Positions 1-39,847 of a stretch of DNA of 39,847 nt are shown here, one piece after another. Numbering within the stretch: the stretch's first letter is position 1; every line of letters begins with the position of its first letter. The stretch lies in IMG/VR virus record IMGVR_UViG_3300017913_002205, positions 1 through 39,847 of that record. One strand, 5' to 3'. The translations under genes and the position numbers were made by a program. The notes beneath the pieces are model-generated. The model saw only the letters and a list, made by a program, of their open reading frames with translations. It was not told where the DNA came from and made no database searches. Source of the stretch: a virus (Duplodnaviria > Caudoviricetes).

Positions 1-610
1 AAGATACTTTTTTAACATTACCTTTTTTACTCTTAACATAGACGTAGAATTTTTTACTTCCGCCTCTTTTAGGTTTGTTAAGTTGTACTTTTTTACCTCT
101 GTATTCTGCTTCAGGAATATAATCAACTGAAGCTTTCAGCATATCAAACCCAGAATGGTCAAAAGTTTCATTTTGAATTTGTACTGCTTTTCTAAACTTA
201 TCCATATTAATTGAAGCACCGATAGACTCTACAAGCTCTTTTATTAAATCAAAGTCAATCATTTCATCAATAGAACTAGCTTCATCGATAGTATTTTCAT
301 CTTCAATCATCTCATCAATCAAACAGCCAATTTCAAATAAAGGATTACGTTGAGGTGAAACCATCGGTAAATCTAAAGGTACTCTCATACCATTGTAATC
401 TCCATACTCTCCGATATCGGTAGTCTCTAACAATTCAATATCTTCTTCGTTTAACTCGATATCACCGTTTCTATGAGCTTCTCTTGCTTCGGCAAATAAT
501 TGTATAAAAGCGTCAGAGGAGTAACGGTAGATATTCTCAGATAAAGTGAGATTGTTATCTAAATGATATTGTAGTGATGGTAGACCGACAATTTGTTTAA
601 GCTGTATCAT
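1..610 (-). CDS. Phage hypothetical protein, truncated at the window edge (probably late/virion-associated)
   Basis: Hand translation from ATG at 610 gives MIQLKQIVGLPSLQYHLDNN...EAEYRGKKVQLNKPKRGGSKKFYVYVKSKKGNVKKVS, open to position 1. The start overlaps the end of 597..1037. The basic C-terminal motif resembles one I recall from marine myovirus hypotheticals. Confidence 0.8.
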   Translation of the reverse strand, partial: MIQLKQIVGLPSLQYHLDNNLTLSENIYRYSSDAFIQLFAEAREAHRNGDIELNEEDIELLETTDIGEYGDYNGMRVPLDLPMVSPQRNPLFEIGCLIDEMIEDENTIDEASSIDEMIDFDLIKELVESIGASINMDKFRKAVQIQNETFDHSGFDMLKASVDYIPEAEYRGKKVQLNKPKRGGSKKFYVYVKSKKGNVKKVS

Positions 611-1037
611 GGATAAAGTCTTTTCTATAAAATTTACCTAGAATGTTATCGTTAATATAGTTATCACGATTCTCTAGGACTTCATTTATAAATAGGTATT
701 TACATTCAAAATATGTTAGCTCTTTCTTTGTCTTACATATTACAAGAATCTTTCTTTCAAAATCTGTAAGTTTTGATTCGGTTAAGAGTTCTTTTATCTT
801 TGGATGAGAACCGTGGTATGTTTTCCAATCTGATTCTTTTGTAACCTTTCTTTTACGTTTTTGTCCTTTCAAAGGAGGTAACGTTCTATTAAAGTGTAGG
901 ACTTTTTTACCTATGTATCTTAGGCCGGTAGGTATATGTCTGACTTCGTAAATAAAGCCATGAGTACCTTCAGGAAAGTCTGAAAGTTCGTTGTATATCC
1001 TACCCTGGTAAGTCCAGGTAGGGTTAGTCATTATCAT
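597..1037 (-). CDS. GIY-YIG nuclease-family protein
   Basis: GFIY...RYIGKK bipartite motif, DWKTYHGS, and a downstream conserved E (YFECK). Confidence 0.7.
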   Translation of the reverse strand: MIMTNPTWTYQGRIYNELSDFPEGTHGFIYEVRHIPTGLRYIGKKVLHFNRTLPPLKGQKRKRKVTKESDWKTYHGSHPKIKELLTESKLTDFERKILVICKTKKELTYFECKYLFINEVLENRDNYINDNILGKFYRKDFIHDTA

Positions 1038-1055
1038 ATGGTTTGGTTTGTGTCG

Positions 1056-2510
1056 CTAGAGCTTTGATTTTAGCTCATCAATCTGTAACTGCTGTTCCTT
1101 GATTGCTTGTATTAGTAACGCGACTATTTTCTCATAACGTACTGCTAAAAAGCCATTTTTTCTTTGTGCCACTACTTCTGGCAGCACTGCTTCGATTTCT
1201 TGAGCGATAACACCAACATCGTGACCGCTATGCTCAGAATCACTATTCCAATCAAATTCATATCCTCCTATTTGATTTATTTTATCTAATGCACTTGCTA
1301 TTGGAGTTACATTATCTTTTAATCTTTCATCAGAAGTTGCAAATGCTATAATATCTCCTGAAGCAGATATTAGTCCATCGACAAACATATCACCACTAGC
1401 GGTAAAACTACCACTGAAATGAGCTGAACCTGTTAAGGTAACGTCCCCATCTAGCACTACATTTCCAGCTCCTGATATATTATTGCCAGCTAAATCTAAA
1501 TCTCCTCCTAACTGAGGTGTAGTATCTTCTACTACGTTCTGTATACCTGTACCAGCAACTGCTGATGCAATTGAAGCTGAAACGTTTGCAATGTCGGGTA
1601 ATGCAAGTATACCGTTGATATTTGTTGAACCTGTTACAACTAAACTTCCGCTTATTACCTGACTACCTGTAAAGGCATTACTTGCAGTGACAGCATATGA
1701 ACCTGTAACTATGGTCAACGATTCAATGCCAGTCTCATTAGTCGTCACTCTAGTGGAAAAACTTGAGCTGAGTTGATTTGAGGAACCACTAATATCATTG
1801 CCAATTTGTAAAGAACTACTTAACAGGCCTGAACCTGTTGTAACTTGAGTAGATGATGAAATAATACCTGCATTTAAAGCACCAATTGCATCATTTGAAA
1901 GTGAACCGGAAATATCATCTGCCAATTGTGCTGAAGATGAAATAACTCCATTATCAGCATTAACAGTACCGTTAAAGCTCCCTGTGTACCCATTGGATGC
2001 AGTAAAGTTAGTACCTTGTATTTTACCGTTGGATTGGAATTGTCCACCGTTTTGAAATATACTACCGGTAAACCTATGTGTATCGTCAAGAGTATTACCA
2101 TTAATGGTTGAACCAGAAGAAAATAAAATAGATGAACTGACTGTTACTGTTTCGAATTGATTAGCAGTTAAAGTACCGCTTACAATAAGATCACCTTCAA
2201 ACTCACCAGAACCAGAAACTGATAAATGGTTAGAAGCAAAGTTATATTGAAAATTGTTAGATGATGTAAAAAACGAAGATGAAATATTATCTGAACCAGA
2301 TTTTATTTGAATGTTATAATGTTCACCAACTGCTGTGGGTAAGTTGACAACTTGTTCAAAATCTGCAGATCTAGAAGTAAAAAATGATAGAGCATATGGG
2401 TTCGTAGATGAACCCTTGAATGAAGACGAATAGTAAAATTGTCTAAAATTCTGATCTAACTCATCATGAGTAAGTGGTGCTCCTTTATTTCCTCTTAACG
2501 TAATAGCCAT
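1056..2510 (-). CDS. Tail fibre protein with C-terminal peptidase S74 intramolecular chaperone
   Basis: SDERLKDNV autocleavage motif, GVIAQEIEAVLPEVV, VRYEKIVALLIQAIKEQQLQIDELK coiled coil, Gly/Ser/Thr-rich shaft. Confidence 0.85.
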   Translation of the reverse strand: MAITLRGNKGAPLTHDELDQNFRQFYYSSSFKGSSTNPYALSFFTSRSADFEQVVNLPTAVGEHYNIQIKSGSDNISSSFFTSSNNFQYNFASNHLSVSGSGEFEGDLIVSGTLTANQFETVTVSSSILFSSGSTINGNTLDDTHRFTGSIFQNGGQFQSNGKIQGTNFTASNGYTGSFNGTVNADNGVISSSAQLADDISGSLSNDAIGALNAGIISSSTQVTTGSGLLSSSLQIGNDISGSSNQLSSSFSTRVTTNETGIESLTIVTGSYAVTASNAFTGSQVISGSLVVTGSTNINGILALPDIANVSASIASAVAGTGIQNVVEDTTPQLGGDLDLAGNNISGAGNVVLDGDVTLTGSAHFSGSFTASGDMFVDGLISASGDIIAFATSDERLKDNVTPIASALDKINQIGGYEFDWNSDSEHSGHDVGVIAQEIEAVLPEVVAQRKNGFLAVRYEKIVALLIQAIKEQQLQIDELKSKL

Positions 2511-2511
2511 C

Positions 2512-3153
2512 TTATCTGTTTTCTAATTCTTCGACTCTGTCTTTTAATTCTTTTATTGCTTCAATTAAGACAGGTACTATACCAGAGTAATTAACATTAA
2601 GATAGCCATTATTATCTTCAGAAACAACTTCTGGAAGTATTTCTTTTATGTCTTGTGCAATTACTCCGATATCTTCTTTATCGTCACTTTTCCATTTGAA
2701 ATAAACTCCTTCTAAATGGTCTACTTTAGAAAGTGCGTCATCAACTGGTGTTATATCTTTTTTAAGTCTTTCATCTGAACCTTGTAGTACGGTACCAGAA
2801 GCTCTTATACTACCCGATACGTCTAATGCGTATGATAATGGTAAGTTACTTTCGTTTATTCTTATACCAACACTACCTGTTTCATCTACCACAAAACCTT
2901 GTTCTGTTACAATTGTAGAAGAACCTGAAAATAAAGCTACTCTCCTATCGGAACCAGCATTCGACAATCCTTCAATAAGTGAATAACTTACTGAACCTGA
3001 GTTCACTGGTACATCTGGGCTACCGGTATAGTGCAGTACTATATTTTGACCATTACCGGATAGTGAACTAGAATAGAAAAATGAACCGAAATTTCTGTCC
3101 ATTTCTGCATACGTTAATCCTGATCCTTTATTTGCTCTAAATGTTATCGACAT
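2512..3153 (-). CDS. Short tail fibre protein with peptidase S74 chaperone
   Basis: SDERLKKDI, GVIAQDIKEILPEVV, VNYSGIVPVLIEAIKELK. The N-terminus is paralogous to that of 1056..2510. Confidence 0.85.
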   Translation of the reverse strand: MSITFRANKGSGLTYAEMDRNFGSFFYSSSLSGNGQNIVLHYTGSPDVPVNSGSVSYSLIEGLSNAGSDRRVALFSGSSTIVTEQGFVVDETGSVGIRINESNLPLSYALDVSGSIRASGTVLQGSDERLKKDITPVDDALSKVDHLEGVYFKWKSDDKEDIGVIAQDIKEILPEVVSEDNNGYLNVNYSGIVPVLIEAIKELKDRVEELENR

Positions 3154-4214
3154 TATACATCAATTTTTACAACAAACGTCATATCCACATTTTCAGATTT
3201 TGGAATTGGTTTGTTAGTTTTTGCAACTGCTAACAATTCGTTAGCTTCATTATATAATCCTATACTTGTAATATAAGGTCTAAAATTACTTGCTGTAATA
3301 TTACTTCTAACCGTGTTATCTGATCCTGTCAAAGCAGATGGGTTAAATGTATGGTTAAGTTCTGATTCCTTTATAGTACAGTGTACATTATATGTATAAA
3401 TAGGTAGGTTTGATTTCCACTGACAGTTTAGTCTAGCGTATGTAGAATAGTATCTAGCAACGATAGGATCAGTAATAACTGCATTACCTTGGTTATAAAT
3501 TATATCTCCCACAAATCTTTCTGGTAAAGAAAATGCTGCTCCAGCTCCTGATAAAATTAACCTACCTTGACCGTCATCTACTATTTCAGGTCTTTGGAAG
3601 TCAAAACTAGCAGTCATATACTCTCCTGCTGAACCTGTTTCGATCACGTAGTCACTTTCCTCTACTAAGTAACTTCCAGTATCTATAGGAGAAGATTTAT
3701 ACCAATACTCTATATCTTCAACGTATTGATTTTGTCCACTATCTGGGTCAATGGCATAACTATTGGACATAAACCTATCGATATTTTCAAAGATAGGTTC
3801 TGCAACAAAAGTACCAGGTACTATTTTAGTACCGTAAACATCTTTAGGAATTGAAATAATACCAACTTCAGTAGTATCTTTTCTTGATTGAGAAAGAGTC
3901 AGTGTAGTTTGAAAACTTACATCATGAGAACCTGTGTAGTAGATATCACCATTAGCATGACTTGAAGAACCCGGGTAAAGATCTCTATTTGATAAAGCTA
4001 AATAGTTTTGTCTTGCACTATTGTAAACAAGTTTTTCGTACCTATTATTACGGTAATCTTGAGGGTAAGGATAACCAGGTGTAGAACCAGAAAAACCTCG
4101 AAGTGTTTCAATACCGTAGGTATCGACTAGACTACCAGATGCTCTCCAACTTTTTTGAGCCTCGTAATCTGAAACATAAACATCCTGTCGGTTTAATTGC
4201 TTGAAAGCGCTCAT
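3153..4214 (-). CDS. Virion structural protein (baseplate/fibre-attachment-like)
   Basis: C-terminal YITSIGLYNEANELLAVAK...PIPKS motif shared with 4218..5240, tail-module position. Confidence 0.65.
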   Translation of the reverse strand: MSAFKQLNRQDVYVSDYEAQKSWRASGSLVDTYGIETLRGFSGSTPGYPYPQDYRNNRYEKLVYNSARQNYLALSNRDLYPGSSSHANGDIYYTGSHDVSFQTTLTLSQSRKDTTEVGIISIPKDVYGTKIVPGTFVAEPIFENIDRFMSNSYAIDPDSGQNQYVEDIEYWYKSSPIDTGSYLVEESDYVIETGSAGEYMTASFDFQRPEIVDDGQGRLILSGAGAAFSLPERFVGDIIYNQGNAVITDPIVARYYSTYARLNCQWKSNLPIYTYNVHCTIKESELNHTFNPSALTGSDNTVRSNITASNFRPYITSIGLYNEANELLAVAKTNKPIPKSENVDMTFVVKIDV

Positions 4215-4217
4215 TCA

Positions 4218-5240
4218 TTAATAGTCAAGCTTGATTCTTACTAAAGCCTCTTTTGTGAAATCTTTTAATAAAGGTCTTGATAATTTAGCAACTGCAAGTA
4301 AGTCGTTATTATCATTGTACAATCCAACTGCTGTAATATAAGATTGAGGAGTGTTAATCATTACGTTATGTCTTAACTCACCAGAACCTGTAATCAAAGA
4401 TGGGTTTGTAGAGTAATTAAACTCACTATTTCTTGCTCTTACAAACACAAAGTTAGAAGTAATTGTCTCTTCTGATTGTATTCTAAAGCTACCACTTAAT
4501 GTAAGTAAGTCATAAAACTTACCTGGGTTAGCTCCTGCAGTGTTTGCAGTTCTTGTTGTTCCTAATGCTAGTCCTCCTGATACAGCTGGTGCATCTAAAG
4601 CATTACCGTTAATTAAAAGTACTCCAATGTCTGGTAGTAATTTACCGTATGAACCAGAGTTACCGGTGTACCCATTTGTGTCCATACCTGTATAAACAGA
4701 TCCTAACGATCCTGATACTAATTCAAATACTCTACCTGCATCAGAAAAAGTGGTAGTGGTAACAACCTGACTATTATCGGTTAAAGTAATTTCTTCTCCA
4801 CTAGAAGATACATGTAACTTAAACGTTAGTGTACCTGGTAGTAAAGCTTCTTTATATCTTGCTCTATCGATTGAAATAGCATAAAAATGTTCAGATGTTA
4901 TTGTACCAAAAGTAAAATCTGTTTCTTCATCACCTTGAACTAGGTTCCTATATTGACCATAAATTGTCTGTGAAGGGGATGAACTTGTTACCGAACTGTT
5001 AAAGTATAGTGAACCACTACCTACTTTATCTGCATAAGCAATAGAAAACTGCACTCTTGCAGTATCTAAAGCAGATGCTGTTTGGTATATATCGTAGTAG
5101 TAATCCGCAGAAGTACCTCCAATCTGTGTAGATGAGGTAAAAAATGTTGTTAAAGTTGTCTGGTCACCTGACCAAACTGGAGCAGTTACTGACTCGGCAC
5201 TAACTACTACATCTTCTAGATCAAATCTTTTATATGACAT
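4218..5240 (-). CDS. Virion structural protein, paralog of 3153..4214
   Basis: C-terminal YITAVGLYNDNNDLLAVAKLSRPLLKD, similar N-terminus (MSYKRFDLEDVVVS vs MSAFKQLNRQDVYVS). Confidence 0.65.
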   Translation of the reverse strand: MSYKRFDLEDVVVSAESVTAPVWSGDQTTLTTFFTSSTQIGGTSADYYYDIYQTASALDTARVQFSIAYADKVGSGSLYFNSSVTSSSPSQTIYGQYRNLVQGDEETDFTFGTITSEHFYAISIDRARYKEALLPGTLTFKLHVSSSGEEITLTDNSQVVTTTTFSDAGRVFELVSGSLGSVYTGMDTNGYTGNSGSYGKLLPDIGVLLINGNALDAPAVSGGLALGTTRTANTAGANPGKFYDLLTLSGSFRIQSEETITSNFVFVRARNSEFNYSTNPSLITGSGELRHNVMINTPQSYITAVGLYNDNNDLLAVAKLSRPLLKDFTKEALVRIKLDY

Positions 5241-5242
5241 TA

Positions 5243-5899
5243 TTAGTTAGTTTTAGTAATTGTTACTGGAATCGTTAATCTTGCACCAGAACCTCTTCCT
5301 ATTACCGTTAGTGTAGTGTTTAACTGTGTTCTTGAACCAAACAGTGTGTTAACTGAAGTTGCTGTTAAGTTAATTGAAGTACCTATTACTGTTTTAGATA
5401 CGTTTGTACCAATCGTAGTACCTTCATTTAATCTTCCTGCTTCTTCAGTATTAATACCTACACCGGCAAATGAATTTAATGTTCTTACATCTGCAATAGT
5501 AGCAGTGTAACCATCAGTTTCAAATACAGAAGTAGCACCTAAGTAATTAAGCGTTTCAGGGGTAATTGCTAATGATGCTCCTTGTTTGAGTGTAATAGAA
5601 GAAAGTCCTAAACTTAGTACCGGTAACTTAGAAGTACCTCTAGGTAGAGTAGTAAGTTTATATTTCATTATTTGAGTTTCATCTGGAAATGCTTCTAATA
5701 ACGGCATGTTTTCGATAGCTTCTCCGTAGAAAGCAGAACCTGAGGGATGTGATGGATTGTATAAGGTGTAGTCGATCTCGTCATCTGCTAATGCAAACTG
5801 AGTGATTTTAAAAGAACCGTCCCCTCTAGCTAACAGCTCTCTTCCTTTTTTAGTTAAGATCGCATCCACCGTCACGATCGAATTATCTAAATATCCCAT
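5243..5899 (-). CDS. Conserved virion structural protein (tail/baseplate region)
   Basis: VDAILTKKGRELLA...ITQFALADDEIDY resembles N-terminal motifs of tail-fibre-attachment proteins. Preceded by the late-type motif. Confidence 0.6.
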   Translation of the reverse strand: MGYLDNSIVTVDAILTKKGRELLARGDGSFKITQFALADDEIDYTLYNPSHPSGSAFYGEAIENMPLLEAFPDETQIMKYKLTTLPRGTSKLPVLSLGLSSITLKQGASLAITPETLNYLGATSVFETDGYTATIADVRTLNSFAGVGINTEEAGRLNEGTTIGTNVSKTVIGTSINLTATSVNTLFGSRTQLNTTLTVIGRGSGARLTIPVTITKTN

Positions 5900-5917
5900 T
5901 TTAGTTTGTGTGTTTTA

Positions 5918-5925
5918 TATAAATA
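5918..5925 (-). promoter_or_regulatory. Putative late promoter core TATTTATA
   Basis: Lies in a short intergenic gap upstream of a structural gene. The same motif recurs before several other genes. Confidence 0.5.
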
Positions 5926-5938
5926 TATGTAAAAATTA

Positions 5939-6904
5939 TTATTCAACAAGAGTAACACCTCCGAGGTTGTTAGTAGTAAACACTTCATCAGTGTCGATTG
6001 AATAAATTTTATTATTGGTTAATTTAAATGTTTTGTTACCATCTAGACCGAAAAGAGAACTTCCTGATTTTGGGAATGATGGAAATATTTTATTAGGGTG
6101 AGAACCAGATAACTCACTGTTAAATAATATTTCCACTACTTCTCTATCTGCATTAAGAATATCTTTTATGGCAGTTGTATCTGCATCACTAGCATGAACA
6201 CTACCTTCGAATGTTACTAAGTTTGCAGCTGGATCATTTGCTGCAATCGAACCTGTAAGTATCTCCTGAGTAAGTAAACTTTTATTGTACTGTCTTGATA
6301 TTGGACCGGCAGGTGTTGTTTTACTTCCGTTATACCTACTGTTTATGATTCCTGCTTTAGTGTACGAACATTGTTGCAATTCAGCATCAGTAGCTGATCC
6401 AGAGTTTATTGCTTCTAAATTTGTAGGGTTAAACTGACTGGTGTTCCTATCTACTTTTTGAGCATATGGATTTACTTTACTACCTTCTGAATTATTGTTT
6501 AAAGGGTTGTAGGAACTGTTATTAAAGTCTAGATTAACGTAAGGTACAAATACTGCAGATGAACTTTCATATAACGGGTTACCTCCGAAGTCAACAGATG
6601 AAGGTAAAGTGTTGGTCACTATTTCTTTTACAGTAAAGTAGTAATATTCGTTTCTTTGTTGTCTACCTGTTATTTCAGCTGATAGTTGACCTGTTGGGTA
6701 ATCAAATCTAAATGTTTCGACTTCTCTTAATGCATCACCAACATTCTTTCCGTTGAGTGACGTAAATGGAATAGATAAACCTTGAATGTGAAAAGGTGCA
6801 ATTGGAGTATCATCAGACCCAGACACACTGCTACTGTATAGCAAGTTTAAATTTCCTTGTCCAAATGATTGCGGTCTAGCTTCTATAAATTCCTGTAAAG
6901 TCAT
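5939..6904 (-). CDS. Hypothetical virion protein
   Basis: 321-aa Ser-rich ORF, tightly packed in the structural module. Confidence 0.6.
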   Translation of the reverse strand: MTLQEFIEARPQSFGQGNLNLLYSSSVSGSDDTPIAPFHIQGLSIPFTSLNGKNVGDALREVETFRFDYPTGQLSAEITGRQQRNEYYYFTVKEIVTNTLPSSVDFGGNPLYESSSAVFVPYVNLDFNNSSYNPLNNNSEGSKVNPYAQKVDRNTSQFNPTNLEAINSGSATDAELQQCSYTKAGIINSRYNGSKTTPAGPISRQYNKSLLTQEILTGSIAANDPAANLVTFEGSVHASDADTTAIKDILNADREVVEILFNSELSGSHPNKIFPSFPKSGSSLFGLDGNKTFKLTNNKIYSIDTDEVFTTNNLGGVTLVE

Positions 6905-6906
6905 AA

Positions 6907-9849
6907 TTAATCAAATACTGCATAGTAATCATTTCCGTAACTACTTTCATTTTCATAATAGATAGTTAAGTTTGTATCTGTCGTTATTCTATTTGCAACA
7001 CTTCCTGTAGGGAATTGAGTATACCAACCTAAAAATGCGTTTGTATAATTTTCTACTGCTTCAAGTGTAAAGAACTCGTAAACGTCAAAGTCATGAGAAA
7101 AATGTACTGCGTCTAAACTAACTGCTCCAACTGTTGGGTAGGTTAACTGAATTGAACCTGATATACTATCACCCTCACTGCCGGTAGAATAAGCATGGAA
7201 CATTTCTCCTGCATACGAAGCCGATAATGCTACAACACAAGCTGCTGGTAAAGGTAATGATAAGTTAAATAATGTTATATCAAAAGTAACACCTGGTTGT
7301 GCTAAAGCAACAAATGGGTTGTTTGAACCCACCTCACCGTCAGTGGATATCATTAAAGAACCTGAAAATTCTCCGTTAAACATTGGAGATTCGTCAGTGA
7401 CATTACGAGTAGCTGAACCTAGTGGTGTTACAATACTTTGACTGTAGTTGGTGGAGTAGTTAAAACTTGATGATAAATCATACAAACCACCTTGGCTACC
7501 AGTAACTGTAGCTACTGATATTGACTGTGAGTATTCTCTTTGTTGTATCGAACCGGATACCTGTTTAGCTTTACTACGGTGTAACTTATGAGATTGAATG
7601 ATCACACCGGTATTTACTTTAGCTCTCGCAGGTAAAAACTGCTTTAACGTCCTAAATAAGGAGCTGTCTAGATAGTTAAGGAGTCTTACAAAAGCTTTAG
7701 TACTTTTAGAATAAACTAGAATATCATTCCAATTAAAGTTAGCATTTTGCCACTCATCTAATATGTCCTCCCAATTCCAACTACCTGCTGTTACTAACCT
7801 ACCTTCTTTATCTAAACGTTCATATTTGGTAGTAAATCTATCTCTAGGATCACCAATCCATTCGTCTAAGTCAAAACTACTTGATACTGTAGCATCAATA
7901 AAATCATTGGTAGCTTTAGACATATCAAACCCAACATCAATACGGTGAGTATCATCTGTGTACTGTTTGTCTTTGTTTTCAATACTGGTATATAGTGAAA
8001 GAGTGCTGCCGGTGACTAAACTACCTGTGTTGGTTAATCTAATTTTTTCTGTACTACCGGTTGTTGTACTATACTCAGGTCCGAAAAATTTAGAACTTGA
8101 AATAATATTACCACCATATTGACGGATAGTAAGTAAGTTATCAGGTAACCCGTAACAATTTATAAGAGCCCTTAAACCTCTTTCCGTACCTTTTGTTTTC
8201 ATCAAGTACGGTAAGTTATGGTAAAGTCTCTTTTGTATCTCCTTTTGGTAATCGTTTTTAGGTACCGGTTGTAAATGTTCTAATGCTGTACTACCTGAGT
8301 TGTATGAGGCAGATGTAGCAACAGACATTGATGTAATTACTTCACTGCCGGTTATAATACCTTCACCTACAAATTGTGAAAATATATTATCGGTGTTTTG
8401 ATTACCAGTGAATAACTTTACACCGAACGACTCAATTGCATCTTTAACTAAGTCTTTTGAAATACCGAAATCTAATCTGTTATCAGAATCGTATTTATCT
8501 GATACTGATTTAAAGTAAATCCATAGATTGTCAAAGTGTTGAGCAATCATATGGGTGAACATAATATATGGTTCGTTACTAGCGTCTTCTCTTATGAACT
8601 TTGGTACGGTGTTAGTAAGTAAATCGAAGTTAGTATTATCGTAATTTGATGCAGATAATACGTTATCGGTAAACCAACCAGATGCACTAGTGTGGGAACT
8701 AGCGTAATTTATAAAAGGCTTTGTGGTATTAGATTTAGGCCATGAATAACTACCACTGCCAAAATAAAGGAAGTTATCATAATGATCAAAATTATCAACT
8801 AAACCATTTATAAGACCTTCGTAGTACTCTTTACTACCAGATACTCCAGAACCAGAATAAGAAGATGATTCTATAGCAGCAATACTAGACTCGTATGAAT
8901 GTATTAAATCTAACTTATACTTAAAGTTCCTTAATCTTTCTTCTACAGAACTAAAATGTGCAAAGTTTGCATAGTCTGTATGATCGATTGACAGTTGAGC
9001 TCCTTTTTCATTGTACAAACTTCTTAGTTCATAGAATGAGTTTGTTACAGGGTAACTAAAAAGGTCAGTGAAAGTAAAAAATTCTGTTGGATTATTTTTA
9101 TCTTCAGCTACTTCAATTGAAAAGTTAGGACCTCTTAATTGTGGTATTTTAAGAACATCTTCTTCTAATTCAGCTTCAACTTCAAAGTAAACACTGTCCG
9201 ATACAACTTCTTCAATATACAATGTAGTATTAACACCATACTGTGAAGGTAAAGGTTTTGCAAGTTTTACTATTACTGCAGTTTCACCATCAGTTACTAA
9301 CGTATCTATGTTAATAACCGATGTAAGGTTGTTGTCTAAGAAGTTAAGTTTGTAATCTGAAAAGAAAGAATTATCGAGAAGTTTATTTCTTAACTCTTTA
9401 GTAATAGAAAGAACCGTTTCAGTGGGTAGTTCAAAAGTAACTAATCTTAATTCTGTTCTGTCACTACTTATTTCTTTGATGAAAAACTTAGATGCTATTT
9501 TTGCATCAGAATATAAATTATCTAAGAAATTATACAATAACCTAACATCACCTCTTTCGTACCCTAAATCCTGTGCATCAAGTGCTGGGTCTAAGTAAAT
9601 ATTAGAAGCACCGTCTTTACCGGCACCTGCTGAATTAAGTAATTGAGAGTACTTAGTAAAGTTTTGATCTGATGATAATAAGTTATTGTCTAAAGAATAA
9701 ACGTGTATCTCTAACTTGCTTGAATCTCTTGAAAAGAGGTTATTGACTGCAAATTTTTCTACAATGTTACTTTGAGATTCAGGTATAGATGACTGCCCTG
9801 TTACTACAGAAGAATCTAACTTATTAATATTGTACTTATAGTTTGCCAC
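6907..9849 (-). CDS. Large baseplate wedge-like protein
   Basis: 980 aa. LMKTKGTERGLRALINCYG resembles the KGT..gl..l motif of T4 gp7/P2 gpI-type baseplate proteins, and it lies near gp6- and gp25-like genes. Confidence 0.55.
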   Translation of the reverse strand: MANYKYNINKLDSSVVTGQSSIPESQSNIVEKFAVNNLFSRDSSKLEIHVYSLDNNLLSSDQNFTKYSQLLNSAGAGKDGASNIYLDPALDAQDLGYERGDVRLLYNFLDNLYSDAKIASKFFIKEISSDRTELRLVTFELPTETVLSITKELRNKLLDNSFFSDYKLNFLDNNLTSVINIDTLVTDGETAVIVKLAKPLPSQYGVNTTLYIEEVVSDSVYFEVEAELEEDVLKIPQLRGPNFSIEVAEDKNNPTEFFTFTDLFSYPVTNSFYELRSLYNEKGAQLSIDHTDYANFAHFSSVEERLRNFKYKLDLIHSYESSIAAIESSSYSGSGVSGSKEYYEGLINGLVDNFDHYDNFLYFGSGSYSWPKSNTTKPFINYASSHTSASGWFTDNVLSASNYDNTNFDLLTNTVPKFIREDASNEPYIMFTHMIAQHFDNLWIYFKSVSDKYDSDNRLDFGISKDLVKDAIESFGVKLFTGNQNTDNIFSQFVGEGIITGSEVITSMSVATSASYNSGSTALEHLQPVPKNDYQKEIQKRLYHNLPYLMKTKGTERGLRALINCYGLPDNLLTIRQYGGNIISSSKFFGPEYSTTTGSTEKIRLTNTGSLVTGSTLSLYTSIENKDKQYTDDTHRIDVGFDMSKATNDFIDATVSSSFDLDEWIGDPRDRFTTKYERLDKEGRLVTAGSWNWEDILDEWQNANFNWNDILVYSKSTKAFVRLLNYLDSSLFRTLKQFLPARAKVNTGVIIQSHKLHRSKAKQVSGSIQQREYSQSISVATVTGSQGGLYDLSSSFNYSTNYSQSIVTPLGSATRNVTDESPMFNGEFSGSLMISTDGEVGSNNPFVALAQPGVTFDITLFNLSLPLPAACVVALSASYAGEMFHAYSTGSEGDSISGSIQLTYPTVGAVSLDAVHFSHDFDVYEFFTLEAVENYTNAFLGWYTQFPTGSVANRITTDTNLTIYYENESSYGNDYYAVFD

Positions 9850-9852
9850 TTA

Positions 9853-10197
9853 CTAAGTAGTTGTTGCAGTTTGTTGAGTTAGCTCAAAAACTTGTTGATT
9901 TAAATTATTATTTTGTTCTCTTAAGTTAGCAATTTCATCTAATAACGGTTGTATATTTTCTGAATCTCTTTCAAAATCTACCAGTTTTGAACTTTCTTCA
10001 ATTAGTGTGGTATGAGAATTGTCTCCTGTAAGAGGTATTTCGTAGTATAACGTTCTATAATTTTCAAAGAACTCAGCTACAGATACACCTGTGTCTTCTT
10101 CAGCAGGTTGTACAAAAGTTGTAAACTTATTATCGACAACTTTATTAAACTGGTCTTTGTCAAAAACCGTTTTTTGTATCTTTATTTCATTAGCCAT
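9853..10197 (-). CDS. Hypothetical protein with C-terminal coiled coil
   Basis: IQPLLDEIANLREQNNNLNQQVFELTQQ heptad pattern, coupled to neighbouring genes. Confidence 0.65.
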   Translation of the reverse strand: MANEIKIQKTVFDKDQFNKVVDNKFTTFVQPAEEDTGVSVAEFFENYRTLYYEIPLTGDNSHTTLIEESSKLVDFERDSENIQPLLDEIANLREQNNNLNQQVFELTQQTATTT

Positions 10198-11248
10198 GTC
10201 TTACTACCTTAAAGATGTTTTTATTATCGAATAATACAGTACTCCCATCGATAACAGATTTAATAAGCAGCCTGTAATGTCTTTCTGGTTGAAATGAATC
10301 CATGAATATATTAAAATAACTGCTTGTATTGTCAGCACTTATCTTAGTATAAACTGGGTCGAAATCTACGATCATTTCACCGCTAAACTCATCTTTTATT
10401 CCGTAGTAAGAATTTTCTGGTAACTTATATTCTGTTAGGTAGATAGAACCTGTAGTGTATGATCTAGCTGGATATTTAGGTCTTGCAGAAACTCTAAATC
10501 TAACAATATCACTATCTGAATACACTTCTTTGTTGTTCTTTATTGAAACAGTAGCTACATCTGTATCCAGTTCCGATAATGAACTAGCCCAGCTTACATC
10601 ATTATATTTAAATTCTAGATAAGGAGGAAATATTGTATTAGTATCAGCACTAAAGTACTTTAAACTTACCGATTGTGTGACATAGTTTTCGTATGCATCT
10701 TCTAACTTAAGTAAGATACCGTAGTTACTAAGACTTGAACTATAATGTGAATCTACAATATCAGTAACGTCAATATCTAAATCGTGATCAGATGTTAAGT
10801 CATTAGTTTTACTACCTGATACACTTGAAGTAATAAAATCTGCTCCTAAATTATCCCATGCATCTTGTCCAGCATTTCTGTATTTCCAGCTACAACCTGT
10901 CCTGTTTACAGGTGAATCAGCTCCTCTTCCGGTACCGTTAGTCCAAGATTGGGAAACTGGGTAAGCATAGATTGTATATGATTCTGGTAATTCACTTGCA
11001 TTGGCTAGCGAAAGGTGTATACTTGCTGAAATACTGCCAGTAATAATGTTATTAACTGCATGAGTAATATCAGTTTGTTTAAACTGAATAAGTGTTCTGT
11101 TGCTTCTCCCTATTGCAGGGTCAGATGGATCAGGGTAACCAGCTACCTCAACTATTTCGTCAAGTCCAGCGTTACCGTACAAACCAGCAGTAGTTGGTGT
11201 ACTGTTTATAAACGTATCTTTTTCGGGATATACTCTATATACTGCCAT
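10190..11248 (-). CDS. Virion protein with DNRLRE-like domain
   Basis: KDTFI...NAG...RTLIQF...WTNG...NYGILLK pattern resembles DNRLRE/disaggregatase-related beta-sandwich domains. Confidence 0.5.
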   Translation of the reverse strand: MAVYRVYPEKDTFINSTPTTAGLYGNAGLDEIVEVAGYPDPSDPAIGRSNRTLIQFKQTDITHAVNNIITGSISASIHLSLANASELPESYTIYAYPVSQSWTNGTGRGADSPVNRTGCSWKYRNAGQDAWDNLGADFITSSVSGSKTNDLTSDHDLDIDVTDIVDSHYSSSLSNYGILLKLEDAYENYVTQSVSLKYFSADTNTIFPPYLEFKYNDVSWASSLSELDTDVATVSIKNNKEVYSDSDIVRFRVSARPKYPARSYTTGSIYLTEYKLPENSYYGIKDEFSGEMIVDFDPVYTKISADNTSSYFNIFMDSFQPERHYRLLIKSVIDGSTVLFDNKNIFKVVRHG

Positions 11249-11249
11249 C

Positions 11250-13073
11250 TTATATTGCTGTTACTCTACCTTTAATGTCTAAATCAGGATACTTTACTTC
11301 AAATATACATGGATCATATGAAGGGTAAACTACTCCATCTTTTGTAGCTCCTTCAGTATCGTATGCATATTGAGAGTAATTACCTCCTGCTTTATTAGAA
11401 ATTACTATATTTTTAACTGTCTGTACACCTTTAACTCTGTCTAATATAGTACCTACTTCTGAAAGGTTGATAGGTTGGTTAATGTTTCTTTTTGCTGTAG
11501 CAAAGTATTTTTTAAGTTCTTCAGTACACCTTGTAAGTACCTCTCTTGCTGCATAATTAGGTAGTGTTAGTACCTCATATTTTACTTCAATATTTACTAT
11601 AAATGCATCTTTAATATCTAATGCGTCTGTGAGCATCATATATTGAGATAGGTACTTTTTAAGGTTATCTTTTAACGTAGAAGGAGCATTTTGTAATTTA
11701 CCATCTACATCGTACGATAACACATAAAGAGATAAAGCTAATGGATTTTTATCTAATACACTTCTATCGGAATTAGCAAGTTGCTCTCTAGTAACAAATG
11801 CTTTGGCAATAGCTCCAAACTGTGTTGGCATGGATAAAGCTCTTACTGTATAATCATCAGCAGTAACTGTACGTTGCTGTTCTGAGAATGAACGTAAAGA
11901 ATTTTGTCTTAATTCATCCACCGTATCACCGTCTTTACCACCTGATGCAGCTGATGGATTATTAACTGCTAATGTGCTTTCTTTAGAAGTGTCTGTTGCA
12001 GTTATAGTACCTAAATTAGTTTTGTTTATAATACTATTTGCAGGTACGTTTGAACTTACACCTCCACCTGTTAGGTATCTAATAGTAAGTGTAGTGTTAC
12101 TTGGAGCTAATCCATATGTTCTAGTAAATAATACATTAGAAGGGTCGTAAGCAACATCTAGTTTGTTAACGTGATATGCAGTTGTATATTTTTCAATATT
12201 AGAAGGGTCAGGTAAAAACTCTTCATCTCTTGCATCGGTAATACCAGAACCAAATTGTATCTGCATCACCCCTGTTGAAGTAAATCTACTAATAAACCTT
12301 CTTGGTACTCTTTGTAACTGTAAAGTGCTTTGCACTAACTCATTGTATGAGCTAGCATTATTTTGTTCTACAAATATAGTATCTTGAGCTAAATAAGGTA
12401 CTTCGTGGTAAATGTTTCCATCACTATCTGTAATATCCAATACTCTTAAAATATTTTCATCTTCTAAAGTAATAGTCTTGAACCTTTCAGCTGATCCAAT
12501 TGCTACTTCTTTAGTATTAAGTGTAGCTGAGTATGCCTTACGTGTCTTTTTTAACTTAAACTGTGAAGGTAGGTTTGTTCCAGAGTCTATTGTTTCAATA
12601 GTAATTTCAGTAGGGTCAAAAGAACTACTAAAACTAAAGTCAATAGCATCATCTACTATAAATGTTGTGTCGTTTGCATCATTTGCTCCTACTATAGCCC
12701 CTCCGGAAACAAATAGTGCTTGATCGTAGTCAGGTATTTCACCTCCTGTTACAGGGTCAACTAATTGAGTAAACTCTAACTCAACTTCTGATGCTGTAGT
12801 AACTCTAGGTCTATAACCCATCATATACGCTAACGTATAAAGATTTTGAGGATTTTGAGCATGCTGTAAGAATGTCTCTTGAAGCTGTGTGTCCTGATAG
12901 AATGAAAGTACATCTCCTAAATAAGATGCCATTTCTATGAACATCATACCTGGAGAGGTAGCTGAAAAGTCATTATATGTGTCAGGAAAGTACTGTTTAG
13001 AAAACTCAATTAACTGAGACCTAAAATCAGAAAACTCCCGATTGATATACTTTATATCTCTTTGCTCAGCCAT
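11250..13073 (-). CDS. Baseplate wedge subunit (T4 gp6/Baseplate J-like)
   Basis: N-terminal REFSDFRSQLIEFSKQYFPDTYNDFSATSPGMMFIEMASYLGDVLSFY, plus ASGGKDGDTVDELR and QQRTVTADDY motifs. Confidence 0.85.
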   Translation of the reverse strand: MAEQRDIKYINREFSDFRSQLIEFSKQYFPDTYNDFSATSPGMMFIEMASYLGDVLSFYQDTQLQETFLQHAQNPQNLYTLAYMMGYRPRVTTASEVELEFTQLVDPVTGGEIPDYDQALFVSGGAIVGANDANDTTFIVDDAIDFSFSSSFDPTEITIETIDSGTNLPSQFKLKKTRKAYSATLNTKEVAIGSAERFKTITLEDENILRVLDITDSDGNIYHEVPYLAQDTIFVEQNNASSYNELVQSTLQLQRVPRRFISRFTSTGVMQIQFGSGITDARDEEFLPDPSNIEKYTTAYHVNKLDVAYDPSNVLFTRTYGLAPSNTTLTIRYLTGGGVSSNVPANSIINKTNLGTITATDTSKESTLAVNNPSAASGGKDGDTVDELRQNSLRSFSEQQRTVTADDYTVRALSMPTQFGAIAKAFVTREQLANSDRSVLDKNPLALSLYVLSYDVDGKLQNAPSTLKDNLKKYLSQYMMLTDALDIKDAFIVNIEVKYEVLTLPNYAAREVLTRCTEELKKYFATAKRNINQPINLSEVGTILDRVKGVQTVKNIVISNKAGGNYSQYAYDTEGATKDGVVYPSYDPCIFEVKYPDLDIKGRVTAI

Positions 13074-13483
13074 TATTGTTCAAAATTTATTACAAGTTCG
13101 TCTTCTATGTTGGTATCTGAAACTTTGTACGACATGCTGAATTGTACTGAGTTTCTATCTGGATCACCAACTGTTTCTATATTCACAACTTCCACTCTTG
13201 GAAAATAAAACTCTAAATCTGCTCTTATTATAGCATCTATTTGAGTTACTTTATTTTGAGTAAGATTTTCAAATAATAGGTTTTGTAAATCGTTACCAAA
13301 AAGAGGGTTTAAATATCTCTCACCTTTAGCAGTGAGAAAGTAATTAATTAAATTATTTTTTATAGCTTCAGCAGAGGTATAGGTAGAGTTAAACACTGCT
13401 CTACCAGATAATGGTAGCTTTACACCTATTGCTTTTCTAGGTTGTAAATCTAACGGATCAATCTTTTTTACCTCAAATGGCAT
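13073..13483 (-). CDS. Baseplate wedge protein, gp25/GPW family
   Basis: IKNNLINYFLTAKGERYLNPLFGNDLQNLLFE...FPRV is the classic gp25 signature, and it lies directly upstream of the gp6-like gene. Confidence 0.85.
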   Translation of the reverse strand: MPFEVKKIDPLDLQPRKAIGVKLPLSGRAVFNSTYTSAEAIKNNLINYFLTAKGERYLNPLFGNDLQNLLFENLTQNKVTQIDAIIRADLEFYFPRVEVVNIETVGDPDRNSVQFSMSYKVSDTNIEDELVINFEQ

Positions 13484-13484
13484 A

Positions 13485-13907
13485 TTATCCTATCCTAGCT
13501 TTAGTTTTTTTATCTGCTAAATCTAATACTGATTTTGCTTTTTGAACAAAGTCGAGTTTAGATATATCTAGTCCAGGCATAGGTCCAGAATTTTCTGTTA
13601 ATCCCATATTACCTGCCATTGATGTAGCAAAATTTGGTTTAGTAACGTTACCAGCACCGGCAAAATTCTTAGCATCATCTCCAGACATAGTCGCAGCAGT
13701 TTGCTGTAACATTTCATCTAAAGTTGCAGATTTACCTGTAGACCATTTTTTTGGTTGATCTTTAGGTACTTCTTTATATAGATTAGTTGGTTGAGGTGCC
13801 GGAGCTGAAGCATATTTTACTGCTTCATTCATTACTTCTTGTAACTCCTCCTTAACAGCAGCTCGAACCTCTTCTCGTATAATTTTACGTAGTTGATTCA
13901 GTTTCAT
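13485..13907 (-). CDS. Hypothetical late protein
   Basis: Amphipathic N-terminus MKLNQLRKIIREEVRAAVKEEL, with the late-type motif immediately upstream. Confidence 0.65.
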   Translation of the reverse strand: MKLNQLRKIIREEVRAAVKEELQEVMNEAVKYASAPAPQPTNLYKEVPKDQPKKWSTGKSATLDEMLQQTAATMSGDDAKNFAGAGNVTKPNFATSMAGNMGLTENSGPMPGLDISKLDFVQKAKSVLDLADKKTKARIG

Positions 13908-13910
13908 ATA

Positions 13911-13918
13911 TATAAATA
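13911..13918 (-). promoter_or_regulatory. Putative late promoter core TATTTATA
   Basis: CTATTTATATATATG directly abuts the start codon at 13907. Confidence 0.5.
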
Positions 13919-13924
13919 GTTAAG

Positions 13925-14989
13925 TTAAGAAAGTTGATTATCGATTCTAAATTTTAATTCGTCTAAAAGTATTTTAGTAGAAGAGCTGAAAGATTTAGGT
14001 CCTTTTAAGATTTCAACACCTGTTTTATCAATTGCAACTGCAAATCTTCTAGGAGCGATAGCAGGAGACTTAGGATCTACTTTTATCTCTAGTTTGTATA
14101 TTTCTCCATTCGGTGCTGTATAGAATGAATCTGCTGATGTAGCTCTTTCAGCGTCAGGGGTGGTTGTTAAAGTGTCTAAAAAACCTTTTATGTTTTCTTT
14201 TACATCATCTGATATTTCACCACTTCCGTTAAGTTTATCTAATGAACCAAGAAGTTGAGAATTAGCATCTTTTTCTAGTTGACCTCTATCTTGTTGGTTT
14301 TCGTTGAAGTTTGTGTATTCTGTTATATTACCTGAGTTATCAAAAGTAAGGCCATCAAAAAGGTTGACACCTATATTCGAAAAAATATACTCTCCGTCAG
14401 CATTGATAATGTTAAGGTCTCTTAAAGTCTGTTCTCTTAACCTACCTTCATTTACCTCTCTTCTCAAAATACCTTCTAATCTACACCCGTTTACAACAGT
14501 AGACACTCTTCCCAAAAGTCTAGAGTACATCGATAGGTTAGCTTGAGGTGTCTGCATGATAGCTATTATTCCGTCTGCATCATCTTTACCTTGTTTTATT
14601 TTTTCTTTTGCAGCGTGTAGTAAATCTGCTTGAATCATTGAGAATGCTACCGGTAAACCAAATCCAGGTGGTACCGATTGAGGAATAGGTAACTTCTTTA
14701 TAATTGCAAGAATTACTTCTATAGCTTTAATAAGGTCTCTAATAGTTTTAGCTAATCTACTAAATTTTGAAACCCTTCTTTCAATACCACTTATATTAGA
14801 AGTTACTGCGTTTATTCTGTTAGATAGTCTTTGAGTTTGAGGTAAACTAGGGCAAGCCTCTCTTCTTACCTTTTGTATAGCATCGGTTACTAAATCTTGA
14901 ACTTTATCACCCAGTTGTCCTTGCAAATCACCAACTTGTTTAGCGATAGCTCCTGTAATCTTAGATTCTGGTATATTAACGTAAGGCAT
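13925..14989 (-). CDS. Hypothetical virion-module protein
   Basis: 354-aa mostly helical ORF with a hydrophobic PIPQSVPPGFGLP segment, between gp5-like and gp25-like genes. Confidence 0.6.
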   Translation of the reverse strand: MPYVNIPESKITGAIAKQVGDLQGQLGDKVQDLVTDAIQKVRREACPSLPQTQRLSNRINAVTSNISGIERRVSKFSRLAKTIRDLIKAIEVILAIIKKLPIPQSVPPGFGLPVAFSMIQADLLHAAKEKIKQGKDDADGIIAIMQTPQANLSMYSRLLGRVSTVVNGCRLEGILRREVNEGRLREQTLRDLNIINADGEYIFSNIGVNLFDGLTFDNSGNITEYTNFNENQQDRGQLEKDANSQLLGSLDKLNGSGEISDDVKENIKGFLDTLTTTPDAERATSADSFYTAPNGEIYKLEIKVDPKSPAIAPRRFAVAIDKTGVEILKGPKSFSSSTKILLDELKFRIDNQLS

Positions 14990-16134
14990 TACTCAGTAAA
15001 TACTTTTTTAGATGATAAAAGTTTTATTCTAGTTTTTAACGCTTTTATACTTGGTATAAGAGCATTGGATGTTGCTACAGCAGCGGCAACATATGCCGGG
15101 GGTGGACCTGGTTTAGAAAGTGTCTGCAGAAGTGTATCTAAATTATCAACCAAAGATGTTAACCAATCTTGAGTTGTTTGTCCTTTAAGTACCGGTTCAT
15201 CTTCTCTATTTAAAGCTGCGGTACCTAAATATATCTTTTTACCATCTAAAGAAACCATATCATCTCCATCCATATGTATCTCTTTTGATGCTAAACCTAT
15301 GTAACTATCTGCTGCAATAAATGCTCCTTCTTCTTTAGCATTAAAAAATAACCTACCACCATTAATCACTACTTGATCTCCTTTATAAACACCTGCTAAG
15401 TCAGCTGGTTTCTTCCAAGAATTAACCGTAGTGTTAGCTTCGTCTAAAGGTACCGAATGGTCTGATACCATATAGATGGAAGAACCATCCTCATTAATAT
15501 CTTCTGATGATAGTGAAGTACCATCATCTGGTTCTTTCATATTGTTTTTTACAATAATAAAAGGTTTACCATTATCAGAATCTTCAGTTATGGTATTAAA
15601 CTTATGCTTAGTACCTCCAAATCTTATTGTATTACCATGTCTACCTGATATTAAAACGTCACCAGGGTAGGTTTGTAAAGGAGCTACTTTATCTGTTTCT
15701 TCGAAATCACCACCAAGGTCAACTTTACCTGTACCATCTTGTAAGGTATCTGGATAAGCATTATGGTTGGGGTGGTTCCAAATATTAACTGCAGATAACC
15801 AGTAGTTTTTAGTTGCTAGAGAACTAACGTCTCTATTTTCTGATGGTAAAGATACTATTATTACTATCTCGTTTTTTAGAGGCATTCTTATAAGGTGAGA
15901 ATCACCACAATATGCAAAAGGTAAAACACTCTCTTCATCTTGTGATACAGCAGAACCTAACTCTCTAAACAACACTCCGTTTATAGCTTGTGATCTACCA
16001 AATCTATCCCAGTAGTCACTAGATTCATCCAACACAACGTCTACAACTCTTCCGAAACGAAAGGTTGGTGGTGTTCCTATACCTATAGCATTACCTACAG
16101 ATCTAGCAAGAATACTTCCTCCAAAATTAAACAT
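14989..16134 (-). CDS. Baseplate hub/spike protein (gp5/gpV-like)
   Basis: OB-fold-like N-terminus (GRVVDV...MPLKNEIV), GDVLISGRHGNTIRFG beta-repeat, KIYLG...EPVLKG C-terminal motif. Confidence 0.6.
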   Translation of the reverse strand: MFNFGGSILARSVGNAIGIGTPPTFRFGRVVDVVLDESSDYWDRFGRSQAINGVLFRELGSAVSQDEESVLPFAYCGDSHLIRMPLKNEIVIIVSLPSENRDVSSLATKNYWLSAVNIWNHPNHNAYPDTLQDGTGKVDLGGDFEETDKVAPLQTYPGDVLISGRHGNTIRFGGTKHKFNTITEDSDNGKPFIIVKNNMKEPDDGTSLSSEDINEDGSSIYMVSDHSVPLDEANTTVNSWKKPADLAGVYKGDQVVINGGRLFFNAKEEGAFIAADSYIGLASKEIHMDGDDMVSLDGKKIYLGTAALNREDEPVLKGQTTQDWLTSLVDNLDTLLQTLSKPGPPPAYVAAAVATSNALIPSIKALKTRIKLLSSKKVFTE

Positions 16135-16498
16135 CCTCTTCGGTGTCTTTGTTTTCTATTTCATCTAACTTCTCTTCAACAGCATCCTGTTCTTCAAGTA
16201 AATCTTGTAATTCAGAAAAGTCAAACATATCTCCACCTTCACCTTTAGCGTTAGCAGATTCTATTCTCTGAACGATGGTAGCTAATTTTATAAGAGCTTC
16301 ATCGTTCTTTACTCCTATTTCCATGTACTCTTTTATCATAGGAACAATAAGAGTAGCATCTCCTATATTTTCTATAAGAGGTTTTAGTTCACCTATCAGA
16401 CCTTTTACTTGAGCTCTAGTATTAGAGGAATTGGTGTGTATTTCAGAAAAAAGATCGGATAAAGTCTTTCCGTCAAATATTTCTTTATCTAAACTCAT
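16127..16498 (-). CDS. Conserved phage hypothetical protein
   Basis: 123-aa helical ORF with acidic tail, preceded by the late-type motif. Confidence 0.65.
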   Translation of the reverse strand: MSLDKEIFDGKTLSDLFSEIHTNSSNTRAQVKGLIGELKPLIENIGDATLIVPMIKEYMEIGVKNDEALIKLATIVQRIESANAKGEGGDMFDFSELQDLLEEQDAVEEKLDEIENKDTEEDV

Positions 16499-16511
16499 TA
16501 GTTTTATTTTA

Positions 16512-16519
16512 TATAAATA
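16512..16519 (-). promoter_or_regulatory. Putative late promoter core TATTTATA
   Basis: In a 23-bp gap at the head of the structural module. Confidence 0.5.
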
Positions 16520-16521
16520 GA

Positions 16522-17235
16522 CTAACGTAATTTATTGACGATATGACCGTTTTCGTATAGCTTTAAATACTTTGAATAAAAGTCTTCTTTCAATACATTT
16601 ACTACTCTTGTCAGTAAGGGTGTTTCACAGTTGGTAATTTCTCTTATATAAATGTATAAAGCTTTCTTTCTAAATATCTCTATGTCGTTTCTAGTCTTAA
16701 ATATAGTTAAAACTGCATCTGCAATTTTCTTTTCTATTTCTTTTACAAACATTTCATCAAGATCGTCGTACATTTCAACAACCCATCTGTCGATAAATTG
16801 ACCTAAAGTAATAGTATGACCTGATTCGTCATTTTCTAACATGGAATCATCATCGTAAGACTCTTCTATATCGGAAAACGAACCTATCTTTTTAAGTTTC
16901 TTATAGTTTTTATTGTTGTAATTAATTAACCACCTTTTGACAATAGTACCAAAGTAAGAATACGCTTTTGCACCGTTTGTAGGGTCAAACTTCATAATCT
17001 TTTGCTCTAGTAAAATAGAAACTATTTCATGTTTAAGATTTTCTATCTGATCCACATCTGTATAGTAGAACTTAAACGTATGAATAATGTTTTCTGCTAG
17101 TTTATAAAAAGGGAAGTAAATGTGTTCAGTAAAGATCTTGTTTCTATACTGGTCGTCTGTTGAATTATTATACCTAACTATGTACTCTTCTGTCTCTTTT
17201 GTAAAATAGTTAGCTTTGCTCTTCTTTCTGGGCAT
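16522..17235 (-). CDS. Phage RNA polymerase sigma factor, gp55-like (putative late sigma)
   Basis: Basic N-terminus followed by NYF. KFDPTNGAKAYSYFGTIVKRWLINY resembles the sigma region 2 segment (FDP...F.YF..I) of T4 gp55-like proteins. Confidence 0.6.
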   Translation of the reverse strand: MPRKKSKANYFTKETEEYIVRYNNSTDDQYRNKIFTEHIYFPFYKLAENIIHTFKFYYTDVDQIENLKHEIVSILLEQKIMKFDPTNGAKAYSYFGTIVKRWLINYNNKNYKKLKKIGSFSDIEESYDDDSMLENDESGHTITLGQFIDRWVVEMYDDLDEMFVKEIEKKIADAVLTIFKTRNDIEIFRKKALYIYIREITNCETPLLTRVVNVLKEDFYSKYLKLYENGHIVNKLR

Positions 17236-17518
17236 TAGTAAATCGGTTTAACTGTTCTTGAACAGCTTTCATTTGTTCGAAAAAATAACCGACCTCGTCA
17301 TCTGACTGAAAAACCCCACGTTCGTCTAGTTGATTAAGGTGCATTTGTGAATCTACTATAGTTTCTTGTACTTCTTGTAGAGTATCTTGTAAATTCTCTA
17401 CTCTATCCTCATATTTTTCCACTTTCAATAGTAGATTTCTTAAAATGTAAGTAAAAATTATTAGGACAACAACTAAAATTGTTATTATTACGTTATATGC
17501 GGTAAAAATTGACGACAT
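17210..17518 (-). CDS. Membrane-anchored coiled-coil protein
   Basis: N-terminal transmembrane segment VIITILVVVLIIFTYIL followed by heptad repeats. Confidence 0.65.
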   Translation of the reverse strand: MSSIFTAYNVIITILVVVLIIFTYILRNLLLKVEKYEDRVENLQDTLQEVQETIVDSQMHLNQLDERGVFQSDDEVGYFFEQMKAVQEQLNRFTNAQKEEQS

Positions 17519-18252
17519 TATAGATTTTTAAGAGTTTTTGCAAGTCCATCCGATGCATTTACACGTCTTCCTGTTGAGGATTGTGTCTTCACAACTTTAG
17601 AAGTAGTGGAACCACCGTTTCTTTTCCAAATATCGTATTCTGCTTTAGAAGCTAGAAAGTCTGCACTGTGTAGTACTGAGATTAAGCTTGTTTTTTGACG
17701 AGAACTCTCTTGATAACTGAAGAAATATGATTTATTAGCTTCATCAAACACACCATCATGTAATCTGATACCTAAAAATTCTTTTTGACTTACTGGAATA
17801 CCGAATTTCTGTAAAATAAACAACGATCTATCAGGAATTAACATAAACTGAAGATCTGGATTAGGTGTATACATTTCGGATAACTTATCTTGACGCCATT
17901 TATCTGTTTGAGGTAAGTAATTTGGTGATTCTCCATCACCTAGTTTACCTAAATCGTGAAATAATGCGGCAAAGACAAGCTCTTCTATGGTGTAATCAAT
18001 TGTTCCACCCATCTCCTCGTATAACCTCGACTGCTTTACCGCATATTCCACAACCCTATTTACGTGATCGACATAACCACCTTGGAATGCATTATGATAC
18101 CATGTCTTTGCACTAGCAGGAGCTAAAGCATACTCTTCTTGGAATGAATCTATCATAGATAAAACCTTATCCTTACGGTTGGTAATATAGGTTTCGACTA
18201 TTTTTAAGTGCTTTTCGTAGTTTTTTTGGATTTGCTCCTTAGTCAATGACAT
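17518..18252 (-). CDS. HD-domain phosphohydrolase (YhaM/Cbf1-like catalytic domain)
   Basis: PASAKTWYHNAFQGGYVDH, ALFHDLGK, IRLHDG and LHSAD metal-binding motifs. Confidence 0.8.
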   Translation of the reverse strand: MSLTKEQIQKNYEKHLKIVETYITNRKDKVLSMIDSFQEEYALAPASAKTWYHNAFQGGYVDHVNRVVEYAVKQSRLYEEMGGTIDYTIEELVFAALFHDLGKLGDGESPNYLPQTDKWRQDKLSEMYTPNPDLQFMLIPDRSLFILQKFGIPVSQKEFLGIRLHDGVFDEANKSYFFSYQESSRQKTSLISVLHSADFLASKAEYDIWKRNGGSTTSKVVKTQSSTGRRVNASDGLAKTLKNL

Positions 18253-18259
18253 ATTAGAT

Positions 18260-18345
18260 TAATTTTATTGATTTATTATATATATTTATATACTTATATA
18301 TTATATCTTATTATATATTTATATATTTCTATAATAATATAAATT
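18260..18345. repeat. TA-rich low-complexity tract
   Basis: Almost entirely A/T, with imperfect TATATT/TATACTT units. TATACTTATAT also occurs twice at about 21137-21163. Confidence 0.6.
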
Positions 18346-18375
18346 AAGATAATGATTATTTTTCAAAGTATCAAC
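18344..18375 (-). promoter_or_regulatory. Putative host-sigma-type promoter GTTG-N20-TATCTTAA
   Basis: One of 12 copies with an exact 20-nt spacer, upstream of the HD gene. Confidence 0.6.
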
Positions 18376-18426
18376 TCTTTTATGGAGTTTTTTTGGGTTT
18401 AGGTGTTTTATCCCTTTTATCGCCGC

Positions 18427-18458
18427 CGCGAAAAGCGCAAGTCGCATCGCGAGTTTTT
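18427..18458 (+). terminator. GC-rich hairpin followed by a T-tract (possible intrinsic terminator)
   Basis: CGCGA(18427-31) pairs with TCGCG(18447-51), with an inner GCG/CGC stem and TTTTT downstream. It is a GC island in AT-rich DNA. Confidence 0.3.
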
Positions 18459-18460
18459 GT

Positions 18461-18988
18461 TTATTCGTCATCTACCATCTTATATGGTTCACCAATCTTT
18501 TCGATAACACTTATGGCTTGTTCAACGGTCATATTAAAGAACTCTTTCTTTTTATTGGTTCTATTACCAAGTGAGGACTCTAAATAAGCATGTATTTCTT
18601 TCTCTAGATCATGAGCATTAAAGCATGGGTATTGATACTCAACCTTAAAGTCTAACGGAACACCGGTAGCCGCATTAATCTGCTTTACTCTATGAGACGG
18701 TTTATTCTTAGTAAAGCCTATCTTAACGAGACCCGGCATAGTATCATTAGTGAGTATATAGATATATTGAGCGTTAGTAAGGCCTTTAGGTACTACTATA
18801 TGCCTGGATCGATTTGTATAGTAAGTAACATCTTCCCAACCATCTTCAGCTTTATATTGTTCAGATTTAGAAGGAGTTAAAGTGAAGTAATGAGCTGGAG
18901 TGTTTAATTGATCGTCTTCTACAGATATAAAGCTTTCAGCTTGTTCTGGAGTAATACGGGAGACTTTGATTACATCTTCTTTAGCCAT
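18461..18988 (-). CDS. GIY-YIG nuclease, T5orf172-like domain
   Basis: YIYILTNDTMPGLVKIGFT...RVKQINAATGVP...LEKEIHAYL...KEFF. Confidence 0.8.
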   Translation of the reverse strand: MAKEDVIKVSRITPEQAESFISVEDDQLNTPAHYFTLTPSKSEQYKAEDGWEDVTYYTNRSRHIVVPKGLTNAQYIYILTNDTMPGLVKIGFTKNKPSHRVKQINAATGVPLDFKVEYQYPCFNAHDLEKEIHAYLESSLGNRTNKKKEFFNMTVEQAISVIEKIGEPYKMVDDE

Positions 18989-19491
18989 TAGAATAACTTT
19001 AATTGATTATCTTCAGACTTCTTTTCTAGCTTATATACAGACTCTACTTTACGAGTAGGTAAGAACCTATTACTACCCCAATCTAATACTTCTCCATCTT
19101 TAATAGTTAGAGCATGCTTGGCAACCATCACCATATAGGTACCTTTAGGATGATCTTGTATAAAAGACTTAAGAGTTTTCTTTCTCCATACAGTCTCTCC
19201 ATATAACTTATATTTGTTCTTAGTATGAGTTTTACCTAAGGCTGTAACTTTAAACTTATTACCGCCTATCTCTAAACCTTTCTCTTCATACTTAAGCATA
19301 TTAGCTACTATATTAACATTAGGAGTACCTTTCTTATCCGGTCTACCAAAAGTTTCTTTAGCCATCTCATGAGCAGTTTCATAAGCACTACCGGTTGCAA
19401 CTGCTAATGCTCTAACAAAACAGTCATTCTTTTCATTCTTTGCAAGATCCGAATTGAAGGTCGAATAAGCCTTATTTACATCTAAATACAT
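18988..19491 (-). CDS. Hypothetical protein, possible Cys-His peptidase-like fold
   Basis: NDCFVRALAVATG N-terminal helix and HALTIKDGEVLD. Confidence 0.55.
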   Translation of the reverse strand: MYLDVNKAYSTFNSDLAKNEKNDCFVRALAVATGSAYETAHEMAKETFGRPDKKGTPNVNIVANMLKYEEKGLEIGGNKFKVTALGKTHTKNKYKLYGETVWRKKTLKSFIQDHPKGTYMVMVAKHALTIKDGEVLDWGSNRFLPTRKVESVYKLEKKSEDNQLKLF

Positions 19492-19513
19492 AACCTTTAT
19501 TAATTATTATACC

Positions 19514-19545
19514 TTAATATAGGTACTTTATATCAAACTACCAAC
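19514..19545 (-). promoter_or_regulatory. Promoter GTTG-N20-TATATTAA
   Basis: Exact motif, followed by ATAAAGGTTATG at the 19491 start. Confidence 0.75.
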
Positions 19546-19959
19546 TTTTGCGTTACTTTTTTTTAGTAAGTCAACGTATTTTACTATAATAGCACATTTC
19601 TCATATTGCTCTATTCTTTCATAGTAGTAAAGGTAGTCTTCTAAAGCAGCTATAGCATGAGTAAGTTCGTAAGAATCACCTATCTCAAATTGTATCTCAT
19701 CTATATTGATACGTTTTAAATACTTCAATAGGTTATTGTAATATTTGTACTTAACTGCTTTACGAGCTTGCTTGTATCTTTCTGGGTATTGACGCATATA
19801 CATCATATCCATTAATCTATAATTTTCCAATCCCCTTACTACCATGTTAACAAGCACATAAGGATTGTTCATAGTATCTTCAATACCATGCTCTTTATAG
19901 ATCTCTTCATCTCCTTGTTCGAAGATAGAAAATAGTGTATGTGGATCGAGCTTGCTCAT
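19528..19959 (-). CDS. Hypothetical protein with C-terminal UVR-like motif
   Basis: YERIEQYEKCAII resembles a UvrB/C interaction motif. Start placed at MSKLDPH (19959) because GCCTATATTTATT lies just upstream and the longer start would overlap the divergent promoter. Confidence 0.6.
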   Translation of the reverse strand: MSKLDPHTLFSIFEQGDEEIYKEHGIEDTMNNPYVLVNMVVRGLENYRLMDMMYMRQYPERYKQARKAVKYKYYNNLLKYLKRINIDEIQFEIGDSYELTHAIAALEDYLYYYERIEQYEKCAIIVKYVDLLKKSNAKVGSLI

Positions 19960-20007
19960 CAATAATAAATATAGGCAAAAATCTCCCGAATTTTTTCCCT
20001 TAGGATA

Positions 20008-20039
20008 GTTGGTGTTCTTACCAAAAAGTTCTATATTAA
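20008..20039 (+). promoter_or_regulatory. Promoter GTTG-N20-TATATTAA (only plus-strand copy seen)
   Basis: Exact 20-nt spacer. It ends 4 nt before the ATG at 20044. Confidence 0.7.
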
Positions 20040-20043
20040 ATAT

Positions 20044-20244
20044 ATGAATCAAGATGTAACAATTGCTATACTAACCTATACCATTGTGATGTTGGTGCTG
20101 AATATTGTAAAAGATTATATAATAAGAGCATATAAACACAATATACCAGCTTCCCATATCGGCAAGTCTAATAAAAGATGGTGGATAGCTTATAGTATAG
20201 GCCTTATTATTTTATACCTTCTATATGGAAGAGGATCGCCATAA
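20044..20244 (+). CDS. Small membrane protein (2 TM)
   Basis: Two hydrophobic segments and a dedicated plus-strand promoter. Confidence 0.65.
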   Translation: MNQDVTIAILTYTIVMLVLNIVKDYIIRAYKHNIPASHIGKSNKRWWIAYSIGLIILYLLYGRGSP

Positions 20245-20347
20245 GATAACCACTTATGATGTGATAATGGCTTTATTAAGTGTCATTATAGGAGGAATGT
20301 TTTGGCACGGATGTGCTTACCTTATGATATACTTCTCTCTTAGTTAA
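20225..20347 (+). CDS. 40-aa single-TM peptide (not in ORF track)
   Basis: MEEDRHKITTYDVIMALLSVIIGGMFWHGCAYLMIYFSLS*, overlapping the end of 20044..20244. Confidence 0.5.
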   Translation: MEEDRHKITTYDVIMALLSVIIGGMFWHGCAYLMIYFSLS

Positions 20348-20615
20348 TATATACATATATAAATATATATAACACTATATACTGAAAGTGAGCAGATTGA
20401 GGGAGATAGCTATGGCAGAATCCTGCAGACTACCAACCTCTTAGGGAACATTACTGGCAATGTGCAGGCATGGTTAGGTCAAGCTTAGGTCGAGGTGAGG
20501 TAGGACTTCCGGAAGGACTTAGCAAGGACAAAAGATCCAAAGCGAGGCATAGAATAAATAAAACAACCCAGCTATAAATAAACAATCCCATATATAAGGC
20601 AGATACTTCTTCATA

Positions 20616-20939
20616 TTATACATTAGTTAAAGTTTGACCATTCATCTCTATATGTACATCTATCTTGGCTATAATACGTTCTAGCCTTAATAGGTCATCA
20701 CCTTTAACATCTGACTTACTATATAGATCATATATAAGCTCTTCATATAGGTAGCCATCAAAGAGGCCATATAACATATTCTTTATCGATCGATCTCTTA
20801 CTTGACTGATAAGCTCTAAGACAAATGAAGTATCACCCATACTGAATACCTCATGTCTATTAAAGCGTTTATACCCTAAGGCGTCTTGGAATGACTTCTT
20901 TACTTCTTCTGAAAATTGTTTTAACTGCTGATCTCTCAT
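20616..20939 (-). CDS. Hypothetical protein
   Basis: 107 aa, with a promoter and an AAAGGTTATATG leader upstream. Confidence 0.7.
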   Translation of the reverse strand: MRDQQLKQFSEEVKKSFQDALGYKRFNRHEVFSMGDTSFVLELISQVRDRSIKNMLYGLFDGYLYEELIYDLYSKSDVKGDDLLRLERIIAKIDVHIEMNGQTLTNV

Positions 20940-20961
20940 ATAACCTTTATTTTAATATACC

Positions 20962-20993
20962 TTAATATAGGCATTATCCCTCTAACTACCAAC
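20962..20993 (-). promoter_or_regulatory. Promoter GTTG-N20-TATATTAA
   Basis: Exact motif. Confidence 0.75.
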
Positions 20994-21411
20994 CGTTTTA
21001 TAGGCTTTTTTTAACGCTATATAGAGGAATCCGGAACAGGGAGGTGGCCGGCCCTTGTCTTCCCTTCCATTTACTTACACATTACCTGCCGTAATCCATA
21101 TAGGTTATATACCATAAAACGTATACTATATAATCATATACTTATATCTTTATATACTTATATACATTATTGTAGTCATTTATAGTAATATAGGTAAGAG
21201 ATAGCTTATCTAACTTATATCGATTATCTCTCTTAATGACTTATAGGCTATCATATACTCATGTAAGGGTCAAAGTCTACACTACCTCAGAGATAAGCTT
21301 TAGCTTATGCTTGTATACCCCAGTACTGCCGATGAGTTGATAGGATGGATGGAACACTTGTGAAAAATGCGCGTGACCCCTTCGGGTGGAAGAAAAAAAA
21401 CGCCCCCACCC

Positions 21412-21555
21412 TTACGCCGCCTCACTTATCATATTGAACAACCACATTAAAAAGCCTATAGTAAACATAATACTTATACCACATAGAGCTATTGAAGCTA
21501 TTATATAAGATGTCTTTATGCCATGTCTATCGTAGTAGTTCTCTCTCTCTTTCAT
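21412..21555 (-). CDS. 47-aa single-TM peptide (not in ORF track)
   Basis: MKERENYYDRHGIKTSYIIASIALCGISIMFTIGFLMWLFNMISEAA*, overlapping the end of 21527..22063. Confidence 0.55.
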   Translation of the reverse strand: MKERENYYDRHGIKTSYIIASIALCGISIMFTIGFLMWLFNMISEAA

Positions 21556-22063
21556 ATTGCTGGTTTAATGTATTAACTTCTAAGTATGTCTGATAATCAT
21601 CATCGTTGGCATAATAACCCCAATGTAATAAGCTTTGCTGTACCCTCTTGCCTACTTCTAGACTCTTTGCCTCATGCATCTTCTTATAGATGTTTCTTCT
21701 CCATCTACCTTTATGACCACAAAACTCTTGCCAGCGTCTAATCTGTCTTTCGTCATCTTCATGCCTTCTACCCATATCGTATTTACAATACCATTCAAAC
21801 CATCCATAAGGATCATCTTGATGCATCCATCCCATCTCTTTCCAATACTCATACGGCATACCGCTTCTAACTTTAAACTTATTGATAGATGGCTTATAAG
21901 TCTCTCCTAAGTATAAGCTTGTATCTAAGCCTTTGAAATGATAATCAAATAACTCTTGATACTCATAGTTAGTATATTCTTCTATGACTAAACCGAAATA
22001 GCATCCTCCAAATGCTCCTTGTTCGATTATCTCTCTGGGTGTTAATAAGGGTTTAAAGTACAT
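21527..22063 (-). CDS. Conserved Trp-rich protein of unknown function
   Basis: PLLTPREIIEQGAFGG...DPYGWFEWYCKYDMGRR...DDERQIRRW...QSLLHWGY. I recall this family from phages, giant viruses and some eukaryotes. Confidence 0.7.
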   Translation of the reverse strand: MYFKPLLTPREIIEQGAFGGCYFGLVIEEYTNYEYQELFDYHFKGLDTSLYLGETYKPSINKFKVRSGMPYEYWKEMGWMHQDDPYGWFEWYCKYDMGRRHEDDERQIRRWQEFCGHKGRWRRNIYKKMHEAKSLEVGKRVQQSLLHWGYYANDDDYQTYLEVNTLNQQYERERELLR

Positions 22064-22571
22064 TTACATTTGGTTTAAGGTTATCTTTTGTAAACCACAT
22101 AGTAAGTGAATAACGAACACCTTTAGTTACTTCAGTAACGCTATGAGTTAAACCAGAATCAAATAATGCTATTGTACCTAAACCTTTCTCTACTTGTTGA
22201 CCTCTTACGATCAAACTACCTCCTTCATAACCTTCATTTAGCTGTATAACAGCAGTAATTAACCTATCTTTAATAGACTCAACCCCTGGCATTCTATCTT
22301 TATGATCTTTAAACACTCCTCCAACTTCGTACTTTGCATAATTAAACGTAGAAGGAAGGCTTACTATATCAAACTGTTTTAACTTAGGAAGAAGTATTTC
22401 TCCTATCACATCCCTATACCCCAACACACAACCGTAAGCAACTCTTTGACTAGAGTATCCTATTACATCTTCTGCTCCAACAAGGCCTAACCTATTCCAT
22501 ACAGGAGGAAGCTCTAAAAGTGAAGCACATTCAACCGAAGAAAGAAAATTAGACTTACTTACACTTAACAT
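22053..22571 (-). CDS. 2OG-Fe(II) oxygenase (prolyl-4-hydroxylase-like)
   Basis: HKD metal dyad, YEGGSL, distal H (THSV), and RYS 2OG-binding motif. Confidence 0.85.
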   Translation of the reverse strand: MLSVSKSNFLSSVECASLLELPPVWNRLGLVGAEDVIGYSSQRVAYGCVLGYRDVIGEILLPKLKQFDIVSLPSTFNYAKYEVGGVFKDHKDRMPGVESIKDRLITAVIQLNEGYEGGSLIVRGQQVEKGLGTIALFDSGLTHSVTEVTKGVRYSLTMWFTKDNLKPNVNVL

Positions 22572-22573
22572 AC

Positions 22574-22810
22574 TTACGAAAGATCTAGTTCTTTTATAAG
22601 CAACTTTCTTCTAAGTCTTCTATACATCTCCGATACGAGTTCATCTGATGTAAGCTCTCTCATACCGTACTTGTTGTAACCCACATAACTACTTTCTATT
22701 TCTAAAAACAAGTTAGTATACTTCTTAGCAGCAGTGATATGATCCATATTTTCACATGAATCAATCACCCGCATAGCCTTTTTATAGTTACCTAAGATAT
22801 TGCTCCTCAT
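22574..22810 (-). CDS. Hypothetical protein
   Basis: 78 aa, packed between neighbours. Confidence 0.6.
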   Translation of the reverse strand: MRSNILGNYKKAMRVIDSCENMDHITAAKKYTNLFLEIESSYVGYNKYGMRELTSDELVSEMYRRLRRKLLIKELDLS

Positions 22811-22811
22811 A

Positions 22812-23597
22812 TTACTTAATTTGATTTGAGTTGTAACGGATCATTTGATCAATCTTATCCCATCTAACTCTATCAATAGTCTGAGTTTCTACTTTAGTCT
22901 CATTATCCCAGTTACGAAATTCTTGAGTAACTTCAATATCAGCTGACTTACCAGAAGCAGTAGTACGAAGTACTTTTAAGTTACGAACGTTTCTTAATGA
23001 CCAATCAAACTTAGCTTCTAATTCAGGCAATCTACCTCTATCATCACGTTTGAAATCAATACCGGTGCTTGATAACTTAGCAAGACGCTCTTCTTTCTCT
23101 AAGCTTTTAATAGCATTTCTTTGGTCATTAATAGCATTGGATAACTTTCTTCTCTTATCCCATAAAGGAGATCTAAGATCTGAGTATCGTTTAGTAATTT
23201 TGTTCCACTCTGCTACTATGTCATCTTCAAAGTCAATAGCAACATTAGTAAACTCTTTTAGTGCATCTAAACGATTTAACACCCATTCACCAATACCTTC
23301 GGCATTAAAGCTTCCATATGAAAAGCTAGTCTTCTTAACTTCTTCGTTATCATCAGTCCATCTAGAACGAATACTAAATGAAGCAATATCCCAGTTACTA
23401 CTCTCATTCTTGAGACAAACATATTCATCTCTAGCTTCAATAATAAAACCAGGAGCTGAAGGAGTAAAGTATCTTTCAAACATTAACTTAAGCTCATTAC
23501 TCTTTCTATAAGCTAAGTTCATGATACGAGTTTCAAGAATACTTTCATTCTCTTTTAACTGATCTAATCGTAAATTTAAAATGTCTAATCGTTTCAT
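22812..23597 (-). CDS. Hypothetical coiled-coil protein
   Basis: 261 aa, with a promoter and an ATAAAGGTTATG leader upstream. Confidence 0.7.
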   Translation of the reverse strand: MKRLDILNLRLDQLKENESILETRIMNLAYRKSNELKLMFERYFTPSAPGFIIEARDEYVCLKNESSNWDIASFSIRSRWTDDNEEVKKTSFSYGSFNAEGIGEWVLNRLDALKEFTNVAIDFEDDIVAEWNKITKRYSDLRSPLWDKRRKLSNAINDQRNAIKSLEKEERLAKLSSTGIDFKRDDRGRLPELEAKFDWSLRNVRNLKVLRTTASGKSADIEVTQEFRNWDNETKVETQTIDRVRWDKIDQMIRYNSNQIK

Positions 23598-23627
23598 AAC
23601 CTTTATAAATATCTAATTAACTATACC

Positions 23628-23659
23628 TTAATATAGGCAATAAAAGTCGTACTTACAAC
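23628..23659 (-). promoter_or_regulatory. Promoter GTTG-N20-TATATTAA
   Basis: Exact motif. Confidence 0.75.
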
Positions 23660-23862
23660 TTTTTTCCGAACTTTTTCTTGTATAGTTCAAAGTATCTTTT
23701 ACCTACTCCTATTTCTAAAATCTCACAATCCTTAGGAAGTAAGTTACTACGATTGGTAATAAGTTTATCTGGACATCTAAGGTCTTTGAACTGCTTTACC
23801 ATTACATTCTTTCCGTACTTAGTTTTATAAGCAACTGCAATAGGAGTATATTCTCTAGCCAT
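23653..23862 (-). CDS. Small basic hypothetical protein
   Basis: 69 aa, coupled to the upstream gene. Confidence 0.6.
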   Translation of the reverse strand: MAREYTPIAVAYKTKYGKNVMVKQFKDLRCPDKLITNRSNLLPKDCEILEIGVGKRYFELYKKKFGKKL

Positions 23863-24250
23863 AACTTTCTACTTCTTTAACATGTTTACATTTCTTGTGA
23901 GCAATATAACCCCAACAGTCACAGCTGAGCTTACCGCTCTTATTACGTCTAACTTTATACTCTTTATCAGAAGAAGCACTTTTAAAACTCCAAGTTTCTG
24001 GTTCAATGAAAAGCTCATCAAAAGGTTTCTTTTCAACTATCAAGTCATCATGAGTAGTTTGAGGATGCACCTCCATATAAGAAGGAGTATGAATCTTCTT
24101 TCCATCTCTTGTAATAAAACCTCCTTTACCTACATTAGTATAAGGTATAGTGTAGTAATGTCTTTTTACCCAAGTACCTGAAATAGGATCTGATTGAGAG
24201 AAAGCTCCTTCACTGTAAACTATCTCGTTATTTACATTCCACAATGCCAT
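23855..24250 (-). CDS. SWIM zinc-finger protein
   Basis: YKV...SCDC...KCKHV (CxC...CxH). Confidence 0.75.
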   Translation of the reverse strand: MALWNVNNEIVYSEGAFSQSDPISGTWVKRHYYTIPYTNVGKGGFITRDGKKIHTPSYMEVHPQTTHDDLIVEKKPFDELFIEPETWSFKSASSDKEYKVRRNKSGKLSCDCWGYIAHKKCKHVKEVESYG

Positions 24251-24252
24251 AT

Positions 24253-24486
24253 CTATCCTTTATATAAGTTACTACCCCATCCAGTTCTTTGGTCCATCTT
24301 TCTAATACTATCTGCAGCATCAACATTCTTGATAATTTCAGTTTCAGCATACTCAGTCTTACCAGCAATAACATTTCTAACATACCATGCTTTAGTAGTA
24401 GAGCAATTTACACACGTCTTGGTATCAGGTAAAGCTTTTACCCTAAGAGGATTAATCTCAACACCACACTTACAACAACTACGCAT
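24253..24486 (-). CDS. DksA/TraR-type C4 zinc-finger protein
   Basis: CCKCGVEINPLRVKALPDTKTCVNC matches CxxCGxxIxxxRLxAxPxxxxCxxC. Confidence 0.75.
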   Translation of the reverse strand: MRSCCKCGVEINPLRVKALPDTKTCVNCSTTKAWYVRNVIAGKTEYAETEIIKNVDAADSIRKMDQRTGWGSNLYKG

Positions 24487-24673
24487 GGGTCAAATATTGA
24501 TCAACACTCCATTCAATAAGCATCTGCAAATCAGCTTCAGCATCACCTAGTTCGTTCCAATCATCAACGATAGCATCTACGATACTTGCAACCTCATTAT
24601 TAGTAAGGGTAACTTTCAATTCATAAAGTTCAGTAAGAACTTCATCTTTAACGTAACTTCTAAAATTTATCAT
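24479..24673 (-). CDS. Small acidic hypothetical protein
   Basis: 64 aa, with a promoter and an ATAAAGGTTATG leader upstream. Confidence 0.7.
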   Translation of the reverse strand: MINFRSYVKDEVLTELYELKVTLTNNEVASIVDAIVDDWNELGDAEADLQMLIEWSVDQYLTHA

Positions 24674-24694
24674 AACCTTTATTATTTATATACC

Positions 24695-24726
24695 TAAATA
24701 TAGGCATAATTATTCAGAGTAACAAC
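24695..24726 (-). promoter_or_regulatory. Promoter GTTG-N20-TATATTTA
   Basis: Exact motif. Confidence 0.75.
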
Positions 24727-24732
24727 TTTTTC

Positions 24733-25161
24733 TTAAGCTTTTCCTTTATTCCAGATAGGTAAAGCACCAGTTTTAGATTCAAACTGAGTAAGTAGATTCT
24801 TTTCTAGTATTCGATAGTTAATACCATTTGGTACTTTTACACCTCCAAACTCTACTATATAAGAAGGACATTCTAAAAATAGAATAGGATAGGTCTGTTC
24901 ATCACCCATATTCTCTCTTACCATAGTGTTTGTAGGTCCGTTATGACTCTCATAACAGGTAAATCTATGACGAAGGTTTTGAGTTTCTCCTATCTTTAAA
25001 ATACCATCACCTTTACAAATAAGATAAACACCCATCTTGGCTTCCGGAGAGTAACCTTCTTGCCACTGCATCTGAACTTTATGCTTCTTGGTAATAGTGT
25101 TTGACTTAAGTAATTGTCCAACTGGGACGAAACCTACTGATAAATAATAATTGTAATCCAT
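24733..25161 (-). CDS. GIY-YIG nuclease-family protein
   Basis: GVY...KIGET..LRHRF...LEK...PIWNK, with GIY-YIG Arg/Glu/Asn positions present. Confidence 0.65.
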   Translation of the reverse strand: MDYNYYLSVGFVPVGQLLKSNTITKKHKVQMQWQEGYSPEAKMGVYLICKGDGILKIGETQNLRHRFTCYESHNGPTNTMVRENMGDEQTYPILFLECPSYIVEFGGVKVPNGINYRILEKNLLTQFESKTGALPIWNKGKA

Positions 25162-25174
25162 AACCGTTGTTTAG

Positions 25175-25248
25175 TGAACCAGACAGGATTCGAACCTATG
25201 ACCGTCTGCTTAGAAGGCAGATGCTCTATCCAGCTGAGCTACTGGTCC
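25175..25248 (-). tRNA. tRNA-Arg (anticodon UCU), CCA not encoded
   Basis: GGACCAG/CTGGTTC acceptor stem, GCTCAGCTGGATAGAGC D-arm, TCTGC-CTTCTAA-GCAGA anticodon arm, GGTTCGAATCC T-loop. Confidence 0.95.
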
Positions 25249-25267
25249 TTAATTTAAATACCCCCTA

Positions 25268-25387
25268 TTAAATTTTATAATAGGAGATATTATTAATTTT
25301 TATTAGAGTTGATTTATCTAACAAATTTAACCTTGCGGGGGTATTAAAATAATAAAAAGGGCGGTAATTTTTAATAAAATCTAACAT
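25268..25387 (-). CDS. Possible 39-aa leader ORF upstream of the tRNA
   Basis: MLDFIKNYRPFYYFNTPARLNLLDKSTLIKINNISYYKI*, with an AAATGTTATATG leader similar to other early leaders. It may be non-coding. Confidence 0.25.
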   Translation of the reverse strand: MLDFIKNYRPFYYFNTPARLNLLDKSTLIKINNISYYKI

Positions 25388-25406
25388 ATAACATTTATTT
25401 AATGCT

Positions 25407-25438
25407 TAAATATAGGCATTATTTTTCAGACTACCAAC
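25407..25438 (-). promoter_or_regulatory. Promoter GTTG-N20-TATATTTA upstream of the tRNA unit
   Basis: Exact motif. Confidence 0.75.
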
Positions 25439-25664
25439 TAAATTCTATAGTAATATCTTTTTTATTACAGTAAATCTCATAAGAGTTATACCTGTTATCT
25501 GCTTTAAAAAGTTTATTGAAACTAAATATTTCTATCTCTTCATTATTTAAGTATCCGTAAATACCGTTGTATTGGTAGTCTATACCAATACCTTTTAATG
25601 CTCCAGTTAAGTAAGGAGCTTTAGCTTTCTCTTCAAATTGTTCAAATGGGATTGTAATAGTCAT
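25431..25664 (-). CDS. Hypothetical protein
   Basis: 77 aa, starting 1 bp after thyA. Confidence 0.6.
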   Translation of the reverse strand: MTITIPFEQFEEKAKAPYLTGALKGIGIDYQYNGIYGYLNNEEIEIFSFNKLFKADNRYNSYEIYCNKKDITIEFSW

Positions 25665-25665
25665 A

Positions 25666-26466
25666 CTAGTTACTTAATGGTGCTTTGATTGAAGAATGAG
25701 ATTTATAATCTAGTAACTCAACATCAAAATCTCCTGTGTAAATATCGTAGTAGTCTATTTTAACGTAGGGTAAGTCAAATGGTTTTCGTAAAATTTGCCT
25801 AGCTGCTTGATCTAAATGATTTTTATATAAGTGTACATCTCCAAAGTTACCTATGAGTTCTCCAGGTTTATATCCAGTCTCTTCACATAGTAATAAAAGT
25901 AATAAACCGTAACTACTAATGTTAAAAGGTACACCTAAGAATAGGTCAGCACTTCTTTGATTCCATATGAGAGAGAGCTTACCATCTGCTACATAGCATT
26001 GAAAAGAATAATGGCAAGGAGGTAAAACCATCTTATCTAAATCATCTACATTCCAAGCATTAACCATATGTCTTCTGCTATCTGGGTTGTTGATAAGACC
26101 CACTATAAGGTTCTCTAACTGATCAATACCGTTCCAATCTCTCCATTGCTTGCCGTAAATAGGACCTAAATCACCATCTTCTGGACTACCAGCTTTAATA
26201 TAATCTCCATCCCATATCTTACAGTTGTTATCTTGAAGGTATTTAATATTAGTGTCACCTTTTAGAAACCATTTTAATTCTGTCACCATAGTCTTGAAGG
26301 CTACCTTCTTAGTGGTTAAGATAGGAAAGCCTTCTGACATATCATGTCTTATAGTTCTTCCGAATAGTGATAGAGTACCGGTACCAGTTCTATCATCTTT
26401 AAGTGTACCTTTTTCAAGTACTGATTTTAAAAGGTTCTGATATTGTTTGTCTAAGTTATTACCCAT
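25666..26466 (-). CDS. thyA: Thymidylate synthase (ThyA)
   Basis: DRTGTGT, FPILTTKK, LGPIYGKQWR, PDSRR, catalytic MVLPPCH, QRSADLFLGVPFN, GDVHLYKNH. Confidence 0.97.
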   Translation of the reverse strand: MGNNLDKQYQNLLKSVLEKGTLKDDRTGTGTLSLFGRTIRHDMSEGFPILTTKKVAFKTMVTELKWFLKGDTNIKYLQDNNCKIWDGDYIKAGSPEDGDLGPIYGKQWRDWNGIDQLENLIVGLINNPDSRRHMVNAWNVDDLDKMVLPPCHYSFQCYVADGKLSLIWNQRSADLFLGVPFNISSYGLLLLLLCEETGYKPGELIGNFGDVHLYKNHLDQAARQILRKPFDLPYVKIDYYDIYTGDFDVELLDYKSHSSIKAPLSN

Positions 26467-26644
26467 AGATAATAATTTGATCGTCGCTGTTAAGGGCTTT
26501 CAGTTTTCTAAGAGGACGGCGATTAGGAGGGCGTTTTTCAATTCTAGTGTAAACTAAATTGTCAATTTTGATGTGTTCCCCTTCAATTATAAAATCTAAA
26601 AATGAAGTTGGAATTCTTGATTTAAGAATGTAAAGTAATTTCAT
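26459..26644 (-). CDS. Small hypothetical protein
   Basis: 61 aa, directly downstream of a promoter and overlapping the thyA start. Confidence 0.5.
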   Translation of the reverse strand: MKLLYILKSRIPTSFLDFIIEGEHIKIDNLVYTRIEKRPPNRRPLRKLKALNSDDQIIIYG

Positions 26645-26666
26645 AATATATCGTTTTTTTATACAT

Positions 26667-26698
26667 ACAATATAAGAATAATTAACTTATTACACAAC
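26667..26698 (-). promoter_or_regulatory. Promoter GTTG-N20-TATATTGT
   Basis: Variant -7 element with an exact spacer, upstream of the thyA unit. Confidence 0.65.
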
Positions 26699-27235
26699 TT
26701 AAATTGCTGTTTTTTCAATACCCAACTCAGCTTTTGTTAAAAAAAACAACCATGAATATCTTTTACCTTTAGTTACCTTAGTAACCTCATGTTCTAGAGA
26801 AGCATCAGTAAGGTAAATTTCACCTGCCTTTCTAGGTATTTCAAAATCTGGGTTATAGTATATTAACCTTCCACCTTCAAAGTCTTCATTTAATACACCT
26901 CCTACAATCTTCTCCCATATGTCCATTCTATGTTTATCGATATGACGTTCAAATTTCATACCAGGGTAGTATTCGAAATTATTGAAATAAGCCGTTTCTC
27001 TTACAGTATTGTTAGGGTATCCATTTTCGTCTAAATAGTCACCAACTATATCAAAAAACCATTGTGTTTCCTCAGTTCTTTCAACCATAGACATTTGATA
27101 GTCTATTCTTGACTTTTTCAAACCAGCAGAAGTGTTTATTTCTCCTTCTTTGAAATCATTTATATTTTTACTCTTATGTACTGGGTGTTTATGTAAATCT
27201 ATTAACTTTTTACATTGATCTTTGGTAAGTTTCAT
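26699..27235 (-). CDS. 2OG-Fe(II) oxygenase (P4H-like)
   Basis: HID, FEGGRL, LEHEVTKVTKGKRYS. Start placed at MKLTKDQC (27235) because of an ATGA overlap with the upstream stop. Confidence 0.85.
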   Translation of the reverse strand: MKLTKDQCKKLIDLHKHPVHKSKNINDFKEGEINTSAGLKKSRIDYQMSMVERTEETQWFFDIVGDYLDENGYPNNTVRETAYFNNFEYYPGMKFERHIDKHRMDIWEKIVGGVLNEDFEGGRLIYYNPDFEIPRKAGEIYLTDASLEHEVTKVTKGKRYSWLFFLTKAELGIEKTAI

Positions 27236-27819
27236 AGTATGTTTTTTACTGTCCGGGTTTGTTGTTTCTCTATATTGATACATAGGCTACCTGCATAGAC
27301 TAACCTGTCGATATCACAGTTCGGTGTTGGAACGGCAGTATGTCTTAAATCAGCAGGAAAAATAAACCAATCTCCTTCTTCAGGTAAAAAAGAATGTCTA
27401 ACTCCATTCTCATCTTCAAAGATTATACACCCCTCATTACCTTCAAGGTTTTTTGGTTGTTGTATATAGTAAGTAAAAGTAAAGTCTGTAAATATCTTAC
27501 TTCTACCATTAGGGTGTACTAAAAGATGTTGGTGCATCCATTCTAAATTAAAATTTTTTGTTTGAGTGTACACCCAATAATGTTCAGCAAAATTACGAAA
27601 AGGTTCACCTGTAAATTCAGTAATTCTCTGTTTTATAATATCATTAACACCTCTAAAAATTTCAGCATTAGTTTCCATCCAAAGAGAGTCATTGTCAATA
27701 TTTACTAAATTCTTTTTATTCAATTCAATCAAACGAAGAAATTCGTCTTTTTTGGAACTAAAGTTTAAATCCTTACCTCTATGAATGGTAAAACGGGAAG
27801 ATAGTTTTATTGGTTTCAT
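27232..27819 (-). CDS. Putative 2OG-Fe(II) oxygenase (HxH type)
   Basis: WMHQH, FTYYI, PEEGDWFIFPADLRHTAVP, DRLVYAG. Confidence 0.75.
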   Translation of the reverse strand: MKPIKLSSRFTIHRGKDLNFSSKKDEFLRLIELNKKNLVNIDNDSLWMETNAEIFRGVNDIIKQRITEFTGEPFRNFAEHYWVYTQTKNFNLEWMHQHLLVHPNGRSKIFTDFTFTYYIQQPKNLEGNEGCIIFEDENGVRHSFLPEEGDWFIFPADLRHTAVPTPNCDIDRLVYAGSLCINIEKQQTRTVKNIL

Positions 27820-28415
27820 ATAACATGAGTCTGTTTAGATTTAATCCTATTGGAACCTTTTTTAAATTCACCGTTAACAAAATAAGTCCAATTTATCTTA
27901 TGCATACCTCCAACGTGACGAGTGTAGTTTAGTCCAGATAGGTCGTACTCATACAAATTAAGTTCCGATTGATCTCTTATTGTAAAGTAATTCCATATTG
28001 ATAAAATACATCCACTGTTAGCCACTTTTGCTGCATAATTTTCAAACATACGGTAATTTGGGTCGTAATGAGTGTCCATAAAAATACCATCATACTTAAT
28101 GTTGAGTTGAGGTATAATCTCAATCCAATCTCCAAAAATGATATTGGTGTTAGGTCTTCCTTTTGCCCAAGCAGATGCTTTCTTGTAAATTTGAGGGTTT
28201 ATTTCAATGCAAGTGTAACTGTCTGCCAGTTCAGACATTTTATTAGCAGAAAAACCCATACCAAACCCTATATCTAAAACATCTCCTTGATTTTGACAAA
28301 CAATTCTAGCATACATTTCTGTAATACCTTTTGATGCAGCTTCCATAACCACACTCCTAGGGTTGTCTTCTAGTACTATTTTACGGTCATCAATTATAAC
28401 TTTTTTATTCCTCAT
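27816..28415 (-). CDS. Class I SAM methyltransferase, Rmt2/GAMT-like
   Basis: VLDIGFGMGFSA, CIEINP, IIFGDW and YDGIFMDT follow the guanidinoacetate/arginine N-methyltransferase pattern. Confidence 0.8.
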   Translation of the reverse strand: MRNKKVIIDDRKIVLEDNPRSVVMEAASKGITEMYARIVCQNQGDVLDIGFGMGFSANKMSELADSYTCIEINPQIYKKASAWAKGRPNTNIIFGDWIEIIPQLNIKYDGIFMDTHYDPNYRMFENYAAKVANSGCILSIWNYFTIRDQSELNLYEYDLSGLNYTRHVGGMHKINWTYFVNGEFKKGSNRIKSKQTHVI

Positions 28416-28840
28416 AAAATCTTTTTTCTGTCCAACCTTTCGTACCTTTGGTAGTTACTCACAATCTCCTGACCTTCTCTTATGTCTCTGGTAGTTAAAC
28501 GAGTATCTTTATCAAAGTTATGATTTTTTCCGCTATTTACAAAATAGTAAGGTGTGGTATGTATCCAATGACACCCTTTAGTCAACCATACATGAGTATC
28601 TGAATTAGAAGGAAAGTCTGGGCCATATAAAAAAATGCTCTTTACATGGTGGTAAAGATCATATGGAAGAGTTTTAAGAAGTTCCTCTGCTATTGGGTAA
28701 TTTCCCGTTTCACCTAACCAAGGTTCAAATATCTTAGACGAGCAAGGGATGTCACGTACTGCAAACACCCCTACTCCTGATATTCTGCTTGGCTTTAATC
28801 TAGTAAAAACTTTACTAGAAATATAACCAAATGCATCCAT
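28412..28840 (-). CDS. SET-domain methyltransferase
   Basis: LKPSRISGVGVFAVRDIP, YFVNS (variant of NHS), TRDIREGQEIVSNY. Confidence 0.8.
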   Translation of the reverse strand: MDAFGYISSKVFTRLKPSRISGVGVFAVRDIPCSSKIFEPWLGETGNYPIAEELLKTLPYDLYHHVKSIFLYGPDFPSNSDTHVWLTKGCHWIHTTPYYFVNSGKNHNFDKDTRLTTRDIREGQEIVSNYQRYERLDRKKIL

Positions 28841-28983
28841 TATGTGTGCTTAGCAGCAAATAATTCAAAAAATTTATTAAGTGTAGTATTTATTGAGCTA
28901 GCTTCGGCATCTGTTACAGACGTAGTGTTTCTATTAACTGCTTGAGATGCTGTTACTTTTTTATAAAGTGTTGGTGTGTTCAT
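28840..28983 (-). CDS. 47-aa Ser/Thr-rich peptide (not in ORF track)
   Basis: MNTPTLYKKVTASQAVNRNTTSVTDAEASSINTTLNKFFELFAAKHT*. It starts 3 bp after the upstream stop and ends in a TAATG overlap with the SET gene. Confidence 0.75.
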   Translation of the reverse strand: MNTPTLYKKVTASQAVNRNTTSVTDAEASSINTTLNKFFELFAAKHT

Positions 28984-28986
28984 ATC

Positions 28987-31338
28987 TTACTTATTATGTG
29001 CTACAATATTTCCAGCAATATAGTTATGGTATTCTTCAACAGTAAAGTTGTAAACAGGTGTATCAGCTGGTGTTGATACTTGGTTAATTACCTCTACCTC
29101 TATCCATTCATTATCTTTTGTATTGAAAATAAAATCTCCCACTTCTAACTTTGAAGCCTCTCCTGATGAAGCATAAGGTTCCTGGTTAGGATCTGGTACT
29201 AATGACTTCCAACCTTCTTTAGTCAAGAAAGGATGTTCTGGTGTAAACTTCAATGCATCATAGTCGTTAAAATAATACACTGAAGTATCGTCGCCAAGTA
29301 CTTTACATGCCTCAGCATGATCTCCAACTGTATGACTATGATCTACTGCTGTTACATTACCGTGTACGATTTCACCATCTACATACGATTGTACTATATC
29401 TCCAACTGCAATATCTTGAATAAACTTATAGGAACCATCAGATAAAGTAATTTTCGTGTCAGCTACAAAACAAGTAGGGTCTCCTCTGTTGTGAGCTAAA
29501 CGTTGGTAAACGTAGTAATTATGGTTATCTTTTACTTGACGTAAGTTATAAACTACCTTTTCGTCGTTTTTAATTTCTATTTTAACTATTTTAGCAACTG
29601 TACCATCAGCTTTGAGTATCTCACATCCAATAGAAATAAGCTTAACATCTAAATCGTACTTATCTTTAGAATAATCTGGATCGCTAGATACCCAACCGTG
29701 AACGTTACAGTATAGTGGGTGGTCTAATGTAGCTTCGATAGTAGTACCGTCATCAAATGTATACTCAACTGTTTTACTAACTACCTTAGAGGTAATTGCT
29801 TCAACTGGTTTGGCTTCATTTACCTTAGCTACAAAATTATAAGTAAGTACTTCATCTCCTACCTTGATATCCTCTATTGATTTAGAACTACCATCTGGTA
29901 AAGAAATTTGTGTACCTTCTACAAAGCAAGGAGCATTGTGAGCAACAATAGAGTTAATAGCAGATGAACCACTTAAGATAATTGTATCTGTGTCTTCAAC
30001 ATCTAATTCAACTACATTAATATCTGTGTCTGTAGTAACGTAAAAATTTACTTCATCTATATCTACTAAGTCACCTGATCTATTAACAAAATAATGAACG
30101 TCTGCTTCAAGATCTACTGCAGGTTCGAACTTCATTACATTTGACTGAGAGTTGTAAACTAAAAAGTCTTTTCCGGAACCAGCAAAAACTATGTCACCAT
30201 TCACATCAAGTTCGATTAAAGCACCGTACTTTAACTTAGTTGTATCTGAAAATACCACATCTGATGATGTTAAATATGATCCAGAAGGAAACGTTGAACC
30301 GCTAACTCCCCATGAAAATACTTCTGCATCATTTTCAGTCATTGGAGACCCTGAAACATAGTATGAAGCAAGCTTATCTCCTACAGAAGCTGATTGCATT
30401 TCAACAAATGTACCATCTGCATATTCTACTTCATGAGAGCCTAATAAACCTCTGTTAGATCTTTTAACAAAGTTAGTAGTGTACTCATAGAAGTGTTCGT
30501 CACCTAATTTATTAGTGTACCTAGATGATGTATATTCCGGAAGAGATGTTGGATGATCAAAGACAGCACAAACCCTGTAATTAAGGATGTTTATCCAATC
30601 TAAATTTGATCCGTAAACAATACCAAACTGACGAATGGATGTAATTTTGTTACCATCTAAAGAAGATGAATGAAAATTAAACTTTTCAATTAACTTATCA
30701 TCTGCCTTGTTCTCAGCAATAAATGCATCCCATCTAGCTTGATCTGATTCTCCACTTGTTTCCGAACCGATCTTAAAAAAGTCGATTGGGTTAAATGATT
30801 GATCAACATCTTTTATGACTGCATCTGGAAGGCCATCGCCGTTAAAAGAAGGGGTCAAAGTATTGTACACCGTACCGTCAGACGATGAATGATAGTACTC
30901 AGAAGTGTATGTATTTGTACCGTCACCACTTGCAGAGGTAAATAAGTTAAATACATTAAGTCTGTTCTTAGCATATGTACTATCGAATATTGCCGATTCA
31001 TCATATGCTAGTCTTAAAATAAATTTATTACTTGCATCATCTACTGTTACAGGGTAAATTACATTACGATCCTCAGGATGTTCGTATATATTAGTAATAA
31101 ACGTAGCATCTGTGTTTAAGATCGATTTTATCTTTGCAAGTATGTTTCTGTGAATAACTGGTTTGTAAATAATGTCTACAGAAGTAATATTATTATCAGA
31201 CATAACACTAATCCATCCAGATAAGTCTAGATCAGATAAAGCATCTGTTAAAAATGCAGTATCTGTGTTAAGTTCTAATAATCTAAGATTCTCTGATGAG
31301 TCTTTTACAAAATCAGCCGAAAATAAGGTACCTTTCAT
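28987..31338 (-). CDS. Circularly permuted ATP-grasp-like domain fused to three tandem Hint (intein-like) domains
   Basis: N-terminal region has ADFVKDSSENLRLLELNTD, PDAVIKD, LIEKF and SIRQFGIV. Hint1 about aa297-468 (degenerate), Hint2 C471-N617 (CFVEGT, TLDH, LAHN), Hint3 C623-N782 (CFVADT, TPEH, VYNFTV, VAHN). Confidence 0.8.
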   Translation of the reverse strand: MKGTLFSADFVKDSSENLRLLELNTDTAFLTDALSDLDLSGWISVMSDNNITSVDIIYKPVIHRNILAKIKSILNTDATFITNIYEHPEDRNVIYPVTVDDASNKFILRLAYDESAIFDSTYAKNRLNVFNLFTSASGDGTNTYTSEYYHSSSDGTVYNTLTPSFNGDGLPDAVIKDVDQSFNPIDFFKIGSETSGESDQARWDAFIAENKADDKLIEKFNFHSSSLDGNKITSIRQFGIVYGSNLDWINILNYRVCAVFDHPTSLPEYTSSRYTNKLGDEHFYEYTTNFVKRSNRGLLGSHEVEYADGTFVEMQSASVGDKLASYYVSGSPMTENDAEVFSWGVSGSTFPSGSYLTSSDVVFSDTTKLKYGALIELDVNGDIVFAGSGKDFLVYNSQSNVMKFEPAVDLEADVHYFVNRSGDLVDIDEVNFYVTTDTDINVVELDVEDTDTIILSGSSAINSIVAHNAPCFVEGTQISLPDGSSKSIEDIKVGDEVLTYNFVAKVNEAKPVEAITSKVVSKTVEYTFDDGTTIEATLDHPLYCNVHGWVSSDPDYSKDKYDLDVKLISIGCEILKADGTVAKIVKIEIKNDEKVVYNLRQVKDNHNYYVYQRLAHNRGDPTCFVADTKITLSDGSYKFIQDIAVGDIVQSYVDGEIVHGNVTAVDHSHTVGDHAEACKVLGDDTSVYYFNDYDALKFTPEHPFLTKEGWKSLVPDPNQEPYASSGEASKLEVGDFIFNTKDNEWIEVEVINQVSTPADTPVYNFTVEEYHNYIAGNIVAHNK

Positions 31339-31369
31339 AGTCCGGTTTATAAGTTTATCTAGATTTATT

Positions 31370-31377
31370 AATAAATA
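31370..31377 (-). promoter_or_regulatory. Putative late-type motif TATTTATT
   Basis: In the gap upstream of the Hint gene, and similar to the motif preceding structural genes. Confidence 0.4.
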
Positions 31378-31385
31378 TCATGTTG

Positions 31386-31736
31386 TTAAGTAAATATGTA
31401 AGCTCCATAGCCAATTAGTAGGTTAAAATTTACTACGACTAGGTTCCATTGCTTGGCTATCCAAACTTGGGGAAGAGATAGAAGAGCTCCTGCTATGTAA
31501 GTGTAAGCTCCAATATTATCATACGGTAGTAAATAAGGTGACATCATAATAAAAGATGTACCCATATAACCTAACCTGTTACCAATTCGTTCAACCGGAG
31601 ATAACTTACGTTGTTTAACTAAGTAACGTAAGAAGGACCTGTACCATCTAAACTCACAATGACGGCAGGTCTTTTTCTTTTTACTCTTAAAAAATATCTC
31701 AGGTCTTTTCTGGTTGCATACGTTACACTTTCTCAT
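31386..31736 (-). CDS. Zn-ribbon plus membrane-domain protein
   Basis: CNVC...CRHC followed by 2-3 hydrophobic helices. Confidence 0.65.
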   Translation of the reverse strand: MRKCNVCNQKRPEIFFKSKKKKTCRHCEFRWYRSFLRYLVKQRKLSPVERIGNRLGYMGTSFIMMSPYLLPYDNIGAYTYIAGALLSLPQVWIAKQWNLVVVNFNLLIGYGAYIFT

Positions 31737-31857
31737 AACATTCCTTGCAGAGTTGTCCTGCTCCTTCTATGTAACCATGTCTATAGTAAATGTTGTCATT
31801 AAATCGATACTCTGTATCTGTGCCACAACTTACACATTTTTCAATTGGATTGTTCAT
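31723..31857 (-). CDS. 44-aa Zn-ribbon peptide (not in ORF track)
   Basis: MNNPIEKCVSCGTDTEYRFNDNIYYRHGYIEGAGQLCKECYEKV*, CxxC...CxxC. Confidence 0.7.
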   Translation of the reverse strand: MNNPIEKCVSCGTDTEYRFNDNIYYRHGYIEGAGQLCKECYEKV

Positions 31858-31864
31858 AACTTAT

Positions 31865-32014
31865 TTAATTTTCCCAGTAATCATTTACAAGGTGTTCACC
31901 AAATATTGCTACAGATATTTTCTGTACCATATCCATGTACTCAACAAATGTAAGATCATCTCTCTCCTTGCTGATGGTAATTTCCTCGTCGTAATGTTTA
32001 ACTGATATTTTCAT
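31865..32014 (-). CDS. Small hypothetical protein
   Basis: MKISVKHYDEEITISKERDDLTF... Start shortened from the track ORF to reduce overlap. Confidence 0.55.
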   Translation of the reverse strand: MKISVKHYDEEITISKERDDLTFVEYMDMVQKISVAIFGEHLVNDYWEN

Positions 32015-32171
32015 TACAACTGTCTTTATGTTTATTAAACCAACCTCCACACTTACATTTAATATAGTATGCTGTAGTTGCTATTAGCGGTGAGCTAGCA
32101 AAGGCAGTCCAAATGTTTGGATGCCAATGCTCACCGCATATACCTAACGTATGCTTTATAACTTCTACCAT
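31998..32171 (-). CDS. 57-aa Cys/His-containing peptide (not in ORF track)
   Basis: MVEVIKHTLGICGEHWHPNIWTAFASSPLIATTAYYIKCKCGGWFNKHKDSCNENIS*. It fills the gap with overlaps at both ends. Confidence 0.55.
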   Translation of the reverse strand: MVEVIKHTLGICGEHWHPNIWTAFASSPLIATTAYYIKCKCGGWFNKHKDSCNENIS

Positions 32172-32539
32172 AATAGTTTCTTACGAAGTGCTCTTCTTTT
32201 ATTACCGTACTGATCGATTCTGTAATCTAAAGTACTTTTGTAACTCCTTACTCTCTTAAGATGGAATTTAAGAACTGAATATAATCTATCTCCTCTCATC
32301 TGTCTTTTAGAAAAGCCTCCGTTGCCTTTATCCACAGCATCATAATACCATTCGTTATATTGCTTTTCTCTTTCTTTACATAGCCAAATACAGTAGTTTA
32401 AGCCTTCTTTTTCTTCAACTAATTTAGATATTTTTTTATTCTTAAACTTACCAAATGTTAACTTATAATTGTCATTTCTCCTTCTAACATCTGCTTTTCC
32501 TTCTTTAACTGCTTGAGAATGGTTCATAACTTCTACCAT
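32165..32539 (-). CDS. Hypothetical protein with FGK motif (DUF3820/ExoX C-terminal-like)
   Basis: LTFGKFKNKKISKL...NYCIWL. Confidence 0.6.
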   Translation of the reverse strand: MVEVMNHSQAVKEGKADVRRRNDNYKLTFGKFKNKKISKLVEEKEGLNYCIWLCKEREKQYNEWYYDAVDKGNGGFSKRQMRGDRLYSVLKFHLKRVRSYKSTLDYRIDQYGNKRRALRKKLLW

Positions 32540-33123
32540 TATTCAAAAAAACTATAAGATTCTCCACCTCTATTGCCGACAACCCAGTCGATAAACTTCT
32601 GGATATCTTCTTTAAGGTAAACTGATAATCTTCCTTTGCGTCCTGCAATTGCTTTAGTTCCTACAGTTCTAATAACATTATCAGTTTCTTTTTCGAATTT
32701 CCAAATCATATTATCGATAGATCTTTTAGCATATGTATAACCAACTGCATCTGACAAAAGATTTATAATTTGATACTTATCAACTACATCTGAAGGTTTG
32801 TACCCTTTTCTGGTTCGAGTAGAAGTTTTAACTGCTTCTGATTCGTAAAAAATTGCAAAAGCTCTCTCAGAATGGTAAAGACGCTCTTGAAATCCTTTCT
32901 TCCACTCATTCTGTAACCAAGGACTGATTTCAGTGATTTTCTTGCCCCTGTGTTTACTCCAAGGAAGAACAAAAGAACCGTCGTTCATTTTAGAGATATC
33001 TTTTTTCATATCTCTAATAGCTGCATAAAGATATGCTTTTCTATCGCTGTTGTAAGGAAAATCGTACACATTTTCTCCTTTAAAATCGCCCATTGGCCAC
33101 TCATAATAATTTTGATCTTTCAT
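32539..33123 (-). CDS. Hypothetical protein
   Basis: 194 aa. LPWSKHRGKKITEI resembles the same FGK-type motif. Confidence 0.65.
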   Translation of the reverse strand: MKDQNYYEWPMGDFKGENVYDFPYNSDRKAYLYAAIRDMKKDISKMNDGSFVLPWSKHRGKKITEISPWLQNEWKKGFQERLYHSERAFAIFYESEAVKTSTRTRKGYKPSDVVDKYQIINLLSDAVGYTYAKRSIDNMIWKFEKETDNVIRTVGTKAIAGRKGRLSVYLKEDIQKFIDWVVGNRGGESYSFFE

Positions 33124-33150
33124 GTAACCTAGTTTTAAAATTAATATTCT

Positions 33151-33182
33151 ATAATATAGTAAAAAAAGTTGTAACTACCACC
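33151..33182 (-). promoter_or_regulatory. Promoter variant GGTG-N20-TATATTAT
   Basis: Exact spacer, one mismatch in each element. Confidence 0.55.
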
Positions 33183-33183
33183 C

Positions 33184-34011
33184 CTATACTAGGGAGGTAG
33201 CTAACTTAAACAACTTTTTATTTACTTCCATATCCTTTTCGAAAGACTTAATCTTTCTAACCTTTCTAACTTTAGCACCTTTTAATGCAGCATGAAACTC
33301 TCCTTGAGTAATCTTTTCTTGAACTACGTTAAATACTCTCCATAGATCGTTTCCTTTATCCTCATCACGTTTAGGATCTAAAATATCATCAATAGTCTCT
33401 TCATCATAGTCAAGAGTCTTAACTCCTGCTCTAATAAGCATAGCATCTAAAGCAAGTTTTCTCTTCTCATCTTCAGTTAAGATTCTATTCTTCATATCGT
33501 TCATAATCTGAACTTTATTAGGGAGATCTTCCACAGCTTGTTTAACTACATTACGTAACTCTTCAAAAGTATATCCTTTATGCTTAATCTTAAAGTCACT
33601 AAACTGCTCATCAGCTACCACTAAACCATTTGAACATACTAGTCTAAATATACCAACACTAAACTTAAATGCTTGCATACCATCGTGACTATTAGTCAAT
33701 AAAATTCTAGGGTAAGCATTATCTCCATCCTCAGAAGTAATCTGAATATCAGGATTCTGAAAAGCAACCATATGCTTTGAAAAGATAGTACCTTCTTTCT
33801 TTCTAGATTTACGTTGAGCAGCCTGAACAGGTTTCCATCCTAACTTATCTAAATCATCAATAATAGTCTCTGTATTAACAAACAAATACTTTTTACTTAA
33901 ATCTGGATTAGTAGGAGCATCAGCAAAAATAAGAGGAGCTGAATTTCTAATTTGATCTTTGGTAAGGTATCCATCTAAACCTTTACCGAAACTTAACATA
34001 ACGTCACTCAT
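33184..34011 (-). CDS. DUF932/DUF945-family phage/plasmid protein
   Basis: KHMVAF, ILLTNSHDG, GIFRLVCSNGLV, DLWRVFNVVQE. Confidence 0.85.
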   Translation of the reverse strand: MSDVMLSFGKGLDGYLTKDQIRNSAPLIFADAPTNPDLSKKYLFVNTETIIDDLDKLGWKPVQAAQRKSRKKEGTIFSKHMVAFQNPDIQITSEDGDNAYPRILLTNSHDGMQAFKFSVGIFRLVCSNGLVVADEQFSDFKIKHKGYTFEELRNVVKQAVEDLPNKVQIMNDMKNRILTEDEKRKLALDAMLIRAGVKTLDYDEETIDDILDPKRDEDKGNDLWRVFNVVQEKITQGEFHAALKGAKVRKVRKIKSFEKDMEVNKKLFKLATSLV

Positions 34012-34040
34012 AATATAACCTTTAACTTTTTATTTATACT

Positions 34041-34072
34041 TAAATATAGGCATAAAAATTGTAACTCACAAC
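34041..34072 (-). promoter_or_regulatory. Promoter GTTG-N20-TATATTTA
   Basis: Exact motif. Confidence 0.75.
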
Positions 34073-34076
34073 TTTT

Positions 34077-34373
34077 TTACCAACTTTTTGCTGCTTCAAG
34101 AAGCTTCCAACAATCAATCTGCTCATCCGGAAGTTCATTAGCATGTAAATGCTCTAAACAACTCTCTAAAGCATTAACCCATTGACTCTTAGGTAAACTG
34201 ATTTCGTATAAAGTGTCAACGTCGTCAAACTGTAACTCAAACAATTGAGCAGTTCTTTTATTAGCTTGCATAGCTTTTTCTACTCCTTGAACTATACCTC
34301 TAGTAACTGCTAAAGTCTTATTTTTAAATAGACCTTCAAACTCTTCTGTGGAACTAAAATTTAAACGTATCAT
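34077..34373 (-). CDS. Hypothetical protein
   Basis: 98 aa, ATGA-coupled to the upstream gene. Confidence 0.65.
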   Translation of the reverse strand: MIRLNFSSTEEFEGLFKNKTLAVTRGIVQGVEKAMQANKRTAQLFELQFDDVDTLYEISLPKSQWVNALESCLEHLHANELPDEQIDCWKLLEAAKSW

Positions 34374-34711
34374 ACTCTTACTTTACTACCTGATTGATTT
34401 TCTTCGTATTGCTCTTGAAAATATTTAGAGGTTTCACTTTCAACAAACGTCTCAGTACCTTTGTAAGGAACGTAGTTATTCGTACCCCACATAAAGACAG
34501 GTCCATGGTACTCTTCAGTAATCATCGGTACGTTATAAATCTCGTTTTTACCTTGAGGTTTTACAGGTTTAGTATACCGTCTAGGACCATCAAAAGATCT
34601 AAACTCTCTTGAAGTAACTCTATACCATTTTCCTTTTATACTAATTTCCAACACTGCAGCAGTATCGAAATCGTAATGCATTTTTACTAAATGACCTCGT
34701 TTTTCTGACAT
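34370..34711 (-). CDS. Hypothetical protein
   Basis: 113 aa, WYRVTSREFRSFDGPRR, with an AAAGGTTATG leader. Confidence 0.7.
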   Translation of the reverse strand: MSEKRGHLVKMHYDFDTAAVLEISIKGKWYRVTSREFRSFDGPRRYTKPVKPQGKNEIYNVPMITEEYHGPVFMWGTNNYVPYKGTETFVESETSKYFQEQYEENQSGSKVRV

Positions 34712-34733
34712 AACCTTTACTTTTATATTTAAC

Positions 34734-34765
34734 TAAATATAAGAACTTTATTTCGTAACTCCAAA
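34734..34765 (-). promoter_or_regulatory. Promoter TTTG-N20-TATATTTA
   Basis: Exact spacer. TTTG equals the canonical Bacteroidota -33 element. Confidence 0.7.
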
Positions 34766-35317
34766 TATTTTCTTAGCTTTTGGTAAAATACTTTTGATCA
34801 TTTTATCATACTCTGGATGTTCAGCATATCTAGCATTTACATAATCTATATACTGATCTTCATCTTTAATATCTGAAAGATACTCTGAGTAATAGAGAGC
34901 ATAATCATATAGTGATTCCTTCCAGTTATTATAGTAGGCATGTTTATGCTGTGTACCAACAGCTAAGTGGGCTCTAATCTGAGCTTCTTTCATTCCGAAT
35001 AGATTGTTGTTCTCTCGGTAGATTCTTGACGTCCATGCTCCAGTTTCGACGTAACTTTGAGCATATACGATATGAGGAAAATTAAAATTAAGACGCTTAA
35101 TTTCCTCAACGAACTTTTCTTCAGTAAATTTTGTTGCTTCATTGATTACAATATATCGTTCAACAGGTGTTAATTTTTCTACTACATCCACTCTTGCTGG
35201 ACGAGCTATTCCATACAGCATAAAAGCTGCGGTTGTTAAAGTCCATACCTTTAACCATTTAACATAACTTACTTTCTTAAAGGACAGAGAGTCCTTGTCA
35301 TACTTGTAAAGTTCCAT
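34748..35317 (-). CDS. GH73 glucosaminidase (peptidoglycan hydrolase) with N-terminal membrane anchor
   Basis: IVYAQSYVETG, NNNLFGMK, YAEHPEY, and the hydrophobic segment WLKVWTLTTAAFMLYGIA. Start placed at MELYKYD (35317). Confidence 0.8.
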   Translation of the reverse strand: MELYKYDKDSLSFKKVSYVKWLKVWTLTTAAFMLYGIARPARVDVVEKLTPVERYIVINEATKFTEEKFVEEIKRLNFNFPHIVYAQSYVETGAWTSRIYRENNNLFGMKEAQIRAHLAVGTQHKHAYYNNWKESLYDYALYYSEYLSDIKDEDQYIDYVNARYAEHPEYDKMIKSILPKAKKIFGVTK

Positions 35318-35334
35318 AAAAATATTTGTTAGAT

Positions 35335-35484
35335 TTAAAATAGATCGAGGAAAGATGAATCGATCTTTTTGTCTCTTAGTTTGTCGTTTAGTTCCGAACG
35401 TTTCACTAAATCGTCCGCTACTTTTCTTTCCAACGGCTTTCGCTTTTTCCAAGTCGAAAACTTGTTTGATTTTTTCGCAGGCAT
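35335..35484 (-). CDS. 49-aa basic peptide (not in ORF track)
   Basis: MPAKKSNKFSTWKKRKPLERKVADDLVKRSELNDKLRDKKIDSSFLDLF*, with the TATTTATA motif 3 nt upstream. Confidence 0.65.
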   Translation of the reverse strand: MPAKKSNKFSTWKKRKPLERKVADDLVKRSELNDKLRDKKIDSSFLDLF

Positions 35485-35487
35485 GTT

Positions 35488-35495
35488 TATAAATA
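35488..35495 (-). promoter_or_regulatory. Putative late promoter core TATTTATA
   Basis: CTATTTATAAACATG context. Confidence 0.45.
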
Positions 35496-35498
35496 GTT

Positions 35499-36146
35499 TT
35501 ATAACCTTGAGATATACTCTTCACCTGGTAATTTTTGTTCATCGTCATCATAAAGTCCTAGTTCTTTTAAGTGTTCTATATGGCTTTCATCCATACTCCA
35601 ATCCTTATTTTCATGAGAATGATCAACTTTTTGAGTGATATCAACTTTAATTTCAACTTTCTCTGAGCTGGTCCCATATAAGAAGTTACAGTTAAGGCAT
35701 AAAAATTCTAAATTATCTAGTTTATAATTTTTTACATCTCCATCTCTGTGACTTATAGTCAAAGGTACTTGAGTATCAGTTACTCTTCTTTCTGAAAAAC
35801 CACAACGTTCACATTTCTCTTCTTTAAGAGCTTCAAAGACTATTCTATTCTTAATTTCATTTTTGAATTTATCGTCAAAATGTTTTGGTGATGTTTCACC
35901 GTTAATGATAGCTTTAAACTCCGGAAGTTTCTTAGATGAGTATTTAGTAATACCCCTACCTTGTTGGTTTTTATGAGCCTCTAACAAAGTAACTCCTTCG
36001 TCATTCTTATACATTCTTGCATACTTCTTGTAATGTTCGTAAGAGACGTTGAGATGTCTTGCTGCATGCATATTCGACTTAGTTGCCTTCATAGCACCCA
36101 TTATGACTTCTTTAGTAAGTATCTTTGATGGACGACCTTTAGCCAT
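35499..36146 (-). CDS. HNH endonuclease-like protein with N-terminal HTH-like segment
   Basis: CERCG...LTISHRDGDVKNYKLDNLEFLCLNCN, and AARHLNVSY near the N-terminus. Confidence 0.75.
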   Translation of the reverse strand: MAKGRPSKILTKEVIMGAMKATKSNMHAARHLNVSYEHYKKYARMYKNDEGVTLLEAHKNQQGRGITKYSSKKLPEFKAIINGETSPKHFDDKFKNEIKNRIVFEALKEEKCERCGFSERRVTDTQVPLTISHRDGDVKNYKLDNLEFLCLNCNFLYGTSSEKVEIKVDITQKVDHSHENKDWSMDESHIEHLKELGLYDDDEQKLPGEEYISRL

Positions 36147-36529
36147 TAGTAATCAATTCCTTCTATACCTTCGTGTTCTTTATTAGGGTCAAAAGAATCG
36201 TACTCTTCTTCTTCGTCATCTAATACTTGAGTTACTTTTTCTTTTACTGACTGCGATACAGCAGCTTCATCAGTATCTAGATCAAGCATCTCAATATGAA
36301 CTTTCTTACCAGATAACTCTGCTTCTTTAGCAGCTATAGAACGAGCTTTGTCTTGATCCATAATAATAATATCATTATAAGTATGGTCTCCAGAACCTTC
36401 TACTGTGGTAATTCCCACAACTGGTTTTGCAGTTGAACAGCTAACACAAACGTGATAACCTAACTCTACTCTTTTTACTGGTAATACGTCCTCGTTACAA
36501 GAAGGACAAGTTGTCATTTCTAATTTCAT
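36146..36529 (-). CDS. TraR-like C4 zinc-finger protein with acidic tail
   Basis: CPSC...KRVELGYHVCVSCSTAK, similar to 24253..24486. Confidence 0.65.
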   Translation of the reverse strand: MKLEMTTCPSCNEDVLPVKRVELGYHVCVSCSTAKPVVGITTVEGSGDHTYNDIIIMDQDKARSIAAKEAELSGKKVHIEMLDLDTDEAAVSQSVKEKVTQVLDDEEEEYDSFDPNKEHEGIEGIDY

Positions 36530-36555
36530 ATATAACCGTTTAAAAATTTATCGTA

Positions 36556-36587
36556 TAAATATAGGCATTCTAAATCAGAAAACCAAC
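36556..36587 (-). promoter_or_regulatory. Promoter GTTG-N20-TATATTTA
   Basis: Exact motif. Confidence 0.75.
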
Positions 36588-36991
36588 TATTTACTAAATT
36601 TTTTTATAACATTCCAAACATCAGATGGCTCTTTGAAAGGTACAGTCTCTTCTTTTTTATTCTTTTCTACTGTGATAGTACCATCCCATTCCTTATCTGG
36701 AACTAATTGATAAAGGTACATTTGTATTAAAGCTAACTGCTCTTTATTAAAATGCATCTTCATAAGATCTTCTATAACTCTAAAGAATTGATCTTCGTAT
36801 GTTGTCATGTCCATACCAATTTCTTCTGCCATAAAATCTCTTCTATCTTCTATTTGACGTAACTGTTTAATAACGCCAATAAATAACTTTTTATTCATAG
36901 TCTCTTTATCGGGAGATTTACTTATGATTCGGTAAGAGAGTGGGTGTATAGAATGTAAAACTTGCCTTATCCTTTTTCTTGGATGCACCAT
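36587..36991 (-). CDS. Hypothetical protein
   Basis: 134-aa ORF packed between neighbours. Confidence 0.65.
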   Translation of the reverse strand: MVHPRKRIRQVLHSIHPLSYRIISKSPDKETMNKKLFIGVIKQLRQIEDRRDFMAEEIGMDMTTYEDQFFRVIEDLMKMHFNKEQLALIQMYLYQLVPDKEWDGTITVEKNKKEETVPFKEPSDVWNVIKKFSK

Positions 36992-36994
36992 AAA

Positions 36995-37366
36995 CTACAC
37001 TTCATCGTTAGAATTACCATCGTTACTTGGATTCTGACCTGCTAAAGCTTTACGAATAATCTTATCGAAATATTCGATGTAAATGAAGAATCCTATGATA
37101 GTTTTATCTTTTAAGTTTCTATCTCTTTCGACTCTTAAATCGTATGGATCTAAACCTGCTTCTAATCTTCTTTCAAGTTCAATGGCTATGTCATTCTGCT
37201 CAGTGGCAGTTATTGAGCCAAACTTAGTAGGAAGGAATTGAACCTTGACACCTTTCTTTTGAGGATCTTCATTAGTGTCCACTTTAAGAACAAAAGTATG
37301 ACCTGCAAAATTAATTTTTGCTGCTTCGTTAAGAGTCTTTCTGATAAGTTTAGTTAAGTTCTTCAT
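36995..37366 (-). CDS. Hypothetical late protein
   Basis: MKNLTKLIRKTLNEA N-terminus, with CTATTTATT (core at 37370-37377) just upstream. Confidence 0.65.
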   Translation of the reverse strand: MKNLTKLIRKTLNEAAKINFAGHTFVLKVDTNEDPQKKGVKVQFLPTKFGSITATEQNDIAIELERRLEAGLDPYDLRVERDRNLKDKTIIGFFIYIEYFDKIIRKALAGQNPSNDGNSNDEV

Positions 37367-37378
37367 AATAATAAATAG

Positions 37379-37552
37379 TTACCCAAATAGCATTTGTTTG
37401 TCAGATGATGATCCTTCAGAGATTATCTTATGCTCAACTATATGTCTGTTTCTACACCACTGTTGGATTGACCAATCAATTCTATCTGTAGTAAGTTCTA
37501 CAGTTTCTTTTTTTCCATCACCGTGAGTAAATTCTACTTTATATGTTTTCAT
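37379..37552 (-). CDS. 57-aa hypothetical protein (not in ORF track)
   Basis: MKTYKVEFTHGDGKKETVELTTDRIDWSIQQWCRNRHIVEHKIISEGSSSDKQMLFG*, ATGA overlap with the GT2 stop. Confidence 0.7.
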   Translation of the reverse strand: MKTYKVEFTHGDGKKETVELTTDRIDWSIQQWCRNRHIVEHKIISEGSSSDKQMLFG

Positions 37553-38718
37553 AAGTGAATAAGTTTATCTGTATATTCAGTAAGTGAGTTAATAGTGATA
37601 GATAAATTACCTAAATTAAATTTACCTACACTTCCACTATCTTTAATAATTTGAGATAGTTTCTGTATATAAATAAAGTCGTCGTTGCTAAAACTCTTAC
37701 CGTCTATGTTAACTACAATATCAGAATCACACGATAGTTGTTTGTTAATACGTTTAGACAAGTCTATAATAGTATTTACTTGTTCTTTTTCGATATAACT
37801 ATCGTAATCAATATCGACACACAAACAATCACACCATGGTTCTAATGCTTCAATAATATTCATATTAGCATTACTAACCACTATACCAACATTGTATTTA
37901 GGTGGTACTATAGGTTTCATTAGGTTATCATGCATAACAAAATGACCCCATTTACGGATAAAGTTACGAGTACTTCTCATATTCTGAGCTAGCCATTCTG
38001 GACTATCTTCATATATGTTCTTAGCTTTATCTAATGTGTTTCTTCTACTACCTCTTGATGTCATATGGTAAACAAAACCATCCCATACTTGCTTAAACTT
38101 AACTCCGTTCAATTGAAACCTATTGAATATATCTGAGTCTTCTTTTGACTGAGGAGCATACAATGGGTCATGACCTCCTATCTCTTGAAAATCTCTTCTA
38201 TAGAATGCCCATGGAGCAAATATACCTTCAGTTACTTTAGTAGCATCTTTACTCTTTTCATACCATTCTAATACTACCTGCTCTTTAAACTCCTCTGGTT
38301 CAACACCGCAGTTAAGTAGTACCTTTTCTGGACCATCTGGATGTAGAGGAGGTTCTATTCTAGTTAGTGATACTATGACTTTCTCTTCTATCTCTCTTTC
38401 AATAGCGTCTAATGCACCAGGCATTAAGTACATATCAGCATGATAGATCATAGCAATATCATTTGTTGCTACTTCATTAATTAACCTATCATATAAGATT
38501 GTGTGACCTAATCTTTTGCCAGTGTCATTTAAAATAGCTTTAAACTTATCATCTTTAGCCATCATTTCCTCACACCATGCCCAAGTACCATCAGTTGATG
38601 CATCATCTGCGACACAAATCTCTACATCATGACTACCTTGATTTTTTCTTATAGCAGCATAAGCCCACTTAAGATATTTTAAATTGTTCCTTCCAGGTTG
38701 TATTAAACTGATCTTCAT
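37549..38718 (-). CDS. Glycosyltransferase family 2 (GT-A)
   Basis: MKISLIQP, EICVADDASTDGT, HADM (DxD-like), IGGHD...EDSD. Confidence 0.9.
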   Translation of the reverse strand: MKISLIQPGRNNLKYLKWAYAAIRKNQGSHDVEICVADDASTDGTWAWCEEMMAKDDKFKAILNDTGKRLGHTILYDRLINEVATNDIAMIYHADMYLMPGALDAIEREIEEKVIVSLTRIEPPLHPDGPEKVLLNCGVEPEEFKEQVVLEWYEKSKDATKVTEGIFAPWAFYRRDFQEIGGHDPLYAPQSKEDSDIFNRFQLNGVKFKQVWDGFVYHMTSRGSRRNTLDKAKNIYEDSPEWLAQNMRSTRNFIRKWGHFVMHDNLMKPIVPPKYNVGIVVSNANMNIIEALEPWCDCLCVDIDYDSYIEKEQVNTIIDLSKRINKQLSCDSDIVVNIDGKSFSNDDFIYIQKLSQIIKDSGSVGKFNLGNLSITINSLTEYTDKLIHL

Positions 38719-39613
38719 GAAAATATTTTTTGTAGTTTAAAAGAGCTGTACGACTACAGTGGTCATAAAACTCTTGATCATTCTTTAATTTATGAATTTT
38801 TTCTCGGGCCGACAACACATCACCTATTTGAACTGATAAATCTGGATGGCATAGCTCCTGTGTGTCTAAACCTTCATACCCAATGCAAGGTATGCCTAAA
38901 TAAGCACAGTTAAGAGCAAATGTACCAGCAGCATGAGTCTTCATTAGATGAACTGCATACTTAAAGTTGTTAAGAGTTTTAATCCAATCAACCCAATTCA
39001 TATAAGGTAGTTGTTTTAACCCTAACTGTTCTTCTCCTTCTTGTCTTTGACCCATTTTAGGAGAGTATACTTCTTCACCTATAGAATTAGCAACCATAAA
39101 TGAATCAAAACCTCCATACCACTCAACAAAGTTACCTCCTACCATAACTCCCTTACGTTCAACTTGAGGTATATCTTTTACTGAATCTTCTATCATAAGT
39201 GAAGGTAATATTCTAACGTCTGGATGACCAGTTATACCTTCAAAGTATCTCTTATCTACTCTGTTATGGCAAAATACTACATCAGCATTTCGTAAACTAT
39301 TAAAGTAACTTATCTGACCTGCTAGTGAGTAACGTTGAAAAAACCATGCTGGTCCTTCCTGCATTACTGCAATTTTATTACAAAACTTTCTGGCTGTTTG
39401 TAAAAAGTCTTTTTCAATAGCACCTATAAGTTTTTCTTCTGGTTTAGGGATAATAATTAGACCCAGGTCATATTGCTTATCCGGAACATCACCAAACGTG
39501 TAGCAATCAGCTTCTAAAGTACACGGCCATGCTTGTTCTGTTCTCATGCCAGGATATGAACGAGGTATCTTTTGACCTCCAAAATTCATTTCAGTTATAT
39601 AAGCTACTCTCAT
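38669..39613 (-). CDS. Glycosyltransferase (GT-B/GT4-like)
   Basis: ADVVFCHN and AAGTFALNCAYLGIPCIG (variant of E.FG....EA...G.P.I), located in a sugar cluster. Confidence 0.7.
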   Translation of the reverse strand: MRVAYITEMNFGGQKIPRSYPGMRTEQAWPCTLEADCYTFGDVPDKQYDLGLIIIPKPEEKLIGAIEKDFLQTARKFCNKIAVMQEGPAWFFQRYSLAGQISYFNSLRNADVVFCHNRVDKRYFEGITGHPDVRILPSLMIEDSVKDIPQVERKGVMVGGNFVEWYGGFDSFMVANSIGEEVYSPKMGQRQEGEEQLGLKQLPYMNWVDWIKTLNNFKYAVHLMKTHAAGTFALNCAYLGIPCIGYEGLDTQELCHPDLSVQIGDVLSAREKIHKLKNDQEFYDHCSRTALLNYKKYFHEDQFNTTWKEQFKIS

Positions 39614-39847
39614 AAAGACTTAATATAATCAATTACATCTACCGTCGGTTGATATCCTAACACTTCTTTTACATGACTGATATCTGCTAATCCTTTCTTT
39701 CTATCTCCTCTACGTGCAGGTATAAAAGTAAACTCATGATCAAATGCAGCTGCTATCTCTCTTATACTGTAATCTTTACCTGTACCTAACTGAAACTCAT
39801 CGTTTCTTATATTATCTCCTGCTAAAAGTAACCCTTGTATAATATCA
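39610..39847 (-). CDS. NAD-dependent NDP-sugar epimerase/dehydratase, C-terminal fragment (runs off window)
   Basis: Hand translation DIIQGLLLAG...FQLGTGKDYSIREIAAAF...PARRGD...ADISHVKEVLGYQP matches a GalE-like C-terminus. Confidence 0.8.
   Translation of the reverse strand, partial: DIIQGLLLAGDNIRNDEFQLGTGKDYSIREIAAAFDHEFTFIPARRGDRKKGLADISHVKEVLGYQPTVDVIDYIKSL

Follow-up and report, generated by a model that had tools for sequence, protein, structure and literature searches.

Graspetides, pheganomycin ligase and borosin-type precursor-enzyme fusions represent ATP-grasp RiPP systems or fusions of precursor and enzyme, and in graspetides an un-permuted RimK-type ATP-grasp acts on a separate leader-core precursor. 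Other relevant systems are built around Hint domains and permuted ATP-grasp enzymes. According to the respective publications, BIL domains give products that are mostly cleaved and not spliced, and class 3 inteins carry the block-F Cys of a WCT motif (PMC7664689); BIL2 of the Tetrahymena BUBL1 locus, a Hint-containing polyprotein, is reported to form a Lys isopeptide (PMC8616854); and the Hints of polymorphic toxins set a C-terminal piece free by autoproteolysis (PMC3113570). For YgiC and YjfC, a function as peptidylpolyamine synthetases has been described (PMC12568646), so enzymes of the GS/GspS/YgiC class join the carboxylate of a peptide to an alkylamine.

The window analyzed here, the whole stretch of 39,847 nucleotides of a virus record (IMGVR_UViG_3300017913_002205; Caudoviricetes), encodes a polyprotein whose parts are of known kinds and whose combination fits no known system (Table 1). 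The initial annotation had placed a circularly permuted, GspS-like ATP-grasp before three tandem Hints with 2- and 5-residue linkers (AP, RGDPT) and a last Lys, and the Hint positions, both linkers and the Lys all match the sequence. In the AlphaFold model of the 783 residues, mean pLDDT is 85.6 and falls below 50 only at the junctions 466-469 and 619-623. Based on model and alignment, the fold, the catalytic triad and the domain order are almost certainly as described. Since 920 homologs were found at E<=0.001 among 4607 candidates, the architecture is not a product of chance.

Table 1. Features of the ligase-Hint locus and of the tagged enzymes in the window.
Feature	Position	Strand	Remarks
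Polyprotein ORF	28987..31338	(-)	783 aa: ATP-grasp, Hint1, AP, Hint2, RGDPT, Hint3, Lys
Circularly permuted ATP-grasp domain, aa 1-295	30454..31338	(-)	GS/GspS/YgiC class, based on Foldseek, VIA and alignment
Hint1, aa 297-468	29935..30450	(-)	Degenerate; predicted C-terminal cleavage only
First tail segment AP, aa 469-470	29929..29934	(-)	From sequence
Hint2, aa 471-617	29488..29928	(-)	Intact, A-type BIL-like; +1 is Arg; nearest solved Hints BIL2 and C. thermocellum BIL
Second tail segment RGDPT, aa 618-622	29473..29487	(-)	Only the leading basic residue is kept
Hint3, aa 623-782	28993..29472	(-)	Intact, A-type BIL-like; +1 is Lys
Terminal Lys783	28990..28992	(-)	Single constant residue of the tail
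47-aa ORF, unannotated	28840..28983	(-)	Predicted second subunit of the ligase
SET-domain-like protein	28412..28840	(-)	Tag KKIL; Pfam SET only at E 0.012
Class I SAM methyltransferase	27816..28415	(-)	Tag THVI; best solved relative guanidinoacetate N-methyltransferase, E 5e-7
2OG-Fe(II) oxygenase	27232..27819	(-)	Tag KNIL
2OG-Fe(II) oxygenase	26699..27283	(-)	Tag-like KTAI; fails the two-hydrophobic rule
2OG-Fe(II) oxygenase, E 1e-13	22053..22571	(-)	Tag-like VNVL; away from the cassette

The likeness to each described system is partial. With E. coli YgiC/YjfC, GspS and eukaryotic glutathione synthetase (7uk6, 7uk8, 2io8, 1m0w, 2hgs) the ligase has in common the permuted fold and a D..E-x-N triad that lies where the aligned region begins, but it is 7-12% identical to them, lacks their N-terminal part, is predicted to need a 47-aa partner and is fused to Hints and a tail. 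As in BIL2 (6tmm, 6y75) and the C. thermocellum A-type BIL (2lwy), there is no C/S/T at +1; the BUBL flanks are ubiquitin-like domains, whereas here they are tail pieces of 0-30 residues behind an ATP-grasp and a Hint predicted only to cleave. Release of a C-terminal piece recalls the polymorphic-toxin PT-HINT and the hedgehog/Vint Hints, from which the phage protein differs in having no toxin domain, Hints in tandem and an enzyme at its N-terminus. The union of an ATP-grasp, a variable peptide and tailoring enzymes resembles ATP-grasp RiPP systems and fusions such as borosins; in contrast to these, the ATP-grasp here is permuted and not RimK-type, release would be by a Hint and not a protease, and recognition would depend on a tag borne by the enzymes, not on a substrate leader. 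The N-terminal triad, the permuted folds, the variable peptide fused behind a Hint and the conserved small ORF set the locus apart from graspetides.

Foldseek gave eight matches for aa 1-295 at E<=0.001, each of them to YjfC, YgiC, a GspS or a glutathione synthetase (TM 0.36-0.42). In the VIA comparison, which covered Foldseek's 1000 chains, the best 25 rows all belong to the GS/GspS/YgiC class (top Z 9.1, rmsd 5.8, 226 aligned) and the first row outside it stands at Z 6.0. Atlas structure rows gave TM 0.58-0.61 to the GS and GspS clusters, the atlas feature search returned nothing reaching 0.9, and Pfam, PHROGs and NCBIfam held no significant family for these residues. The motif order noted initially (D9, E22-x-N24, K176, E218, R236) is present. 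D9, E22 and N24, the metal-binding triad, are invariant in 101/101 close homologs and 27/27 distant members, and K176 (98/101), E218 (94/101) and R236 (101/101) follow in the expected order, by which they may correspond to the nucleotide-site Lys, the E/Q-E-Y strand and the Arg. A fold of another kind, or homologs devoid of nucleotide-binding residues, had been named as evidence against the assignment; the domain models as an ATP-grasp and the triad is invariant. The domain is predicted to be an amide ligase of the GspS/YgiC type. In GspS and glutathione synthetase an Arg sits two positions ahead of the first metal Asp; the corresponding residue is Ser7 in 101/101 close homologs, and distant members have Gly, Ser, Thr or Ala there. 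Residue 1 of the model aligns with YgiC 94, GspS 310 and human GS 119, and the N-terminal ~95-120 residues of these enzymes are absent from the same chain.

Hint2 (147 aa; C471, T537/H540, H616-N617) and Hint3 (160 aa; C623, T699/H702, H781-N782) contain no endonuclease and are matched in Pfam by PT-HINT (4e-10) and Intein_splicing (1e-7), respectively. Both have the features of A-type BILs: Cys1, block-B TxxH, terminal His-Asn and no C/S/T at +1. BIL2 and the C. thermocellum BIL are the closest Hints of solved structure both by sequence (E 3e-21) and by fold, with TM at 0.84-0.90 depending on the target. As the initial annotation had it, the residues after the three Asn (A469, R618, K783) are never C, S or T, which sets all three Hints apart from class 1 inteins; among 433 intact Hints of homologs, one has C/S/T at +1. 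The alignment of residues supports its reading that canonical splicing is precluded while the residues for the N-S shift and Asn cyclization are kept. A recent tandem duplication of Hint2 into Hint3 was rejected, as the two are 31% identical and 294/294 units are closer across proteins than within.

Hint1 was matched by no Pfam Hint model. In profile-profile comparison it aligns to Hint2 and Hint3 with probabilities of 93% and 94%, and it also aligns to an intact paralogous Hint of other phage genomes (E 1e-15 to 1e-12). Alignment bears out the Gly noted earlier at the Cys1 position, the absence of TxxH (G387 and K390 stand there) and the AHN end. Hint1 lacks Cys1, the block-B His, the block-F His and any Cys, and together with Ala at +1 this places it outside intein class 2, which combines a +1 C/S/T nucleophile with the block-B His, and outside class 3. 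G297 and N468 are each found in 101/101 close homologs, where D451 was noted too; the terminal His-Asn is present in 352/361 homologs, and N468 is invariant in 27 distant members.

Hint number and linkers, whose variation among homologs the initial annotation had proposed to examine, do vary (0-3 intact Hints). Architectures were counted in 349 of 363 homologs, 14 being skipped, and 6 of the 34 rows with zero Hints are truncated fragments; 28 complete homologs have no intact Hint. Linkers across the 349 range from zero residues to Cys-rich peptides. The first linker in 155 parsed close homologs is AP in 99, SP in 32 and missing in 10, and the Hint1 His-Asn directly abuts the next Cys1 in 27 homologs. 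The second linker takes 70 different forms of 1-11 aa, is of low complexity and drifts freely, with D620 of RGDPT replaced by Ala in a close strain; K or R nevertheless stands at +1 or +2 in 145/146. An integrin-type role of RGD was discarded, since the motif is unique to this protein among the 146 linkers and altered in the close strain, and a diketopiperazine from AP is not favored, the first linker being at times missing or long.

In two-Hint homologs the R...K-L stretch forms one unbroken tail, within which a Hint is inserted in three-Hint homologs, and homologs with 0, 1, 2 or 3 intact Hints form a nested series in which the tail Lys is retained. A basic residue at +1/+2 follows 427/433 intact Hints, compared with 8/311 after Hint1. 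By this comparison, the intact Hints are likely dispensable insertions that sit immediately ahead of a basic residue, AP and RGDPT not being dedicated products, and the tandem Hints are the variable part of the system, not its core. In 276/286 His-Asn-terminated homologs the last Lys lies within four residues of the C-terminus (last in 196, second-last in 65, third in 7, fourth in 8). A distant subfamily carries hypervariable six-Cys tails of ~30 aa with conserved Cys spacing, ending in Lys plus usually one residue. Another 59 of the 349 homologs end in a Hint without His-Asn and without terminal Lys, with a weak Vint match (E 1e-4). Among contigs, which reveal presence and not absence, no joint fitted a clean Hint deletion.

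A 47-aa ORF follows the ligase gene in 92/92 distinct related loci (37/37, and 55/55 in the distant subfamily). Its sequence is conserved, not hypervariable, and has no significant family in Pfam, PHROGs or NCBIfam. Complex prediction with the ligase gave an ipSAE of 0.87, compared with 0.01 for the best of three controls; runs agree in at least 94% of contacts and the partner's pLDDT is at least 88. In the predicted complex, the partner's N-terminal strand is paired to residues 430-435 of Hint1, and the helix at its C-terminus lies packed against the core of the ATP-grasp. On this modeling, the 47-aa protein is very likely the second subunit of the ligase.

The neighboring enzymes share a C-terminal tag, K-x-L/I-I/L, found in 188/202 enzyme-cluster proteins (consensus K-[SKNT]-[LI]-[IL]) and on 146/153 of the first three downstream ORFs in the distant subfamily. 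The SET-like protein is 51% identical to a homolog with SET at E 1e-5. In a genome-wide control of two ligase-bearing and two ligase-lacking genomes, the tag occurs in 22/246 (expected 7.4) and 33/332 ORFs (10.3) of the former and in 7/184 (5.5) and 9/171 (5.1) of the latter. It was present in 1/14 cyanophage 2OG-type proteins; 2/7 enzyme homologs in a ligase-lacking genome still conform to the tag rule, and queries with two tagged enzymes brought back close relatives alone, which are of no use as a control. Five of five genomes searched have a single ligase copy, and roughly 15-20 tagged proteins per genome lie above chance, spread genome-wide. The partner and the tagged enzymes, both missing from the initial annotation, are constant parts of the system.

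We tentatively propose that the ATP-grasp and its 47-aa partner form a two-subunit amide ligase, with a tail ending in Lys behind it, which may join the C-termini of tagged proteins to this Lys. Hint2 and Hint3, given their intact catalytic residues, are highly likely to self-process, whether by aminolysis that would rejoin the flanks or by cleavage alone, which would yield free Lys and short fragments. Hint1 probably cleaves after N468, which would cut the tail free; this step may be slow or absent because the block-F His is missing. It is reasonably likely that the ligase-partner complex reads the tag; the ligase would take the tagged phage enzymes as substrates, activating their C-terminal carboxylate and attaching it to the lysine in the tail. 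That the tag is the acyl donor and the Lys epsilon-amine the acceptor, which we infer, is the weakest step; the strict register of the tag to the C-terminus fits an acyl donor, and the loose register of the tail Lys could suit a side-chain acceptor. In its full form, this amounts to a virus-encoded conjugation independent of ubiquitin and sortase, in which a two-subunit ATP-grasp reads a C-terminal tag of four residues and isopeptide-links a dozen or more phage enzymes to a self-carried Lys peptide, put together through non-canonical splicing of Hints ahead of basic residues and released from the ligase C-terminus by a cleavage-only Hint; as a whole we regard this as possible, if doubtful.

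The tag enrichment that follows the ligase (two versus two genomes) speaks for ligation, as do the fold class with its peptidylpolyamine synthetases, the nested Hint series, the basic +1/+2 residues, the BIL2 Lys isopeptide (PMC8616854) and the partner complex. The basic +1 may be a habit of the Hint clan, since these phages have an unrelated virion-like gene in which an intact Hint is likewise followed by K or R. Against ligation stand Ser in place of the Arg of GspS and glutathione synthetase, the missing N-terminal subdomain and the structural scores (TM 0.36-0.42, Z 6-9). With one tail per ligase the reaction would be single-turnover, and where the last Hint ends without His-Asn and terminal Lys (59/349 homologs) no tail Lys can be the acceptor. 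The mostly cleaved BIL products (PMC7664689), the size of the tag control (two versus two genomes) and the tagged homologs in a ligase-lacking genome (2/7) also count against this model, and the six-Cys tails, which look like products themselves, are left unexplained.

These tails lead to the reading, likewise possible but doubtful, of a RiPP-like precursor-enzyme fusion: the tail would be the product, Hint1 would free its N-terminus, the ATP-grasp would cyclize or acylate it and the tags would only dock tailoring enzymes; in this window, splicing out of the intact Hints would rebuild an 8-residue tail. The distant subfamily combines its hypervariable tails with the same partner (55/55) and the same tags (146/153), and the SET-like, guanidino-methyltransferase-like and 2OG oxygenase neighbors in this window would be fitting for a tail that has Lys, Arg and Pro; among 35 loci, which are kin, SET_A and GAMT-like genes are confined to those whose tail contains Arg. 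However, single-Lys tails exist (P0404; zero-linker forms), four-residue tails adjoin 13 tagged proteins in the flanks, and many of the tagged proteins, dispersed over the genome, resemble enzymes that act on glycans or small molecules (SGNH, sulfotransferase, glycosyltransferase, sugar isomerase). Tailoring of the tail is disfavored because the excess of tagged proteins is too large for a four-residue tail (G001).

The tail might instead be a removable inhibitory or timing piece with Lys in the amine site and the intact Hints as passengers, the freed enzyme ligating a small molecule, e.g., a peptide-polyamine, and the tags serving a separate targeting or turnover role. The constancy of Lys alone within the tail, the basic +1 in the virion-like gene and the S74-like domain, of another self-removing type, that three homologs have behind the tail (E 3e-4 to 7e-3, below cut-off) agree with this, but the intact Hints have lost no catalytic residue and their positions are fixed (294/294 units closer across proteins than within), and neither the tags tracking the ligase nor the conserved six-Cys spacing is explained, which makes it improbable. 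Least probable is the model of the initial annotation, in which Hint pairs excise and thioester-activate AP, RGDPT and free Lys for ligation, like a natural two-intein system. Each linker does have a His-Asn end before it and an intact Cys1 after it, so the chemistry is possible; AP or SP is kept in 131/155 close homologs, and in 59/349 the last Hint can form only an N-terminal thioester. Yet a thioester needs no ATP-grasp to ligate, and zero first linkers (27), complete homologs without intact Hints (28), drifting second linkers and unbroken two-Hint tails leave AP, RGDPT and Lys unsupported as separate purposeful products.

The module would allow a direct test of splicing by BIL-type Hints that have Lys or Arg at +1 in place of a C/S/T nucleophile, and likewise of the reason why large aquatic phages possess arrays of oxygenases, methyltransferases and radical SAM enzymes. 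Should the tag prove to be the ligase substrate, a four-residue C-terminal tag and a small ligase would make a new protein-ligation tool. No publication on the ligase-Hint module was found in the literature, no match in 50,697 phage records and, in a pattern scan whose reach was limited, none in 185,579 prokaryote genomes; no RNA holder was found for the sequence, and promoter and terminator scans of the locus stayed at chance level. The ligase gene belongs to a marine phage, and uncultured aquatic phages carry the module widely (320 clusters at 50% identity). The phage itself is Immutovirus-like: 34 of the 47 window ORFs have homologs, mostly in the same order, in Flavobacterium phage vB_FspM_immuto_2-6A (Immutovirus), which, unlike this phage, is without the ligase cassette and to which a core gene is 82% identical.

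The features of the window that bear on this analysis are collected in the table.

Coordinates of features in the window
Feature	Position	Strand	Remark
783-aa polyprotein ORF	28987-31338	-	translated
47-aa ORF	28840-28983	-	unannotated; next after the ligase stop codon
Immutovirus-like baseplate and tail block	597-18252
Two S74-chaperone tail-fibre genes	1056-2510 and 2512-3153		within the baseplate/tail block
Two glycosyltransferase-like genes	37549-39613		homologous to the glycosylation cluster of Flavobacterium phage immuto; untagged

The motifs and coordinates assigned to the polyprotein by the initial annotation all proved correct on re-reading the sequence. Hint2 (residues 471-617) and Hint3 (623-782) match Hint-clan models in a Pfam search and, across 101 aligned homologs, almost always retain Cys1, the block-B TxxH and the terminal His-Asn. 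Hint1 (297-468), for which Pfam gave no Hint model match, aligns with both of them at an hhalign probability of 93-94%, and with an intact paralogous Hint of other phage genomes. It starts with Gly, lacks the block-B His and any Cys, and carries Asp for the block-F His, yet its terminal His-Asn is present in 352 of 361 homologs and N468 is unchanged in 27 members of 18-41% identity; the proposed reading of three Hints is borne out. The whole-chain AlphaFold model has a mean pLDDT of 85.6 and falls below 50 only at the two junctions between Hints. Hint2 and Hint3 are previously unrecognized members of the A-type bacterial intein-like (BIL) domains, a class that can splice via alpha-amine aminolysis, and the nearest solved Hint in sequence and structure searches is BIL2. 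A separate 575-aa gene (L152:994-2721, plus strand; L151:736-2463, minus strand; also in L281) encodes about 165 N-terminal residues, an intact Hint1-type Hint (Cys1, TxxH, His-Asn), a Lys and a laminin-G/ConA domain; its product is likely a virion protein and its Hint a candidate ancestor of Hint1. The homologs P0334 (935 aa) and P0392 (569 aa) carry additional, unassigned sequence ahead of the end of Hint1.

None of the family libraries searched (Pfam, PHROGs, NCBIfam) names the domain formed by residues 1-295. Foldseek with the model of this domain (mean pLDDT 84) returned eight matches at E<=0.001, all of them YjfC, YgiC, glutathionylspermidine synthetase (GspS) or glutathione synthetases (GS), with modest TM-scores of 0.36-0.42. 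In a second look with VIA, the top 25 rows belonged without exception to the YgiC/GspS/GS class (best Z 9.1, rmsd 5.8, 226 aligned), the first unrelated row appearing at Z 6.0, and residue 1 of the model paired with YgiC 94, GspS 310 and human GS 119. From these matches and alignment starts, the domain is predicted to adopt a circularly permuted ATP-grasp fold in which the N-terminal part is missing, and this upholds the permuted fold proposed initially; D9, E22 and N24 are invariant among aligned homologs. The ligase resembles YgiC and GspS in fold but departs from them in two membership features. The position two before the first Asp, occupied by Arg in GspS and GS, is Ser in 101/101 homologs, which was counted against full GspS/GS equivalence.

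The initial annotation had raised variation in Hint number and linkers among homologs, and both do vary. Among 363 distinct proteins of at least 455 aa, 349 were parsed, with no intact Hint in 34 (six of them truncated fragments), one in 144, two in 161 and three in 10. Of 155 close homologs, 131 have AP or SP as first linker; 27 members of the wider set lack this linker, and distant homologs have a Cys-rich peptide there. Second linkers span 1-11 aa and are frequently low-complexity, and D620 is Ala in a close strain. After the intact Hint, two-Hint homologs finish with an unbroken tail, for example RGIPKL or RKL; in three-Hint homologs a Hint separates RG or R from a following KL or K. P0317, with no intact Hint, ends in PAPPPKL. 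K or R stands at +1 or +2 after 427/433 intact Hints and after 8/311 copies of Hint1. Among 286 His-Asn-terminated proteins, 276 have their last Lys among the final four residues. Hints 2 and 3 are read as putative optional inserts within one short Lys-ending tail, and the tandem Hints are a dispensable part of the module. Since all intact Hints cluster by position rather than by protein (294/294), and Hint2 and Hint3 are 31% identical, they are old inserts and no recent duplications.

Some tails deviate. In P0419, P0434 and P0455 an S74-like chaperone domain (below the Pfam cut-off) follows the tail, apparently another self-removing type of domain in this place. In loci L006, L010, L011, L012, L024 and L051, and in 47/156 close homologs, the final Hint terminates in SGLGD...FKRQ rather than His-Asn-Lys and matches Vint weakly; such a Hint could form only an N-terminal thioester. 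In 426/433 cases an intact Hint is followed directly by K, R, L, F, Y or W, the residues of bacterial N-degrons; through C-terminal cleavage, the spent Hint downstream might become a target of ClpS-type turnover.

A homolog of the 47-aa protein, of 42-50 aa, follows the gene in 37/37 distinct close loci (57 of 58 loci given) and 55/55 distinct distant loci (59 of 80 given). In complex predictions of residues 1-468 with this partner, ATP and Mg, the ipSAE score was 0.87 against 0.01 for the best control, with contact agreement between runs of at least 94% and partner pLDDT of at least 88; the score mark is reached by 116/157 solved complexes and 2/215 mismatched pairs, counts that are only rough for this case. 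The N-terminal strand of the partner is predicted to pair with Hint1 430-435 and its helix to pack against ATP-grasp residues 10, 20, 129-133 and 144. These models support binding of the 47-aa protein to the ligase.

Neighbouring enzymes carry a C-terminal tag. Across 35 loci, a two-hydrophobic C-terminus is found in 85/102 of the first three downstream ORFs versus 29/153 ORFs at least three genes upstream; in the distant subfamily it is found in 146/153 first-three downstream ORFs. In 15 enzyme clusters, 188/202 distinct proteins end in this way (consensus K-[SKNT]-[LI]-[IL]), compared with 1/14 cyanophage 2OG-type proteins. The carriers include 2OG-Fe(II) oxygenases, SET and other methyltransferases, radical SAM, SGNH-like, sulfotransferase and glycosyltransferase-like proteins. 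Under a stricter genome-wide rule, applied to only two ligase-bearing and two ligase-lacking genomes, the tag is enriched in the former (G004: 22/246, expected 7.4, P 8e-6; G001: 33/332, expected 10.3, P 7e-9) versus the latter (G006: 7/184, expected 5.5, P 0.31; immuto: 9/171, expected 5.1, P 0.07). It is absent from 9/22 enzyme homologs in G001, and 2/7 in G006 pass the rule. One G006 homolog of a tagged enzyme (C1, ORF at 128348) ends KSILC, tag-like with one extra Cys, as if the tag had decayed. The distant subfamily (L063-L142) has tagged enzymes on both flanks and six-Cys tails of about 30 aa ending in Lys and usually one hydrophobic residue; a relative is encoded in 321 viral stretches.

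BIL domains lack a +1 nucleophile and yield mainly cleaved products (PMC7664689), BIL2 forms a Lys isopeptide (PMC8616854), and YgiC and YjfC act as peptidylpolyamine synthetases (PMC12568646). In the proposed mechanism, Hints 2 and 3 would remove themselves, Hint1 would cleave after N468, and ligase and partner would form an amide. We tentatively favour the tag carboxylate as donor and the tail Lys as acceptor, because the tag is strictly registered to the C-terminus and Lys is not, because enzymes of the YgiC/GspS fold class activate the C-terminus of a peptide for an alkylamine, and because 15-20 enzymes are too many for a single short tail. Against this count the 59 of 349 homologs that have neither His-Asn on their final Hint nor a terminal Lys, the implied single turnover and the missing Arg.

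The six-Cys tails also count against it, as they look product-like. That the tail is a RiPP-like product, with tags for docking, is somewhat less likely than the favoured reading. A removable inhibitory tail with passenger Hints is improbable, and the separate micro-peptides of the initial annotation are more doubtful still. The module itself is real, widespread and testable, while its chemistry is a prediction. As a whole it fits no known system, and no published description of it was found in literature on phage ATP-grasp/Hint combinations, circularly permuted ATP-grasps, phage RiPPs with intein and ATP-grasp, tandem Hints or tagged giant-phage enzymes, in a library with few subscription papers.

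The family is large, with 920 matches among 4607 candidates and with 320 clusters at 50% identity. No match occurs in 50,697 phage records, and a pattern scan of prokaryote genomes confirmed 0/61 candidate stretches as family; a full copy occurs once in each of five large phage records (202-326 kb), and a complete 177-kb relative has none. The IMG/VR record is a viral fragment of 39.8 kb with a completeness of 24%. Matches of 34/47 window ORFs, mostly collinear, to Flavobacterium phage immuto (Immutovirus) suggest a host among the Flavobacteriia, and near-identical contigs are present in seawater metagenomes besides the possible source run.
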